From assembly GCA_009991965.1 (NCBI GenBank), contig JAACWQ010000002.1, positions 81,617-145,616 of the forward strand: a stretch of DNA of 64,000 bases. Reading direction: 5' to 3'. The notes below the pieces were generated by a model. It was not told the origin of the DNA. It did not search any database and saw nothing but the letters and a program-made list of their open reading frames with translations. Position 1 is the first letter of the stretch; each line of letters starts with the position of its first letter. This document shows, piece by piece, positions 1 to 64,000 of this stretch. Origin of the DNA: Minisyncoccota bacterium (GTDB taxonomy: Bacteria > Patescibacteriota > Microgenomatia > UBA1400 > PJMF01). The translations under genes were made by a program, and so were the position numbers.

Positions 1-343
1 TTTTTTTTGATAACGCCTAGGTATGTCTGAGCTTTTTCAAGTATTAAGTTTGTTTCTAAACTAAATGGTTGTTTTTTTCCCTCAGGTGAATTTGGCATTT
101 GTGATTTTCCTATCTTTTCGTTCTCATCCTATAACTACTAACTATATTATACTATATCACTTTCTTCTCAAGACCGTCTGTTGCAATACACACCTAGTAC
201 GCTATACTAACGCTACTTCTTTTTAAAGAAAGAAGCGAGGCGGAGACACCATCCAAGTGTTTTCGCTCCCAAGTAACAATCCCTGACTCTGCAGTGAGTA
301 GGGGGGAAACCAAGAGAGCGAAAGTGCTCAAGGAGGTGTTTTT

Positions 344-1336
344 TTGTTAGCTACTGCAGGTGCTGAAATTCCCAATGACTACGATCTCCTCAGGCAAGGT
401 GCTGAATGGCTTGCTGATTTTTTGGATAAACTTATCCAAGATGCGGCTGAGTTTGCGCATCCTATTCTTGAAATAATTTTGTTGGCAATTGCAAATCTTA
501 AAACAGAATTAGTGCAGCTATGTGCTCTGTGTGAGCAAGGTACAACTTTGATTGCAGAACAATCAGTAACGAAACCACTTGCAGAGGAAGTATTAGAATT
601 TGTTGTTGAATTGGCGACTAGTGAGTCAGAACACCAGAAGCTTTCTACAATTTTGTCTGCAATTACTGACGATTTTTTTGCTGATAATTCTGATTTATCA
701 AGTTATCCCGATGAATATGCGGCTGTGCTTGAAGATGCACTCAACGAAATGACTGTTTTTCGTCTCATGTCTGGTATGGTAGCTGCACCCGGATCTCGCC
801 ATGCAGGGACCAATCCAACTTTTCATACTGCGCAAGTTGCGTGTGAGTGGCTGAAGACTGCAGCTACGAGGTTTGGTCAGGCGAGTTCTCCAGAACAAAA
901 GAATCAATTTAGAGCAGAATTATTGGCAGTGATTGACCATGACGCTGGGAAGTTGCTTAACCCAAAATTCGACGCACATCACAAACTTTCACTACAATTA
1001 GCTGGTCCTGGTATTAAATATGTGGCAACTGACAAAGGATTTGCCGAAAAAATTTCGCTCACTAATTTCTTGGTACACAATCATGATATTTGTGGACATA
1101 TAGCGGCAAAGCGACGAAATTATCAAGATATACTGGCAGCGTTTAAAAAGGAACCAAACATAGCCGACTACATGCGCTCACTCTACTATATACAATTTGC
1201 AGACATGCAGGCTATTACCACGATGCCCCAAGAACACAAAAGCGAAAATATTTCTATTTGGACAAAGCTTTGTGTAGATTTGCAGTTAGATGAGCTCGTG
1301 ACTGAAATTGTGATAAACTCTCCTAGAATATCGTGA
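344..1336 (+). CDS. hypothetical protein
   Basis: 330-aa ORF with TTG start. Stop codon overlaps the glyA start region. No recognisable motif. Confidence 0.5.
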   Translation: MLATAGAEIPNDYDLLRQGAEWLADFLDKLIQDAAEFAHPILEIILLAIANLKTELVQLCALCEQGTTLIAEQSVTKPLAEEVLEFVVELATSESEHQKLSTILSAITDDFFADNSDLSSYPDEYAAVLEDALNEMTVFRLMSGMVAAPGSRHAGTNPTFHTAQVACEWLKTAATRFGQASSPEQKNQFRAELLAVIDHDAGKLLNPKFDAHHKLSLQLAGPGIKYVATDKGFAEKISLTNFLVHNHDICGHIAAKRRNYQDILAAFKKEPNIADYMRSLYYIQFADMQAITTMPQEHKSENISIWTKLCVDLQLDELVTEIVINSPRIS

Positions 1337-2661
1337 AAGGAAGCAGCGTGCCAGATAAAATTTTTTCTCTCGTCGCCAAAGAACTAAAACGCCAAAAAGA
1401 AATGATCGGTTTAATTCCATCTGAGAATACCGTTTCGCCGGCAGTTTCCAAGGTTTTAAGTTCTTGTTTGTCCAATAAATATTCCGAAGGGTATGCGCTA
1501 CGCAGATACTACGAGGGCAATCAGATTATTGATGAAATTGAGTTACTAGCTATTGAGCGAATTAAAAAGCTATTTGGCGTCCCGTACGTCAATGTCCAGC
1601 CATATTCTGGTAGTCCCGCCAACTGGGCAATTTACTTTTCGCTGATGCAACCGGGCGATACCTTGATGGGGTTGAAATTGTCGATGGGCGGGCATTTGAC
1701 ACACGGTCATCCAGACGTAACTGCTTCGGGGCGGTTTTATAACTCCGTGCAGTATGGCGTAAAAAAAGACGCGCGGATTGATTTTGCCGAAGTAGAACAA
1801 CTGGCCAAAAAACACAAACCAAAGGTGATTGTTGCTGGCAATACAGCCTATCCGTTTGAACTTGATTTCAAAAAATTTCGCGCAATAGCAGACAAAGTAG
1901 GCGCTTGGTTAGTTGCTGATATATCGCACATTACGGGTTTGGTTATTGCTGGTGAGCACATGTCTCCCGTACCGTATGCCGATGTGATTATGACCACTAC
2001 CCACAAGACATTTCGTGGGCCAAGAGGGGCGATGATTTTGGTGACGCAGCGTGGGCTTGATAGAGATCCAGATTTGGGTAAACGGATGAACGCGGCGATT
2101 ATTCCTGGTACGCAGGGCGGACCGCATAATGCGACGACAGCTGGCATAGCCATCGCTGCTGCCGAAGCGAGCACAGCCAAATTTCGCGCCTACGGCAAAC
2201 AAATTCGTAAAAATGCGACAGCCTTGGCGACAGAACTTTTGCAGCAAGATATTGATCTGGTCGGAGGTGGCACAGAAACACATCTCATGGTTATCGATCT
2301 GACCAAATTTGGTATCGGGCTGGGTACGCAGGTGGCGTTTGCACTTGATGTGGCTGGTATTTATGCCAATCGCAACACGATCCCGACAGAGCAGGGCTCG
2401 CCGTTTTATCCCTCTGGCTTGCGTCTGGGTACGCCGCTGGTGACTTCGCGCGGTATGAAAGAAAAAGAAATGAAGCAAATCGCAAAGTGGATTGCGCTGG
2501 TTGCCAAACACGTGAGCGAGCAGCAGCTGCCGACAGATAGGAAAGAACGTGCTGTCTTTTTGAAGAAATTTCGCAAAAATGCCCTCAAAGATCCGGTCCT
2601 CAAGAACATTCGCAAAGAAGTAAAAATGATGACGGCAAAATTCCCGCTGTTTCAGTTATAG
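1333..2661 (+). CDS. glyA: serine hydroxymethyltransferase
   Basis: Matches SHMT N-terminal region (LIPSENTVSPAV...KYSEGY) and PLP-lysine region (TTTHKTFRGPRGAMIL). Alternative GTG start at 1348 preceded by AAGGAAG. Confidence 0.9.
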   Translation: MKGSSVPDKIFSLVAKELKRQKEMIGLIPSENTVSPAVSKVLSSCLSNKYSEGYALRRYYEGNQIIDEIELLAIERIKKLFGVPYVNVQPYSGSPANWAIYFSLMQPGDTLMGLKLSMGGHLTHGHPDVTASGRFYNSVQYGVKKDARIDFAEVEQLAKKHKPKVIVAGNTAYPFELDFKKFRAIADKVGAWLVADISHITGLVIAGEHMSPVPYADVIMTTTHKTFRGPRGAMILVTQRGLDRDPDLGKRMNAAIIPGTQGGPHNATTAGIAIAAAEASTAKFRAYGKQIRKNATALATELLQQDIDLVGGGTETHLMVIDLTKFGIGLGTQVAFALDVAGIYANRNTIPTEQGSPFYPSGLRLGTPLVTSRGMKEKEMKQIAKWIALVAKHVSEQQLPTDRKERAVFLKKFRKNALKDPVLKNIRKEVKMMTAKFPLFQL

Positions 2662-2667
2662 AGAACT

Positions 2668-3309
2668 ATGAAAATTCAAAAGTTTGATTTACTTGTTTCA
2701 CTCTACGTATTTTGTATTATGGTGGCTGAGCTAATGGGTGGCAAAACGATTCCGCTCCTTAAAGTCGGCTCGATAAATTTGAGCGCAAGCGTGGCAATTT
2801 TTGTTATACCGCTGTTGTTTACTATCAACGACGTCATTACCGAAGTGTATGGTCCCGAGCGAACGCGTAGCGTGATTCGCTCTGGTTTGTTGATGATTTT
2901 CTTGGTGCTGTTGGCGAGTTTGTTTTTCACCTGGTTGCCTCCCTCTGGGCGCTTTGCAGCTTCTGAGTCTGCATACGATACAATCTTTGGTCTGTCAGCC
3001 CGGATCACTGCCGCAAGTTTGACAGCCTTCGCTTTGGCTGAATTTCTAGATGTAGCAGTGTTTGTTCGACTCAAAAAGAAAATGGGCAAAAAAGCTTTGT
3101 GGTTTCGCAATAACGTCTCGAACTTTGCCGCCCAATTCGTTGATACCGTCGTGTTCATGACGCTCGCTTTTTATGCCTTTGGTACGCCAGTCGGGGAGAA
3201 CGTATCATTTTTGGTAGGACTGATTTTGCCGTATTGGCTGTTAAAGTGTGCGTTATCTGTAATTGAAACGCCGCTTGTGTATCTGGGTATTCGTTGGCTC
3301 AAAAAGTGA
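2668..3309 (+). CDS. queuosine-precursor transporter family membrane protein (YhhQ/DUF165-like)
   Basis: 213-aa polytopic membrane protein. Resembles the YhhQ preQ0/preQ1 transporter family (FLDVAVFVRLKK..WFRNNVSNFAAQFVDTVVF). Confidence 0.55.
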   Translation: MKIQKFDLLVSLYVFCIMVAELMGGKTIPLLKVGSINLSASVAIFVIPLLFTINDVITEVYGPERTRSVIRSGLLMIFLVLLASLFFTWLPPSGRFAASESAYDTIFGLSARITAASLTAFALAEFLDVAVFVRLKKKMGKKALWFRNNVSNFAAQFVDTVVFMTLAFYAFGTPVGENVSFLVGLILPYWLLKCALSVIETPLVYLGIRWLKK

Positions 3310-3833
3310 ACATAACGCTTGCGATGGTGTTATCTGCAGATGGCAGGACGACCAAGGGTGACGACCCGAATATTTACACTTGGACATCTCAAGAAGATCA
3401 GGATCATTTTTTTTCTTTTATCGCTCAAAATAATTTGATTATCATGGGCCGGAAAACCTATTTTGCTGCAGCTGACAAGATTCGATTGTCTCCAGAGAGA
3501 AAGCGAGTCGTCTTGACGAAAAACCCAGAGTTGTACATAGATCTTGCGGTAGAAGGGCAACTCGACTTCAGTAGTGAGCAGCCAGCGGAATTGGTCCGTC
3601 GCCTAACAGCGGAAGGCTACACCACTGCATTACTCGTTGGTGGTGGGACGGTAAATTGGCATTTTTTACAGTCCGGTCTGATCAACGAGTTACTCCTGAC
3701 TATTGAACCGCAGATTTTTGGTGCAGGGCAGAGTCTCTTTGCTGGTCCGATTAATTCTCTAAAGCTCGAGCTTTTGGAACAAAAACAACTCAATGATCAA
3801 GGCACGATGCTGATGCGATATAAGGTACACTAA
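3294..3833 (+). CDS. dihydrofolate reductase family protein (RibD C-terminal domain-like)
   Basis: 179 aa. Motifs ITLAMVLSADGRTT, IMGRKTY and LLVGGG are typical of the RibD_C/DHFR family. Overlaps the previous gene. Confidence 0.55.
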   Translation: MAQKVNITLAMVLSADGRTTKGDDPNIYTWTSQEDQDHFFSFIAQNNLIIMGRKTYFAAADKIRLSPERKRVVLTKNPELYIDLAVEGQLDFSSEQPAELVRRLTAEGYTTALLVGGGTVNWHFLQSGLINELLLTIEPQIFGAGQSLFAGPINSLKLELLEQKQLNDQGTMLMRYKVH

Positions 3834-3859
3834 ACGTAAATTATTGTGAGAAAGTTTGT

Positions 3860-4744
3860 ATGACCAGAAACTTAGGCGCCCACGTTTCAGCTGCTGGCGG
3901 CATAGACAAAGCGGTAGAGCGCGTAGCAGCGATAGGTGGTAATTGCTTACAACTTTTTTCGGGTAGTCCGCGGGTTTGGGCAAAACCAGGATTGGACAAA
4001 TACCCCTTGGTCAAATTCTTCTCAAATTTGGAAAAATACGCTATAGCACCAGTCTTTACGCACGCTCTCTATTTGGTCAATTTGGCCTCCGATAAACCAG
4101 ACAACCTTCGGAAATCTTTCGACTGTCTGAAATACGAACTGGAGTTTGATAGCTTGGTTAAAGGTTCGGGTGTGATTGTACATTTGGGTAGCCACCAGGG
4201 ACGCGGTTGGGCGGCAAGTAGCGAGCAGATCGCAGAGCAGATCAACTTGCTTTTGGCTGCTACGCCGGATGATTCAACTTTTCTGATTGAAAATTCTGCA
4301 GGGCAGAAGGGAAAAATCGCAAGCGATTTACATGAAGTTCGTTGGTTACTTGACCAGGCAGAAATTGCTGGCAAGTGGGTGAGTAAAGGTCGATTGGGTT
4401 GGTGTTTCGACACCTGCCATGCACATGCTGCAGGCAACAAACTGGGAGATCCGACAAAGATTGGGAGCGGAGAAAAATCTGCACTGGCTACACTCGATGA
4501 ACTAGATTTATGGTCTACGCTCCGCCTGGTGCACGTCAACGACAGCAAAGATCCATTTGCCAGTGGGCGAGACCGTCATGCCAACATCGGTGATGGCACT
4601 ATTCCGCCAGCAGATTTGCAGTTTTTTCTCGATACGAAGCAGGTGCAGAAATTGTCACTGATTCTTGAGGTACCAGGGATTGATGGCAAGGGGCCGGATG
4701 CGGAAAATATTGAGCGGGCTAAGAAGTTGCTTGATGCTTGCTAG
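3860..4744 (+). CDS. nfo: endonuclease IV (AP endonuclease, family 2)
   Basis: N-terminus LGAHVSAAGG...GGNCLQLF. Metal-binding His and Asp residues (HAHAAGN, VHVNDS) are typical of Nfo. Confidence 0.85.
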   Translation: MTRNLGAHVSAAGGIDKAVERVAAIGGNCLQLFSGSPRVWAKPGLDKYPLVKFFSNLEKYAIAPVFTHALYLVNLASDKPDNLRKSFDCLKYELEFDSLVKGSGVIVHLGSHQGRGWAASSEQIAEQINLLLAATPDDSTFLIENSAGQKGKIASDLHEVRWLLDQAEIAGKWVSKGRLGWCFDTCHAHAAGNKLGDPTKIGSGEKSALATLDELDLWSTLRLVHVNDSKDPFASGRDRHANIGDGTIPPADLQFFLDTKQVQKLSLILEVPGIDGKGPDAENIERAKKLLDAC

Positions 4745-4994
4745 ATTCTTCTAGTTGAGCAAAAATTTGAGCAATTTGTTCTGCTGAAGCATTAAAAAAA
4801 ATTATTTTTGAAAAACCAGGGAAAGGGTTGAGCACCAGCATTGTGCAGTCTGAAAATAAATCTGGCTCTTTTCGTTGTAAGCCTTTTAATTGAACAGCAG
4901 CTTCGTTGGTTACAAGTCTTTCACTATTTAGTCCCATAATGTATTTTACCACGACTAAGCAACCTGCACTTGCTTTTCCTTATTACTTTTGCAT

Positions 4995-5160
4995 ATAGTG
5001 TCTTTGCTGTGGAACACGGTGAGAATCCGTGACTGTGCCGCAACGGTGTTTGGGTTTACCCAAAAGTCCGATCTTCAGCACACTACAATCTGACGCGCAT
5101 CGGGAATTTTCAATAAAGTAGTGTGAGCCTCCACAGCGGTATAAAGTACGTAGCTGTCTG
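4995..5160 (+). promoter_or_regulatory. candidate cobalamin (B12) riboswitch in 5' leader
   Basis: 425-nt non-coding leader. The segment GGAACACGGTGAGAATCCGTGACTGTGCCGCAACGGTG resembles the cobalamin-riboswitch core (compare E. coli btuB leader AGTGCGAATCTGGAGCTGACGCGCAGCGGTAA). Long-range pairing GCTGTGG / CCACAGC. Downstream operon encodes a DUF4430 protein. Confidence 0.4.
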
Positions 5161-5184
5161 TAACATCAGGTGGTAAGGAGGTGT

Positions 5185-5883
5185 ATGGTAGAAATAATTT
5201 CAAGTAAAGTGAGATATGAGGGCTGGTATGGCGATTTGCCTGAAATTGCTGCAGCTCAGAGTCTAAGTGAGTTGGGCTTATTTGCTCGACAACTTGGTGC
5301 AGAGTTGTATGGCTTTACTGGAGAGGCCTCTCAGCAAATGAGAACGTTATTTGTGGGATTGCCGCATGGAGTTTTGGAGGTTTGGGGACAATTGTTAGAA
5401 ACACAAGCTGCAGGAGCGCTGCGGCAAAAATTTGGCAAGCCAAAAGAGGAACTGGTAGGTGCACAATTTGTAGCAGCAGAGTTGACAGATCGGGCAGAGG
5501 GAGCGGCTGGCAAACTTACTGAGCTTCGGAGTGATCTATTGGCAAAGTATGAGCAATTTCAACAAATTTTGATGCAACAGCTCGCAGTAAAATTGGCGGA
5601 GCTTGCCGCAGTGCAAGAACGGATACAAGCCAATAAAACTGCGTTACACACTACTGAAGAGCCAAGGCATATTTTGGCAAAAGTAGAGTATAAAGCAGCA
5701 AAAGATACCGGCACAGAAGTTGTCAGTCGGGATCAGGTACATTTACTACAAATACAAAAAGAAATTACCGTACTGCAGGAAGCATTAGGGTCATTTTTTG
5801 CCCCTTTGGGAGTTGTATTGCAAGAAGTCAGGCAAATGATGACAGTGGCTCCACTAGATGCAAACAAAGCGGTGCCCGTGTAG
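5185..5883 (+). CDS. hypothetical coiled-coil protein
   Basis: ATG at 5185 with AAGGAGG 6 nt upstream. The ORF track started at an upstream GTG. Helical, charged protein with no recognised domain. Confidence 0.5.
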   Translation: MVEIISSKVRYEGWYGDLPEIAAAQSLSELGLFARQLGAELYGFTGEASQQMRTLFVGLPHGVLEVWGQLLETQAAGALRQKFGKPKEELVGAQFVAAELTDRAEGAAGKLTELRSDLLAKYEQFQQILMQQLAVKLAELAAVQERIQANKTALHTTEEPRHILAKVEYKAAKDTGTEVVSRDQVHLLQIQKEITVLQEALGSFFAPLGVVLQEVRQMMTVAPLDANKAVPV

Positions 5884-5907
5884 TTGCCTGCTACAATAGA
5901 CCTTCCT

Positions 5908-6285
5908 ATGAAACAAAAGCTTCCTATATATCTTGCACTCGCTATCGGTCTGATTGGTGCAGTAGTGTTTTTTAACAAAAATGCTCGCCTACAGCAAATT
6001 CCCGAGAAGGTGATGGAAACAACTATTTCACTTTCCTTTGCAGCTATGACAGACGGCCAAACTGCTCTTGATCTGCTCAAGGAATCTGCCCAAGTGGAGT
6101 ACCAAGAATTTGATTTTGGCGTGATGGTAACCAGCATCAATGGTGTCGCAGCAGACGAAAAGCACTACTGGGGGTTGTATGTGAATGATGAGTACGCGAC
6201 CGCAGGCGCGAGTGAGACGGTGCTCAAAACGGGTGATACGATGAAGTGGATTTATGAAGAAATTTCTGATTCACCAGTTCAATAA
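5908..6285 (+). CDS. DUF4430 domain protein (transcobalamin-like, putative cobalamin-binding), membrane anchored
   Basis: N-terminal TM or signal anchor. C-terminal HYWGLYVNDEYATAGASETVLKTGDTMKWIY resembles the DUF4430 fold. Confidence 0.55.
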   Translation: MKQKLPIYLALAIGLIGAVVFFNKNARLQQIPEKVMETTISLSFAAMTDGQTALDLLKESAQVEYQEFDFGVMVTSINGVAADEKHYWGLYVNDEYATAGASETVLKTGDTMKWIYEEISDSPVQ

Positions 6286-6763
6286 AAACGCCATTCCTGC
6301 AATGACCGCCATGGTGGTTTTTGCTACACGTGGTGGGATCTTGCCACCAAATGTCAGTCCACTCGGTGCCTCTGGATTTACGACCAAAAAGTTCATCTGG
6401 TTTTTTCTCGGAATTGTAGCTTTTGATTTTTTGCGTGGGGGTTTTTACCCAGGAGTTCTATTAACGTATCTCGGCTTTGCCGCCTATCCGCTTTCGGGTT
6501 GCCTGGCGGGCAACTCACTGCGTAGACAAGCGGTATTCTTGCCACTGGCCTCACTCTTATTTTTCCTGTTATCAAATCTCGGCGTCTGGTGGTTTTGGTA
6601 TCCCCAGACCTGGGCAGGGCTAGTTTTGTGTTACACCATGGCGCTGCCGTTTTATCGCAACACGTTTTTGTCTGACCTTGGTTTTTTTGCGGTTATCGCG
6701 GGCATTCGCCACGTTAGTATTGCAGTGCAAAAATGTAGGACAAAGGAATTGGCTATTGTATGA
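6254..6763 (+). CDS. small polytopic membrane protein (possible vitamin-uptake S-component-like)
   Basis: 169 aa with 5-6 predicted TM helices. Overlaps the DUF4430 gene. Function inferred from context only. Confidence 0.45.
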   Translation: MKKFLIHQFNKNAIPAMTAMVVFATRGGILPPNVSPLGASGFTTKKFIWFFLGIVAFDFLRGGFYPGVLLTYLGFAAYPLSGCLAGNSLRRQAVFLPLASLLFFLLSNLGVWWFWYPQTWAGLVLCYTMALPFYRNTFLSDLGFFAVIAGIRHVSIAVQKCRTKELAIV

Positions 6764-7614
6764 CAATTATTTTTGACGGTTTCAAAACAGCGCGGGCGAG
6801 AGAAGTGAAGCTCGAACAGGATATTATTGCAGCCAACCTTTTGCAGCCGATTACTATTCAAGCAATTGTGTTCACCGAAGACGAAGGTAGTATGTTGTAC
6901 ACCAGGCTCAAGGCGGAAGCAGCTGAGCGGGTAGGGATTGTGTACCAAGCAACGCAATTTTCTTTGGCAGACCCAAGAGAAGTAGTTTTGGAGGCAGTTC
7001 GTGCGGCTAATCTAGATCAAGCGATTACTGGTTTGATTATTCAAAAACCGAGTCGAGCGGTGTACGAAGCTGTTGGCAAACTGCCGTATTCGCAGTGGTG
7101 GCTAGAGCTGGTATCTGCGATTGCGCAGAATAAAGATGTCGATGGCTTGCATCCAGAGACGCTTAAGGCTGGCAACATTTTGCCAGCAACTTGTCGAGCA
7201 GTGTTGGCTATTTTAGTCGAGGCGTTGGGTGGTTCGCCAGAAAATGTACAGCATCAGGGCAAAAAAATTAGCATCATTGGCCGATCAGATTTGTTGGGTA
7301 AACCATTAGCACAGGAGCTACTTCGCCAGGGGGCGAATGTCGAATTGCTCGGCAAAAAAGATTTGGCAGAGCGCCAAGTTTCAGGTGAATATTTACTTAA
7401 CTCGGACGTGGTAATTTCTGCAACCGGTGTGGCAAATTTGATTACTCCAGATATGGTTAGCGAAGGAGTGATTACAATCGACGTGGGCGAGCCGCAACCA
7501 GATATTTCCAGAGCGGTAGCAATGAAGGCGAGTTTTTTTACGCCGGTTCCTGGTGGAGTGGGGCCGATGACGGTAGTATCACTTTTGGAAAACGGGTTTC
7601 GACTGACTCATTGA
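6760..7614 (+). CDS. folD: methylenetetrahydrofolate dehydrogenase/cyclohydrolase
   Basis: Start IFDGFKTAREV resembles the FolD start I.DGK. C-terminal Rossmann segment GKKISIIGRSDLLGKPL and GVGPMTV. Confidence 0.7.
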   Translation: MTIIFDGFKTARAREVKLEQDIIAANLLQPITIQAIVFTEDEGSMLYTRLKAEAAERVGIVYQATQFSLADPREVVLEAVRAANLDQAITGLIIQKPSRAVYEAVGKLPYSQWWLELVSAIAQNKDVDGLHPETLKAGNILPATCRAVLAILVEALGGSPENVQHQGKKISIIGRSDLLGKPLAQELLRQGANVELLGKKDLAERQVSGEYLLNSDVVISATGVANLITPDMVSEGVITIDVGEPQPDISRAVAMKASFFTPVPGGVGPMTVVSLLENGFRLTH

Positions 7615-7871
7615 CGCTTATCTCTCATTATGATAATCTTATCATTATGTTGCAAACGACAATTACTCCCAATTTTCAAGTTCATATTCCCGTTACGATC
7701 CGAAAGCAGTCTGGCATAACACAACACGGAACTGCCATTATTAGTGCTCAGAAGGGGAAAATTATTATTGAAGCAAAGCCTAGCGGTTTTCTTGCTCTGG
7801 GCAGTTCATTCCAAGTCAAGAAGCCGATTAAAGTAGAACAGATTCGAGATCATATAGAGTATTCGAGATGA
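7611..7871 (+). CDS. AbrB/MazE-type antitoxin (VapB-like)
   Basis: Small ORF immediately upstream of, and overlapping, the PIN gene. Swapped-hairpin-like VHIPVTIRKQSGI...GKIIIE. True start may be ATG at 7647. Confidence 0.5.
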   Translation: MTLISHYDNLIIMLQTTITPNFQVHIPVTIRKQSGITQHGTAIISAQKGKIIIEAKPSGFLALGSSFQVKKPIKVEQIRDHIEYSR

Positions 7872-8290
7872 CCACTAAGGCGTTCATCGACACGAGTGTA
7901 TTTATTCGTTTTTTGACAAACGACGATTCAGAAAAGTTTCAAGAATGTCTTGAGTTTTTTGAAGTAGTTGAGTCAGGAAAAATTCGTCCATATACTTCTC
8001 AAGTGGTCATTTTAGAGATTGTTTTTGTTCTCAACAGATTGTATTCATTCCCAAAGAAAAAAGTTCTACTGGCAATTAGTCAGATATATAACATCAGAAA
8101 TATTACAGTAATTGAGACAACAAAAACCACTCAAGCCCTGGCTTTATACTCCAAGCACCCAATTAAGTATCCAGATTGTCTTATAGCAACGCAGCTGCCA
8201 CCAAGATGTACTTTGCTCACATACGATAATGAGTTTAAAAAGATTACAAAAATAGCAGCTCAAACTCCAGGCGAGTTACTACTCCGTTGA
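7868..8290 (+). CDS. vapC: PIN-domain ribonuclease toxin (VapC-like)
   Basis: N-terminal AFIDTSVFIRFL carries the conserved Asp of PIN domains. 140 aa. 4-nt overlap with the upstream antitoxin. Confidence 0.7.
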   Translation: MTTKAFIDTSVFIRFLTNDDSEKFQECLEFFEVVESGKIRPYTSQVVILEIVFVLNRLYSFPKKKVLLAISQIYNIRNITVIETTKTTQALALYSKHPIKYPDCLIATQLPPRCTLLTYDNEFKKITKIAAQTPGELLLR

Positions 8291-8319
8291 GTTTATGGTG
8301 GTATATACTACCCCTGTCC

Positions 8320-9705
8320 ATGACCGAGTCCACAGCGCTCCTGGCGCTTTCACCACTCGACGGTCGGTACTACCTACAAACTCGGGAACTCTCGGGGTAC
8401 TTTTCAGAATTTTCGCTCATCCGCTACCGTGTGCGGGTTGAGGTTGCATATCTTATTGCTTTGCTTGAAACCACCAAAGCGTTCGTTTTGTCGCCAAAGC
8501 AAATTTCAGAGTTGCAACAAATGGCCGATTCGTTTTCCATCGCAGATGCAGAAGCAGTCAAAGTCCACGAAGCAAAATGTCACCATGACGTCAAAGCAGT
8601 CGAGTATTTTTTGCGCGACAAATGCAGCAAGCTTGCTCTGGCTAAGGTATTTCCCTACATTCATTTTGGCTTGACTAGTGAGGATGCAAACTCTGTTGCA
8701 TACGGTTTAGCTCTCAAGGAGAGTAGGAACAAAGTCATTTTGCCAGCCCTGTTACAGATTGTAGATTCACTGGCACATTTTGTGCAGGCAAACGCGGAAG
8801 TTCCGATGCTCGCACGCACCCACGGCCAGCCAGCTGTACCAACAACTTTGGGCAAAGAGTACGCAGTTTTTTTGTCCCGGCTTGTACCTGAGATTGATGC
8901 TGTGCGCACGGCGCAATTTGTTGCTAAAGTATCGGGCGCAGTGGGTACATATAGTGCGCAAAGTTTGGTATTTCCAGAGGTAAATTGGATAACATTCTCA
9001 AACGAATTTTTAGCGAAGCTTGGCTTAACTGCGGATCCACTCAGTACGCAAGTAGTTTCTGCAGAAAGTTACACGCGCTATTTCCAATCGCTCTCACGGA
9101 TCAACAGTATCTTGCTCGATTGCGCGCGCGACTCTTGGCAATATATTGCTGATGGTTGGTTGGTGCAAATTTCAAAATCATCCGATGTTGGATCATCGAC
9201 CATGCCACAGAAGGTCAATCCAATCGATTTTGAGAATGCAGAGGGGAATTTTGGGTTGGCAAATGCTTTACTTTCACACTTGAGCGAAAAATTACCCATT
9301 TCCCGTCTGCAACGCGACCTGTCAGATAGCACGCTTAAGCGTTCATTTGGAACCGCACTTGGCCACACGATACTTGGGATTAAGTCGCTGACCCGTGGTT
9401 TGAGCAAAGTTTCGCCAAATCCTGACACCATGAGCCAAGCGCTGTCTGCCCACCCAGAAATACTTTCTGAAGGCTTACAAACACTTTTGCGCGCTGATGG
9501 AGTAGGGGACGCATATGAAATTTTCAAAGAAGCAACTCGAGGAAAAAATAATCTTTCGCTCGATCAACTGAAAGTAATTGCAACAAAACACGCCAAAACG
9601 AAGACCACTAAGCAGAAGATTGCCTCGCTCACACTAGAGTCCTATACTGGGCTGGCCGCCCAACTTGCACAACAGAAAGGATTTTATGCCACCACGACCG
9701 CGTAG
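8320..9705 (+). CDS. purB: adenylosuccinate lyase
   Basis: LSPLDGRY near the N-terminus. Fumarate-lyase signature region GSSTMPQKVNP. Confidence 0.85.
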   Translation: MTESTALLALSPLDGRYYLQTRELSGYFSEFSLIRYRVRVEVAYLIALLETTKAFVLSPKQISELQQMADSFSIADAEAVKVHEAKCHHDVKAVEYFLRDKCSKLALAKVFPYIHFGLTSEDANSVAYGLALKESRNKVILPALLQIVDSLAHFVQANAEVPMLARTHGQPAVPTTLGKEYAVFLSRLVPEIDAVRTAQFVAKVSGAVGTYSAQSLVFPEVNWITFSNEFLAKLGLTADPLSTQVVSAESYTRYFQSLSRINSILLDCARDSWQYIADGWLVQISKSSDVGSSTMPQKVNPIDFENAEGNFGLANALLSHLSEKLPISRLQRDLSDSTLKRSFGTALGHTILGIKSLTRGLSKVSPNPDTMSQALSAHPEILSEGLQTLLRADGVGDAYEIFKEATRGKNNLSLDQLKVIATKHAKTKTTKQKIASLTLESYTGLAAQLAQQKGFYATTTA

Positions 9706-11035
9706 TTTTGCATTTTGCGGAGGAGCTTACGGAGATGAGGGCAAGGGTCGCCTGGTTGATCAGTACGTCAGCGACTACGCCAAGCAAGGTCCAGTTGTCG
9801 TGTATAGAGACAACGGCGGTTCCAACGCGGGTCACACTGTTGCATTCGACAATACGAAAGTTGCCTTGCACCAACTACTTTCTGGCACTTTTATAAAAGG
9901 CGTAACGACGATTCTTGGTAAAGGCATGGTCTTACATCCCGGCGACTTACTCGAGGAAATTGCAACAGTTAAAGCAGCCACGGGCGGAACAGTTCCTGCC
10001 AAAATCCTGATTGACGAGATGGCGGTAGTTTTGCTCGACACGCACCGGGCCTATGAGGCGGTGCTGCAAGATTTTCAAACGGGTAACCGCGGTACCACTG
10101 GGCGGGGAATTTCACCAGCTTACGTAGATGTATTGTTGCGACACCCGATCCGTATGCGCGATCTAAAACCGTTTAACAAAGAAAAAATTACCAAACATTA
10201 TCGTCTATACCAGGCTATGTGCGCGGGGTTAGGGCAGAAGTTGGCAGAAAAGGAAGTGCTGACGCTGGCTGGTCCCAAGCAAGTTATCGGTAGTGAGGCT
10301 GCATTTCTCAAACGCGTGCAAGCGCAAGCAGCCGAGTTGGAGCAATTTATCTCAGGTGTTTTTGATGTGTTGCAGCGTGCTTGGACAGACAAAAAAACAG
10401 CTTGTGTGTTTGAAAAAGGCCAAGGAATCGGACTCGATGTGCGTTGGGGCGTGTACCCTGATTTCACTGCGTCCGAGACGACCTTTTCAGGTATTTTTTC
10501 CTCAACTGAAGGGATAGTTAATCCCAGAGATATCGAGATCCGAGCAGGTGTGATTAAAGCAACTTACATGTCGAGCGTCGGTATTCGCAAGTTGCCAAGC
10601 GCCATGGACGAAGCATTGGCACACCAAATCCGCGAAGATGCTGACGAGTACGGTGCAACCACCAAGCGGCCGCGTGACGTCGTACACATCGATATTCCCT
10701 CGCTGTCTTTTTTCGCCAAAGTGGGCGACGTTACCCATTTAGTCGCTACACATATGGATATCGTTTACAAAGATACACCAATTAAAGTTTGTGTTTCATA
10801 TACAAAAAATGGTAAAACCGTGCCGTATCGACCAGATCAAAAATATCTCAACACAGTTAAGCCAGTGTTCAAGCAGTTCGCTCCTTGGGATGTGGTTGCA
10901 CTGCGCAAAGCCAAGACTCGCGCGGAGTTGCCAGTAGCGGCGCGAAAGTACATAGCATTTTTAGAAAAAGCCATCGGTGTGCCAATGCTGATGATCACAA
11001 CGGGACCAAAGCGGGAAGAGGGGATTTTGCTGTAG
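9665..11035 (+). CDS. purA: adenylosuccinate synthetase
   Basis: GDEGKGR P-loop. GNAGHTV and TTKRPRD motifs. Start could be ATG at 9686. Confidence 0.9.
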   Translation: MHNRKDFMPPRPRSFAFCGGAYGDEGKGRLVDQYVSDYAKQGPVVVYRDNGGSNAGHTVAFDNTKVALHQLLSGTFIKGVTTILGKGMVLHPGDLLEEIATVKAATGGTVPAKILIDEMAVVLLDTHRAYEAVLQDFQTGNRGTTGRGISPAYVDVLLRHPIRMRDLKPFNKEKITKHYRLYQAMCAGLGQKLAEKEVLTLAGPKQVIGSEAAFLKRVQAQAAELEQFISGVFDVLQRAWTDKKTACVFEKGQGIGLDVRWGVYPDFTASETTFSGIFSSTEGIVNPRDIEIRAGVIKATYMSSVGIRKLPSAMDEALAHQIREDADEYGATTKRPRDVVHIDIPSLSFFAKVGDVTHLVATHMDIVYKDTPIKVCVSYTKNGKTVPYRPDQKYLNTVKPVFKQFAPWDVVALRKAKTRAELPVAARKYIAFLEKAIGVPMLMITTGPKREEGILL

Positions 11036-11155
11036 TCGTGCATTCTTGTGCTATACTACCCACCTCTGTAATAAACAGGTGCCCGAGTAGCTTGAAGTCC
11101 TGATTTTTCGCTACCGACACCATTTGCCTCAAACCGAGGCAGAAAAACAAGGACA

Positions 11156-11944
11156 ATGTATATGATGAAATCTTTTTTCGCTGAATTGCCAGATGTCGCT
11201 CCAGACTATAGTCTTGAGGAAATGCTTGAGGCAGGTTGCCACTTTGGCCACCAAAAAGTCAAATGGAACCCACGCATGGCAGAGTGGATTCACTCCGAAA
11301 AAGATGGCGTGCATATTTTTGACCTCATCAAGACCAAGGAACAGCTCCGAATTGCCCATAATGCCGCGTACAAACTCGGCCAAGAGGGTAAGAACCTCGT
11401 TATCGTCGGTACCAAACGCCAAGCAAGAGAAATAGTTGTCAAAGTCGCTCAAGAAAGTGGCGCACTCTATATCTTCTCGCGTTGGCTCGGTGGTCTTTTG
11501 ACCAACTGGGAGCAAGTGAAGTTGTCGCTCAAGCGCATGCAAAAAATTGCAGCCGGTTTGGCCGATGGTTCGTACAAAAGTTACACTAAGTTTGAGCAAG
11601 TTCAACTCGAGAAAGAGCTCAATCGTCTGCGCCGATTTTTCTCTGGTATTGAGACACTCAAAGAGCAACCAGATTGTTTGTTTGTAGTTGACACTGTTCG
11701 CGAGAAAATTGCAGTCCGTGAGGCAAGTCTCACTGGTGTTCCAGTTATCGGTATTTGTGATAGTAATGCAAATCCAGATCTGGTTGACATCTGTATTCCT
11801 GCCAATGACGACGCACAAAAAAGTCTTGAGCTTATCATAAATGCAGTTGCTGCTGGGTACGCAGCTGGCAAAGCAGCGCAAAAAAAGGTTAAAGCAAAGC
11901 CAAAAGCAGCCCCCGATTCGGTCAAAGCGGTAGAAACAAAGTAA
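11156..11944 (+). CDS. rpsB: 30S ribosomal protein S2
   Basis: EMLEAGCHFGHQ matches the S2 signature (AGVHFGHQ). Confidence 0.9.
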   Translation: MYMMKSFFAELPDVAPDYSLEEMLEAGCHFGHQKVKWNPRMAEWIHSEKDGVHIFDLIKTKEQLRIAHNAAYKLGQEGKNLVIVGTKRQAREIVVKVAQESGALYIFSRWLGGLLTNWEQVKLSLKRMQKIAAGLADGSYKSYTKFEQVQLEKELNRLRRFFSGIETLKEQPDCLFVVDTVREKIAVREASLTGVPVIGICDSNANPDLVDICIPANDDAQKSLELIINAVAAGYAAGKAAQKKVKAKPKAAPDSVKAVETK

Positions 11945-11952
11945 GGAGTCCA

Positions 11953-12411
11953 ATGTCATATTCAGCAGCAGATGTAAAAAAATTACGTGAAGAAACTGGC
12001 GCAGGAATCATGGATTGCAAAAAAGCACTCGAAGAGGCAAAGGGTGATTTCAAAAAAGCCATCGAGTTGGTCAAGGTCCGTGGTTTAGAGCGAGCAGAGA
12101 AGAAACAGGATAGGGAAACAACCGAAGGTTATGTGGCAAGTTATGTCCACAGCAATGGCAAGTTGGCTTCTCTGGTAGAACTCGTTTGTGAGACAGATTT
12201 TGTTGCCCGCAATGATGAATTCCGTTCGCTCGGTCAAAATATTGCCATGCAAGTTGTTTCGATGCAGCCAGAAACAGTCGAAGAGTTACTCGAGCAAGAG
12301 TTTATCAAAGACGGTAGTGTAACTATTGGTCTTTTGATCAAAGCACTTACCGGCAAAGTTGGCGAGAAGATCGCGGTTAAACGTTTTGTTCGGTATCAGG
12401 TTGGGGAGTAG
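11953..12411 (+). CDS. tsf: elongation factor Ts (short form)
   Basis: VKKLREETGAGIMDCKKALEE is the EF-Ts N-terminal UBA-like signature. Only 152 aa. Confidence 0.75.
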   Translation: MSYSAADVKKLREETGAGIMDCKKALEEAKGDFKKAIELVKVRGLERAEKKQDRETTEGYVASYVHSNGKLASLVELVCETDFVARNDEFRSLGQNIAMQVVSMQPETVEELLEQEFIKDGSVTIGLLIKALTGKVGEKIAVKRFVRYQVGE

Positions 12412-12709
12412 GCTGTTCATCAGTTTTAATCTCAAAACTACTCTTATCCTTTAGTTTGCTAGGTAGAGTCCCAAATCTTCGCCCAACAAGAGCTTGTTCT
12501 GAGCTTACGGTTATCTCTAGCCAGTAAACTTTTCCACTGTGAATAATCTTTGCTTTGGTGCCAGCAGGCACATCTAATCTTTCGAAATCTATGCGATTTT
12601 GTACAGCGGATTTGGAAAATGTTCTGGTTAGCTCAGTGACAAAAACCACTTCTGTACCAACTGGAATTGTATCTTTAATTATGGGAGAGAGAGATTCTGT
12701 GTTAGGCAT
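12377..12709 (-). CDS. hypothetical protein
   Basis: 110-aa ORF, divergent from the next gene. No motif recognised. Confidence 0.35.
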   Translation of the reverse strand: MPNTESLSPIIKDTIPVGTEVVFVTELTRTFSKSAVQNRIDFERLDVPAGTKAKIIHSGKVYWLEITVSSEQALVGRRFGTLPSKLKDKSSFEIKTDEQPTPQPDTEQNV

Positions 12710-12829
12710 ATTTTAGTCCCATCATTTTTTGCTATTTGTTACTATATCAAAGTATAGTATATCACTCGAAATAAACGTTTTGATAGAGAGTGAAGTGCTA
12801 GAATTGACAAGATTTGATATACTCTCAGA

Positions 12830-13375
12830 ATGAGACAAGCAGAGCAGCCACCAGCTTATTGTTGGGTTAAGGACGCAATAAAGGCAGGTGACAGACCTCA
12901 ACTATTCTGGCCACTGAGTTTAAAAGACGGGACTGAACTCAGAAATATCACCCCGTATGCAATTATTCAGCCGAGAAGCACCAAGCCTGAAGAAGATTTC
13001 GGTGAGCTTCGCCTATTCTATTTAGATGAAAACGATAAATATGGAGACGTCAGAGTATGTGATGTTGATGGTATGAATGTTGTACAAGGAACTGGTAGAT
13101 ATGAAGGTAAGTTATTAGTTGAATTTACCTATTTTGCAGCAACGGACGACAAAGACATATTTGTAGCAGAGGAATATCCTCGCCAAATATTTGTGACATA
13201 TTTATATCAACACAAGCATCCAGATCCCGATGGTATTTCACACTTTTCTTTAGTTGGAAATGATGCAAATGGTGATGCTGATCAGCACTTTCCGCTCTGG
13301 CAAATCGATGGCTTGTATGCCGCAAGAGGTGAGAGTTGGACACAAGTAAATTTAGATAAAGACGTCGAGGAGTAA
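12830..13375 (+). CDS. hypothetical protein
   Basis: 181-aa ORF. A -10-like TGATATACT lies 6 nt upstream of the ATG, so the mRNA may be leaderless. Confidence 0.5.
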   Translation: MRQAEQPPAYCWVKDAIKAGDRPQLFWPLSLKDGTELRNITPYAIIQPRSTKPEEDFGELRLFYLDENDKYGDVRVCDVDGMNVVQGTGRYEGKLLVEFTYFAATDDKDIFVAEEYPRQIFVTYLYQHKHPDPDGISHFSLVGNDANGDADQHFPLWQIDGLYAARGESWTQVNLDKDVEE

Positions 13376-13398
13376 TAGGGTAGAATCAACGCTACCGT

Positions 13399-14583
13399 AT
13401 GTCCTCTGATTTCTCCTTCAAACTACAATCTACCCTTGGTTCGGCTCGCGCAGGCCAGATAACCACTCCGCATGGCGTGGTCAGTACGCCCATGTTTATG
13501 CCAGTCGGCACCGTAGCGAGTGTGAAGGCGCTCGACATGCAGGATGTTAAAGACACTGGTGCTGAGATCATTTTGGCCAATACCTATCATCTCGGTATTC
13601 GTGAACAGTCTCTTGCTGCAATTGAAGCAAGTGGGGGCATTCACAACTTTATGAACTGGCAGCTGCCAGTTCTAACAGACTCAGGTGGATTTCAGGTTTT
13701 TTCACTTGGCGCACAATTACCGCATAATTCCGGCACTATTCCCGCAAAGGTTGATGATTCGGGTGTTTTATTTCGCTCACACCTGGACGGGAGCAAACAA
13801 TTTTTCACTGCAGAGCGTTCAGTCGAGCTCCAGCGGACGATCGGCGCTGATATTATTATGGCGTTTGATGATGTGCAGCCCGATGCTTTTACTTTACCCC
13901 AGGCGAGAGCGTCACTTGATCGCACCCATGCTTGGGCGGAACGCTGTCTTGTGCACTGGAACCGGCACGAACGTCGCAGTCGCTACGGTAAGTACCAAGC
14001 CTTGTTTGGCATTGCTCAGGGTGGACTCCACAAAGAACTTCGACAAGAATCGGTCCAGTTTATGGTTGACCATGAGTTTGATGGTATTGCGATTGGTGGT
14101 GAAACGATTGGCTATAACAGCAATGGTACGAAAGAGATAATGGATTGGGTACGCGAGCTGTTGCCAAAAGACAAACCACGCTATGCGATGGGAATGGGGC
14201 GAGACTTGTCTGACGTCGCGCTGGCTGCCAATATCGGTTTTGATATGTTCGACTGTGTCGGTCCGACACGCCTCGCCCGCAATGGCGCACTCTTGGTTGG
14301 CAACATCGTTTATGAGGATGAAGAATTTCGTGTAGTATCGCCATTTGCTCGAGGAAGATTGGCAATTGGGCGACAAGAGTTCAACAAAGATTTTTCGGCC
14401 ATAGATGCAGGCTGCGATTGCTACACCTGCAGAGCAGGGTACTCCAGAGCATATTTACGACACTTATATCGCAGTAAGGAACTGAGTTACTATCGTTTAG
14501 CCAGTATTCACAACGTGCGCGCCATGTTGCGAGCGGTACAAAGCGTTCGTCGAATAATTTTGCAAGAAGGAGCAGGGGAGTGA
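13399..14583 (+). CDS. tgt: queuine tRNA-ribosyltransferase
   Basis: TPHGVV.TP.FMPVGT N-terminus. Zn-binding CDCYTC motif. DxxDCV motif. Confidence 0.9.
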   Translation: MSSDFSFKLQSTLGSARAGQITTPHGVVSTPMFMPVGTVASVKALDMQDVKDTGAEIILANTYHLGIREQSLAAIEASGGIHNFMNWQLPVLTDSGGFQVFSLGAQLPHNSGTIPAKVDDSGVLFRSHLDGSKQFFTAERSVELQRTIGADIIMAFDDVQPDAFTLPQARASLDRTHAWAERCLVHWNRHERRSRYGKYQALFGIAQGGLHKELRQESVQFMVDHEFDGIAIGGETIGYNSNGTKEIMDWVRELLPKDKPRYAMGMGRDLSDVALAANIGFDMFDCVGPTRLARNGALLVGNIVYEDEEFRVVSPFARGRLAIGRQEFNKDFSAIDAGCDCYTCRAGYSRAYLRHLYRSKELSYYRLASIHNVRAMLRAVQSVRRIILQEGAGE

Positions 14584-15455
14584 AATTTTTTTTGGCCCGA
14601 TTCGCATTTATCATAGCAACAGTCGCCGTGGTAGGTTGGTTGTGCTGGACAATTGGCTTCAAATTTCTCCAAACGCACACACCATTCAAAGACGAAATAA
14701 TAATACTCACTTCAACCGTTATTGACGACAATAAGGGTATTTTTATCATCGCACATGTTGGTTCTCAAGTCCCAAAACCTAGTCTTCATACATTGTCGGG
14801 CAAGACGATTGTCACCCTACCCGAAGCGTATGGCGAGTATGAGTTGGGAGCTGTGTTGCCATTGCTGGATTTGGAAGGAAAAACAACAGCATACAAGCAA
14901 GCAGTGTTTTCCAGAATTTTAACTGTACCGGTGAGTAGCTTTTTGGCGGTGCAAGAACCGGTGACAGTTGCGGCAGATTTTTCTCAGTTGTGCCGGGTGC
15001 TCCAACGTACTGCATTTGAGAAATTGCGACGGTTTGAGCTGCCTTGGCAAGAAGTCGCGCTGCTGCCACTTTTAAAAAACCAACAAGTAGAAACACTTTC
15101 TACTTCACTCGAGGAAATGCAAGCCCAATTGCAAACAGCAATGATCCGGTCAGTCTCTCGTTCTGAGTTAGCTTGTACGTTGGCAATTGTGAATACGACG
15201 GAAGAAAGTGGTTTGGCACGGCAACTCGCCACAGTCTTGGAACAAGGTGGTGTACGCGTGGTGCGAATTACTGATACTTCGCAACTGCAAGAGCACTCAA
15301 AGTTGCTCATGGATACCAACCGAACAGAGTGTGCCTGGATCGTGCCGCTCGTGCGTTCGTGGTTTTTTACTGATATAGCCGTGGAACAAGATAGTGAAGC
15401 CGAACAAATCTATCGTGCTTGGGGCGTGGTATTTATTGGTTCAGACGCGCATTAA
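14580..15455 (+). CDS. membrane-anchored protein with LytR C-terminal-like domain (possible LCP family)
   Basis: N-terminal TM. C-terminal LAIVNTTEESGLARQLATVLEQGGVRVV resembles a LytR_C domain. Weak call. Confidence 0.35.
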   Translation: MKFFLARFAFIIATVAVVGWLCWTIGFKFLQTHTPFKDEIIILTSTVIDDNKGIFIIAHVGSQVPKPSLHTLSGKTIVTLPEAYGEYELGAVLPLLDLEGKTTAYKQAVFSRILTVPVSSFLAVQEPVTVAADFSQLCRVLQRTAFEKLRRFELPWQEVALLPLLKNQQVETLSTSLEEMQAQLQTAMIRSVSRSELACTLAIVNTTEESGLARQLATVLEQGGVRVVRITDTSQLQEHSKLLMDTNRTECAWIVPLVRSWFFTDIAVEQDSEAEQIYRAWGVVFIGSDAH

Positions 15456-16261
15456 AGCGCAGTTTCGGTGGTGAATTTTTCTTCGTCGGAAATATCATCA
15501 AAAGCTTTTGGTTCGACATCCGCATCATGATTGGTGATCTCAACCGGAATTTCTTCGTTTAGGAGTACATATTCATCGTTTTCTTGTGTGACGACAGTGC
15601 TGATGCGCGAGATTGGAAATGAGTGCTTATCTTTGTTGCGCACCGAGCGGTGTGTTTCTTTCAGATAGACGTCTACATGATTTGGGGCTACGGAATGAAT
15701 AGAACAATGGTAGGTGTTACCAGTTTGTAGCAACTTTGAAAGTCGAAATGAGATATCTTCAGGCAGAGAGCCAATATATTTGTCTGCCACTTCAATTGAG
15801 ATATATCGTTGTTTGAGCTTGAACTCGCAAGTTTGACCAACTGAAAGTGACTCGAGAGCTGGTTTGCCAGCAAGGCGATGTAGCTCAACGATTCTGGTTT
15901 TGCCTGGTTCTTCAATAAATTCTTGTGTAAAAAAGGCTGGTGCTTGGAGTGGTTTTTTGTTTTTGATCGCGGTAAGGTGTTTTTTTGCAATGAGGTTGGT
16001 CCGGTCGTGTCCGAGCGCTTGTTCAAATGCAGCCTTGGCCTTATTTATCTGTTTCAGCTGTAGATACGCTACACCCAAGCGGTTAAGCGCAAGAGTGTTT
16101 TTTGGTTCTTGCTCGAGAAGCTCCTTATTGGAAGAAACCACTTGGTTCCAATCGCCCTGTTTGGCGGCAGTAATGGCTTGTTGTTTCAATGAGAGAGAAG
16201 TTTGCATAGCAAAAGCGCTGTACGCTCGCGGAAGAATAGCGTTATCACTTGCAATTGTCAA
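15452..16261 (-). CDS. TPR-repeat protein
   Basis: N-terminal half has TPR-like repeats (ALNRLGVAYLQLKQINKAKAAFEQAL). C-terminal half is unknown. Confidence 0.5.
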   Translation of the reverse strand: MTIASDNAILPRAYSAFAMQTSLSLKQQAITAAKQGDWNQVVSSNKELLEQEPKNTLALNRLGVAYLQLKQINKAKAAFEQALGHDRTNLIAKKHLTAIKNKKPLQAPAFFTQEFIEEPGKTRIVELHRLAGKPALESLSVGQTCEFKLKQRYISIEVADKYIGSLPEDISFRLSKLLQTGNTYHCSIHSVAPNHVDVYLKETHRSVRNKDKHSFPISRISTVVTQENDEYVLLNEEIPVEITNHDADVEPKAFDDISDEEKFTTETAL

Positions 16262-16286
16262 CCATAACTTGGGGTTTGTTGGCGGT

Positions 16287-16292
16287 ATATAA
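16287..16292 (+). promoter_or_regulatory. -10-like TATAAT upstream of yebC
   Basis: TATAAT lies 11 nt upstream of the yebC ATG, which would give a near-leaderless transcript. Sequence only. Confidence 0.25.
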
Positions 16293-16303
16293 TAGAAAGC
16301 AAT

Positions 16304-16870
16304 ATGTCAGGTCATAGCAAATGGAATAACATCAAAAACAGAAAAGGTGCGGCAGATGCCAAAAAGGGCAAAGTTTTTGGTGAAATAGGCAAGTTGATTC
16401 GTATTGCGGTGAAGGAAGGGGGAAGTGTTGACCCTGCAAGTAATCCTGGACTTCGTTTGGCGCTCGAGAAAGCCCGGACTACGAATATGCCACGGGTGAA
16501 CATCGATCGCGCACTGAATAAAGGTATGGGGAAGAGTTCCACAGGGGGAGCAATTCAAGAGGTGCTGTACGAGGCATTTGGCCCAGGTGGTGTTGCGCTC
16601 CTGATTGAAGCAGTCACCGACAATGCCAACAGAACAAGTTCGGAAGTCAAATTTGCCTTAACACGCAATCAAGGCACTCTCTCAGGACCAGGCTCTGCAC
16701 AGTTTTTGTTTCAAAAGGTGACCGAAGCAGGGACGCTGCGATACGTGCCAGTTCAACCACAACCAATTGACGAACAACAGCAAGAAACATTTGAATCACT
16801 CCTTGATGCGCTCAAGGATCTCGAGGATGTCGAAGAAATTTATACTACGGCACAATATGAGACGGCGTGA
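16304..16870 (+). CDS. yebC: YebC/PmpR family DNA-binding regulator (short)
   Basis: HSKWNNIK...KKGKVF is the YebC family N-terminus. 188 aa, shorter than the usual ~240. Confidence 0.8.
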   Translation: MSGHSKWNNIKNRKGAADAKKGKVFGEIGKLIRIAVKEGGSVDPASNPGLRLALEKARTTNMPRVNIDRALNKGMGKSSTGGAIQEVLYEAFGPGGVALLIEAVTDNANRTSSEVKFALTRNQGTLSGPGSAQFLFQKVTEAGTLRYVPVQPQPIDEQQQETFESLLDALKDLEDVEEIYTTAQYETA

Positions 16871-17624
16871 AAAATTTGTTCTCAGCGCAATCATTCTTAG
16901 TTTTGGGCTTTTGGGATTGCAGTATGTCAGTCTAGAGCTGCGGTACTTTGCAGTTGCAGCACTTGGTTTGGTCTCGTACGGAGTTTGCAGTTGGGCGTTA
17001 TCTGAAGACCTCCAGAGAATAGAGTTACTGCTTCTAGTGCCAGTTCCTGCCTTGTTCACGACGGCCGTCGGCTTATTTTACTTTTTGCTGCCGAGCGACA
17101 TTCTCTCTAAGATCGTTTTACTCTCAATATTTGGTATTGGTGTATACGCAAATCTTCTCACCGCGAACATTTACTCGGTTGCCAAAGGTAGAACGATTCA
17201 ACTACTACATGCTGCGCACGCGATTGGCCTCTTTTTGACGCTTATTACCTCCTTGCTGATAACCAACACAATTTTTTCACTTAACCTGCCATTTTATGTT
17301 GTGGGAGGCTTGGTTGCAGTGAGTCATTTTCCGCTGGTTTTATCGGCCTTATGGGTAGTGCAGTTAACCAAAAAAATAGAAAGAAACATTGTTCAATCAA
17401 GCTTTTTACTTGTTTTCTTGTTAGTACAATTTGCAATTGTCCTTTCGTTCTTGCCATATAGCGTCTGGTACACTTCGCTGTTCTTGATGTCAGCCTTATA
17501 TCTCGGCATCAGTGTCTTACGAAACTATCTTATCGAACGGCTGTTTTCGCGTGCTTTAGTCGAGTACACACTCGTTTTTATCTTCGTTGCAGGTCTTTTT
17601 ATAGCAAACTTTCCCCTCAAGTAG
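16857..17624 (+). CDS. polytopic membrane protein
   Basis: ATG at 16857 overlaps the yebC stop. About 8 TM helices. Confidence 0.5.
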   Translation: MRRREKFVLSAIILSFGLLGLQYVSLELRYFAVAALGLVSYGVCSWALSEDLQRIELLLLVPVPALFTTAVGLFYFLLPSDILSKIVLLSIFGIGVYANLLTANIYSVAKGRTIQLLHAAHAIGLFLTLITSLLITNTIFSLNLPFYVVGGLVAVSHFPLVLSALWVVQLTKKIERNIVQSSFLLVFLLVQFAIVLSFLPYSVWYTSLFLMSALYLGISVLRNYLIERLFSRALVEYTLVFIFVAGLFIANFPLK

Positions 17625-18123
17625 GGGAGAACAAGAGGGAATCAGCCTGGTTTTTTAGGGGTATTGCTTTAGTACCTGCTGAGGATTGGCTAGAGTCCCA
17701 AAAGCAGCATTTTTACCGAGTTTGTGTGGGCGTTTATTGGTAGTTTTATATTTTGTAATCGAAGAAAATGGGGTAGAGTGACAAAAAAGAGAACCAGGCG
17801 AAAAAAGGGAAGAGTGATATAGTTTGATATACTTGTGATTGTGTGGATAACTTTAATAATTATAGGACTTTACCAGGTTAGAATGCAGGAATTATGCAAT
17901 TATTATGATGTATGTGATCGTGAAACGCAGAATACCCGAAGCCTTATTTGCAGAATCCTCGGAGGAGTGCTGTTCCTGGCAGAGCCACTATTTCTAAGTA
18001 ATTCATTAGTATGCACAAAGCAGACATGGAATGTGACATACGTTTCCAATTAGTAGCTTGTTCCTCACTCTCCCCACGCAAAAGGAGCGATTTTGTCTTC
18101 AGAGCGTTACTGGTGTTTGTTCT

Positions 18124-18152
18124 ATGTCGCACAATATTACTTTTGCGACATA
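18124..18152. repeat. inverted repeat ATGTCGCA-N13-TGCGACAT
   Basis: Perfect 8-bp inverted repeat with 13-nt spacer, ~520 nt upstream of the recombinase gene. Weak resemblance to a dif half-site (GCGACATAATGT). Confidence 0.3.
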
Positions 18153-18677
18153 ATGTCTGATTGTGACGAGAGTGCTGTTTTGTTGCAAATATTCTGCTGC
18201 GTTGTTCTTTAGTTAATCTACATTTCTTGTAACACTAGAAACTCCCTCTATCTCAACGTATATTTGCCCGTCTTTTAAATAAAAAGCCGTTTTTGGGCTA
18301 TTTCGGAGGTCAGAATATTACTCGAGTGATTCATAAGGTTGATACATCAATTAATAAATGATATTGATAGTTGTATTTTTTTTGAGAAATTAGTAATTTG
18401 AGGAAATTCGTTGTTTTTGTTTAGCGTCTGCTTGTTAGCTTTTATTTTTTGTTGAGCCCCAAGCTTGTCCAAGGACTGAAGCTGGTAGTCGCCAGGCAAT
18501 GTCGTTGGGTAGCTTTGGTGTGTATTAGATAGTAATCAAACAGTATCAAATAATAACAAACTATTTCAAATTTATTGTTATTATAAACATTGATACACCA
18601 GTCTTTTCTTGACTTACTCTAGATTATCAGTCAATTCTCTTCTCTGCTAGTTTTGGCTTGAGGTTTATAATGGGCGA

Positions 18678-19631
18678 ATGGCTATAGTATCTACAGATCC
18701 CAGTGTTGCACTCACCTTGTTTCTTGAGCACCTTGAAGTGGAGCGAAACGTCAGTCGCTTAACCATCCGCAACTACAGACACTATTTGCAGCGCTTTTGT
18801 GACTGGTTTAACCAGGCAGGACATGAAGATCTGCGCAAATTAGATCTCGAGGTAGTACGGCAGTACAGAGTATACCTCTCGAGGTACAGTGATGAACAGG
18901 GTAGAACCCTCTCAAAACGTACACAAAGCTATTATACTATTGCTTTACGCAGCTGGCTCAAGTTTTTGATAAAACGAGACGCTCCAGTCTTGCACCCAGA
19001 GAAAATCGATCTGCCTCGCGGTGAGTCTCTTCCAATGAAGTTTCTCTCAATTGATAAGGTAGAAAATTTATTGTCACAGCCGTCTATTTCTACTATATCG
19101 GGCTTGCGTGATAAGGCAATATTGGAGGTCCTCTTCTCTACCGGACTCCGGGTAAGTGAGCTCGTAAACCTCAATCGAGAGCAAATCAATCTAGAAAGCC
19201 AAGAATTTGGAGTTATTGGCAAAGGACGTCGTCCTCGAGTAGTCTTCTTGAGTGATAGAGCTGTCTCTTGGTTGGATCGCTGGCTTCGTCAGAGGCAAGA
19301 TCATTGGCGTCCTGTTTTTATTCGTTTTTCTGGAAAAATAGCGACCCCGGATGAGGACGGAGAAAACATGCGTTTAACAACTCGAAGCATACAAAGAATT
19401 GTTGATATCTATGCCAAGAAGGCGCATCTGCCACTTAAGATAAGTCCACACGGCCTCAGGCACAGTTTTGCAACTGACCTTTTGGCCAACGGCGCTGGCC
19501 TTCGAGACGTTCAAGAAATGCTTGGACATAAAAGTATTGCCACGACGCAAATTTACACGCATGTGACTCGTCCACAGCTAAAAAAGATTCACCAGCGATT
19601 TCACTCGAAGGAACCTCAAGGCCAAAATTAG
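18678..19631 (+). CDS. tyrosine site-specific recombinase (XerC/XerD family)
   Basis: C-terminal catalytic region LRHSFATDLLANGAGLRDVQEMLGHKSIATTQIYTHV contains the R-H-R-Y motifs. N-terminal SAM-like core-binding domain. Confidence 0.85.
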   Translation: MAIVSTDPSVALTLFLEHLEVERNVSRLTIRNYRHYLQRFCDWFNQAGHEDLRKLDLEVVRQYRVYLSRYSDEQGRTLSKRTQSYYTIALRSWLKFLIKRDAPVLHPEKIDLPRGESLPMKFLSIDKVENLLSQPSISTISGLRDKAILEVLFSTGLRVSELVNLNREQINLESQEFGVIGKGRRPRVVFLSDRAVSWLDRWLRQRQDHWRPVFIRFSGKIATPDEDGENMRLTTRSIQRIVDIYAKKAHLPLKISPHGLRHSFATDLLANGAGLRDVQEMLGHKSIATTQIYTHVTRPQLKKIHQRFHSKEPQGQN

Positions 19632-19935
19632 CAGTCTTGATATAATACTGCTAATTGCTTAATTTTAGATATTCTTGCGGTATATCAATGTTTTTTTGTG
19701 TCAATTCTACCACTATCGATCAAACTCATTACTATAATATATAGATATACTTGGATACCATTATTAATATTAAAATATCTTTTGATGTACAAATTTAAAT
19801 AATAAACATATCAAAAAATATCAATATATAAATTAATAACTCAATAAATTTTTCTGCAGGGGAATATTAGATCCTTACCTTTTTTTTGCTTGCAGTTATA
19901 ATCACAGGTATTGATCCGTATTTGTTACGGAACAA

Positions 19936-20514
19936 ATGCACGATGGATATATACGCATGAACATCCACCTCATGGGCTCTCTCTTTGATAATCAGGCTGG
20001 CTATGCCGAAATTGCCGCTATTCTAGAATCAGAAGGTCATCACTTTGTTACTCGGTATTATTTGGAAAGAACACCAAAAAAATTAGAGGCTGAAAAACCA
20101 GAAGAGATGGAGTTGTTTTACAAAAAAGTCTTAAGTTGGATAAAAAAGGCAGATTTTGTCATTTTTGAGGTCTCTAACCCTTGTGTAGAGGTTGGTTATG
20201 ATCTTTCTATTGTGCTTAGTATGTCAAAACCAGTGCTCGTACTGTATAACGCGGAAAAAGGCGCTGTTCCCTACGGACTGAGAGGTCTACACCTCGAAAA
20301 ACTACAAGTTTCCTCTTATACGGACAAGAATCTCAAAGAAGTTCTGCTCCAGGCGCTTGATTGGGCAAGCGAACTTGCAAATATTCGCTTTGATTTTCCC
20401 CTAGATGCTGAAGCAGCTGAATTTCTTGATGCAGCTGCAACAAAGAAACAAGTTTCTAGAGTGGCCTTTTTGCAGCAGTTGCTGGAAAAAGAGAAGATCC
20501 GGGGACGTGGATAG
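19936..20514 (+). CDS. DNPH1/nucleoside 2-deoxyribosyltransferase-like domain fused to a C-terminal ribbon-helix-helix domain
   Basis: ADFVIFEVSNPCVEVGYDLSIVLSMSKPVLVLY parallels the RCL/DNPH1 core ADVVVAEVTQPSLGVGYELGRAVAFNKRILCLF. C-terminal IRFDFPLDAEAAEFLDAAATKKQVSRVAFLQQLLEKE looks like an RHH. Confidence 0.5.
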   Translation: MHDGYIRMNIHLMGSLFDNQAGYAEIAAILESEGHHFVTRYYLERTPKKLEAEKPEEMELFYKKVLSWIKKADFVIFEVSNPCVEVGYDLSIVLSMSKPVLVLYNAEKGAVPYGLRGLHLEKLQVSSYTDKNLKEVLLQALDWASELANIRFDFPLDAEAAEFLDAAATKKQVSRVAFLQQLLEKEKIRGRG

Positions 20515-20517
20515 TTG

Positions 20518-21129
20518 CTACTGATTATTTTTTTGATGATCTCGGACCAATTTTCTGAAAAACTCCGATTTACTCTGATGTTCCGCCTTAGCTACCTGCG
20601 TGATGTACCTATTGAGTTCTGCCGAAATCAGGCAGTTGAACCGAATGGCATTTGGCAACTCGAGTGCATCTCTAATGGAAAGTCGCAGCACTTGTTCCAG
20701 GTCAATATTGCTGTATTCGCAATGCATTGGTCCCACTACGCCGGTCTCTTCCAAGAGAAACGGCGAGGTATTTTCTTGATAGAGGATGATAGTTGGCCTG
20801 TCTTGGTCAAGTGAGTGTTTGATAAAATGCGCCAACGTAAGACTTGGGTGAGTTGTTTCAAAAACACAAATGTCTGATGCGGCAATAGCCGCCAAACTAG
20901 TTTTATAAAAAGAATCTTTTTCTGCGCTGTTCCAGTCTGCAATAATTGCATTTTTGGTTTTTTCTAGATAACGCTCTGTAAGTTCAACTGGAAGCTTATG
21001 GAGAACTTGGTAGATGCGCGCAAATGCAGCGGGAAACATCGAACGTGTTTTGGGGCTGGTAGAAAAGAATATTTTTTTGTTCTCACCCATGGTGATTGAA
21101 TCTATAGTCTCTTGTGCGCTATCATACAA
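20518..21129 (-). CDS. paralogous DNPH1-like domain + C-terminal RHH protein (predicted catalytic Glu of the GYELG motif absent)
   Basis: IFFSTS N-terminus. SDICVFETTHPSLTLAHFIKHSLDQDRPTIILYQ core. C-terminal IRFNCLISAELNRYITQVAKAEHQSKSEFFRKLVRDH is RHH-like. Convergent with the previous gene, with stop codons 3 nt apart. Confidence 0.5.
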   Translation of the reverse strand: MYDSAQETIDSITMGENKKIFFSTSPKTRSMFPAAFARIYQVLHKLPVELTERYLEKTKNAIIADWNSAEKDSFYKTSLAAIAASDICVFETTHPSLTLAHFIKHSLDQDRPTIILYQENTSPFLLEETGVVGPMHCEYSNIDLEQVLRLSIRDALELPNAIRFNCLISAELNRYITQVAKAEHQSKSEFFRKLVRDHQKNNQ

Positions 21130-21132
21130 CAG

Positions 21133-21855
21133 ATGAGAAAAAATGAGTCCGGCTTTGTTGTCATTGTTACGATGCTTATTATGGTTGGCTTGATTAGTCT
21201 GGGTCTCTCAGTGGCCAACCAAAGTACTGAGGATACAGCCGAGTCTGGCGATGAATCTCAGGCAGTTCGTGTGTTTAATGCCGCCGAGGCTGGTGTTGAA
21301 GAATTGTTGTCTGCTCCTTTAGTAGATTCAGGTGCTATTTTGGATCGAGCAGATCAGTTCGATGGTTCAGACATTCGCTACAGAGTAATGGAGCAATATA
21401 CTCTCGAAACTCACTTGCTCGAGGGTGGCACCGCTACGATTGATTTGCCAGGTGGATATGCTGGAAATATTATTATAAATTGGGATAGTGCTGCCGCACT
21501 GTTGATTGCAATTTATACTGATGATGCCAGCGTACAAACAGTTCAATACGTAGGTGCTAATCCGTATACAGCTGTACGCATTGCTGGGTTCGATTCAGCA
21601 GCCAACGTTTCGAGTAAGAGTCGGTATCAATTCACTGCTCCAGCAAATACCAAAATGGTTCGTATTAAGTCATTGCTTGCTGCCACCAATCTCATCGTTG
21701 AATCAAGTTTCCCTGATCCGCAATATCACACTGTCCGCTCTGAGGCTACCGGCGCAGACGGTGTGACCAGAACTATCGAGGTAAATAAAACCATAGAAGT
21801 ACCTCCTGCAATCCTCGACTACGCCGTGTATAGTGGAGGAAGTATTACTAAATAA
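21133..21855 (+). CDS. PilX-like minor pilin / pilus assembly protein
   Basis: Hydrophobic N-terminal helix GFVVIVTMLIMVGLISLGLSV followed by FNAAEAGVEELL (PilX_N-like AEAGL motif). Sits upstream of pilMNO. Confidence 0.45.
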   Translation: MRKNESGFVVIVTMLIMVGLISLGLSVANQSTEDTAESGDESQAVRVFNAAEAGVEELLSAPLVDSGAILDRADQFDGSDIRYRVMEQYTLETHLLEGGTATIDLPGGYAGNIIINWDSAAALLIAIYTDDASVQTVQYVGANPYTAVRIAGFDSAANVSSKSRYQFTAPANTKMVRIKSLLAATNLIVESSFPDPQYHTVRSEATGADGVTRTIEVNKTIEVPPAILDYAVYSGGSITK

Positions 21856-21863
21856 GAATTACT

Positions 21864-22874
21864 ATGTCTGCTGCCCTAGCCATAGATATCGGTACATATA
21901 GCATCAAAGCCATCGCTGGTGAGCCTGGTGATGTTGTGCAAATTAAGCGCGTTGCCGAGGTTTTCAATACTACAGGCATGGCAGTGCCAACTGATGACGC
22001 TTCAGCATCAAAATTAGCCCAGATTATCGAAGCATTATTTACAGATTATAGTTTTCCCCGAGATAATGTACATCTCTCTTTACCAGAGACAGTTGTTTCT
22101 TCCAAGGTCATTAGTATTCCTCGTCTAAACGATTCGGAGTTAGCGTCTGCAATTGGCTGGCAAGCAGAACAGCATATTCCGATCCCACCAGACGAACTCT
22201 CTCTCGAGTACCAGGTGCTCTATCGACCAAAAAAGAATGAGCAAGCGCTGATGCGTGTCTTAATTGTTGGTGTACGCAAGCAAATTGTCGCCCAGTACCT
22301 CTCTGTTTTTGGCCAAATTGGGATTGAACCAGTCCATGTCGAGACACAAATGCTTTCGGTGTTGCGCTCGTTGCACTTTGTGCCAGAAGATCCCACCACG
22401 CTAGTGGTGCACTTTGGTGCTTCTAGTATGAATTTGCTGATGATGCATCAGGGTGAGCTACAGTTTGTATTGTCACAACTCAACGGTGGTCAATTATTGA
22501 CCAAAACTCTTGAACAACGGGTTGGACTAGATTCCGTGCAGGCCGAACAATACAAGCGTACCTATGGATTACGAACAGATCAATTTGAAGGTAAAGTCGG
22601 ACAGGCGTTACTCCCTGCTTTGCAAGTGCTGTTTGCAGAGGTAAAGAAAGCCATTCAGTTTTTTGTCAGTCAGCATCCACAAGCTGCGGTTGAGCGCGTG
22701 GTTCTCTCTGGTGGTTCATCATTATTGCCCGATCTGGTGCAGTACGTTGCCACTGAACTTGGGACAGAGGTACTTATAGCTGCCCCTTTTGCAAATGCCT
22801 CTGGAGAAATTCCCGAAAAAATCAATCAACCAGGGATGATTGTCTGCATGGGCTTGCTCTCGCAGACAAAGTAG
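21864..22874 (+). CDS. pilM: type IV pilus assembly protein PilM
   Basis: Actin-like ATPase N-terminus LAIDIGTYSIKAI. Around 336 aa. Confidence 0.8.
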   Translation: MSAALAIDIGTYSIKAIAGEPGDVVQIKRVAEVFNTTGMAVPTDDASASKLAQIIEALFTDYSFPRDNVHLSLPETVVSSKVISIPRLNDSELASAIGWQAEQHIPIPPDELSLEYQVLYRPKKNEQALMRVLIVGVRKQIVAQYLSVFGQIGIEPVHVETQMLSVLRSLHFVPEDPTTLVVHFGASSMNLLMMHQGELQFVLSQLNGGQLLTKTLEQRVGLDSVQAEQYKRTYGLRTDQFEGKVGQALLPALQVLFAEVKKAIQFFVSQHPQAAVERVVLSGGSSLLPDLVQYVATELGTEVLIAAPFANASGEIPEKINQPGMIVCMGLLSQTK

Positions 22875-22878
22875 CATC

Positions 22879-23445
22879 ATGCCAAGGAATATCAACTTTG
22901 TTCGTGACCGCCAACAAAAAGTAGCTCAGACTGAGCTTACTGATCAAAAAACTCTCATAGTTACGGTTAGTATATTTGCCGCTCTACTTGTTATCTCACT
23001 GGGTGCTACAGGTGTGGGTTGGTGGTTTGGAAATCAAGTGAAAACAGTTATTGCACAACAAAAATCTCAAGAATCTGCGATTGTGCAACAACAACCTATC
23101 GAGGAATCGTATACTATTTTTGCACACAAACTGCGAGTGCTCCGTGATTTATTTGGTAACCGCAAGAACAAACAGACGAGTATCAAATTTTTCAGCGAGT
23201 ACTTTGGTTCTGAGGTGATCGTGAGTCAACTGTCGTATGACAGCGAGGAAGAAGTTTTGACCTTTGTCTTGGACTCTAAAGATATTTTTGTGCTCAACAG
23301 TGTTTTTGAAAAATTGCAAAGTACTGAGCTGCGCACACTCTACCCTACTCTGCAGTATGGTGGTTTAAATCGTAGTGAGTCTGGGCGTTATGGATTGAAA
23401 CTCACAGTGACACTGCCGAAGTATGTCCTACAGAAAGCATCATGA
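22879..23445 (+). CDS. pilN: type IV pilus assembly protein PilN-like
   Basis: Single N-terminal TM followed by a coiled coil. Position is immediately after pilM. Confidence 0.55.
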   Translation: MPRNINFVRDRQQKVAQTELTDQKTLIVTVSIFAALLVISLGATGVGWWFGNQVKTVIAQQKSQESAIVQQQPIEESYTIFAHKLRVLRDLFGNRKNKQTSIKFFSEYFGSEVIVSQLSYDSEEEVLTFVLDSKDIFVLNSVFEKLQSTELRTLYPTLQYGGLNRSESGRYGLKLTVTLPKYVLQKAS

Positions 23446-24230
23446 AAGAAAAGAAGCCAAGTTTTAACCTCCACCTTTTCCTCCATATGCGCCAAAAACT
23501 CGTGATTGCAATTGGAGTTGGTTTTGCTGCAGCCCTAGTTGTATTTTTCCTTGGTGTGCCACAATTCCAAAAGATTTTCGAAACACAAGCCAAGCTCCAA
23601 AAGGAGACCACGCGTCTCAACAAGCTAAAGCAGAAATTAAGTGAGCTTGACAGTATCACGTATGAACCAGCATTTGGACAAGTTGCATTTATTTCAGAAA
23701 CGCTTCCATCCAAAAAACCACTCCTAGAATTGCTTACTAGTCTCTACGCGGTCACTCAAAAATCAGGTGTAGTAGTCGATGATTTTTCGATTAGTCCAGG
23801 TTTAGTGGCGACCACTGCAGCTGAGCTGAGCCAAGCGTCAAAGACGCAAACTGCTGGATATGACACCCTCGAGTTGAAGTTGTCTGTAACAGGTTCGTTT
23901 GAACAATTGCAAGACTTTATTTTATTGACCGAAACAGTGACTCCATTTACGACCATCACTTCGTTTGGCCTCAATGCCTCATTTGGTGAGACCACTGTAG
24001 ATGAAAAAGACAAGTTTACTGCTACGCTCGTTACCAATACGTTCTTTTTTACGAAGCCAATCTCTGTCTCGCTCGAGCAGGCACTGCCAAAACTTGCCGA
24101 GGAAGACTACATTGTATTATCTGAACTTTCTGGTTATGAACGTATTGAGTTGCCAGAACAATCCACCATTCTTGGCGGTGGTTCAATAGATTTCTTTCAA
24201 GTAGAGGGATTTACATTCCCAAGCAATTAA
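23442..24230 (+). CDS. type IV pilus assembly protein PilO-like
   Basis: N-terminal TM plus coiled coil (QAKLQKETTRLNKLKQKLSEL). 4-nt overlap with pilN. Confidence 0.45.
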   Translation: MKEKKPSFNLHLFLHMRQKLVIAIGVGFAAALVVFFLGVPQFQKIFETQAKLQKETTRLNKLKQKLSELDSITYEPAFGQVAFISETLPSKKPLLELLTSLYAVTQKSGVVVDDFSISPGLVATTAAELSQASKTQTAGYDTLELKLSVTGSFEQLQDFILLTETVTPFTTITSFGLNASFGETTVDEKDKFTATLVTNTFFFTKPISVSLEQALPKLAEEDYIVLSELSGYERIELPEQSTILGGGSIDFFQVEGFTFPSN

Positions 24231-24484
24231 GCTTCGGTTGATTCAGTTTCTGCAGGATCTTCAACAACAACGTGAGCGCGTATGCCCTCTTTGACTGCGC
24301 GAATACGACTAATATTTCGAATTGCTTGAATAACTGAGCCGCCTTTGCCAATGACGCGACCCATATCTTCTGGGTGAACGTGGATGACGAATTGTATAGT
24401 ATCGCCCGCTTCGCGCTCTGTAATAGAAACATCTTCTGGATGTTCAACTAGGTGGATAAGGATAAATTCGATGAGGTTTTTCAT
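24227..24484 (-). CDS. KH-domain RNA-binding protein (YlqC/UPF0109 family)
   Basis: GRVIGKGGSVIQAIR is the KH GXXG motif. Sits downstream of rpsP as in many bacteria. Confidence 0.75.
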   Translation of the reverse strand: MKNLIEFILIHLVEHPEDVSITEREAGDTIQFVIHVHPEDMGRVIGKGGSVIQAIRNISRIRAVKEGIRAHVVVEDPAETESTEA

Positions 24485-24813
24485 TCGCTTGCTGGAGTGA
24501 CGGCAACTTCTTTTTCCGCTTTTTGTTTTGCGACAGATTTTTTGGATAGTCGAGGTTTTTTGGGTGGAAATGGTGTTTTACTTGCGGCTCTCTTGGCGAG
24601 CGCAGCGACAGTTTCGGTTGGTTGCGCACCTTTGGCAAGCCACAGCTCATATGCCTTGAGATCAAGCTCCAAAATTTTTGGAGTTTGTGTTGGTGCGTAT
24701 TGGCCGAGCAATGCAGTGTACTGACCATCGCGCTTGGTGCGGGCTTCGTTTACAACGATACGAAAATGCGGTTGATTGCGTTTGCCAAATCGAGCTAATT
24801 TTATTTTTAACAT
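24481..24813 (-). CDS. rpsP: 30S ribosomal protein S16
   Basis: MLKIKLARFGKRNQPHFRIVV is the S16 N-terminus. Confidence 0.9.
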   Translation of the reverse strand: MLKIKLARFGKRNQPHFRIVVNEARTKRDGQYTALLGQYAPTQTPKILELDLKAYELWLAKGAQPTETVAALAKRAASKTPFPPKKPRLSKKSVAKQKAEKEVAVTPASE

Positions 24814-24864
24814 AGTGTTCTTTTTCCCACGAGGTCAGGATTATACGCTAGGGCTTTTATATTC

Positions 24865-25527
24865 TCAAGTCTTATACGCCTTCAGCGCTTTTTCTGCTGC
24901 ATCTTGCTGTGCCTGTTGTTTGCTTTTGCCGATGCCAGTTGCGGTAGCTTTGCCATCAATGCGAACAGCGACAGTAAATTCTTTATCGTGATCTGGTCCT
25001 CGCTCCTCTACTACCCGGTAGGTTGGTGCGGCGAGATCATTTGCTTGCACCATCTCTTGTAGTTCACTTTTTGCATCCTTATAGGTACCTTTTTTGAGAA
25101 TCGTATCGAACTCTACAAACAAGTGTTCATGCAAAAATGACTCGACCGCCGCAAAACCTGCATTGAGATACAGTGCGCCGACGAGTGCTTCAAAAGTATC
25201 GGCGAGTAAGCCATCATTGTCTCTGCCCCCAGATTCGGCTTCACCTTTACTCATGATGATCGCTTCACCAATTTCGAGTTTGCGGGCGACACGTGCCAAA
25301 GTTGTTGTTTTTACCAGGGCGCTGCGGTATGAGGTCAATGTTCCCTCGAGTTCTTGCGTAAATTTTTGATAGAGAAAATTGGTCGTCGCGAGTTCGAGTA
25401 CTGCATCACCGAGAAACTCCAAACGTTCGTTGGAATCGAGTCGCTGGTAGATGTCGTTTGCCGCCAGCGCGCTCCGATGTCGTAGGGCCTGTTCAAGTAA
25501 TTCTGGAGAAATATCGAGTTTGATCAT
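24865..25527 (-). CDS. rnc: ribonuclease III
   Basis: RNase III signature ERLEFLGDAVLEL. C-terminal dsRBD. Confidence 0.9.
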   Translation of the reverse strand: MIKLDISPELLEQALRHRSALAANDIYQRLDSNERLEFLGDAVLELATTNFLYQKFTQELEGTLTSYRSALVKTTTLARVARKLEIGEAIIMSKGEAESGGRDNDGLLADTFEALVGALYLNAGFAAVESFLHEHLFVEFDTILKKGTYKDAKSELQEMVQANDLAAPTYRVVEERGPDHDKEFTVAVRIDGKATATGIGKSKQQAQQDAAEKALKAYKT

Positions 25528-25532
25528 GAAAT

Positions 25533-25790
25533 TTAGCCGAGTTCGCTTTCCTCTGCAATCATTTGGGTAAATTCGCCCACAGTTTCAATCTCTTCTTCGA
25601 GTACTGTTTTGAGGCGTAAGTGAATGCCAAGTTTTTTGTTTAACTTGAGAATAACAAGTTCAATCTCATGTTCGCTCATCCCAAGATCGTCTTCAAACAA
25701 CGCATCAGCTACCACCTCTTCGAGATCGTTGCCAGTTGTGTCGGCAATTACTCGAGAAACGAGTGCCAGTAATTCGGCTGCTGCAGTCAT
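25533..25790 (-). CDS. acpP: acyl carrier protein
   Basis: DLGMSEHEIELVI resembles the phosphopantetheine-attachment region (DLGADSLD..E). Start taken at an internal Met. Confidence 0.6.
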   Translation of the reverse strand: MTAAAELLALVSRVIADTTGNDLEEVVADALFEDDLGMSEHEIELVILKLNKKLGIHLRLKTVLEEEIETVGEFTQMIAEESELG

Positions 25791-25806
25791 AAAAATCTTT
25801 CTAACT

Positions 25807-26163
25807 CTAACTAAGTAATAATTTTGCCAACACTCCATTCATAAATTTTGCTGAGCTGTCACCACCATAGGCTTTCGCGAGCTCAATCGCTTCGTCAACC
25901 AAAACTTTCTTTGGAGTCTCCTTGTGCTTTGATTCAAACATAATTAACCGCATGATTGCAAGGTCAAGTTTGGCTATCTGGGAGAGAGGTCGCTCTGGAG
26001 CAGCAGATTGGATCTCTATATCAAGCTCTGGCAATTCTTCCAGAATAGCTTGTAGTTCAGCTGTGTGCTCGGGAAACTCGATACGATCGAGAGAGACGCC
26101 GGAAAAAGTGCACGCAAACAAATCCTGCAGGAGCGCCCTGCGTGCTTTATGACGTCCATCCAT
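25807..26163 (-). CDS. nusB: transcription antitermination factor NusB
   Basis: ARRALLQ..F N-terminus. Conserved [12 protein letters not shown] segment. 118 aa. Confidence 0.8.
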
Positions 26164-26166
26164 ACA

Positions 26167-26523
26167 TTATCCCTTGTGCTGTGTTTGGCGACGCGCTTTT
26201 GTTCTCACGGCCCCAACTGGTTTTGCAGCTTTGTTTGTTACAGCTGCTGCGGTCTGAGCAACACTTGTCTTGGTCGGTGCAACTTTTGCAACTACTGGTG
26301 TTTTTTCTTGTGATAAACCAACGCTACGCAAAATGCTTGCAACAATGCCGCGTTTGTATGGCGGGATGCTTGCTATATTGGTATCTTTGGTTATCTTTGG
26401 TTTATTGCCAGCACGACGTTTGCCGCGTTCGACTCTAGTTATTTTATTTTTTGGTAGTGCGCCCATGATTGCCTTTCCTAAGCACTCGATTGTACCGCCT
26501 GGTGCGAAAACTGGCAAGCTCAA
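26167..26523 (-). CDS. hypothetical basic protein
   Basis: 118 aa, rich in Lys, Arg and Ala. No motif recognised. Confidence 0.4.
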   Translation of the reverse strand: MSLPVFAPGGTIECLGKAIMGALPKNKITRVERGKRRAGNKPKITKDTNIASIPPYKRGIVASILRSVGLSQEKTPVVAKVAPTKTSVAQTAAAVTNKAAKPVGAVRTKARRQTQHKG

Positions 26524-26534
26524 ACTATATATGT

Positions 26535-28505
26535 CTAATTTGCAGTAGCAAGCAACGGTTTTTGATCAAGGAAAAGTGAAGAACGCCAGGTTTGTGGCAG
26601 TTGTTCTTCGATTACTCTTGCTTGACTGAGGAGTGTCAAATTTGTCCACGAGGCAAAACGTAAAAATGAGAAACCGTGTTGGGCTGTACTGAATAGGTTA
26701 CCCGCTCCACGATTTGCCAAATCGAACTCAGCGAGTTTGTGTCCATCTGTTGTGGTGAGTAGCTGTTGTAACCGCTTTGTGTTCGCTTGCCCAGCACTGC
26801 TGGTAAACAAATAACAGTAGCCCTGTTGTCCCGCTCGCCCAACGCGTCCGCGCAGTTGATGTAGACTGGCCAGACCATACTGCTCTGCCGATTCGATCAC
26901 CAGCGCACTTGCCTGTGGTAAGTCGATCCCGACCTCAACAATCGGCGTGCTGACGAGCACGTTTATCTCCTGCGCAAATAATTTGGCCAAAATCTCTTGC
27001 TGCTCTGCTGGGGATTGTCGGCCGTGGAGGATGCCAACCTTATATTTTGGACCAAACCGTTTTTTAATTTCCTTAAACCGTACATTGGCAGCCGCAATTT
27101 GTGCCAGACCGGGTTCTTTGGATTGATCGATAAAAGGACAAACGAGAATTGCAAGATATTGCGGGTTTTCTGCAACTTGTGTCTCGATCCAGTCGTAGAG
27201 TTTGGCGCGTTTGGCTGCCGGCAAAATCCAGGTTTTTGTTGGAATACGATCGAGTGGCAACTCGGTGATTTGTGAGTGATCAAGGTGAGCAAACAGACTC
27301 AGACTGAGCGAGCGTGGAATTGGCGTGGCTGTCATTGTTAATCGATGCGAAATGAGCTTGCTTTCTGCGAGTCGTTGCTTGACACCAAAACGATGCTGCT
27401 CATCGTAGATCAGGAGTACTGGGTTGATTTCTGCTAACAGTGAAAAGAGTGCGTGGGTGCCGACAAAAAATTGTGGTTTATCGAGTATCACTTTTTTGCG
27501 CTGGGCGCTCGTGACGAGTGTAACTGGCACATCGGGAAAGAGCTTTTTGAGCGTTTTGGCGTGTTGTTCTGCGAGCACCTTGGTTGGTGCCACCAGACAA
27601 GCGCTAAGCCCTTGATTGATGACCTGACGCGCTGCAATGCCAGCAACTACAGTTTTGCCAGAGCCGACGTCGCCCGTAAGCAAACGATTCATCGGTTGTG
27701 TGCGTCCGATATCGACCAAAATTTCTCCGATCGTTGTCTGCTGTGAGGCAGTGAGGGTAAACGGAATACTGGGTGGGATGATTGGCTTAGACTCCTTGAT
27801 CGCCGGGGCACTGTGTAGTTTTGCCCAGAGTGCTTTACTTTTTTTTGCCTGGCGAATCAGAGTGACAAGTTCTTCTGCTGCGAGACGTTCTCTGGCGGTG
27901 ATGACTAATTCTTCATCAGAGGGAAAGTGCAACTCACTTAGTGCCGTTCGCAAACTTGGCAATTTTTGTCCTGCAAACAGTGACTCATGAGGAGCAGTTT
28001 CTTTGTCTAAAAATTCGAGTATATGTTTACACAATCGACGCACTCTCCCCTGCTGGATCCCAAGCGTGCTGGTGTAGATTGGTACCAGTCGATTTGTGTG
28101 AATCGTATTGTCGGAAATTTTTTCAAAACTGGGATGGACCATACCACCACGCGAACCAACGCTACCGCTAAAAAAATATTCCTGCCCTTTGATGAGGCTC
28201 TGCGTAATATGGTGGGCATTGAACCAGAGAAGATCAAGTTTGCCCGTCGCGTCAGAAATGGTCGCTCGCTGAATAGATCTACCGCCGCGAAAGTAATTAC
28301 TGGTGTTTACGACAGTGCCGCGAATGGTGAGCGACTCGCCCGGAAGGGCCTCCGCGATGAGGACCTGTTTGGAAAGATCGTTGTAGCGATTTGGCAACTG
28401 AAGCAAAAGATCACGAACGAACAACAGGCCATGCTCGCTAAATGTCGCTTGGAGTTGCGGTCCGATGCCTTTGACCGCTGCGAGTGGTGTATCGAGACGA
28501 TACAT
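26535..28505 (-). CDS. recG: ATP-dependent DNA helicase RecG
   Basis: Walker A LLTGDVGSGKT. DEQHRFG (DEAH-type). Helicase motif VI QLRGRVGRAG. N-terminal wedge domain. Confidence 0.9.
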   Translation of the reverse strand: MYRLDTPLAAVKGIGPQLQATFSEHGLLFVRDLLLQLPNRYNDLSKQVLIAEALPGESLTIRGTVVNTSNYFRGGRSIQRATISDATGKLDLLWFNAHHITQSLIKGQEYFFSGSVGSRGGMVHPSFEKISDNTIHTNRLVPIYTSTLGIQQGRVRRLCKHILEFLDKETAPHESLFAGQKLPSLRTALSELHFPSDEELVITARERLAAEELVTLIRQAKKSKALWAKLHSAPAIKESKPIIPPSIPFTLTASQQTTIGEILVDIGRTQPMNRLLTGDVGSGKTVVAGIAARQVINQGLSACLVAPTKVLAEQHAKTLKKLFPDVPVTLVTSAQRKKVILDKPQFFVGTHALFSLLAEINPVLLIYDEQHRFGVKQRLAESKLISHRLTMTATPIPRSLSLSLFAHLDHSQITELPLDRIPTKTWILPAAKRAKLYDWIETQVAENPQYLAILVCPFIDQSKEPGLAQIAAANVRFKEIKKRFGPKYKVGILHGRQSPAEQQEILAKLFAQEINVLVSTPIVEVGIDLPQASALVIESAEQYGLASLHQLRGRVGRAGQQGYCYLFTSSAGQANTKRLQQLLTTTDGHKLAEFDLANRGAGNLFSTAQHGFSFLRFASWTNLTLLSQARVIEEQLPQTWRSSLFLDQKPLLATAN

Positions 28506-28607
28506 GTGTTTTAAAAGAGTGCCAACAAACCACCGCCGACGGTGCTGAGTAACATGCCGATGATGGCAATAATTACAAAGGTGTTAATGATGCGTTGGCG
28601 GGCTTTT

Positions 28608-29873
28608 TTAGTCATGGTTGATCCTGAAATAATTCCGTTTGCCAATACGAATGGCAGATATGTTTGTTGTATCGAGCATTTGCTGTGGATCAGTGATTTT
28701 CTGTTCATCTGGAGCGTAGATTGCAGTGCCACCCTGAGTGATTAGTCGGCGTAGATTGTTTTTACTCTCATTTGGGAGACATTCGCTTGCTAAGGATAAA
28801 ACAGATAACTTGCAACTCGAAACAGTAATAGTAGGGTCAACTTCAGAAGCAGACTTTTGTTGAACAGTTGTGTGAAAATAGTCGGCAGCCATGTTTGCTA
28901 AAGCTTGAGTGTGGTACTGCGTCACAATTGTTTTTGCTAGCTGTTGTTTGAATCCCATGGGGTTTTCTCCTGCCTGCATGGCGCGTTCCATTTCCGAGAT
29001 TTCTTCGGCTGCTACATCAGTCAACAAGGTAAAGTACTGGATGATTTGCTCGTCGGCGATCCGCATAAGTTTGCCGTACATTTCTGTCGGTTCTTCGGTC
29101 AGCGCGACAAAATTGCCGTACGATTTGCTCATCTTGCGTCCATCGGTCCCGTTGATAATTGGTGTCGTCAGCACCCATTTTTCTCGATTGTTATAGGATT
29201 TTTGCAACGTGCGACCCATCAGCATGTTGAATAATTGGTCTGATCCGCCGAGTTCCAGATCGACATCCATGACGACACTGTCGTAGCCTTGCAGTAATGG
29301 GTAAATGATTTCGTGACCAAAAATTGGCAACTCGTTTTTTATCCGTTCTTGGAACATATCGCGTTCTACCATCTGCTGTATTGTGGTTTTTGCCAGTAAT
29401 TTGACAATATCTTGGTAGGTCAATTTATCGAGCCAGTCGCCGTTGTAACGGATTGAGATTTTGTCAAAATCTAGAATTTTGCTCGCCTGTTGTTTCCAGT
29501 TTTTGAAGTTTTCTTGGATGACTTCGTCAGTCAGTTCTGGTCTGGTGCTGTCGCGGCCAGTTGGGTCGCCGATACGAACCGTGCCGTTGCCGATCAAAAG
29601 AATAACTTCGTGGCCTGCAGCTGCAAATTGTTGCAACTTGCGCAGCACAACTGAGTGACCGAGTGTGAGTAAATTACCGCTCGGATCGATACCAAGGTAG
29701 ACGCGGATCTTTTTTTGCTCCATGAGCGCGAAAAGTCCGGTTGCATCGGGGACGATTTGCTCGACACCTCTAGTCAGTAGTTCGGGGAGTTTTGTAGTCA
29801 CGAAAGTATTGTACCGCACTAATAATGGATTTTTATTCCTGTCTGAAGAGGGAGTCACCAAACCGTTTTGCAT
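28608..29873 (-). CDS. tyrS: tyrosyl-tRNA synthetase
   Basis: Class I HIGH (LGHSV variant) and KMSKS motifs. C-terminal S4-like domain. Confidence 0.9.
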   Translation of the reverse strand: MQNGLVTPSSDRNKNPLLVRYNTFVTTKLPELLTRGVEQIVPDATGLFALMEQKKIRVYLGIDPSGNLLTLGHSVVLRKLQQFAAAGHEVILLIGNGTVRIGDPTGRDSTRPELTDEVIQENFKNWKQQASKILDFDKISIRYNGDWLDKLTYQDIVKLLAKTTIQQMVERDMFQERIKNELPIFGHEIIYPLLQGYDSVVMDVDLELGGSDQLFNMLMGRTLQKSYNNREKWVLTTPIINGTDGRKMSKSYGNFVALTEEPTEMYGKLMRIADEQIIQYFTLLTDVAAEEISEMERAMQAGENPMGFKQQLAKTIVTQYHTQALANMAADYFHTTVQQKSASEVDPTITVSSCKLSVLSLASECLPNESKNNLRRLITQGGTAIYAPDEQKITDPQQMLDTTNISAIRIGKRNYFRINHD

Positions 29874-30660
29874 GGGTCAGTAGAAAGATGCTGCTGATGA
29901 GTGAAAGTACGCCCGTGCCGATCAAAAATACAGTTTGGCCAACAGAACCAGTTGCTGGCAGAGTGCTCGCTCCTTGAGCAGCAGCAATGCTTTCTCCAGT
30001 GCAACTACAATTGGTTGTCGTATTGCAGCTTGGGTTGCGGCATTTGCCAGACACACAACTCAGACCTGTGGCACATGAGACTGTCGCAGAACAATCTTGG
30101 TTGCATTGTGCAGTCGTTGTTGAGCTTGAACCACTGGTGGTAGTAAAGGTATAGCTGCCAGGTATGTTGGCACTGCATTGTGTGGTGGTGGCTAGTAGGT
30201 TAGCACCAACCAAAGTGATCAAATTGGAGTCATCAGAGCTTGTTTCGGAGCAACGAAGCGCGACCGCGACCGTGCCAGTCGCACCAGTGACAGGTTTCAC
30301 AGTTAGTGTGGCTAGTGTGCCCGTGCCCGTTACTCCGACGGTGTCTCCGATTGTCAATGTACCGGAAATAACGATTTCGCCGGTTTTGGTTGTATCGGTT
30401 GTGACTGTCGGGAAGTACGTACCGTTGACACTGGTGACGGTGACTTTTGCCGCATCGTAAGTGACGACTGCGCTGGCCGATTTCAGCTGATTTGAGTCTG
30501 CGTCAATAGTAACTGCGACACTGGTACCGGCCGTCTGCAGTGTTCCTGATGCGGGCGAGAGTGCAAAATGGGCAGCGGCCTGCGCAGCAGTGACGCTGTA
30601 GTGTCCCGCAAGGAGAAATATGCCGATAAGCAGAAGTGTTCGCTTGAGCAGTGTTGGCAT
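29833..30660 (-). CDS. LPXTG-anchored surface protein with cohesin-like domain and Cys/Thr-rich stalk
   Basis: Signal peptide. VVTYDAAKVTVTSV and GTGTLATLTVKPVTGATGTVAV are cohesin-like. C-terminal LPATGS, then a hydrophobic segment and a basic tail (HAKRFGD). Confidence 0.55.
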   Translation of the reverse strand: MPTLLKRTLLLIGIFLLAGHYSVTAAQAAAHFALSPASGTLQTAGTSVAVTIDADSNQLKSASAVVTYDAAKVTVTSVNGTYFPTVTTDTTKTGEIVISGTLTIGDTVGVTGTGTLATLTVKPVTGATGTVAVALRCSETSSDDSNLITLVGANLLATTTQCSANIPGSYTFTTTSGSSSTTTAQCNQDCSATVSCATGLSCVSGKCRNPSCNTTTNCSCTGESIAAAQGASTLPATGSVGQTVFLIGTGVLSLISSIFLLTHAKRFGDSLFRQE

Positions 30661-30663
30661 TGG

Positions 30664-31281
30664 CTATTTAGTTAGTATTGTTAGATTTTTGGTACTTTTG
30701 AGTATGTCGTCTCCTTGATTGCCCGCCACAACTGTCCCGTCAGCTGCAAAACTAAACGTGATCTCCCCTGGTTGCTTTGGCGTATAGGTGATTGTTGCCA
30801 GTGTTACTTCTGTACCAATTGTCACTGTTTCGTCTGGGAGACGCACTACTGCGAGGTTGATGACGCCTGTTTCTGCAGAAACAGTGTTGCGAACAACAGA
30901 GCTGAAGATCTGGCTTGGCTTGAGCGAAACATTAGTCACAAGATTTGGGTCAAAGTGAATGATAAGCTCTACTCCGTCGACGAGTTGCTCTATAGTTTCC
31001 GAACTGATCATGATATTGGCTGTGTTCTTTTCTTTTGCTTCGACCACAGCGAGCTCTACGCTTGGAGTGCTCTGCTCTTTGTTGATCATGGGCAGTTTAT
31101 CGCTCTCATCCATTTGTCTCGCAGGTTGTCGCAAAGTAGATACTGTGTCGCTATTTTTGTAGAGTAAGAAGCTTGTGGCGGCTAAAATAGCGGCGGCGAG
31201 CACGCCAATCACAAATCTATTGACAGCGTGTTCTGGTATTGGGTTGGGCATAGGACTTTTTGATTGAGTATTACTGATCAT
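30664..31281 (-). CDS. membrane-anchored secreted protein with cohesin-like domain
   Basis: N-terminal signal anchor. IIHFDPNLVTNVS and VTLATITYTPKQPGEITFSF are cohesin-like. Confidence 0.45.
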   Translation of the reverse strand: MISNTQSKSPMPNPIPEHAVNRFVIGVLAAAILAATSFLLYKNSDTVSTLRQPARQMDESDKLPMINKEQSTPSVELAVVEAKEKNTANIMISSETIEQLVDGVELIIHFDPNLVTNVSLKPSQIFSSVVRNTVSAETGVINLAVVRLPDETVTIGTEVTLATITYTPKQPGEITFSFAADGTVVAGNQGDDILKSTKNLTILTK

Positions 31282-32479
31282 ACGCGGTACTGAGTGTCTC
31301 GAGCAAGAGATCCATGTCTAGATTGGTTACAGTGCCATCTGCATTGCAGTCTGCACGAGCTACACAGGCGGCATCAGTTCGTTTACTCAGACAGCCAACC
31401 ATAAAAGAATAATCTGTTACGCGTACGACGCCATCTTGCTGATCTTTATTTGTACCCGAGATAGGCAGATCGCCGCAGGCAAGCGGCTTGTTTACAAAGT
31501 TAAACGTGTGCTCCACATCTTTGGTAATATCAATGCCATCGGTGATCTGACAGCGATAGTCTGCGATTTGCTCATTCTTGCAGAAACGAATTTGTTGGTG
31601 TTTTGGACCCTTGAGCAAAATATTGTATTTACCCGTGGCGAGCGTTGTGCTCGCAAGTGGATTGCTCAGGGAAAAGTATTGTGACAATCCATCAGTTTGT
31701 CCTACCACAAACCTGCTTATAACAGCAGCTGGGACCGTAATCTCGCCTGTGGCCATATTTTGCAGTGTTATTTTTACCGTTTGTGCTCGAGCAGCTTCTG
31801 GTAAGAAGTTAGGATTATGTTCTACCGGCAACCCAGCAAATTTGAACGCCAGTTGAATGGTTGTTTTAAGCGTTTCCGAAGCTTCTTCGGCGATGGTTAA
31901 ATTAATTGGTGTTGTCGGACTCTGATACACATTGTTTGTCAAGCCAGTTGCGGCGATTTTGGCAGATTGAGCGTCGATGCCAACAGCACTGTTGCCGACT
32001 GCGTTTTTGGTACGGAAAGTGAAGCTAACGAGATGTTGTGTGCCAGTTGCAGTAGAATCTGGCTGTTTGCCAATCGCTAGGCGAATTCTGCCGTTGGTAG
32101 TGTCTACTTCTTTTTTGAGCAAAACGCCAAAATTCGCGGTAAATAGATCGGTCGAAACATATTCAAGTGAAAGCGGGTCATAGGTAAGCACAAAATCCGT
32201 TGCTGTTGGTTGCGCATTGGTTGGCAGTATTTCTACAAGCACGCTCATGGTTCTGTTTGGCGTAATTGTGATGGTTGCCGAAGGTTGATTTTGTGTATTG
32301 TTTTCGACTGCAGAGAGTCTCAGCTGCACTGCTTCACCGGTTGCACCTTGTCGCAAATCTTGATTGTTCATGGTAAGCATGACGGTTGAAAAGAGACCTA
32401 CTATGGCAGTAAGTATCAGTGCTATCCCCAGCGCTCGCTTGGTTTTCATTTCCTGGGTAGTGATAAATTGTTTCATCAT
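31271..32479 (-). CDS. secreted protein with N-terminal cohesin-like domain and C-terminal dockerin-like module
   Basis: Signal anchor. FVLTYDPLSLEYVS and HLVSFTFRTKNAVGNSAV are cohesin-like. The C-terminal DCNADGTVTNLDMDLLLETL matches the dockerin Ca-binding repeat D-x-N-x-D-G-x-V...D...L. Confidence 0.5.
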   Translation of the reverse strand: MMKQFITTQEMKTKRALGIALILTAIVGLFSTVMLTMNNQDLRQGATGEAVQLRLSAVENNTQNQPSATITITPNRTMSVLVEILPTNAQPTATDFVLTYDPLSLEYVSTDLFTANFGVLLKKEVDTTNGRIRLAIGKQPDSTATGTQHLVSFTFRTKNAVGNSAVGIDAQSAKIAATGLTNNVYQSPTTPINLTIAEEASETLKTTIQLAFKFAGLPVEHNPNFLPEAARAQTVKITLQNMATGEITVPAAVISRFVVGQTDGLSQYFSLSNPLASTTLATGKYNILLKGPKHQQIRFCKNEQIADYRCQITDGIDITKDVEHTFNFVNKPLACGDLPISGTNKDQQDGVVRVTDYSFMVGCLSKRTDAACVARADCNADGTVTNLDMDLLLETLSTAYDQ

Positions 32480-32487
32480 GCTGTTAG

Positions 32488-34350
32488 TTACCTATTTGTG
32501 TCAAACACCTCTATGAAACTTATAATATCTTGTGAATCAATTGTACATGTTCCAGCTAAATTATAGTCACAAAAATCTGTACCAAATTTGCCGAATAGTA
32601 GATTGTAATCAAAAATGTCTACTTTGCCGCTGCGGTCAAAATCTCCAGATATTTGTTGGGTACTAGCACAATTAGTCTCAGATTCCCCAACCGCTGTGCA
32701 AGCAATTATTGGTTGTCCCAAACCTTGGCTGTTTGCTCGCTGCCAAGTTACATCGAGTAAATCTGGTCTACTCCCCGCTTGCTGCACATAACTCCAACAA
32801 AAACCTTCGTTGCAGATTGTGCTGGTATTGTTAACATCATTTGTCCACCCGACGGTCGGTCCATTATTTGCAGTGATGCTGACACCAGTGTCGCCAGGAG
32901 CAATTTTAAAGAGGTCGGTGATATCAAATGGTCTGCCTTTTCCGGCATCATCTTGGTTGTGCCAGCGCATTTCATTGTAATTAAACACCCAGCACCACTT
33001 GGTATTGCAAAAATATTCACGACTATTTACCTTGTCTGTCCAGGCAGCAGAAATACCTGCGCCAGAGAAAAGTGTGGTGCCATCACTTGCGGCGACTGTG
33101 TCTTTCCAATATTGTTGTGTGCTCAAATCAATTCCTTGGCCATTATTTGCCCAGCCACCAGTACCCCAGAGCCACATAAATTTGTTGTTGGTCAGAGACA
33201 CCAAATTGTTTTTGTAATCTTCCCAGCCGGCTTTTGGTCCGCCATTTTTCCAGAGTGATTGCGATTCGGTAGTTTGAACATTACTGCCAAATGCAGCTCT
33301 TAAATCAATAGGATTGCCGCTATTTTCTATGAGGCCCGTTGCAAAATTGCTTCTCCAACACCAGGCGCCATTACAGATTGTTGCAATGTGTGAAGTGGGA
33401 TCGGTCCATGCTGTAGTCGGTCCAAGTCTGTTCTGTTGGGCATTTTTTGTCCACGGGAGTGTGTCGTCGCTGGCTGCTACAAATTTGACCGTTGTACTGG
33501 GTGGAGTTGGCTCTGGCGGAGTCGTTTCTTCTGGAAATATATTTGCCAAAATTTTTGTTGCAAGATTGTCCGAAATGAAATTAATTGACCCTTCCTTAGT
33601 TAGTTCCCACTTACCCTGTTCTCTTGATTTATTTTGCACGATGGTTTCTCTGTCAACGGCGTCGAATGCAGCCACCATGCCGTTTTGTTCGTTATTTGCT
33701 ATGCCTTCTGCATTGACCAGTCCGTAGTCAAAATACACGCCAATCAGGTCGGGCGCGTCGGCTGCCTCTACCCCATATGTTGGGGACGCAGGAGTGACGC
33801 TGCTCAGCAAAGTTCCGTTTGGTGCGTAGAACTCAATTTTGCTGATGCCAAAATCTCGATCAGTTACGGGAGTTGTATTTGGATTCCAGTAGTCATTGAA
33901 AAAGACATAGGATAGCTTGGTTATAAAACGGTCGCTCGTGTTTTGATCAGGTTGCATAAGTAGCTTGCCCACGGAAACTTGTGTTTCCAATACCTGTGTT
34001 GTTGCTGTTGGACAAAAGTAATTGCCGCAATCGCCTGGTTGCATTTTGTCGTTGTACAAGTTGGGAGTACCACAACCAGTTCCAGCGGAAGCACAGCTGC
34101 CATAGTCATAGGGACCGTCAAAATTTGTTCCATTGTTTATATACAAGGCAAATTTTGGCCAATTAGAACTATCTCTAGTATCGAGTCCGGCTTTTGCAGT
34201 GACATGTGTTTTGATAGTAATGGGAACATCTGCGATTGCGGTAATTGCGTTTAAGTCAATTGCCTCAACCGAGAGTGAGGTGTTGCTGAGTTGGTTTGCG
34301 AGTCCAAAAAGACTCAGGGCACACAAAAAGATAAAAGCTACCCTAGACAT
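32488..34350 (-). CDS. large secreted protein with Cys-Trp repeat modules and C-terminal dockerin-like module
   Basis: Signal peptide. Three repeats of the type TICN.G.CW (ICNEGFCWSY, ICNGAWCWRS, FCNTKWCWVF). C-terminal DFDRSGKVDIFDYNLLFGKF is dockerin-like. Confidence 0.45.
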   Translation of the reverse strand: MSRVAFIFLCALSLFGLANQLSNTSLSVEAIDLNAITAIADVPITIKTHVTAKAGLDTRDSSNWPKFALYINNGTNFDGPYDYGSCASAGTGCGTPNLYNDKMQPGDCGNYFCPTATTQVLETQVSVGKLLMQPDQNTSDRFITKLSYVFFNDYWNPNTTPVTDRDFGISKIEFYAPNGTLLSSVTPASPTYGVEAADAPDLIGVYFDYGLVNAEGIANNEQNGMVAAFDAVDRETIVQNKSREQGKWELTKEGSINFISDNLATKILANIFPEETTPPEPTPPSTTVKFVAASDDTLPWTKNAQQNRLGPTTAWTDPTSHIATICNGAWCWRSNFATGLIENSGNPIDLRAAFGSNVQTTESQSLWKNGGPKAGWEDYKNNLVSLTNNKFMWLWGTGGWANNGQGIDLSTQQYWKDTVAASDGTTLFSGAGISAAWTDKVNSREYFCNTKWCWVFNYNEMRWHNQDDAGKGRPFDITDLFKIAPGDTGVSITANNGPTVGWTNDVNNTSTICNEGFCWSYVQQAGSRPDLLDVTWQRANSQGLGQPIIACTAVGESETNCASTQQISGDFDRSGKVDIFDYNLLFGKFGTDFCDYNLAGTCTIDSQDIISFIEVFDTNR

Positions 34351-34397
34351 ATACGTTACTACTATAAGGCATAATTGTAAGTTGTTACAATAGCAGC

Positions 34398-37151
34398 GTG
34401 AATCTCTCTTCTCGCCTCCAGTACCACTCGCTAGTTTTTCGAGGTCGCTTGCGGTACTATTGGTACCGCATGAGACGACTCACTTCTCGAAGAAATAGAT
34501 TACAAACTCCGTCCCGTAGAATTGTTACGACACCAGGTCTCGGTCGCGGAAAATTACTGTGGTTCAAACTGTTACGTTTTGTTGCACTGGCCGGAATGAT
34601 CAGCATTGTGTTGGGGATAATCTTATTTTTTGTGCTGTTTGCTTGGTTCTCGCGCAGTTTACCCAAGCCTGGTGAAGTAATCCGTCATTCTGGTTTTAGC
34701 ACCAAGATTTTTGATCGCAACGGGGTTTTGTTGTACGACTTGTTTGATCAGGAGCGACGGACGCCGGTGATTATCTCAGAGCTTCCCGATGACCTCCTAC
34801 ACGCAACTATTGCAACCGAAGATAAAGATTTTTACAAACATGGTGGTTTTGACATGCTCACGGTCTTGCGAATTCCGTACAACGTCATCGCTCGCCAACG
34901 GGTGATTGGGGGCTCGACCCTCACTCAGCAGTTGGTCAAAAATGCGCTGTTAACAAATGAACGCACTATTACTCGCAAGTTCAAAGAATTTGTCTTGTCG
35001 CTGCAGCTTGAGCGCACATTTACCAAAGATCAAATTCTCGAGATGTACCTCAATGAAGCCCCGTACGGCGGAACTGCTTGGGGTGTAGGAACTGCAGCCG
35101 AGGTGTACTTTAATAAACCAGCAAAAGATCTCACTTTAGTAGAGTCAGCGATTTTGGCAGGCTTGCCACAGCGACCATCGGCCTACTCTCCCTATACGGG
35201 TAAGTCCGATGAAGATGGCACACCGCTGTGGAAAGTTCGTGCCAAGGGCGTGTTGCGGCGCATGCAGGAAGATGACTATATTACTGACCTTGCCTACGAA
35301 TCTGCTCTCGCTGATCTAGATTCGATTGAGTTTTCTCGCAGCCAACTCTCGATCAAAGCACCCCACTTTGTCTTTTATATTCGCGACTTACTCGATGAGT
35401 TGTATGGCGAAGATGTTGTCGAAACTTCTGGTTTCAAAGTCACTACGAGTTTAGATTTGGAGATGCAAGACAAAGTGCAAGAAATAGTTTTTGAAGAAAT
35501 TGACAAAGTTACTAACCTCAATATTACAAATGGTTCGGCCATGGTGATGGATCCAAGAACGGGCGAAATTTTGAGCATGGTCGGGAGTAAAGATTTTGAG
35601 AGCGAAGAAATCGATGGGCAATACAATGTTGCGGTAGACGGTTTGCGCCAACCGGGTTCTTCGATCAAGCCAGTCACCTATCTATCTTTGCTGCAACAGG
35701 GATACACACCATCTTCTATTTTGATCGATACACCGACTGTTTTTACGCCAAACGAATCAGCCGATGCCTATGAGCCAAAGAATTATGACGGCAAATTTCA
35801 TGGTCCAGTCTCTGTTCGCACGAGTCTTGCCAGTTCGCTCAACGTCCCGGCGGTCAAGGCGCTCGCAACAGTTGGCATCGATGCTTTTTTACAGCAAGCC
35901 TACGACATGGGTTTTGTGACATTGGAGCCAACACAGGCCAATAAAAAGCGATTTGGGCTCGCGGTCACTCTGGGAGGTGCAGAAGTACACTTGATCGATA
36001 CCGTTACCGCATATAGCTCATTTGCAACTGGAGGAAAAAAGGTTGAACCAGTCGGAATTTTGAAAATCGAAGACCAGACTGGTCGCACCGTGTTTGAGCA
36101 CAAGCAGGTCGAAGGTCAGCGACTTTTTTCTGAGGCAGCTGCCTTTCTTATCAATCATATTCTCTCTGACAACATCGCTCGCTCGCTCGCGTTTGGTACG
36201 CGCTCACTGCTCAACGTCAGTCCAAATGTTGCAGTCAAAACAGGAACAACCAATGATCAGCGAGATAACTGGGCAATTGGTTGGTCGCAAGATGTAGTCG
36301 TTGGTGCTTGGGTTGGTAACAACGATAATTCTGCAATGAAAGTGGTGGCTTCTGGTGTGTCTGGTGCTACACCAATTTGGCGCAGAATTATGCTGTTGGC
36401 GCTCGATAGCGGGTACGGTGCGCCTGCGTGGGAAGTGCCGGAAGATATTGACCAAGTATTAGTAGACAGTGTTTCTGGCTATCCAGAGCACGACGGGTTC
36501 CCCAGCCGTAGTGATTTTGCGATCAAAGGAACACTGCCAAATTTGCCAGATTTAGTACACACTAAACTCAAGCTGTGTCGTGGCGAAAACAAGCTTGCTC
36601 CTGAGGCGCGCGTTGCTGGTGGAGATTACGAAGAGCGTGAAGCAATTGTTTTGCAAGAATCTGATCTAGTTTCACTCGACGGTATCAATCGTTGGCAAGC
36701 TGGTATTAACGAATGGATCGGTGGCCAAGAAGATTCACGCTACAAAATCCCCACGGAGTACTGCGGCAATCAGAAAGAGATCTTTCTCAATATGAGTCGG
36801 CCAGAAAATGAGAAGAAGTACGACAATGAAGACATTGAGATAAAAATAGAATCAGATTCTGGTGAAGGTATCGAAAAATTAGAACTCATTGTCAACGGTT
36901 CAGTTCGCGAGACAATCAATAATCGTAACTACACTGGGACGATTAAATTGACAAAGGGACGCTATGAGATTTGGGTAAAAGCCTACTCACGATCGGGAGA
37001 GACGAAAGAAAGTGGCCATGTCAGAATTGGTACCGGTGGTGAAGACTGGAAAGCGCCAGATCCTACACCAACGCCTACCCCAGTTCCAACCCCTACTCCT
37101 TCACTTACACCGAGTCCGGTTCCTTCTCTGATTCCTTCACCAACACCATAA
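34398..37151 (+). CDS. penicillin-binding protein 1A (bifunctional glycosyltransferase/transpeptidase) with C-terminal extension
   Basis: GT51 motifs EDKDFYKHGGFD and GGSTLTQQ. Transpeptidase SxxK region (PGSSIKP) and KTGT. C-terminal extra domain and Pro/Thr-rich tail PTPTPTPVPTPTPS. Confidence 0.85.
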   Translation: MNLSSRLQYHSLVFRGRLRYYWYRMRRLTSRRNRLQTPSRRIVTTPGLGRGKLLWFKLLRFVALAGMISIVLGIILFFVLFAWFSRSLPKPGEVIRHSGFSTKIFDRNGVLLYDLFDQERRTPVIISELPDDLLHATIATEDKDFYKHGGFDMLTVLRIPYNVIARQRVIGGSTLTQQLVKNALLTNERTITRKFKEFVLSLQLERTFTKDQILEMYLNEAPYGGTAWGVGTAAEVYFNKPAKDLTLVESAILAGLPQRPSAYSPYTGKSDEDGTPLWKVRAKGVLRRMQEDDYITDLAYESALADLDSIEFSRSQLSIKAPHFVFYIRDLLDELYGEDVVETSGFKVTTSLDLEMQDKVQEIVFEEIDKVTNLNITNGSAMVMDPRTGEILSMVGSKDFESEEIDGQYNVAVDGLRQPGSSIKPVTYLSLLQQGYTPSSILIDTPTVFTPNESADAYEPKNYDGKFHGPVSVRTSLASSLNVPAVKALATVGIDAFLQQAYDMGFVTLEPTQANKKRFGLAVTLGGAEVHLIDTVTAYSSFATGGKKVEPVGILKIEDQTGRTVFEHKQVEGQRLFSEAAAFLINHILSDNIARSLAFGTRSLLNVSPNVAVKTGTTNDQRDNWAIGWSQDVVVGAWVGNNDNSAMKVVASGVSGATPIWRRIMLLALDSGYGAPAWEVPEDIDQVLVDSVSGYPEHDGFPSRSDFAIKGTLPNLPDLVHTKLKLCRGENKLAPEARVAGGDYEEREAIVLQESDLVSLDGINRWQAGINEWIGGQEDSRYKIPTEYCGNQKEIFLNMSRPENEKKYDNEDIEIKIESDSGEGIEKLELIVNGSVRETINNRNYTGTIKLTKGRYEIWVKAYSRSGETKESGHVRIGTGGEDWKAPDPTPTPTPVPTPTPSLTPSPVPSLIPSPTP

Positions 37152-38370
37152 GCAATAGTACTGCAACCGCCAACCTTCCACTTTCAAGTGTGTAGAGATA
37201 GTGATCAAGACTCAACAGCGGCACCGCGATACAGCTCGCAAGTAGCAACGAGTCTGGGTGGTAGTTTTTTCGTTGTAACCAGATCAAAAGTCCGAGTACT
37301 GCCAGAACTCCAACTACGCCTATTTCCGACAACGTGAGAAGCGGTATGTTGTGGGCGGGTTGTATGAAGCGCTCTAGATCTTTGTTGGTATTTGTCAGCG
37401 AGAGCTCTTTGGTGAAGGTATTCAGACCGGTACCCCAAATAGGATTTTGTACAAAATTTGCTACAGCAACTTCATTGAGCGCAACTCGACGAACAAGACT
37501 GGGATGAGCGCTGATTTGTACAAGTTGCGCCAACGTGAGCGGGATAATAATTGCGAATGACCAAATGCCTATCAGGAATAGCTTTTTTTGTATGGGATCA
37601 AATTTATTTTTAACCAAGAAAAAAGCGATAGCCAAAACGGCGGCCAGCCAAGCACTCAGTGAAATTGTAAGTATGAGTGCAATTAGACCGACCAAGAGCG
37701 TGCCAAGCGCCAGCCAACGTGGTAAATCACCTCTCCGCTGCCAGAGGAGTACACCAGCGATAACCAGAATGCCTGCCAACACATTTGGGTGCGCAGTGGT
37801 GCCACTAGGGAGAATGAATTCTCTCCCCCCAATAGTTTGGGTTGCAATGCCAGCAAAGTGTAATAGGTCTGACTCGCCGAGAAACTTGTAGCCAAAGAGT
37901 GATTTTTGTAGGAAAAATTGCGCAATCGAGACTACAGACTGAAACACGATCATGCTCACCAAACCCCAAGTAAGTTGCTTGTTTTGCAAAATCTGCTTAG
38001 GAAGTTGCGTCATGCTCCAGGCAACAGCTCCAGCAAGCAAGAGTTCTGCAAAAAACCAGTTATACCAAATGCTAATTCCAAGTAGCGCCAGCCAAAGTAG
38101 CAGCAGTCGTTTTTTGTAGACAGCTGCGGTCAGGATAACAAAGCTGAGCGCTACAAGTGCACTCAAGTAGAGCTTGGGAATAAGGTAATCAATCCGTATG
38201 CCATTGGCATAGGCGCTTTGTTCGTGCAGTACCAAAAATAAGTTGCTCGGAATTAAAAATATAAGAAGACTAAGTAAGCTGACCAACCAGCGATCCGCCC
38301 CAATTTTGCTCCACCTTTGCCACCAACTGTTTGCGGAGGGGCGCGATTTGCTCTGAGGTAAGATTTTCAT
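37105..38370 (-). CDS. O-antigen ligase/Wzy-like polytopic membrane protein
   Basis: More than 10 TM helices with a large periplasmic loop. The long ORF would overlap pheT, so the start is placed at an internal Met. Start is uncertain. Confidence 0.45.
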   Translation of the reverse strand: MKILPQSKSRPSANSWWQRWSKIGADRWLVSLLSLLIFLIPSNLFLVLHEQSAYANGIRIDYLIPKLYLSALVALSFVILTAAVYKKRLLLLWLALLGISIWYNWFFAELLLAGAVAWSMTQLPKQILQNKQLTWGLVSMIVFQSVVSIAQFFLQKSLFGYKFLGESDLLHFAGIATQTIGGREFILPSGTTAHPNVLAGILVIAGVLLWQRRGDLPRWLALGTLLVGLIALILTISLSAWLAAVLAIAFFLVKNKFDPIQKKLFLIGIWSFAIIIPLTLAQLVQISAHPSLVRRVALNEVAVANFVQNPIWGTGLNTFTKELSLTNTNKDLERFIQPAHNIPLLTLSEIGVVGVLAVLGLLIWLQRKNYHPDSLLLASCIAVPLLSLDHYLYTLESGRLAVAVLLLMVLVKESEKEPDSV

Positions 38371-40240
38371 TTGGATCATGATAATTGATGGTGAAGGTGT
38401 GATTTTCATTATAGACGGTCGAGAGCTCGAGGGCGGTGATGCGTGGATCAAGTTGTTCAAGCGCAGACATGATTGGTCCGACAGCCGTCTTTTTTGGCAG
38501 CTTAAAGGTAAGATCTTCTCGAATAATCGCCGTTTTTGCTTGCGGCTGATAGGTCGGATGTGATTGCGCATGGGCTACCAACGCACTTATTTTGATCTGG
38601 ATTATGGTAAGGCCATTGCTGTATGAAATACTCCCTGCCACTTCTTGTGTTTTCCCAAAGCATATTGTTGCCTCGCTACTACCAGCCTCGGTCTCAATGG
38701 AAAAGTTCGTAATGTGTAGTTTGGTACACAGTGATTCGAGTATGCCTCGAACGTCACGGTACTGAGCAGACGAAACGATGCCAAGGGTGAGTACTTCGTT
38801 TGGCAATTCATTTGTAATTGGATGGTAGATATTGGCAATCTCAAAGACGCTGAGTGTTTGGCGCATTGGGTTAGCTGTGAGCACCGCAGACAAAGACGGC
38901 GCAAGTGAGCGGCGTAAATACACTTTATCGTCAGTCAGCGGATTCGAGAGCTTGAGGTGTTCTTCGAGTGTGAAACCTGTAGCAAGTGCTTCGGCTTCGC
39001 TTACCATCGAGTAGGTGTAGACTTCTTGCCAGCCAACAGTGGCCAAAAATTCTTTGACCGTTTCTTCGAGCGTGAAGTTAGTGCCACTTGGGCGGTTGGT
39101 CGGGATTGCCGACTCCATCAGCTTACTTGGCAGTTTGTGATAGCCATACAGTCGCGCAACTTCTTCCACAATATCTGCGGGAATGGTGAGGTCAGGGCGG
39201 AAACTTGGTGGGGTGACGACAAGAGAGTCGTCGATGATGGTGACTTCGCATTCGAGGCGCTCGAGCATTTGCTTCGCTTCTTCGAGCGGAATTACCACTC
39301 CGAGATAGCGGAACAAATCTTCACTAGTGAGTGTCACGGCCACATGCGTATTGGGACGAGGAAAGTGGTCATATACCGCACTTGCGACTTTTGCCCCACA
39401 AATTTCTCGATAGAGTTTGACGCCCAGACGAATCACGTCAATTGCAAGGGTTGGGTCTGCATTTTTCTCCATCAACTGCGCCGCTGTTGTGCGGATCGCG
39501 TGTGTCATGCTCGCAAATCGAACTTTTTTGGCATCGATTGATTCAGCAAGGAGCAAGATTCGTTTGGTATTCGCGTTCACCGATGAGTTAGCCGTGCCTT
39601 TGATAGAAGGCAAATCGATAATTGTTCCCGTACCATCTTTAAAAATCACTTCCCCACCGATAGCCGTGTATGTTGCACCATCGAGCAAGGTGAATGACTC
39701 TCCAGCTTCGGCTTCAGTAATAATAATCTGATTACCGCACGCAACCAGTTTATCGTAATCAAAGGCATGACAAGGATGACCGAGTTCGTGCGTAATGTAG
39801 TTGGTGATATCAATCGCAGCGTCGTGAATCTGCATATCCAGGGCAGTGAGTCGTTTTGCCATCCAATCGGGGGTTGGTGCGCGATCGACGTTCGACAAGA
39901 CCACACAGAGCGTGCGTTTGTTGAGTTCGTCGTTCTCTGTAATAGTAGGCAGTACAAGCTCTTCGCTGGGGTTGGGCACATCTGGAGCAGTGAGTGGCTT
40001 TAGTTTCGCGTCAACACCGAATTGTGGCAAAATGGCCGCGGCTTCGCGGGCAATGCCGCGGACTGACATGGCATCAGCACGATTGGTGGTAACCTCAATG
40101 TCGTAGACAGAGTCCCCTTCTCGCTCGTACATGCGCTCGACCGACGGACCACAGAGCGAGAGATACTCTTGGAGTTTTTTTGGCTCAATATCTGCCTCAA
40201 GATGTTCGAGTAACCAGGTGTGTGGGATGAGAATATTCAT
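38270..40240 (-). CDS. pheT: phenylalanyl-tRNA synthetase beta subunit
   Basis: B3/4 and B5 domain organisation downstream of pheS. Start chosen at MNILIP immediately after the pheS stop. Confidence 0.85.
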   Translation of the reverse strand: MNILIPHTWLLEHLEADIEPKKLQEYLSLCGPSVERMYEREGDSVYDIEVTTNRADAMSVRGIAREAAAILPQFGVDAKLKPLTAPDVPNPSEELVLPTITENDELNKRTLCVVLSNVDRAPTPDWMAKRLTALDMQIHDAAIDITNYITHELGHPCHAFDYDKLVACGNQIIITEAEAGESFTLLDGATYTAIGGEVIFKDGTGTIIDLPSIKGTANSSVNANTKRILLLAESIDAKKVRFASMTHAIRTTAAQLMEKNADPTLAIDVIRLGVKLYREICGAKVASAVYDHFPRPNTHVAVTLTSEDLFRYLGVVIPLEEAKQMLERLECEVTIIDDSLVVTPPSFRPDLTIPADIVEEVARLYGYHKLPSKLMESAIPTNRPSGTNFTLEETVKEFLATVGWQEVYTYSMVSEAEALATGFTLEEHLKLSNPLTDDKVYLRRSLAPSLSAVLTANPMRQTLSVFEIANIYHPITNELPNEVLTLGIVSSAQYRDVRGILESLCTKLHITNFSIETEAGSSEATICFGKTQEVAGSISYSNGLTIIQIKISALVAHAQSHPTYQPQAKTAIIREDLTFKLPKKTAVGPIMSALEQLDPRITALELSTVYNENHTFTINYHDPNENLTSEQIAPLRKQLVAKVEQNWGGSLVGQLT

Positions 40241-40241
40241 A

Positions 40242-41258
40242 TTAAAACTGCTCCAAAAATTGTAAATCGCCACTGTAGAGCAAACGAATGTCGTCGATTG
40301 CGAGGCCCTCTTTGAGCGTATATGTCCGCTCAATCCCCCAGCCAAAGGCGAAACCAGTGTAGACATCGGGATCGATGCCACCAGCCCGGAGGACATTTGG
40401 GTGGACCATGCCACAGCCACCGACTTCGTGCCAACCTGACTTGCAGAACTTGCAGCCGGTGCCACCACAGAGATGGCAACTGAAGTCTACTTCAAATGAC
40501 GGTTCGGTAAATTGAAAGTGAAAGGGTCGAATACGACTCTTGGTACCAGGTCCGTAGAATTGTTCGGCAAAATAATCCAGTGTGCCCTTGAGGTGCTGGA
40601 TAGTAATGCCCTTGTCTACAACCAGGCCTTCGAATTGATGAAACATTTGGGTGTGCGTCACATCTTGTTGGCGACGATAGCAACGCGCGATGTTGATCAT
40701 CCGGATTGGTGGTTTGCCTAAGCGCTCCATTTCTCGCACTTGTCCGTTTGAAGTATGCGTTGTGAGGACCATCTGTCCCATTTTTTCATCTGGAGCATGA
40801 GCAACAAAAAAGGTTTCCCATTCGTCTCGCGCGGGATGATCTGGTGGCATGTTGAGACTCTCAAACACGTACCAGTCCCAGTCTATTTCTGGATAGCGAG
40901 CGCGAGTGAAACCAATTGAGGTGAAAATCTTGGTGATCTCTGCCATTGCTTGAGAAATGGGATGGACGTGACCAACAGCGGGACGTCGTCCTGGCAGACT
41001 TAAATCTACCCATGCTTTTACACTTGGATTATTGGCTGCGGCCACAGCTGTGGCGAGTGCATTTTTGAGGTTGTTGAGTGGTTGACCAGCCACCTTGCGA
41101 TCACCGGGGTCTATCTCTGTAATTTGTTTTGCCAACAGCGTAAAAGCACCGTTTACGCCCAAGTATTTTTGTTGCAGTTCGTTGGCCGACAACCCAGTCT
41201 CAGCCCGCAGCGTACGCTGCATAAGCTCAATTTGCTGGATGTATGTTGTGCCGGTCAC
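40242..41258 (-). CDS. pheS: phenylalanyl-tRNA synthetase alpha subunit
   Basis: Class II aaRS motifs (PDHPARDEWETFF, FRMINIARCYRRQ, GFAFGWGIER). Confidence 0.9.
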   Translation of the reverse strand: MTGTTYIQQIELMQRTLRAETGLSANELQQKYLGVNGAFTLLAKQITEIDPGDRKVAGQPLNNLKNALATAVAAANNPSVKAWVDLSLPGRRPAVGHVHPISQAMAEITKIFTSIGFTRARYPEIDWDWYVFESLNMPPDHPARDEWETFFVAHAPDEKMGQMVLTTHTSNGQVREMERLGKPPIRMINIARCYRRQQDVTHTQMFHQFEGLVVDKGITIQHLKGTLDYFAEQFYGPGTKSRIRPFHFQFTEPSFEVDFSCHLCGGTGCKFCKSGWHEVGGCGMVHPNVLRAGGIDPDVYTGFAFGWGIERTYTLKEGLAIDDIRLLYSGDLQFLEQF

Positions 41259-41267
41259 AAGTCTATT

Positions 41268-41624
41268 CTACTTGTCCTGCACAGTTTTTACTACCTCGCT
41301 AAAGCTGGTAAAGTCTCGGATAGCTAGTTCTGAGAGCATTTTGCGATTGATCTGTACATTTGCCTTTTTCATCGCACTAATAAACCAGGAGTACTTGAGT
41401 GATGTATCAAACTCTTGGAGTGCTGCGTTGATGCGGATAATCCAAAGTTTGCGTTGATCTCGTTTGCGCAGCTTACGACCGATGAAAGCATATTGACCTG
41501 CATGCAGCAGTGCTTCTTTGGCACGTTTGTACAAACGATTATTTGTGCCACGGAAACCCTTGGTTAGCGAGAGTACTTTTTTATGTCTGTGTCGGCGAAC
41601 TACGCCGGTTTTTACTCTTGGCAT
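41268..41624 (-). CDS. rplT: 50S ribosomal protein L20
   Basis: MPRVKTGVVRRHRHKKVL is the L20 N-terminus. Confidence 0.9.
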   Translation of the reverse strand: MPRVKTGVVRRHRHKKVLSLTKGFRGTNNRLYKRAKEALLHAGQYAFIGRKLRKRDQRKLWIIRINAALQEFDTSLKYSWFISAMKKANVQINRKMLSELAIRDFTSFSEVVKTVQDK

Positions 41625-41636
41625 ATGAACTTTCTT

Positions 41637-41843
41637 TTAGGCGAGGCCGAGCATCTGCTTAATCTTGCGTGCCCATTTGCCTTGTACTTGTTGTGGAATA
41701 CGGTATTTTCGAATTGCTCGTTTGCTCTTATTTCTGCGAATATGGCGCATGTTTTGAGTACGACGCATCACTTTGCCGGTTGCAGTTATTTTGAACCGCT
41801 TGGCAACGCCAGATCGAGTCTTGTGTTTATTGAGTGCTTTCAT
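41637..41843 (-). CDS. rpmI: 50S ribosomal protein L35
   Basis: 68-aa basic protein KTRSGVAKRFK...TG sits between infC and rplT, the canonical operon position. Confidence 0.85.
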   Translation of the reverse strand: MKALNKHKTRSGVAKRFKITATGKVMRRTQNMRHIRRNKSKRAIRKYRIPQQVQGKWARKIKQMLGLA

Positions 41844-41844
41844 G

Positions 41845-42390
41845 TTATTTTTTGTTTGGCTGTAGTTGTGCGATGAGTTTTTTGCCCATCAATTTTGGGG
41901 CGAGTTCTACATTGGCAATTGTTGCTGTCTCGTTTACTACTCGCTCTAATACATTATAACCAAATTCTTTCTTTGTTATTGCTCTGCCCTTAAACTGTAA
42001 GCTGAGTCGTACTTTATCACCTTTTTCGAGGAATTTGCGAACTTTGTTCAGTTTTGCCAGGAAGTCGCCTTCACTGACAAACGGAGAAAATCGCACTTCC
42101 TTCAAATCCTGTGTCTTTGCACTCTTTCTACCGGCCGCTGCTTTCTGCTGCTGCTGGTACTTGAACTTACTTAGTTCAATGATTTTGACAATAGGTGGTT
42201 CTACCTGTCCGTTGACTAAGACGACGTCTTTATCAACTGCGCGAGCCTTCTCTATTGCCTCTGCCAAAGAGATAACGCCGGTGGCGCCACCTTCTTCTCC
42301 AATCAATCGCACTTCTCGAGCGCGGATGCGCTCATTTGCGACGACGCGAACCCCACGCTCTTGCCGTCTAAATGTTCCTTTGTTAATCAC
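41845..42390 (-). CDS. infC: translation initiation factor IF-3
   Basis: IRAREVRLIGEEG N-domain and C-domain present. Canonical infC-rpmI-rplT order. Start codon is uncertain because IF-3 often uses non-ATG starts. Confidence 0.85.
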   Translation of the reverse strand: MINKGTFRRQERGVRVVANERIRAREVRLIGEEGGATGVISLAEAIEKARAVDKDVVLVNGQVEPPIVKIIELSKFKYQQQQKAAAGRKSAKTQDLKEVRFSPFVSEGDFLAKLNKVRKFLEKGDKVRLSLQFKGRAITKKEFGYNVLERVVNETATIANVELAPKLMGKKLIAQLQPNKK

Positions 42391-42483
42391 GAATTAATTG
42401 GTTTCCTTTGTATCGGTGGTATTGTACACGACTTATTCCGAAAGACAACTCGAGAGAATGAATGGTATAATTCACCTCGTTGC

Positions 42484-42557
42484 GAACTCGTAGCTCAGTT
42501 GGTTAGAGCGCCACATTGACATTGTGGAGGCCAGAGGTTCGAGTCCTCTCGAGTTCA
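42484..42557 (+). tRNA. tRNA-Val (anticodon GAC)
   Basis: Manually folded cloverleaf: acceptor GAACTCG/CGAGTTC, D arm GCTC/GAGC, anticodon stem CCACA/TGTGG with loop TTGACAT, T arm AGAGG-TTCGAGT-CCTCT, discriminator A. No CCA encoded. Confidence 0.8.
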
Positions 42558-42576
42558 CTTTTAGGAAGAAATACAT

Positions 42577-42972
42577 ATGAGTAAAGAACAGCTGAGTAAC
42601 CAGGAACGCTATGGTGATGGAAAACAACTTGCTGATGACATGGCTGCAGAGTTAGAAATATGGTATCAAAGTTCTTCAGTAAAATTTACAATTGCCGGAG
42701 CCTATGATGCTGAAAGTATGCCCAGCATGGACCTGGGCTTGACTGCTCGGCTTTTGCAATCTTTTCAAAAAAGATCGGCGCCTGTATTCAAAGGTAGCTA
42801 TGTTTTCACGATCACAGCGGGAGGAGCAGCGCTTGCACAGCAAATTTTTACTAGCACCGTTGGATTTGGAGAAACAGTTGGTTTAACTCCAGCAACCAAG
42901 AAATTTGAACCGACTACTAGTGACGGTGTCACGCAGGTAAAAGTTGTATTCAGCAGGCAGATTCAAGGTTAA
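42577..42972 (+). CDS. hypothetical protein
   Basis: 131 aa. AGGAAG RBS 8 nt upstream of the ATG. Confidence 0.5.
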   Translation: MSKEQLSNQERYGDGKQLADDMAAELEIWYQSSSVKFTIAGAYDAESMPSMDLGLTARLLQSFQKRSAPVFKGSYVFTITAGGAALAQQIFTSTVGFGETVGLTPATKKFEPTTSDGVTQVKVVFSRQIQG

Positions 42973-42993
42973 AAGTGCTCTGTTGGGGAAGAG

Positions 42994-43662
42994 TTAACTT
43001 CCGCCGTAACTATTTGATCGCTCGTGGTGCATTTGGTCTTGTACAGTCGTGGTTTGTTCGTGGCTACTTCCCTCTATTACCATACCGCCAGTTTTGCGAT
43101 TTTTCTTTTTTGATTTTTGGTTAAACGCACTCGACCAGGTGTGTGCACTTTTGATTTTCTGTCGCAGCAACATGATGAAGGTTCGTAGCTGTTGGAAGAA
43201 TGCCAAGAAATATTTGCCTTGCTGTCCGGGGTCAACGACCTCAGTCATGAGCGTGATTTCAACTTCTTTTTCAAATTTAGCCACATCACCCACCAGGAGA
43301 CGGAGTTCTTTGCGGAGCTCGTCAATTTCTCGTGCTACTTGTTTTTCTCGGGCACTAAACACATCGCGCGCATCAACTGGGTTGATTTGGTCATGTAATT
43401 TTTTGCGCAAAGCTTCGCGTTTTTGTTGTTCGATAAGTTCTGCTTGCTGCTGTTGGAGAAAATCAGGTGAATTTTGGTTGCCAAAGTCGGGAAATTGTCC
43501 GCCGGTACGGGCAAAAGCCTCACTCAAATCTTGAGACTGGTTACCTTGATTGTTGGAATCGTTAAAGGAGGATTTTTCGGTTTCTGCCAGCGCACGCGCA
43601 AATGGATTGTTGTGCAATGCTGCCGCTTGGGAAGCTGGTTTTTTAGTTGCTATACTTTGCAT
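42994..43662 (-). CDS. hypothetical coiled-coil protein (Gln-rich N-terminus)
   Basis: 222 aa. Central coiled coil and basic C-terminus. Confidence 0.4.
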   Translation of the reverse strand: MQSIATKKPASQAAALHNNPFARALAETEKSSFNDSNNQGNQSQDLSEAFARTGGQFPDFGNQNSPDFLQQQQAELIEQQKREALRKKLHDQINPVDARDVFSAREKQVAREIDELRKELRLLVGDVAKFEKEVEITLMTEVVDPGQQGKYFLAFFQQLRTFIMLLRQKIKSAHTWSSAFNQKSKKKNRKTGGMVIEGSSHEQTTTVQDQMHHERSNSYGGS

Positions 43663-43760
43663 TTCTTTGATAGCCTTTGCTATCGATAAGTTTGCAGATT
43701 ATAGGCTTTTGAAAGACGAGTGTCAATCAATGCGAACGCTTAGGAAAAGTGTACCATTTT

Positions 43761-44618
43761 TTAGAGACTCAGGAGTAGTTTGTGCACGGCTTGGGTAAAG
43801 AGCGTTTGGTGTAAGCTCGCGCGATAATCTGGGTTTTTGCGTTCTTTTTTACCAAAATCTGCATCGGGTAGTGCGTCGATATGCGCATCAATTGCTTTGT
43901 CGTCTACCGAAATTTTCTCACTCTTTGCGATTGCATCGGTGACAAAAATGGTTTGCAATCTGGTAAGAGCGCGCACGGTAACTTGTTGGGAAAATGCTTC
44001 TTCGGTTAGGTTGTTGCGTTTGATGTAGTCTGCGAGTGTAATATTGAGGTTTTTGAGCTGCTCGCGCATGTGTTCCATGTCGTGCTCTATTTCTCGCTTG
44101 ACTAGGAGTTCTGGGACTTGTGGTCGATATTTCTCTGCCAGTTTACCGTATATAAATTGTAGATTAATGGAGTCGAGCTCCTGCTCTTTTGGCTTGGTTT
44201 TTTCTTTGGCGATGGCCGCAGCTGCTTCTTTTTTGGCTTCTTTGACGACTTTTTTATAGTCTTTTAGAGCTAATTCTGGTTTTTCGGCGATGCTTGCACT
44301 GATGACCCAGTCCTTGTTTTTACCCGAGGAAACAAGGCTAAAATCTGGAGTGGTCAGTGGCTTTTTGTCGAGCTTAGTCACTTCTTGTGTGTAGCGCTCT
44401 GGGAGGAGTTTTTGGAGTGTCTGCTCTACCACCATCTGGGGATCAAGCTGTTCTTCTGCGACATTGGCGGGGACGGCGCCTTTGCGAAAGCCCGGGACTG
44501 AGAGTCGTTTGGCGAGACGCGCAAGGACTTTTTTGTACTCTGCGCTGACTTCTGTCCAGGCGAAAGTAATCTCAAACGTGGTGTTTGGGATGATGAGAGG
44601 TGCTTCTGTTTTTGCCAT
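43761..44618 (-). CDS. tig: trigger factor (short form)
   Basis: Ribosome-binding signature GFRKGAVP in the N-domain. Only about 285 aa. Confidence 0.7.
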   Translation of the reverse strand: MAKTEAPLIIPNTTFEITFAWTEVSAEYKKVLARLAKRLSVPGFRKGAVPANVAEEQLDPQMVVEQTLQKLLPERYTQEVTKLDKKPLTTPDFSLVSSGKNKDWVISASIAEKPELALKDYKKVVKEAKKEAAAAIAKEKTKPKEQELDSINLQFIYGKLAEKYRPQVPELLVKREIEHDMEHMREQLKNLNITLADYIKRNNLTEEAFSQQVTVRALTRLQTIFVTDAIAKSEKISVDDKAIDAHIDALPDADFGKKERKNPDYRASLHQTLFTQAVHKLLLSL

Positions 44619-44653
44619 GGCGAGCATTATAACCCATGCTATAGTATTCGCTT

Positions 44654-45475
44654 ATGCAAGAAACAGCGGTTCTACTCCATGTAATTTGTGATTATGTTGC
44701 TGGTGGGATGGAGTTTGGCGAGATCGTCAATCGCCTCCAGTATCACCTGGTAGCCCCACACGAAGTGCGCATCCACCCGACTGAGGTGCCGTCGCTCGAT
44801 ACGATGGCAGTGGGTTTTGTGACCGCCCAGTATGCCTATGCGCCACACAAAGGCAAAATGTGTATGTATGGCAATGCCGCTCCTCGTCGAGATAGTAGCA
44901 AGGCGATGAAGAGTAATATTGATCATGGCATCAAGTACGCAAAGTTGAAAAATGGTGTAGAGATAATTAACGTTTGGTCTGAGTATGCCTTTGGCTTTGT
45001 TAAACAAGATATTGTTGAGTTCCGAGATATTGACTGTCCGGCCAGTGGCAGCCAGTTTCGCTCGCGAGATTTTTTCCCCGAGCGCGTGGCACAGATCGTC
45101 AATGGGGACCTCAGCAGTTTGGGCAAAGCGTTGCCAATTGCTGAAATTCCTGATATCCCAAACAATCTGATCGCCTGGACCGATGGGTTTGGCAATGTCA
45201 AAACCACCATGCGCAAGTCTGATCTCAAAAAAATGGGTCTAAAGCCTGGTCAAAGCGTGCAAGTCATTCTCAACGGGGTAAGTATGCTCGGCGTGATTGC
45301 TGAGGGCGGCTTCACGGTTGATCGTGGTGTCTTGGCGGTCAATGCAGGTTCGAGTGGCTACGACAATCCTTTTGTAGAACTTTTCCTTCGCGTCCACCGC
45401 ATGAGTGAAAAAACCGCTGCCGTACGCTTTGACTACCCTGAGGGTGGAACCGAGTTTGAGCTCAAGCCACTATAG
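44654..45475 (+). CDS. SAM hydroxide adenosyltransferase family protein (DUF62-like)
   Basis: SQFRSRDFFPERVAQIVNG resembles S.F.GRD.F.P. TDGFGNV resembles D.FGN. The C-terminal beta-barrel region (GSSGYDNPFVELFL) is DUF62-like. N-terminus is divergent. Confidence 0.45.
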   Translation: MQETAVLLHVICDYVAGGMEFGEIVNRLQYHLVAPHEVRIHPTEVPSLDTMAVGFVTAQYAYAPHKGKMCMYGNAAPRRDSSKAMKSNIDHGIKYAKLKNGVEIINVWSEYAFGFVKQDIVEFRDIDCPASGSQFRSRDFFPERVAQIVNGDLSSLGKALPIAEIPDIPNNLIAWTDGFGNVKTTMRKSDLKKMGLKPGQSVQVILNGVSMLGVIAEGGFTVDRGVLAVNAGSSGYDNPFVELFLRVHRMSEKTAAVRFDYPEGGTEFELKPL

Positions 45476-45496
45476 GCTATAATTAACTTTCGATGC

Positions 45497-45571
45497 GGCG
45501 CGGTACCAGAGTGGTCTAATGGCGAGGACTGCAAATCCTTCGATTCGCGAGTTCAAATCTCGCCCGCGCCT
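45497..45571 (+). tRNA. tRNA-Cys (anticodon GCA)
   Basis: Manually folded: acceptor GGCGCGG/CCGCGCC, anticodon stem GAGGA/TCCTT with loop CTGCAAA, T arm GCGAG-TTCAAAT-CTCGC, discriminator U as expected for tRNA-Cys. Confidence 0.75.
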
Positions 45572-45605
45572 CAGCACAACCGACATTGTACAATGAGGGG
45601 CGAAT

Positions 45606-47849
45606 ATGAACCTTTCGTATCTTTTTTTCCTTTTTCCTCTCGGTCTTCTTTTTGCTGCTGTGTACGGAATGTTTGTCGCAGTTCAGTTTGTACGAAGGAG
45701 ATTTGGTTGGTTGCCCGAGCCAACCGTACAAGCGGGCGAAATTGTAAAAGAGCAAAATCCATTTATCTTGCCTGGATCGTTCGGATTGGCGGTGTTGTTT
45801 TTACTCGCAGGCTATAACATTGGGCTTTACGATGCCTTCCCTGCTCAGAAGTTACCAGCTGTTGGTCTAGCCATTTTTCAATTTTTCGTAGGCATCACGT
45901 GGTTGGTGCTTTTTTCGAAGCGAAAGATTTCACTTGCAGTCTGGACCTTGGTGTTCACGTCTGTCTTGAGCGGAGTTCTACTCGTTGTTCGAGCCAACGG
46001 TTTTGTGCAGTCATTTAATGGTGCAATTTGGATAATCAGCACACTTGGATTATTTGCAATTTTTGTGCGCACGCACACGCGTTGGAGTTTCTTGAGTTTG
46101 CTCCAGACTTTGCTCCAAATGATTCCCGCTGGATTTTTGCAGGGTCTACTGATGATCGGCAGTATTTTTCGCTCCAGAGAAAATAAACGCTCTGCTGTGT
46201 TCGGTTGGATAAAAACTGCCGGTATCGCAATTGTGGTGTTTCTCTTTTTTGTGGGCATTCTTTCGCAAAGTGACCCGGTTTTCAACGAAATGGTCAAGGG
46301 GTTCCGAGAGCAACTCTTTGGTCGGACGCTGCAATCTGCAGTACTCTTGATGGTTGCGGCTGCGACACTTTCAATTGTGCTACCGAATCAGTCGGAGGAG
46401 CCATGGCGGCTGCGTTTTCTCTCGTATCGAGACTCTCTTGCAGTACTCGTTACGACGCTCTCAGTCGTTGGTTTGTTTTTGTTTGTGCAGTTTCGCTATC
46501 TCTTCGGTGGCTCCCGTGAGCTATTGGTGACTCTAGACCTCACCTTTAGCGAGTATGTCCGCAAAGGTTTCATCGAGCTGTTGATTGCAACGTTTGCTGG
46601 TGGTGTTTTGGTATATCTCATGACGCTTAAGCAGCGAGTGCTAGAGCATGGGCAATCAGTTGCCGTTAAACTGGCAAGTTCTGCCTTGGTGATTGAGCTT
46701 TTTCTCCTCCTTGGTTCGGCCCTCAAGCGAGATTTGCTCTATGTCGAGACGTATGGTTTGACCAGAGTACGTGTCGTCGGTGGTTTGTTTTTGATCTGGC
46801 TCGCAGGATTATTATTGTCCCTGCTCTTCTTTGTTTTGTGGAAGCGGATGAAAGAGCTTAATTTACTGCGTGCAGTTTGGGGTTTATCGTTATTTGTTTG
46901 GTTGGCACTCAACATCCTTAACGTCGATCGTATTGTGGCGCAAGGCAGTCCAGAACATCACGAATATACCGATTACTACTATATTGCGAATTTGTCCGAA
47001 GACGCTGCTAGTGAGTGGCCCGCAATGATTACTGATATCGACACAAGTGTAAATAGACTACTTGCGAAAGATTCACTGACTGACATAGAACAGGCACAAC
47101 TCGCTGGTCTAAAGCTCTCGCTCGTTGCGGTCATGGAGCGTCGAGAGCGACTGTATATGCATCATGCGAGCGCCGATTGGGTGCTCGAGAATCATGAATC
47201 ACTACACGTAAGTGATATCTATTACTTGGCTGTCCGCACAGAACTTCCAAAGGAGCTGCGGATTGCTCGAGGCTGGAGGTTTTATAATAGCTCCGAAGCC
47301 AATGCGGTACAAATTTTGAGGGAAAATGAGTCGCTCTTCTTTGAAACTGTCGATACTGATTTCAGGCGTATCCAGGTCTATCAAATCAAACACGGCGTTG
47401 ATTTGCGCAAGCACGAGGACCGCTTACTGCATGAGTTTGCTTATCCGTTTATCGATATCAACATGCGTTACTCTTCTCAAGAGTTGAGTGACAGTGCATA
47501 TGCCTATAGCTCAGGACAAATGACCGATGATGAAAAAGGTCTTTTGGCTGCGTTGGAGTTGAGTCAGGCCAACACTGTAGGCACCCTGCAAACGGTACAG
47601 TGTGGCGACGTGATTGCTTTAGAAAAACCAATTGTGGTGTACGGAAAATTTAAAGATATGACATCGCTGCAATCACTAAGCGATGCAAATGAACAGTTGT
47701 CGGTCAACGTGGAGCGCTTAATCCAAATGGATAGGCCAATGCGAATCGTCTTAGTGCCAAGCGTCATAAATATAGGTGATAGTTGTAGGGTGCAGTTTCG
47801 CGTAGAGTCAGCCGAAACATTTAAATCATTACTCAATGGCAGATATTAG
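45606..47849 (+). CDS. large polytopic membrane protein with about 300-aa C-terminal soluble domain, unknown function
   Basis: 747 aa. More than 10 TM helices in the first ~430 aa. 14-nt overlap with the next gene. Confidence 0.55.
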   Translation: MNLSYLFFLFPLGLLFAAVYGMFVAVQFVRRRFGWLPEPTVQAGEIVKEQNPFILPGSFGLAVLFLLAGYNIGLYDAFPAQKLPAVGLAIFQFFVGITWLVLFSKRKISLAVWTLVFTSVLSGVLLVVRANGFVQSFNGAIWIISTLGLFAIFVRTHTRWSFLSLLQTLLQMIPAGFLQGLLMIGSIFRSRENKRSAVFGWIKTAGIAIVVFLFFVGILSQSDPVFNEMVKGFREQLFGRTLQSAVLLMVAAATLSIVLPNQSEEPWRLRFLSYRDSLAVLVTTLSVVGLFLFVQFRYLFGGSRELLVTLDLTFSEYVRKGFIELLIATFAGGVLVYLMTLKQRVLEHGQSVAVKLASSALVIELFLLLGSALKRDLLYVETYGLTRVRVVGGLFLIWLAGLLLSLLFFVLWKRMKELNLLRAVWGLSLFVWLALNILNVDRIVAQGSPEHHEYTDYYYIANLSEDAASEWPAMITDIDTSVNRLLAKDSLTDIEQAQLAGLKLSLVAVMERRERLYMHHASADWVLENHESLHVSDIYYLAVRTELPKELRIARGWRFYNSSEANAVQILRENESLFFETVDTDFRRIQVYQIKHGVDLRKHEDRLLHEFAYPFIDINMRYSSQELSDSAYAYSSGQMTDDEKGLLAALELSQANTVGTLQTVQCGDVIALEKPIVVYGKFKDMTSLQSLSDANEQLSVNVERLIQMDRPMRIVLVPSVINIGDSCRVQFRVESAETFKSLLNGRY

Positions 47850-48504
47850 CTTCTTGTTCTCCTGGCTAAATGTGTTGCAACGCGAAGTACTGCGTCGACG
47901 AATGCTCTTAACAGGATTACTCAAGATTTCAGAGTGGGCAGTGTTTGGTGGTTGGCTCATTTTGTTGGGACTGTATGTCTCAGGTATGTTTACCAGTGTT
48001 TCGCTGCTTTTGGAACTGGGCGAAACATTTGGCACACTGGCATTTGCTTTGTATATTGCAACGCTTATCCCAAGTATGGTCCGCAGGCTCAAAATCCGGG
48101 AATTGTTTCCCATTATGAGTATGTTTTTGCCGTTTCGCCGACAGTTTGGCGTGCTGATGTTTATCACGGCGTTTATTCATCAGAGTTTTACGACCATGCT
48201 GCCAGCCTTGGTTCTGGTAGAGTTTGACTTTGCCAAGTTTCCGTCGCCGCTTATGGCGCGACAAATATTTGGATACATTGCTTGGTGGTTGCTGTTCCCT
48301 CTCTGGCTGACTTCAAATGATTTGGCCATCAAGAAAATGGGCAAATGGTGGAAAATTTTGCACAAACTGACCTATGTTGCGCTGTTTATTATCATGATGC
48401 ATGTCGCGCTCGTAGGTGGCTGGAATTATGTCTTTGCACTCCTGGTTATTGTGATCGGGAATGTGGTGGGGTTGATAAAAAGTTTTTATGGAAAAAAAAG
48501 TTAG
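47836..48504 (+). CDS. ferric-reductase-like transmembrane haem-binding protein (MsrQ/YedZ-like)
   Basis: 222 aa with about 6 TM helices. His pair H-x13-H (HKLTYVALFIIMMH) and a second conserved His (FIHQSF) are typical of bis-haem ferric-reductase domains. Confidence 0.4.
   Translation: MADISFLFSWLNVLQREVLRRRMLLTGLLKISEWAVFGGWLILLGLYVSGMFTSVSLLLELGETFGTLAFALYIATLIPSMVRRLKIRELFPIMSMFLPFRRQFGVLMFITAFIHQSFTTMLPALVLVEFDFAKFPSPLMARQIFGYIAWWLLFPLWLTSNDLAIKKMGKWWKILHKLTYVALFIIMMHVALVGGWNYVFALLVIVIGNVVGLIKSFYGKKS

Positions 48505-64000: not shown

Follow-up and report, generated by a model that had tools for sequence, protein, structure and literature searches.

The btuB riboswitch of Escherichia coli represses through occlusion of the ribosome-binding site. 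Patescibacteria (CPR) are thought to depend on other cells, their biosynthesis being minimal, and they are not known to have an outer membrane. Many B12-dependent bacteria still have no assigned protein for moving B12 through the inner membrane; one described protein, BtuM of Thiobacillus denitrificans, is a solitary B12 transporter, polytopic, about 170-190 aa long and with the S-component fold, in which the invariant loop 3 Cys80 ligates cobalt (PMC6072759). ECF-CbrT of Lactobacillus delbrueckii, encoded in the nrdJ-cbrS-cbrT-pduO cluster (PMC5997447), is another S-component-fold system for B12 uptake, working without an outer membrane, and CbrT needs an EcfAA'T module. In Bacteroides, BtuG, BtuH and BtuJ (DUF4465) are surface B12 binders (PMC13616437, PMC8941943, PMC13398666), which provide accessory extracellular capture in riboswitch-controlled operons and feed the outer-membrane BtuB. 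Transcobalamin, intrinsic factor and haptocorrin are cobalamin carriers with a beta domain (Pfam DUF4430), and a split transcobalamin-like pair of Lactobacillus sakei, Lsa1839/Lsa1840, has been proposed for haem uptake (bioRxiv 10.1101/864751).

The locus described here lies in a 64-kb stretch of DNA (the window) from Candidatus Pacebacteria (Patescibacteria/CPR), an ultrasmall bacterium; coordinates refer to its plus strand unless stated otherwise. In the explanation that we prefer, with a probability of roughly 75% for the whole, a compact, AdoCbl-type cobalamin riboswitch (RF01482) acts as a translational OFF switch in front of ORF1 and of a two-part module for B12 acquisition, consisting of a DUF4430 and a DUF6580 protein. 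The riboswitch is of a known kind, whereas its cargo is an uncharacterised, putative B12-uptake module that is probably new.

An earlier note on this DNA had proposed a cobalamin riboswitch and an Infernal scan as its check. Our cmscan search of the whole window, on both strands and with 4227 families, matched RF01482 AdoCbl (clan CL00101) at 4985-5108 (+) with 55.1 bits (gathering score 50) and an E-value of 2.2e-07, covering model positions 1-149, and the 38-nt core string quoted in the note was located at 5011-5048. All the elements of the family were matched, namely P1, the GGUGAGAAUCC hairpin, P5, P6 with a short extension, and P13. In the cmscan alignment, the P1 5' strand UGCUG (5005-5009) pairs with the 3' strand CAGCA (5076-5080), which belongs to a region (5076-5086) invariant in the seven leaders compared; in the alternative ON fold its predicted partner is 5134-5138. 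The core (5015-5070) contains a hairpin (5015-5019/5027-5031) with the loop UGAGAAU, P5 (5034-5036/5040-5042), P6 (5044-5046/5068-5070) and the P6-extension hairpin (5052-5054/5059-5061), and it is followed by the P13 hairpin CUGA/UCGG (5090-5103). The L13 loop is CGCGCA in the clade of the window and CGAGCA in 55 of 77 subclass members. P13 is the usual kissing-loop partner of L5 in cobalamin riboswitches; here L5 is constant, and at most a 3-bp GCA:UGC pairing could be proposed between L5 and L13, without covariation. The B12 box had been noted as deviating from consensus, and it does (CAACGG...CCGA versus CCACUG...CAGG), but the deviation is compensatory, with P6 changed from CUG/CAG to CGG/CCG. 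The 5' part of the Rfam match (4985-5004) is probably promoter DNA, and the transcribed aptamer is probably narrower than the match, spanning 5005-5103. Rfam also aligned an outer extension of P1 (4996-5001 with 5080-5085), which was rejected as an RNA structure because it coincides with a conserved -10 box and its pairing is not conserved.

The promoter-like element at 4970-4999 combines a -35 box TTGCTT (4970-4975), an 18-nt spacer and a -10 box TATAGT (4994-4999). In all seven related leaders, the pattern TTGC(NN)-N18/19-TAT(A/G)(G/T)T stops 4-5 nt short of TTGCTGTGG, in surroundings that diverge. A consensus promoter/terminator scan found no plus-strand promoter and missed this pair because its -35 box is weak; the only terminator-like site in that scan (5035-5049) was rejected as a terminator, its hairpin lying inside the aptamer. 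The conserved boxes make an RNA start near 5005 likely, and the predicted leader RNA is therefore about 180 nt long, rather than the 425 nt previously given for the leader; the plus-strand intergenic gap measures 440 nt (4745-5184). Relatives carry a Peptidase_S8 gene in this region, of which the 77-aa minus-strand ORF of the window (4719-4952) is no remnant. Unlike the RF01482 type, the aptamer of the window would thus start at, or a few nucleotides from, the predicted 5' end of the RNA.

Downstream of the aptamer, a switching segment, GUAGUGUG-AG-CCUCCACAGCG (5118-5138), is invariant in seven of seven leaders, and two alternative folds were computed around it. In the ON fold, UCCACAGCG (5130-5138) pairs with UGCUGUGGA (5005-5013), a helix present in the minimum free energy structure of six of the seven leaders. 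CACACUAC (5079-5086), which overlaps the P1 3' strand, pairs with 5118-5125 in the minimum free energy structures of the window and most relatives. In the OFF fold, the anti-Shine-Dalgarno sequence GCCUCC (5127-5132) pairs with GGAGGU (5177-5182). Forcing only the four GC-rich P1 pairs in the leaders compared led to the anti-Shine-Dalgarno helix and lowered the unpaired probability of the Shine-Dalgarno sequence to 0.00-0.28, the transition from ON to OFF costing 0.9-9 kcal/mol; for the window, imposing the ON helix gave a probability of 0.33-0.74 and imposing P1 gave 0.00. A hairpin, GCUGUCUG/CAGGUGGU (5153-5174), stands directly upstream of the ribosome-binding site and recurs in all seven leaders with differing sequences, such as CUGUUUGC/GCAAACAG and UUUGUCCGA/UCGGGCGAG; it is followed by the Shine-Dalgarno sequence GGAGG (5177-5181) and the ATG of ORF1 (5185-5187). 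The enclosing helix described in the earlier note (GCTGTGG, 5006-5012, with CCACAGC, 5131-5137) is present, but it corresponds to the ligand-free ON helix and not to P1.

These folds suggest how the switch may operate. As long as B12 is absent, the beginning of the transcript would pair with the end of the switching segment, holding part of the anti-Shine-Dalgarno sequence so that the ribosome-binding site of ORF1 stays accessible; the P1 5' strand and the core UGGA would thus act as an anti-anti-Shine-Dalgarno element, a feature that sets the ON state apart from the RF01482 type. Binding of B12 would favour P1, release GCCUCC and block initiation at 5185 through its pairing with GGAGGU. The predicted occlusion of the ribosome-binding site is shared with translational riboswitches of the btuB type, to which relatives of the window add an intrinsic terminator, found in five of seven leaders (L081, L083, L086, L088 and L089) and lost in the window.

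The first gene behind the leader, ORF1 (5185-5883), encodes an all-helical protein of 232 aa without signal peptide or membrane segment, and it matched nothing in Pfam or NCBIfam. It had been described as a coiled-coil protein; ORF1 is better regarded, from sequence searches, as an orphan helical protein that is a direct and recurrent riboswitch target. An exhaustive search retrieved about 12-13 relatives among 1.84 billion representatives (only 2-4 homologues in a word search), and 13 further metagenome loci have ORF1 as the gene that comes first after a riboswitch of this subclass. Its AF2 model was poor (pLDDT 56.6), and Foldseek returned only generic helical bundles (AhlC, HlyD) at E > 0.1, matches that are meaningless because the confidence of the model is so low. 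ORF1 is also unrelated to the alpha-domain-like proteins of transcobalamin-like systems (hhalign probability 0.2%).

How far the control extends beyond ORF1 bears on the preferred explanation. Since the leader terminator has been lost, only the translation of ORF1 would be directly gated in the window; of the operon-wide control proposed earlier, the sequestration of the ORF1 ribosome-binding site is thus borne out by the computed folds, and its spread to the DUF4430 and DUF6580 genes is what we infer from their arrangement. A real riboswitch could instead gate ORF1 alone, the DUF4430, DUF6580 and folD-purB-purA genes being independent of B12 and the two modules standing side by side. Besides the missing terminator, the sequestered site belongs to ORF1 only, the riboswitch-ORF1 unit stands by itself with unrelated genes behind it in L137, L142 and L127, and most DUF4430-DUF6580 pairs of Patescibacteria (L003-L021) have no detectable riboswitch within 3 kb, so the two modules could be independent neighbours. 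Against this, the gap between ORF1 and the DUF4430 gene is 24 nt, lacks a Shine-Dalgarno motif and contains an alternative TTG start (5884) that abuts the ORF1 stop, all of which favours coupling; the clade retains the order riboswitch-ORF1-(GH-like)-DUF4430-DUF6580; the terminator carried by most clade members would gate the whole transcript; and at 41 of 76 metagenome loci a DUF4430 gene itself comes first after a riboswitch of the subclass. We therefore consider control of ORF1 alone rather unlikely and favour a single operon in which control extends past ORF1 to the DUF4430 and DUF6580 genes.

The second gene (5908-6285) encodes a protein of 125 aa with an N-terminal hydrophobic membrane anchor and a DUF4430 domain (PF14478, 56.9 bits versus a cut-off of 23.8), as the earlier note had stated. 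The likeness to transcobalamin and intrinsic factor claimed there was also recovered: all ten matches of a profile built from 24 family members were either cobalamin carriers, through their beta domains, or the DUF4430 structure 3u7z. The best match was haptocorrin (4kki, 9.2e-05, residues 348-430), followed by 3kq4 and 2pmv (0.02; intrinsic factor residues 305-364) and, more weakly, 3u7z (0.027) and an isolated transcobalamin beta domain (5no0, 0.049). The protein shares with these carriers the beta domain and an exported or externally anchored location. In many metagenome loci, DUF4430 is followed by an alpha/alpha-toroid protein matching Pfam Cobalamin_bind, which amounts to a split alpha plus beta binder, whereas the window has the beta-like domain only, without an alpha-domain partner. 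The DUF4430 protein is thus a candidate extracellular B12-binding protein that may capture B12 at the cell surface. This role would resemble that of BtuG, BtuH and BtuJ, although the folds are unrelated and those proteins deliver to BtuB.

The third gene (6254-6763) encodes the small polytopic membrane protein noted earlier, 169 aa long and matching DUF6580 (PF20221, 75.8 bits versus a cut-off of 27), a domain assigned to 99 of 99 homologues. With its AF2 model (pLDDT 88.4), Foldseek placed cobalamin-bound BtuM structures at ranks 1 and 3 (8c7p and 8ovv), with probabilities of 0.98-0.99, TM scores of 0.59-0.64 and 20-22% identity at weak E-values (0.14-0.43), and after BtuM it listed FolT, ThiT, CbiM and other S-components. 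Judging from this model, DUF6580 is a candidate for moving B12 across the membrane, with a fold like that of BtuM and the ECF S-components (about six membrane helices) and a size similar to that of BtuM. The two are separate Pfam families without a sequence-level relationship, and neither a single sequence nor a 43-sequence profile detected BtuM homology among PDB sequences at E-values up to 10. DUF6580 has no obvious counterpart of the essential Cys80 of BtuM (PMC6072759): its only near-invariant cysteine, C126 (42 of 43 sequences, within WYPHT..GL..CY..ALPFY), occupies a different sequence position, and C83 of the window is not conserved. BtuM also lacks a DUF4430 partner, whereas in 23 Patescibacteria loci a DUF4430 gene immediately precedes that for DUF6580. 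CbrT depends on its EcfAA'T module, and none was seen for DUF6580 within the 64-kb window, in which ORFs of at least 80 aa contained no ABC signature motif ([LIVFY]SGG[QEM]).

The genomic company of DUF6580 in other lineages also points to B12. A cobalamin riboswitch lies within 3 kb in 31 of 60 such loci, mainly from Bacteroidota, where DUF6580 operons contain TonB-dependent (BtuB-like) receptors or a DUF4465 (BtuJ-type) B12 binder (PMC13616437), the latter sharing one operon with DUF6580 at L048. The context in which BtuM was originally found, with btuB-like receptors and a cobalamin riboswitch, is also that of DUF6580 in Gram-negative lineages. In the Saccharibacteria locus L018, a gene for an RTPR-like AdoCbl-dependent ribonucleotide reductase abuts the DUF4430-DUF6580 pair, recalling the reductase gene beside CbrT. 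In the Patescibacteria loci L001-L020, a 3-kb surround of DUF6580 gave no riboswitch with either Rfam or our own model, a set in which the contig of L001 ends before the leader and the flank of L002 is too short, its longer fetch (L086) showing the riboswitch. One peptide pattern recovered DUF6580 from at least 565 species-level genomes, and the family was unmentioned in the literature searched.

A further possibility is that the riboswitch is real and the membrane module carries folate, haem or another tetrapyrrole, the need for which shifts with B12 status. The surrounding genes belong to folate, one-carbon and purine metabolism (SHMT, a DHFR-like gene, folD, purB and purA). The start of folD (6760-7614, with Pfam THF_DHG_CYH domains) overlaps the DUF6580 stop (ATGA), so the two genes are probably on the same transcript; this overlap and the gene order are identical in all relatives, and folD is outside the B12 function. 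FolT and ThiT appear among the fold matches, and the L. sakei pair mentioned above provides a precedent for haem. The top fold matches are nevertheless BtuM with bound cobalamin, the DUF4430 profile reaches only cobalamin carriers and one bacterial DUF4430 structure, other downstream partners match Pfam Cobalamin_bind, and the Bacteroidota and Saccharibacteria associations described above all concern B12, which makes another substrate very unlikely. In the window itself, the ten large ORFs scanned included no B12-dependent enzyme, which counts against the preferred explanation, and ORFs of at least 80 aa contained no DxHxxG B12-binding motif. Returning to B12 as the cargo, we lean somewhat towards regarding DUF4430 and DUF6580 as a new two-component route, in which a binder would hand B12 to a solitary carrier with the S-component fold, belonging to a new and widespread transporter family whose partner is DUF4430 in Patescibacteria and BtuB in Bacteroidota; a third, orphan B12-regulated family would then be that of ORF1.

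The identity of the riboswitch rests on its conservation and covariation as well as on the Rfam match. The leader is nearly invariant in eight related contigs, and our own covariance model (R1) matched eight related loci with scores of 130-155 bits. The seven leaders hardly differ in aptamer and platform, whereas flanks and genes diverge, with identities down to 60% for DUF6580 and 19% for ORF1. R1 also matched 76 metagenome loci, further members of the subclass, and in an alignment of 73 distinct sequences (A9), fitted to the model, the covariation score was 0.489 versus 0.139 in shuffles, none of 500 shuffles scored as high, slid controls reached at most 0.086, and 94.1% of cells were paired versus 71.4% in shuffles. 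Pairs changed on both sides at five of five positions in P1 (95.4% paired), four of five in the core hairpin (P3/4), three of three in the P6 extension and four of four in P13; P5 and P6 are uninformative because the search pattern fixed them. A chance match in a leader that is no riboswitch, as might be suspected from a score that exceeds the gathering cut-off by just 5.1 bits, a partly untranscribed 5' region and four of six close homologues (L081, L083, L086 and L088) below the cut-off, is effectively refuted by the E-value over the whole window, an invariant core amid diverged flanks, covariation in four helices, a conserved two-state platform and B12-related downstream genes. The original call of a cobalamin riboswitch is thereby upheld, and the RF01482 cut-off misses most members of what is a common riboswitch subclass.

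For the ORF1 family, the predicted switch-off in the presence of B12 is the sole known property. The locus offers a concrete candidate for B12 acquisition in Patescibacteria/CPR, with a DUF4430 binder and a DUF6580 carrier. If this holds true, DUF6580 would also fill the inner-membrane gap beside BtuB in many marine and gut Bacteroidota.

The proposal that a cobalamin riboswitch precedes the genes at 4990-6763 was borne out. The sequence features cited for it lay where they had been placed (a 38-nt string at 5011-5048, GCTGTGG at 5006-5012 and CCACAGC at 5131-5137), and a cmscan search with Rfam 15, covering the entire window, returned RF01482, the AdoCbl riboswitch aptamer, at 4985-5108 (+) with 55.1 bits (E 2.2e-07; gathering score 50). 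The switch is a member of a known family. The earlier note had also regarded the B12 box as an unclean match to consensus; the deviation is real and is actually a compensatory change in helix P6, from the consensus CUG/CAG to CGG/CCG. The remaining gathering-level Rfam matches across the window were an RNase P RNA and two tRNAs only. The former, of bacterial class A at 55857-56145 (+), is 289 nt long, where the model has 367 positions, and scored 103.4 bits, barely over the cut-off of 100, with model segments of 43 and 24 positions missing from the alignment.

All seven leaders compared, that of the window and those of six close relatives (L081, L083, L085, L086, L088 and L089), carry TTGC(NN)-N18/19-TAT(A/G)(G/T)T, ending 4-5 nt 5' of TTGCTGTGG. 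The promoter-like boxes of the window, at 4970-4975 and 4994-4999 (+), predict an RNA 5' end near 5005, so that the Rfam-aligned positions 4985-5004, including the "outer P1", are probably promoter DNA and the real P1 would be UGCUG (5005-5009) paired with CAGCA (5076-5080). In the seven-leader alignment the aptamer and downstream segment are near-invariant and the flanks are free to diverge; unlike the conserved leader, the ORF1 proteins encoded behind it fall to 19-49% identity in the relatives. Among these leaders the P6-extension hairpin changes from GGG:CCC to GGC:GCC, and the hairpin directly 5' of the ribosome-binding site is preserved by seven different sequence pairs. Within the clade only 2 pairs covary. 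Because the clade core was too conserved to test, metagenome contigs were scanned with the pattern TGGAAN{15,24}CCGCAACGGTN{14,34}AGTCCGATC, which yielded at least 119 stretches. A covariance model built from the seven leaders (R1) was used to align 76 metagenome stretches (among the matches listed) together with the window. Across 73 distinct sequences, in an alignment fitted to R1 and with P5 and P6 fixed by the search pattern, standard pairs occupied 94.1% of cells versus 71.4% after shuffling (0/500 shuffles as high), and the covariation score was 0.489 versus 0.139 for shuffles and at most 0.086 for slid controls. Changes on both sides of a pair occurred at 5/5 pairs of P1, 4/5 of the GGUGAGAAUCC hairpin, 3/3 of the P6 extension and 4/4 of P13. 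The L13 loop is conserved as well, reading CGAGCA in 55/77 sequences (among the matches listed) and CGCGCA in the window. Homologues of the window aptamer scored 130-155 bits with the clade-specific model, whereas at gathering level RF01482 caught only L085 (55.2 bits) and L089 (50.1 bits, local) among the six close homologues, the aptamers of L081, L083, L086 and L088 falling under the score of 50. The Rfam cut-off therefore lies at the very edge of this subclass, which is probably under-annotated.

Folding each leader from the predicted RNA start to 18 nt beyond the start codon pointed to two competing structures. The minimum-energy, ligand-free (ON) fold contained UGCUGUGGA:UCCACAGCG in 6/7 leaders, including that of the window (5005-5013 with 5130-5138), along with CACACUAC:GUAGUGUG (5079-5086 with 5118-5125 in the window). 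The first of these is the "enclosing helix" of the earlier note; it is predicted to form, only not as a frame around the aptamer, with which it is incompatible because it consumes the 5' strand of P1 together with the core's conserved UGGA. This helix would also keep part of the anti-Shine-Dalgarno sequence tied up. When just four P1 pairs (GCUG:CAGC) were forced, GCCUCC (5127-5132 in the window) paired with GGAGGU (5177-5182) in all seven leaders, and the computed unpaired probability of the window Shine-Dalgarno sequence dropped from 0.33-0.74 to 0.00. For the window, passing from the ON to the ligand-bound (OFF) fold had a computed cost of 0.9 kcal/mol, and for the relatives one of 2.2-9.1 kcal/mol, plausibly within reach of ligand binding energy. 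The two predicted folds are those of a standard translational OFF switch.

An intrinsic terminator (CUCCCG-loop-GGGAG followed by U6-7) is present in 5/7 leaders (L081, L083, L086, L088 and L089) between P13 and the switching segment (3763-3800 in L081; compare about 5108-5118 in the window), where it would add transcriptional control. A candidate antiterminator, in which CGGGA on the 3' side of P13 would pair with UCCCG, is weak, and both computed states retain the terminator. These 29-31 nt are missing from the window and from L085, its closest relative. With the terminator present in the outgroup L088, its absence from the window is most simply a loss, and the window lineage seems, from this comparison, to have moved from dual (transcription plus translation) to translation-only control.

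Behind the leader, all genes from ORF1 to purA lie on the plus strand, with stop and start codons overlapping in nearly all: ORF1 (5185-5883, 232 aa), the DUF4430 protein (5908-6285, 125 aa, 56.9 bits, N-terminal hydrophobic anchor MKQKLPIYLALAIGLIGAVVFF), the DUF6580 protein (6254-6763, 169 aa, 75.8 bits), folD (6760-7614, 284 aa), two small ORFs forming a MazE-like/PIN pair (7611-8290; MazE-like weak, E 0.006), purB (8287-9705, 472 aa) and purA (9665-11035, 456 aa). The toxin-antitoxin pair sits with overlapping stop and start codons between folD and purB, which adjoin directly in L081, L083 and L086. Contigs with close DUF6580 homologues (60-93% identity) have one gene order in common: AP endonuclease, a variable minus-strand gene, a gap of ~250 nt, ORF1 (218-240 aa), and then DUF4430, DUF6580, folD, purB and purA. 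The minus-strand 77-aa ORF of the window (4719-4952) matched no family and has no similarity to the Peptidase_S8 gene that relatives have there. Some relatives, unlike the window, have an extra gene of 573-684 aa (weak Glyco_hydro_cc; L083 2633-4354, L086 5544-7583, L089 4864-6669) within the riboswitch-controlled operon, after ORF1 and before DUF4430. The operon is embedded in a folate/one-carbon/purine cluster (1333-4744 and 6760-11035), whose upstream part comprises SHMT (1333-2661), a Vut_1 vitamin-uptake-type transporter (2668-3309), a 179-aa ORF (3294-3833) in the place taken by a DHFR_1/RibD_C gene in L088, and then the AP endonuclease gene; the relatives' cluster adds folP and folK. 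Because all relatives share the overlap of the folD start with the stop codon of DUF6580, B12 would also silence folD, purB and purA in the terminator-bearing ones, unless internal promoters intervene. The 10 large window ORFs that were scanned included no B12-dependent enzyme, and ORFs of at least 80 aa across the 64 kb showed no ABC ATPase signature. Unrelated to the riboswitch are a 620-aa ORF without a Pfam family at 32488-34350 (-) and a 747-aa DUF4153 protein at 45606-47849 (+).

The gene gated by the switch in the window is, according to the computed folds, ORF1. Its product has no known domain in Pfam or NCBIfam, is predicted with low confidence to be all-helical, and belongs to a family of about a dozen representatives in 1.84 billion. 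It is 100% identical to COU68_03390 from the "Candidatus Pacebacteria bacterium CG10_big_fil_rev_8_21..." MAG. A clade HMM placed an ORF1 homologue first behind the same riboswitch subclass in 13 further metagenome loci (among the matches listed), and unrelated housekeeping genes come next in the three such loci examined, so ORF1 appears to be B12-regulated in its own right. This could mean that in the window, too, ORF1 alone is gated, which we consider unlikely: a gap of just 24 nt, with no Shine-Dalgarno motif and with TTG 5884 abutting the ORF1 stop, argues for control of DUF4430 and DUF6580 through coupling to ORF1.

DUF4430 is the C-terminal domain of transcobalamin-type carriers (PMC4350170). 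A profile of 24 DUF4430 proteins taken from the loci compared here, searched against the PDB, matched haptocorrin (4kki, 9.2e-05, residues 348-430), intrinsic factor, the isolated transcobalamin beta domain (5no0) and the DUF4430 structure 3u7z, and no unrelated PDB entry. The DUF4430 gene immediately precedes DUF6580 in each of the 21 Patescibacteria loci L001-L021 as well as in L034 and L080. Among the matches listed, it is the first gene 3' of the aptamer in 41/76 metagenome loci, 6 of which have DUF6580 further downstream too. The gene that follows DUF4430 in metagenome loci often encodes a 630-780 aa protein; 50 downstream metagenome proteins were scanned, with SQHop_cyclase_C found in 16/50 and Pfam Cobalamin_bind in 10/50. 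These domains form an alpha/alpha toroid that resembles the transcobalamin alpha domain. Loci with a riboswitch, DUF4430, a ~700-aa protein of this type and a small protein (L125 at 3809-7236, L159, L147, L105, L152, L114, L148, L129, L141 and L158) therefore seem to encode a binder split into alpha and beta parts, as has been proposed for Lactobacillus sakei Lsa1839/1840, and look, from their gene content, like a bacterial transcobalamin-like binder under B12 control. The window, in contrast, has the beta-like protein only.

DUF6580, mentioned by no paper in the literature searched, had 99 homologues, for the most part from Patescibacteria, and one peptide pattern led to at least 565 confirmed relatives in a one-genome-per-species collection. 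When an AlphaFold2 model built from 43 sequences (pLDDT 88.4) was compared with the PDB by Foldseek, BtuM, the solitary B12 transporter of Thiobacillus denitrificans, ranked 1 and 3, with cyanocobalamin and with hydroxycobalamin (probability 0.99 and 0.98; TM 0.59-0.64; identity 20-22%; weak E-values), followed by the ECF S-components FolT, ThiT, CbiM and others, all with weak E-values. Sequence searches from DUF6580 found no link to BtuM, and the cysteine in loop 3 that defines BtuM (PMC6072759) is not clearly matched in DUF6580, whose sole conserved cysteine is C126 (42/43 sequences); we therefore describe DUF6580 as BtuM-like in working, not as a BtuM family member.

Outside the close clade, a cobalamin-clan riboswitch lies within 3 kb in 31 of the best 60 DUF6580 loci, a set drawn mainly from Bacteroidota that also includes some Saccharibacteria and members of other lineages. 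The arrangements include riboswitch, unknown gene, DUF6580 and TonB-dependent receptor (L073); DUF6580, riboswitch and TonB-dependent receptor (L045); and riboswitch, DUF6580 and a DUF4465 protein (L048). The last of these, a Bacteroidales MAG locus (191-6442), holds two cobalamin riboswitches in a 6.5-kb stretch, one ahead of nrdD, the B12-independent anaerobic reductase, and the other ahead of DUF6580, a Por_Secre_tail protein and the DUF4465 protein. DUF4465 is a BtuJ-type B12 binder (PMC13616437, PMC13398666). In two Saccharibacteria MAGs, a gene resembling the AdoCbl-dependent ribonucleotide reductase RTPR lies 12 nt upstream of DUF4430-DUF6580 (L018 534-3525; TIGR02505 3e-81) or convergent and downstream (L034 2570-6349; TIGR02505 2e-86), both under the equivalog cut-off, and no riboswitch was detected at either locus. 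This arrangement mirrors nrdJ-cbrS-cbrT-pduO of Lactobacillus delbrueckii (PMC5997447).

What is of interest in the operon is its cargo. Five lines of evidence converge on DUF4430 and DUF6580 together forming a B12 capture-and-import module that is as yet uncharacterised: riboswitch control in the window's clade, riboswitch/BtuB/BtuJ neighbourhoods in Bacteroidota, the AdoCbl-dependent reductase adjacent to the pair in Saccharibacteria, a fold of DUF6580 like that of BtuM, and a DUF4430 domain homologous to the cobalamin-carrier beta domain.

Follow-up and report, generated by a model that had tools for sequence, protein, structure and literature searches.

DNPH1 (Rcl) is an anticancer drug target in humans. 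Its conserved active-site residues in the human enzyme are Tyr24, Asp80 and Glu104, of which Glu104 is essential, and the change of the Tyr to Phe causes a 280-fold loss of kcat/KM (PMC10483697). In rat Rcl, whose numbering is used below, these residues are Tyr13 (H-bonded to the nucleophile), Asp69 (the general acid/base) and Glu93 (the nucleophile), and the 5'-phosphate site is formed by a GSIRGG loop, Ser87 and Ser117' (Ser98 and Ser128' in human, the prime denoting the partner subunit), the contacts of the loop being main-chain (PMC10483697). The CMP hydrolases MilB and BlsM and the nucleoside 2-deoxyribosyltransferases (Pfam PF05014) are the other enzymes to be compared. Among the regulators, NikR combines a ribbon-helix-helix (RHH) dimer with a separate dimeric/tetrameric small-ligand domain of ACT-like fold that tunes operator binding, and PutA (which also uses an RHH), BirA and NadR carry an enzyme-family domain fused to a DNA-binding domain. 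The SLOG/TIR-like sensors of defence systems, such as ThsA and ThsB, have a distantly related Rossmann-like fold that senses or processes nucleotide-derived ligands.

Here we describe two convergent genes, A and B, of a bacterium of the small-genomed CPR/Patescibacteria, whose products combine a DNPH1-like N-terminal domain with a C-terminal RHH. They lie in the window (the whole stretch of 64,000 nucleotides that was analysed, in which all positions are counted), where the maximal open reading frames cover 19936-20514 on the plus strand (192 aa) and 20518-21129 on the minus strand (203 aa) and contain all of the peptide strings quoted in an earlier sequence-only reading. Homologue alignments and the conservation of the upstream DNA place the conserved start of gene A at ATG 19957 (MNIHLMGS...), which is kept in the related loci L085 and L086 whereas 19936 is not. 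Gene A (19957..20514, +) therefore encodes 185 aa, and its product has exactly the sequence of P0001, which a Candidatus Pacebacteria MAG lists as a 'hypothetical protein'. Gene B (20518..21090, −) encodes a paralogue of 190 aa from the conserved ATG 21090, its homologues beginning with MGENKK, and its maximal frame reaches to TTG 21129. The TAG of A ends at 20514 and the stop codon of B occupies 20518-20520, leaving 3 nt between the two tail-to-tail genes. The proteins are 26% identical across 148 aa (BLASTP, E=7e-15), which confirms the convergent paralogous pair noticed earlier, and their divergence is ancient. With pN of 0.13-0.22 against pS of 0.66-0.88 (pN/pS of about 0.17-0.28 for A and 0.19-0.24 for B), both are real genes on which purifying selection acts.

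The N-terminal domain of A (aa 1-137; 19957..20367, +) is matched by rat Rcl at E=5e-10, and the corresponding domain of B covers aa 1-144 (20659..21090, −). The family profile matches Rcl at E=1.7e-22 over the whole domain, DNPH1/Rcl being the sole solved family significantly matched by sequence, and no nucleoside 2-deoxyribosyltransferase was matched by this profile in the PDB at E<=0.01. When the AF2 model of A (pLDDT 76) was submitted to Foldseek, the top 50 matches were DNPH1 structures only, with a probability of 1.0 and a target TM of 0.81-0.87. Homology to DNPH1/Rcl, in sequence and in fold, thus extends over a domain of about 140 aa, in agreement with the DNPH1-like cores proposed before, and includes two invariant motifs, AD...(F/A)E..xPS..G and KP..L, along with the Tyr of WDY. 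The Pfam model PF05014 reaches 26.5 bits on A (E=7e-6), just below its gathering cut-off of 28.8 bits, gives no match to B and matches 85/145 relatives at E<0.01; unlike MilB, BlsM and the deoxyribosyltransferases, A and B lack the nucleophile. Weak family matches to ThsB_TIR and to a TIR chain were also seen, at a similarity far below that to DNPH1, and the family has neither the defence context nor the effector domain of the SLOG/TIR-like systems. From DNPH1 itself the family differs in the added C-terminal RHH and in being prokaryotic, lineage-specific and present in up to 5 copies per locus.

In contrast to the fold, the catalytic residues of DNPH1 are lost. At the positions of Tyr13, Asp69, Ser87 and Glu93, A carries His4, Val58, Cys76 and Asp82, and B has Phe8, Ser65 and Phe89 at those of Tyr13, Asp69 and Glu93; the nucleophile Glu and the Tyr bonded to it are absent from both proteins, and the general acid/base Asp is found in no family member. 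The acidic residue that had been noticed at the catalytic Glu position of A, with none in B, is thus Asp against Phe. The 'GYD' that includes it is retained by 7/7 close A orthologues, and Met takes the nucleophile position in a more remote orthologue, that of L005. The 5'-phosphate site of DNPH1 is not preserved in either protein: in A, GSLFDN replaces the GSIRGG loop, with a 3-residue deletion after it, and Cys76 and Pro105 are found for the serines; in B, STSPKT replaces the loop, with Ser83 and Pro110. Since DNPH1 makes its loop contacts through the main chain, A and B could still bind phosphate. Since neither retains the Tyr/Asp/Glu set, dNMP hydrolysis by A or B appears unlikely, and the hydrolase activity formerly suggested for A finds no support in this comparison. 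With the hydrolase chemistry lost, the N-terminal domain of both proteins is most likely a small-ligand pocket.

The C-terminal part of A (20380..20511, +) starts with the strand IRFDFPL, followed by two helices in a predicted beta-alpha-alpha topology, and that of B (20521..20649, −) starts with the strand IRFNCLIS and is assigned from a Pfam RHH_1 match (E=0.048), profile evidence and column statistics. Compared with the PDB, the best 15 matches of the C-terminal profile were essentially all RHH proteins, CopG being first (E=0.004) and NikR and Arc being also found, with only two matches, both CopG, at E<0.01. An alignment with CopG by hhalign gave a probability of 91%, and several relatives reach E of about 2e-6 against Pfam RHH_1 and RHH_3. 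A beta-alpha-alpha unit of about 45 aa is thus recognised by profile in the manner of the RHH superfamily, and the RHH proposed for both proteins is upheld. The strand consensus is R-F-N-F-F, with Arg in 157/160 members and Asn or Thr in 152/160, and the S/P-K/R-S cap with which helix 2 begins is likewise retained across the family, giving the polar or basic residues at alternate strand positions and the phosphate-anchoring turn of an RHH. B keeps R-x-N and, where helix 2 begins, SKS; A has R-x-D, its Asp position being variable among A orthologues. The conserved strand residues line up with the corresponding residues of the CopG strand, which we take to be base-contacting. RHH domains are obligate dimers; our structure models are monomers, which cannot show a dimer, and their linker to the RHH is of low confidence.

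This fusion is not rare. An exhaustive profile search revealed 1,561 clusters at 50% identity, and the fusion was met in 192 GTDB species, the distribution being essentially confined to Patescibacteria/Microgenomates, whereas word-indexed homologue searches, even with an alignment as the query, returned 7-16 close relatives. The genome scan was made with a core alignment of 25 sequences, whose single peptide pattern biases the sample toward one part of the family. The family loci carry 1-5 copies, most of them a single one; the convergent A/B arrangement is restricted to one small clade, and B is also found without A. No family of Pfam, NCBIfam or PADLOC covers the fusion and no paper on it was found in the library searched. 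The suggestion that the system is undescribed is therefore retained in this sense, with the correction that we are dealing with a large and lineage-specific family, widespread but not covered by any annotated family that we found.

To the left of A, at 18678..19631 (+), lies the XerC/D-like tyrosine recombinase already reported there (Pfam Phage_integrase, E=6e-40), whose best NCBIfam matches are XerC and XerD, yet below their equivalog cut-offs. A type IV pilus operon (pilX-like, pilM, pilN-like and pilO-like genes; 21133..24230, +), assigned from PilX_N and, in syntenic loci, from PilM_2 and PilO, is divergent from B. In relatives, YebC, Xer, A, B, pilX-pilMNO, S16 and RNase III form a syntenic block; it holds, and Xer keeps its place in it, in L085 and L086, where the A proteins show 70-77% identity. 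Over the whole family the neighbours are housekeeping genes (recR, dnaX, cysS, pil genes, S16), and the GC of A and B is that of the neighbouring genes. The recombinase is syntenic and housekeeping-like and not a part of a mobile element. No tRNA was found near the locus, and no copy of the family in IMG/VR or in GenBank phage and plasmid records. PADLOC gave no match for A, B or 4/5 relatives scanned; the fifth had one faint match (DRT RT_UG31, E=0.003), treated as chance. Antitoxin models gave faint matches only.

The non-coding DNA that had been described as AT-rich on both flanks is so on the A side, where the region 19632..19956 (GC 0.22-0.27) contains blocks conserved in L085 and L086 and is a candidate promoter/operator; on the B side there is just a spacer of 42 bp to the pilX-like gene. 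From the recombinase gene towards A we found a xer-terminal hairpin (19626-19656, from an inverted-repeat search), two copies of ATCAA at a distance of 10 bp (19810 and 19820), a -35-like TTACCT (19875-19880), a -10 TATAAT (19897-19902) and a 5'-UTR hairpin TCCGTA/TACGGA (19915-19931). ATATCAA occurs 4 times in this region for 0.32 expected from local shuffles, the motif having been picked post hoc. The spacer (21091..21132), which lies between the start codon of B and that of the divergent pilX-like gene, hardly varies among five genomes with B proteins of 63-77% identity, and contains a promoter-like TTGAAT-18-TATCAT, a match no better than chance in this region. Likewise, a promoter and terminator scan of 18200-21500 gave counts no higher than expected from shuffling. 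B is always divergent from pilX. However, when loci were selected by PilM alone, a family gene was found upstream, next to pilX, in 19/54, an obligatory link to the pilus operon being thereby rejected. Two other candidates in the non-coding DNA were rejected as well: an origin of replication in the AT-rich or conserved segments (one perfect DnaA box, no enrichment) and an ncRNA in 17625-18677 (nothing matched in Rfam at E<=1, and no thermodynamic signal).

Taken together, these data are in agreement with A and B being ligand-sensing RHH one-component regulators of chromosomal genes, a reading to which we give a probability of about 0.5. The most plausible function would be that of a nucleotide- or nucleoside-sensing transcription factor; of the former proposal of deoxynucleotide-sensing or -hydrolysing transcription factors, the sensing half is the one kept, the hydrolysing half being abandoned with the lost catalytic set. 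The pocket of the N-terminal domain would bind a small nucleoside- or nucleotide-like ligand and, as DNPH1-type and RHH domains both work as dimers, its occupancy in the N-domain dimer could alter the seating of the RHH dimer, or dimer of dimers, on operator DNA, an A/B hetero-oligomer being possible in the latter form. The logic would be that of NikR, with the domain order reversed (the RHH being C-terminal here) and a DNPH1-like instead of an ACT-like sensor fold. The likely targets would be the promoters of the genes themselves and, for B, also the divergent type IV pilus operon. This reading is strengthened by the homology of both domains, the loss of the catalytic set, the purifying selection, the core chromosomal context free of mobile or defence signals, the conserved RHH-strand residues, the 42-bp B/pilX spacer, the family gene beside pilX in 19/54 PilM loci and, upstream of A, the conserved repeats and promoter-like elements. 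Counting against it are the negative k-mer search for an operator motif common to the family, the monomeric models with their low-confidence linker, the Asp at the nucleophile position of A, the missing pilus adjacency in 35/54 PilM loci, close relatives included, and the enzymatic look of the many relatives that keep Tyr and Glu behind kinase, methyltransferase or radical-SAM genes.

These relatives are the basis of an alternative that we consider unlikely, in which A and B would be bifunctional enzyme-repressors, comparable to PutA, BirA and NadR: the N-terminal domain would cleave the N-glycosidic bond of a (modified) nucleotide or nucleoside, the nucleophile of A being Asp82, and the RHH would repress according to the substrate load. 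The nucleophile Glu is indeed kept by 68/160 members, mostly alongside a Tyr or His that corresponds to Tyr13, and 48/73 Glu-type genes stand directly behind a co-directional gene for a thymidine kinase, PfkB kinase, P-loop kinase, class I methyltransferase or radical-SAM enzyme, forming subtype-specific pairs with it. Moreover, the closest relatives of A beyond its orthogroup are Glu-type proteins, and the 'GYD' of A is constant among its close orthologues. For Glu-type proteins, PutA, BirA and NadR could thus serve as a model; A and B, in contrast, appear catalytically dead and share no homology with these three beyond the RHH. B has Phe at both the nucleophile and the Tyr13 positions, A lacks Tyr13, Asp69 and an intact phosphate loop and has Met for the Asp in its L005 orthologue, and the acid/base Asp is missing from the whole family. 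Furthermore, members without the nucleophile Glu mostly have no such upstream enzyme gene, and none was found upstream of A or B.

A wider reading, joining both ideas, is quite improbable as a whole. It supposes that the family would provide the main lineage-specific nucleotide-status regulators of Microgenomates, in which (i) B and other non-catalytic members would make expression of the type IV pilus/DNA-uptake operon depend on the (deoxy)nucleotide pool, by way of the invariant divergent promoter of 42 bp; (ii) each Glu-type member would be one half of a two-gene cassette, the other half being a nucleoside kinase, methyltransferase or radical-SAM enzyme, and would act as a bifunctional hydrolase-repressor for (modified) nucleotide salvage; and (iii) A and B may work as a heteromer, and their genes, convergent and without a terminator, would also interfere with each other's transcription.

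A reading of A and B as metabolic enzymes or binding proteins that use the RHH for oligomerisation alone, and that neither bind DNA nor regulate, is highly doubtful. Obligate RHH dimers could stabilise a DNPH1-type dimer, and a k-mer enrichment analysis of 33 family-upstream and 71 cassette-upstream regions against about 390 other intergenic regions found no family-wide operator motif: the top k-mers, ATCAAT and ATTGATA (TTGATA-type words), resemble -35 or extended -10 promoter elements, and ATCAA-N5-ATCAA occurs in 2/71 cassette-upstream regions against 1/391 others (p=0.06). However, the CopG-aligned strand residues are the most conserved part of the C-terminal domain in more than 150 divergent members, and the RHH_1 and RHH_3 models that several members match are DNA-binding ones.

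The remaining alternatives of the sequence-only reading, a toxin-antitoxin-like pair, anti-phage nucleotide depletion or the cargo of a Xer-bounded mobile islet, are largely refuted and keep next to no probability, since, although the genes form a tight convergent pair of one 'more active-looking' and one 'inactive-looking' copy beside a recombinase, a paralogue array in L001 abuts BrnT/CopG and PIN toxin-antitoxin genes and a few members are weakly similar to ThsB/TIR, the genes are not an operon, both encode the same fusion protein, B occurs alone and most family loci are single-copy, the neighbourhood including Xer is syntenic at 70-77% protein identity among housekeeping genes and of ordinary composition, and the PADLOC, viral and plasmid searches were negative; the locus is not a mobile islet, a toxin-antitoxin pair or a defence module.

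Little is known about gene regulation in CPR/Patescibacteria, nor about how they manage nucleotides, which these bacteria are thought not to make, Microgenomates being thought to rely on scavenged ones. An unannotated family that numbers 1,500 or more clusters (50% identity), has as many as 5 adjacent copies in genomes of about 1 Mb, combines a nucleotide-pocket fold with a DNA-binding domain and repeatedly lies by replication/recombination genes, nucleoside kinases or the type IV pilus operon offers, by this abundance, domain pairing and recurrence of neighbours, a testable handle on both questions. The DNPH1 fold would here be repurposed as a probable sensor domain, and the family supplies natural variants for telling ligand binding apart from catalysis. 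An alternative DNA-binding domain was considered for the protein P0021, of 401 aa and with two DNPH1-like domains, and was rejected, as Pfam gave no match to a DNA-binding domain in its middle region.

The sequence-only reading had described two convergent genes with stop codons 3 nt apart, and both were recovered at the same positions, with that stop distance, as maximal open reading frames of 192 aa (gene A, 19936-20514, plus strand) and 203 aa (gene B, 20518-21129, minus strand). The alignment of homologues and the DNA of syntenic relatives place the true starts further inside, at ATG 19957 for A (MNIHLMGS..., 185 aa) and ATG 21090 for B (MGENKK..., 190 aa), neither the upstream ATG 19936 nor TTG 21129 being conserved. 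The sequence of A is the same as that of a 'hypothetical protein' from a Candidatus Pacebacteria MAG (phylum Minisyncoccota/Patescibacteria). Relative to orthologues from three related genomes, both genes show 0.13-0.22 nonsynonymous differences per site against saturated synonymous sites (0.66-0.88), indicating that they are real genes under purifying selection.

The fusion of a DNPH1-like domain with a C-terminal ribbon-helix-helix (RHH) domain, which had been proposed for both proteins, is correct, as matches to each half attest. In a direct comparison, residues 9-133 align with rat Rcl/DNPH1 at E=5e-10 for A, which reaches 26.5 bits with the Pfam model Nuc_deoxyrib_tr, just under the cut-off of 28.8. 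Over the whole domain, a profile of 145 family members retrieved only DNPH1 chains from the PDB (E=1.7e-22 to 2e-18) together with one faint TIR match, classical deoxyribosyltransferases being absent from these matches. When A was searched with Foldseek by its AlphaFold model (pLDDT 76), the top 50 results were all DNPH1 structures (probability 1.0, target TM 0.81-0.87). For the last 45 residues the prediction is an extended stretch and then two helices, and their profile found essentially RHH proteins only in the PDB: CopG (E=0.004; hhalign probability 91%) and, more weakly, NikR, Arc, AvtR and ORF56. About a quarter of the relatives match RHH_1, RHH_3 or other RHH models, with E down to 2e-6. 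The two proteins are paralogous to each other (BLASTP E=7e-15, 26% identity), and since each is nearer to other branches of the family than to its partner, their duplication is ancient. One homologue, P0021 (401 aa, on a Logan contig of 8.4 kb), carries two DNPH1-like domains about 120 residues apart and no RHH domain; a Pfam search with its middle region gave zero matches.

A word-indexed homologue search returned close relatives only; an exhaustive profile search over representatives of 50%-identity clusters gave 1,561 with an E-value limit of 1e-3 and 778 with one of 1e-10, and among the 150 matches listed of the 1,561 nearly all are 180-199 aa long and covered in both domains. All members looked up are named 'hypothetical protein'. 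The single peptide pattern D[VTI]RFNFF[IV]S locates the family in 192 species-representative GTDB genomes, whose informative titles are Collier-, Woese-, Shapiro- and Beckwith-bacteria, Microgenomates and Patescibacteria group. Many GTDB species representatives (loci L007, L009, L012, L024, L052, L055 and others) are titled 'uncultured Pseudomonadales', Bathyarchaeia, Methanoperedens or Methylococcaceae; the family gene in them is surrounded by the Microgenomates gene order dnaX-ybaB-recR-...-cysS, so that these look like wrong names or misbinned contigs. Within 6 kb, one copy is found in 54 loci and two to five in 31, mostly in tandem on the same strand. In a relative of the window organism (L001, 4841-9233), five paralogues stand in a row with one methyltransferase gene between them; BrnT/CopG and PIN toxin-antitoxin genes and an AAA_14/DUF4143 gene adjoin, making this side of the array a variable region.

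No family in Pfam, NCBIfam or PADLOC covers the fusion, and full-text literature searches gave no description of it. The logic of a ligand domain joined to an RHH domain is known from NikR, and the parts of A and B are likewise known; what is new is the DNPH1-type domain in such a fusion, how large and lineage-specific the family is, and its division between Glu-type members with enzyme-gene partners and members that are non-catalytic. Glu-type members keep the nucleophile Glu, mostly with Tyr or His at the position of rat Tyr13. In the non-Glu members the nucleophile is replaced by Leu, Ile, Phe, Gln or the like, and the Ser-x-Arg-Gly loop is more often kept. Directly behind a co-directional enzyme gene stand 48 of 73 Glu-type genes versus 6 of 48 non-Glu genes, in a sample biased by the search pattern and shared ancestry. 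The upstream partners of the Glu-type genes are a radical-SAM enzyme, five class I methyltransferase clusters, a PfkB kinase, a P-loop kinase and thymidine kinase, in subtype-specific two-gene cassettes (L006-L084; e.g. L015 5060-6579, L066 195-1499, L033 4970-6570). A and B are both of the non-Glu class; outside the orthologues of A, the proteins closest to it are Glu-type ones that have a methyltransferase partner.

In human DNPH1 the conserved active-site residues are Tyr24, Asp80 and the essential nucleophile Glu104, while the phosphate is bound through main-chain atoms of Ile29, Arg30, Gly31 and Gly100 and through two serines, Ser98 and the partner subunit's Ser128; the Tyr to Phe change in the rat enzyme lowers kcat/KM 280-fold (PMC10483697). 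With rat numbers (human minus 11) in brackets, Tyr24 (13) corresponds to His4 in A and Phe8 in B, Asp80 (69) to Val58 and Ser65, Ser98 (87) to Cys76 and Ser83, Glu104 (93) to Asp82 and Phe89, and partner-subunit Ser128 (117) to Pro105 and Pro110. The phosphate loop Ile29-Arg30-Gly31 (Ile18-Arg19-Gly20) is Leu-Phe-Asp in A, with a three-residue deletion after it, and Pro-Lys-Thr in B. The acidic residue noticed earlier at the predicted catalytic Glu position of A is real and is kept in seven close orthologues, a more distant one having Met. Because these residues are changed and Asp at the Asp80 position is absent family-wide (0 of 160 members), A and B would very unlikely be DNPH1-type hydrolases.

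The best-supported reading, to which we give a probability of about 0.5, takes both proteins to be one-component regulators in which the DNPH1-like domain provides a putative dimeric ligand pocket and the RHH domain a putative DNA-reading dimer. At the RHH strand positions aligned with CopG residues that we take to be base contacts, 157 of 160 members have Arg and 152 have Asn or Thr; these strand residues are the most conserved part of the C-terminal domain, and the helix-2 cap is also kept across the family. B keeps R-x-N in this strand; A has R-x-D, at a position that differs from one orthologue to the next, a pattern compatible with A acting in a heteromer or as an accessory protein. The main rival is a bifunctional enzyme-repressor on the model of PutA or NadR, an idea that suits the Glu-type relatives well and A and B themselves poorly, and that is on the whole unlikely. 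An RHH domain serving oligomerisation only is more doubtful again.

Two relatives (L085 and L086, A 77% and 70% identical) share with the window the order TGT, LytR_C, TPR, YebC, membrane protein, 1-kb gap, xer, A, B (minus strand), pilX, pilM, pilN, pilO, KH, S16, RNase III, so that the recombinase gene (18678-19631, plus strand) is a syntenic XerC/D-like housekeeping gene. Across the family the gene lies in ybeY-dnaX-ybaB-recR-[enzyme]-family gene-...-cysS, or directly 5' of the pilus operon. The tail-to-tail pair is restricted to the clade of the window (window, L001-L004, L005, L085-L087), with stop codons ranging from a 4-nt overlap to 54 nt apart, and locus L088 has B without A. PADLOC models gave no match to A, B and five relatives except one faint DRT (E=0.003) in one relative, searches of IMG/VR, GenBank phages and PLSDB plasmids returned no family copy, the GC content of A and B equals that of their neighbours, and no tRNA lies nearby. 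Together these results argue against the mobile islet, defence and toxin-antitoxin roles suggested by the sequence-only reading, and we consider any conflict system highly improbable.

If A and B are regulators, the DNA beside them may hold their targets. B is divergent from the pilX-like gene that opens the type IV pilus operon, with 42 bp between the ATGs (21091-21132); the pilX-like start is probably ATG 21133 rather than TTG 21112 of the maximal ORF. This spacer hardly varies across five genomes, although their B proteins share only 63-77% identity, and contains TTGAAT-18-TATCAT, a promoter match not above chance by itself. As the conserved TATCAT ends 7 nt 5' of the pilX ATG, it suggests that the pilus-operon mRNA may be leaderless or nearly so. 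Upstream of A, three genomes share the hairpin at the end of xer, the word ATCAA twice with a distance of 10 bp, a run of T, a perfect TATAAT (19897-19902) and a 5'-UTR hairpin TCCGTA/TACGGA; ATATCAA, a motif picked post hoc, occurs 4 times in 325 bp versus 0.32 expected. A search for a family-wide operator found none. Among 54 pilus loci chosen by PilM alone and with enough upstream sequence, a family gene adjoins the operon in 19 and is absent in 35, an association that we judge far above chance for a few copies per genome, that is not obligatory and that is confounded by shared ancestry. Loci L092-L094 (PilM 76% identical to that of the window) lack a family gene 5' of the operon whereas L091 and L116 (90-93%) have it, so the arrangement was gained or lost recently within the clade.

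Between the membrane-protein gene and xer, a gap of about 1 kb without credible ORF (17625-18677; also L085 3652-4712 and L086 3569-4697) has blocks 90-100% identical in three genomes, against only about 75% for the flanking genes. No Rfam match was obtained for it at E<=1, nor any folding-energy signal. Examples of the conserved blocks are AAAAGGGAAGAGTGATATAGTTTGATATA, a perfect DnaA box TGTGGATAA (17842-17850), CACTCTCCCCACG, whose complement GGGAAGAGTGA stands some 250 nt upstream, and a GTCGCA/TGCGAC hairpin (18126-18147), and the relatives carry insertions of 26-55 nt mid-region; we regard the gap as a candidate for an unclassified ncRNA or a regulatory region. Elsewhere in the window, an AdoCbl riboswitch (4985-5108, 55 bits) lies upstream of an ORF at 5170-5883, and the class A RNase P RNA (55857-56145) is short, with 289 nt for a model of 367 positions and a score of 103 bits, just over the cut-off of 100.

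Follow-up and report, generated by a model that had tools for sequence, protein, structure and literature searches.

Four adjacent genes of a Candidatus Pacebacteria bacterium (Microgenomates, CPR), here called A–D, probably encode a non-cellulosomal cohesin–dockerin system for surface display of proteins. We put the probability of this reading at about 75%. Gene A is proposed as the wall-anchored base, B as a membrane-tethered cohesin, C as an adaptor and D as the displayed cargo. The specific chain A–C–D, with the cohesin–dockerin pairings that we infer for it, is tentative. No earlier description of such a system in CPR bacteria was found in the literature.

The window analysed is a 64,000-nucleotide stretch of DNA. 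All four ORFs were present at 29833–34350 as consecutive minus-strand genes (Table 1), as described in an earlier note on this DNA, and each peptide motif quoted there was located where expected in A–D. With intergenic gaps of 3, −11 and 8 nt, the genes appear to form one operon. The note had called all four products secreted. This holds for A and D, which have signal peptides, but B and C begin with TM helices whose cleavage as signal peptides is not obvious. No sortase was found in the window when about 55 ORFs of at least 150 aa were scanned with Pfam, in agreement with the note.

Table 1. Genes A–D and their predicted features within the window.
Feature	Position	Strand	Residues	Content or basis
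Gene A	29833..30660	(-)	275 aa	signal peptide, cohesin, Ser/Thr-rich stalk with 8-Cys module, sortase sorting signal
A cohesin domain	30241..30573	(-)	30-140	predicted fold
A 8-Cys stalk module	29995..30111	(-)	184-222	CNQDC..C..GLSCVSGKCRNPSC..NCSC; alignment A2
A C-terminal sorting signal	29836..29961	(-)		LPATG (234-238), hydrophobic/TM segment (243-261), basic tail
Gene B	30664..31281	(-)	205 aa	N-terminal TM helix, variable linker, cohesin
B N-terminal TM helix	31159-31215	(-)	23-41	topology prediction
B cohesin	30667-31068	(-)	72-205	Pfam Cohesin
Gene C	31271..32479	(-)	402 aa	TM helix with QDLRQGA motif, cohesin, middle beta-rich module, dockerin
C cohesin	31910..32332	(-)	50-190	Pfam Cohesin and family profile versus PDB
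C middle module	31490..31897	(-)	195-330	beta-rich; always directly ahead of C-type dockerins
C dockerin	31274..31489	(-)	331-402	Pfam Dockerin_1
Gene D	32488..34350	(-)	620 aa	signal peptide, N-terminal domain, hemopexin-fold propeller, dockerin
D N-terminal domain	33541-34233	(-)	40-270	poorly modelled
D four-bladed hemopexin-fold beta-propeller	32707..33468	(-)	295-548	predicted structure
D dockerin	32491..32655	(-)	566-620	family profile versus solved dockerins

Gene A by itself gave no HMM match to Cohesin. Its AlphaFold2 model (pLDDT about 80–87 in this domain) retrieved cohesins as all but one of the best 50 Foldseek matches in the PDB, led by 6kgc_A (E=1.6e-7, TM 0.74 to target). By predicted fold, A is a cohesin. 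Two distant relatives of A, P0042 and P0043, score above the Pfam Cohesin cutoff (34.4 and 33.4 bits). Thirteen full-length orthologues were found, with 54–80% identity. All eight Cys of the stalk module are invariant in alignment A2; the module is weakly similar to the Dumpy DPY module, and the stalk was modelled poorly. The sorting signal noted earlier was borne out by the tripartite C-terminus. The Pfam Gram_pos_anchor score of A is 15.1 bits, under the cutoff of 20, while the orthologue P0037 passes with 24.7 bits. The motif reads LPKTA, LPESG, LPASG, LPETA or LPVSG in orthologues.

A sortase-type signal on A, in a group that depends heavily on surface filaments (PMC6744442), might also suggest a sortase-polymerised pilus or fibre in which A is the base subunit and B–D are accessory pilins. 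Such a structure is extremely unlikely. No pilin-type motif (e.g. YPKN) was seen, class C sortases are absent from the window and all 35 loci, B, C and D have no sorting signals, and the folds are cohesin and hemopexin rather than pilin CnaB or CnaA.

Gene C, for which 12 full-length homologues were found, carries both module types. Its cohesin matched Pfam Cohesin under the gathering cutoff (E=7.1e-4), 10 of the 12 family members matched (best E 5.7e-11), and the family profile found its best sequence-level PDB match in the Clostridium perfringens NagJ cohesin structures 2jh2/2o4e/2ozn (E=2e-5). The dockerin passed Pfam Dockerin_1 (23.8 bits, cutoff 22.9), which all 12 family members match. 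Of its two loops, the second, DCNADGTVTNLD, is canonical and the first contains an insertion; four Cys are invariant. The C-type dockerin terminates at least 26 otherwise different proteins. The middle module also occurs in cargo proteins, among them the beta-helix protein P0013, and gave no sequence match in Pfam or the PDB. It may be analogous to the conserved accessory module that precedes the anchor-binding dockerin in the X–dockerin dyad of Ruminococcus flavefaciens ScaB.

The cohesin of gene B was detected at E=4.7e-4 over profile positions 4–137 of 139, again under the Pfam gathering cutoff. Six of eight family members matched Cohesin (best E 1.5e-5), and hhalign aligned the B and C cohesins with 96.3% probability (E=1.5e-9). 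No dockerin, sorting signal or Cys was found in the B sequence.

The three CW repeats reported for D are present, not as free repeats but as three of the four blades of one hemopexin-fold propeller (pLDDT 85–93). Blades 1, 3 and 4 contain the C-x4-CW hairpin, and blade 2 has NNKFMWLW in its place. The best 22 Foldseek matches in the PDB were all hemopexin-like domains (1rtg, E=2.1e-8, TM 0.71). D gave no match to Pfam Hemopexin, and its relatives matched only faintly (E about 0.01). The D dockerin by itself had no Pfam Dockerin_1 match. When the D family profile was compared with the PDB, dockerins made up 16 of 19 matches, including 2y3n_B (4.3e-5), 2b59_B (1.1e-4) and 2jnk/2ozn (1.9e-3). The first loop, DFDRSGKVDIFD, is canonical, and the second, NLAGTCTIDSQD, is degenerate and flanked by the conserved Cys pair C594 and C602. 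The model places helices at 579–589 and 606–616 with low pLDDT, and in the relative P0024 the aligned position holds a canonical duplicated dockerin (alignment A5).

HMM searches, profile comparisons with the PDB and structure prediction identified the beta-sandwiches as cohesins, by HMM in B and C and by fold in A, and the D-x-N-x-D-G tails as dockerins, by Pfam in C and by profile against solved dockerins in D. These are the three cohesin-like domains and two dockerin tails of the earlier note, and each of its refuting checks that was run favoured its reading. The single-sequence scores are marginal: A, B and C all fall under the Pfam Cohesin gathering cutoff and D under that of Dockerin_1. 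Moreover, both dockerins have one non-canonical calcium loop, and many non-cellulosomal cohesin and dockerin modules are not known to have a partner. A–D could accordingly be independent surface proteins with Ig-like sandwiches and calcium-binding helices that do not bind one another and are clustered through a shared envelope function. This is improbable, since a dockerin gene and two cohesin genes stay adjacent across deeply divergent lineages despite swapped cargo. A near-invariant C dockerin and a highly conserved A cohesin are also what is expected of a selected interface, and a solved non-cellulosomal pair, C. perfringens 2ozn, is matched by the family profiles of both C and D.

The scaffoldin-like architecture proposed earlier gained support from gene order in relatives. 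The order D-C-B-A is kept in ten other contigs (L001, L003, L005, L007–L010 and L014–L016, of which L008 ends inside A); the genes that flank it differ in L003, L007 and L009. Most of 22 Microgenomates species genomes, including Woesebacteria, Beckwithbacteria, Roizmanbacteria and other lineages, contain a core triad: first a variable protein with a C-type dockerin at its end, next a TM-cohesin and last a cohesin bearing a sortase signal. B-like genes stand ahead of A-like genes in most of them. The dockerin slot is filled in relatives by M4 and S8 peptidases, CBM_4_9, DUF5648, beta-helix, PD40 and Hint proteins. In L013, a beta-helix protein with a C-type dockerin takes the place of C, and D is absent. 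At four of the five loci where the neighbour protein of B–A contains a cohesin, the gene immediately upstream encodes another type of dockerin. Weighing against the proposed reading, additional dockerin genes are likewise grouped upstream in L019 and L033, where no adaptor cohesin was detected.

Across the cassettes, mean identity is high for the A cohesin (73%) and the C dockerin (84%; nearly invariant in alignment A1) and lower for the fast-evolving C cohesin (34%) and the D dockerin (51%). At the level of sequence, this pattern matches a putative hub interface. Because relatives encode B and A beside other C-type-dockerin proteins, the B–A base resembles an anchoring hub of general use, to which C and D seem to have been added in particular lineages. 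The cohesin–dockerin kit recurs in relatives with proteases and other cargo, and is therefore probably a general route of surface-protein display in related ultra-small bacteria.

The scheme of wall anchor, adaptor and cargo in the earlier note is supported but does not explain B, a membrane-anchored cohesin that always goes with A, and no known precedent accounts for its role. Since nearly all genomes that have A also have B, B must have a partner, which could point to two parallel anchors: A would hold C-type dockerins, B would hold D, and the C cohesin would recruit a dockerin protein encoded elsewhere in the genome. The B cohesin (43% mean identity) and D dockerin are similarly conserved, and pairwise identity of the D dockerin follows the B cohesin (rho 0.70) more than the C cohesin (rho 0.40), in eight related taxa that are not independent and are confounded by phylogeny. 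Nevertheless, B is also present without a nearby D-type dockerin gene in L013, L017, L020 and L021, while D and the C cohesin occur together and are both missing in L013. We regard parallel anchors as rather unlikely.

In the A–C–D chain, A would be exported by Sec, and a housekeeping sortase encoded elsewhere would cut it at LPATG and link it covalently to peptidoglycan; a sortase is encoded in a complete Microgenomates genome (PMC7143001). Wall-linked A would expose one cohesin on a disulfide-rich stalk. The near-invariant C dockerin and its preceding module may plug into the equally conserved A cohesin, and the fast-evolving C cohesin would capture the D dockerin. B may serve as a second or staging socket. 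The propeller and N-terminal domain of D, predicted to lie at the outer tip, could form a ligand- or host-binding head; a role in host attachment is speculation.

The closest known systems are R. flavefaciens ScaE/ScaC and R. bromii Sca2. ScaE is attached by sortase (PMC4611034), and the cohesin–dockerin adaptor ScaC widens the set of recruitable proteins (PMC5429695). A resembles ScaE as a one-cohesin surface protein that would tether via a dockerin, C resembles ScaC as a small adaptor, and the genes are clustered in both systems. In contrast to R. flavefaciens, A–D include no multi-cohesin scaffoldins or glycoside hydrolases, place a second, membrane-tethered cohesin beside the wall cohesin, and have dockerins with conserved Cys pairs and one of two calcium loops non-canonical; they also belong to a CPR bacterium rather than a Firmicute.

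The R. bromii amylosome protein Sca2 has a single cohesin and a C-terminal sortase signal, binds dockerins of varied proteins including peptidases, and was read by its authors as a way of anchoring proteins to the cell surface in general (PMC4611034). Of the known systems, it comes closest in function to A in its putative hub role. R. bromii differs in having GH13 amylases as main cargo and no paired TM-cohesin, and gene-neighbourhood conservation of the A–D type is absent from the system as described.

The likeness to both Ruminococcus systems, together with CBM_4_9 or pectate-lyase-like beta-helices in some related cargo, might suggest a true miniature cellulosome degrading plant or other polysaccharides. 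This is very unlikely because no glycoside hydrolase is present: neither a glycoside hydrolase nor a CBM was detected in A–D or the rest of the window. Here a hemopexin-fold propeller forms the cargo, and peptidases and binding modules dominate in relatives. A non-cellulosomal precedent for cohesin–dockerin pairs is found among C. perfringens toxins and glycosidases in the NagJ cohesin/NagH dockerin system, whose modules join secreted enzymes to one another rather than to a wall-anchored base and which has no adaptor or anchor operon.

A hemopexin-fold propeller fused to a dockerin was not found described in the literature. Hemopexin-like propellers serve as ligand- or protein-binding modules, and the modelled D propeller matches the fold of MMP C-terminal domains, hemopexin and legume PA2 albumins (TM 0.64–0.71). 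It differs from them in showing no significant sequence similarity and in the separate C-x4-C hairpins of blades 1, 3 and 4.

Four adjacent minus-strand genes, called A, B, C and D here together with their proteins, form a cassette in the order D-C-B-A. All peptides quoted in the earlier note were located within its span, 29833-34350. The genes lie 3, -11 and 8 nt apart, and with such tight spacing A-D are most simply read as a single operon. Partial proteins of Candidatus Pacebacteria bacterium CG10_big_fil are 100% identical to part of D (COU68_03290) and 99% identical to part of A (COU68_02170), which places the window in a Pacebacteria (Microgenomates, CPR) genome. The cassette lies among housekeeping genes: tyrS and recG flank one side, a PBP1A gene and a Wzy_C-type gene the other. 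Promoter-like hexamers are present at 34361-34402, immediately 5' of D; the frequency of promoter-like and terminator-like sites was not above that in shuffled sequence. The tyrS ORF overlaps the 3' end of A by 41 nt, and the PBP1A-like ORF begins 47 nt from the start codon of D. Their orthologues in L001 (L numbers denote contigs or loci from related genomes) have 396 and 920 aa, respectively, and the starts listed for both window ORFs are probably over-extended.

Positions of the cassette genes, their modules and other features mentioned in the text
Feature	Sequence	Position	Strand	Description
A	window	29833-30660	minus	ORF, 275 aa
B	window	30664-31281	minus	ORF, 205 aa
C	window	31271-32479	minus	ORF, 402 aa
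D	window	32488-34350	minus	ORF, 620 aa
N-terminal domain of D	D	residues 40-270
8-Cys module of A	window	29995-30111		A residues 184-222
TM helix and QDLRQGA of C	window	32342-32431		C residues 17-46
tyrS	window	28608-29873	minus	ORF, 421 aa
PBP1A-like	window	34398-37151	plus	ORF, 917 aa, GTG start
XerC/D-type integrase gene	window	18678-19631
Type IV pilus assembly genes	window	21112-24230		PilX_N, PilM, PilO
CAP/SCP-domain protein gene	window	57618-58178		secreted product
FemAB-family gene	window	61567-62598
D orthologue with varied modules	L003	8527-9999
D orthologue with varied modules	L007	8662-10035
D orthologue with varied modules	L009	5187-6602
Shorter A-like protein	L012	5868-6512
Protein with DxRQQA and C-type dockerin	L013	8001-9905
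About-220-aa gene after A-like gene	L023	10611-11276
About-220-aa gene after A-like gene	L025	10700-11353
About-220-aa gene after A-like gene	L028	7861-8565
About-220-aa gene after A-like gene	L030	10561-11214
About-220-aa gene after A-like gene	L032	10543-11229
About-220-aa gene after A-like gene	L033	10624-11328
About-220-aa gene after A-like gene	L012	6509-7108
Extra dockerin-ended genes	L029	2940-9166
Extra dockerin-ended genes	L033	2267-9319
Extra dockerin-ended genes	L034	3125-9122

Cohesin-like domains had been claimed for three of the proteins, and they were recovered in A, B and C by different routes. As single sequences, B and C scored 20.8 bits (E = 4.7e-4) and 20.2 bits (E = 7.1e-4) against Pfam Cohesin (PF00963), both just under the gathering cutoff of 24.1 bits. 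The same profile was matched by six of eight B orthologues (best E = 1.5e-5) and 10 of 12 C homologues (best E = 5.7e-11). Moreover, the C family profile matched the solved C. perfringens NagJ cohesin in the PDB (E = 2e-5), and hhalign aligned the B profile with the C profile at 96% probability. On this family evidence B and C are probable cohesins. The B family profile had no match in the PDB, nor did phmmer searches of the PDB with the single C and D sequences, and NCBIfam gave nothing useful.

A alone had no match to Pfam Cohesin in the single-sequence search. Its family profile retrieved no cohesin from the PDB, only weak and spurious matches to PsaK and Dumpy, and hhalign comparisons with the profiles of B and C yielded a probability of only 2-3%. 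The cohesin identity of A therefore rests on predicted structure and transitive homology. The AlphaFold2 model of A residues 30-137 has a pLDDT of about 80-87, and cohesins made up 49 of the top 50 Foldseek matches in the PDB (best E = 1.6e-7, TM 0.74). The cohesin beta-sandwich (jelly-roll) fold is thus borne out for A, the one cohesin modelled. In addition, P0042 and P0043, distant relatives with E of about 1e-8 to A, exceed the Pfam Cohesin cutoff.

The dockerin-like tails proposed for two of the proteins also held up. C scored 23.8 bits against Pfam Dockerin_1 (PF00404; cutoff 22.9), and all 12 of 12 family members passed. D alone was not matched by Dockerin_1 in the single-sequence search; its family profile found the solved dockerins 2y3n_B (E = 4.3e-5), 2b59_B (1.1e-4) and that of NagH (1.9e-3), with dockerins accounting for 16 of its 19 matches. 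A dockerin is expected to have two tandem 12-residue calcium loops (D-x-[DN]-x-[DN]-G...D) with a helix after each. C and D have one canonical and one deviant loop apiece, plus conserved cysteines. C has a canonical second loop, DCNADGTVTNLD, and a first loop with a conserved insertion (GDLPISGxNxDQQDGxVRVTD); D has a canonical first loop, DFDRSGKVDIFD, and a second one, NLAGTCTIDSQD, without acidic ligands at positions 1, 3 and 5. The model of the D tail shows two predicted helices at low pLDDT.

The cell-wall sorting signal described for one cohesin protein was confirmed in A, which has the features of a sortase substrate: an N-terminal signal peptide with AQA, the LPXTG-type pentapeptide LPATG (residues 234-238), a hydrophobic TM segment (243-261) and the basic tail HAKRFGDSLFRQE. 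Against Pfam Gram_pos_anchor (PF00746; cutoff 20 bits) A itself scored 15.1 bits and its orthologue P0037, which also carries the NCBI name LPXTG anchor protein, 24.7 bits. Among A orthologues the motif varies as LPx[TS][GA]. As the earlier note had stated, the 64-kb window holds no sortase gene, and none was found in the 35 fetched loci; scanning the window and all loci for the sortase motif TLxTC gave only spurious matches on shadow ORFs. Sortase is reported to be near ubiquitous in Microgenomates (PMC6744442), and one complete Microgenomates genome carries a sortase (PMC7143001). The FemAB-family gene of the window is a candidate builder of the peptidoglycan cross-bridge, the sortase attachment point. 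Between its cohesin and sorting signal, A contains an invariant 8-Cys module (CNQDC..C..GLSCVSGKCRNPSC..NCSC), the sole similarity of which is a weak one to the Dumpy DPY module. This module is lacking in the shorter A-like proteins found in other lineages, such as that of L012.

Both B and C carry a single N-terminal TM helix, and neither has a canonical signal-peptidase site; B ends with its cohesin, with no further module. In C and all its orthologues the helix is followed by an invariant Q-D-x-R-(Q/N)-x-A, which in C reads QDLRQGA and differs from the canonical AxA signal-peptidase site. DxRQQA after a TM helix was also observed in otherwise unrelated proteins ended by a C-type dockerin, that is, a relative of C residues 331-402 (a protein of L013, proteins P0026-P0028 and the consensus of alignment A6). 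TM-QDxRQxA may serve in lineage-specific export or processing, as a signal travelling together with the dockerin. Conserved, locally paired cysteines number eight in the A stalk, six in C and 14 in mature D, which fits the finding that CPR are enriched in extracytoplasmic enzymes that form disulfides (PMC6744442).

D had been described as a cargo with three CW repeats. The motifs are present, although not as three free repeats: they are blades 1, 3 and 4 of a predicted four-bladed propeller, and blade 2 has NNKFMWLW where the others have a Cys hairpin. Residues 290-555 were modelled as four repeated sheet units with pLDDT 85-93, and the top 22 Foldseek matches of the D model in the PDB were hemopexin-like four-bladed propellers (TM up to 0.71). 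D had no match to Pfam Hemopexin (PF00045) at E ≤ 1, its relatives P0024 (E = 0.009) and P0014 (E = 0.021) were both below cutoff, and the D family profile matched no hemopexin in the PDB. Because the fold is found and the Pfam profile unmatched, the modelled propeller is called hemopexin-fold, outside the Pfam Hemopexin family. The modules of D orthologues vary (L003, L007 and L009; P0016, P0020 and P0021). In some, of 457-490 aa, another Cys-containing domain (ELVKKYILRID..C..) replaces the propeller; in others this domain is placed between propeller and dockerin. The N-terminal domain and the dockerin stay constant.

The order D-C-B-A is retained in seven further contigs; L008 ends inside A. 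L003, L007 and L009 have other neighbours, with gyrA upstream and, in two of the three, an integrase downstream. As the cassette is intact amid these different neighbours, the four genes travel as a unit. A mobile or phage origin was considered and rejected, the housekeeping setting from tyrS/recG to PBP1A being retained in several genomes.

A scan using one genome per species detected A-like genes in 22 genomes, among them Pacebacteria, Woesebacteria, Beckwithbacteria, Roizmanbacteria and unclassified Microgenomates/Patescibacteria, and domain HMMs derived from the cassettes were used to annotate these loci. The complete four-gene form was found in three of the 22 loci, and most of the others carry a core triad on one strand. 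The triad consists, in this order, of a variable protein with a C-terminal C middle module (C residues 195-330) and C-type dockerin, a B-like TM-cohesin of about 200 aa, and an A-like cohesin that carries an LPx[TSA][GA] signal. In two genomes a thermolysin-like M4 peptidase fills the variable position; elsewhere it is taken by a CBM_4_9 protein, a DUF5648 protein or a cohesin adaptor. Seven of these 10 variable proteins passed Pfam Dockerin_1. The four-part layout is also found in L012, from a distant lineage, where a Cys-rich dockerin protein of 174 aa stands in for D. In L013 the position of C is occupied by a beta-helix protein with a C-type dockerin, and the next two genes are B-like (E = 3e-36) and A-like (E = 2e-65). 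When the 73-residue dockerin of C was searched exhaustively against 1.84 billion representative proteins, it gave 80 matches, most at the extreme C-terminus, in proteins of 60-1258 aa. Dockerin_1 matched 20 of the 26 proteins scanned, whose companion domains include subtilases, beta-helix/NosD, CBM_4_9, PD40, Hint and Big_2.

The earlier note had read the cassette as a minimal scaffoldin system. We favor cohesin–dockerin surface display anchored by sortase, with a probability of about 75%. Domains, anchoring signals and the conservation of the gene neighborhood are shown, and the mechanism that follows is inferred. A would be joined to the cell wall by a sortase encoded elsewhere, and the C-type dockerin would dock on A, perhaps also on B. 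The C cohesin would hold the D dockerin, placing the propeller head outermost, and B could provide a second socket close to the membrane or act in staging. Binding of dockerins by the cohesins of A, B and C is predicted from gene neighborhood and conservation, and the pairing argument draws on module conservation, the adjacency of the C-type dockerin to B-A and the upstream second dockerin type that accompanies an adaptor cohesin. Across cassettes, conservation is by far highest in the A cohesin (73% mean identity) and the C dockerin (84%), compared with 34% for the C cohesin, 43% for the B cohesin and 51% for the D dockerin. This is the expectation if many cargo proteins must fit one A socket. 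The gene adjoining B and A is always the C-type dockerin gene. Where this gene carries a cohesin, a gene with a different type of dockerin lies just upstream (four of five loci), and in L013, where it has no cohesin, D is absent.

The exact A-C-D chain is held tentatively, with the odds slightly against it. Pairwise-identity correlations favor, if anything, the D dockerin with the B cohesin, and some loci have extra upstream dockerin genes with no adaptor cohesin detected there. These mirror-tree style correlations were rejected as pairing evidence: the pairs derive from eight related taxa and are not independent, and shared phylogeny makes all domains correlate. A bolder and improbable proposal is that the triad is a general Microgenomates anchor for secreted proteins, a two-tier relay in which B first catches newly secreted dockerin proteins marked by an N-terminal TM helix and QDxRQxA and then passes them to A, with the Pacebacteria adaptor presenting a host-recognizing hemopexin-fold head. 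If true, neither a cohesin relay from membrane to wall nor the display of a host-recognition module by a dockerin in an episymbiont would have a precedent.

Non-cellulosomal cohesin–dockerin modules are known in general, and the cassette, read as sortase-anchored display, is conceptually an extension of a known principle. A sortase-assembled pilus was weighed and rejected. A true cellulosome, in which dockerin-bearing carbohydrate-active enzymes sit on a multi-cohesin scaffoldin with a CBM, was also rejected, with no GH or CBM domain in A-D or other window ORFs and a single cohesin per protein. The cassette is predicted to work like a cellulosome anchor and is not a cellulosome. Its design resembles the way in which the R. 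flavefaciens cellulosome is anchored, with the cell-surface cohesin ScaE and the cohesin-dockerin adaptor ScaC (PMC5429695). R. bromii Sca2 is a closer likeness, having a single cohesin and a sortase signal and acting as a general anchor that binds amylase and peptidase dockerins (PMC4611034). The cassette differs from both systems in five respects: a membrane cohesin constantly accompanies the wall cohesin, a conserved module precedes the anchoring dockerin, the dockerins are Cys-stabilized and partly degenerate, the cargo is non-carbohydrate and includes a hemopexin-fold head, and the host is a CPR bacterium.

CPR/Patescibacteria constitute a large part of bacterial diversity, and the majority are believed to be attached to other cells. 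The cassette is real, conserved and testable, and bears on surface building by ultra-small bacteria. For Microgenomates, a large CPR group, the operon offers a concrete and modular answer to how proteins are kept on the surface and hosts recognized: a proposed conserved socket pair, in membrane and wall, into which peptidases, binding modules and adaptors would plug via a shared dockerin. Sortase-anchored cohesin display, so far characterized in Ruminococcus, would be extended to non-carbohydrate cargo and to a lineage far removed from that genus. The hemopexin-fold head and the N-terminal domain of D are candidates for host interaction. Some homologues are already named cohesin, dockerin or LPXTG proteins in public annotation. 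In the literature on CPR, Patescibacteria, Microgenomates and Saccharibacteria, no paper was found on this operon or any cohesin–dockerin system in CPR. The nearest mention concerns a cultivated Saccharibacterium, for which an essential envelope protein with a dockerin domain has been reported (PMC10633639), so that modules of this kind may matter for the epibiotic lifestyle.

Roizmanbacteria-type loci have a conserved gene of about 220 aa after the A-like gene, a possible fifth cassette component. Its product has the tail C..IK.KLG.GC.TQDY.KC and then a Pro/Thr-rich end, and the L012 copy matches Pfam Pur_ac_phosph_N (FN3-like). This gene is absent from the window, where tyrS adjoins A. Nine triad-bearing MAG contigs (L018, L019, L022, L024, L025, L028, L029, L030 and L035) are recorded as 'uncultured Gammaproteobacteria' or 'Pseudomonadales'; their triad layout is identical to that of CPR, which makes the labels doubtful. 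Elsewhere in the window, type IV pilus assembly genes, an integrase gene and a gene for a secreted CAP/SCP-domain protein were observed. In L029, L033 and L034 the cassette is preceded by two or three extra dockerin-ended genes. Their dockerin tails are distinct, for example ...DFNxDGQVxIxDLDILGRNYGLQG and DANCDGxIN...DFNKDxKVNLxDFEIWR, which suggests several putative cohesin–dockerin specificities per cluster.
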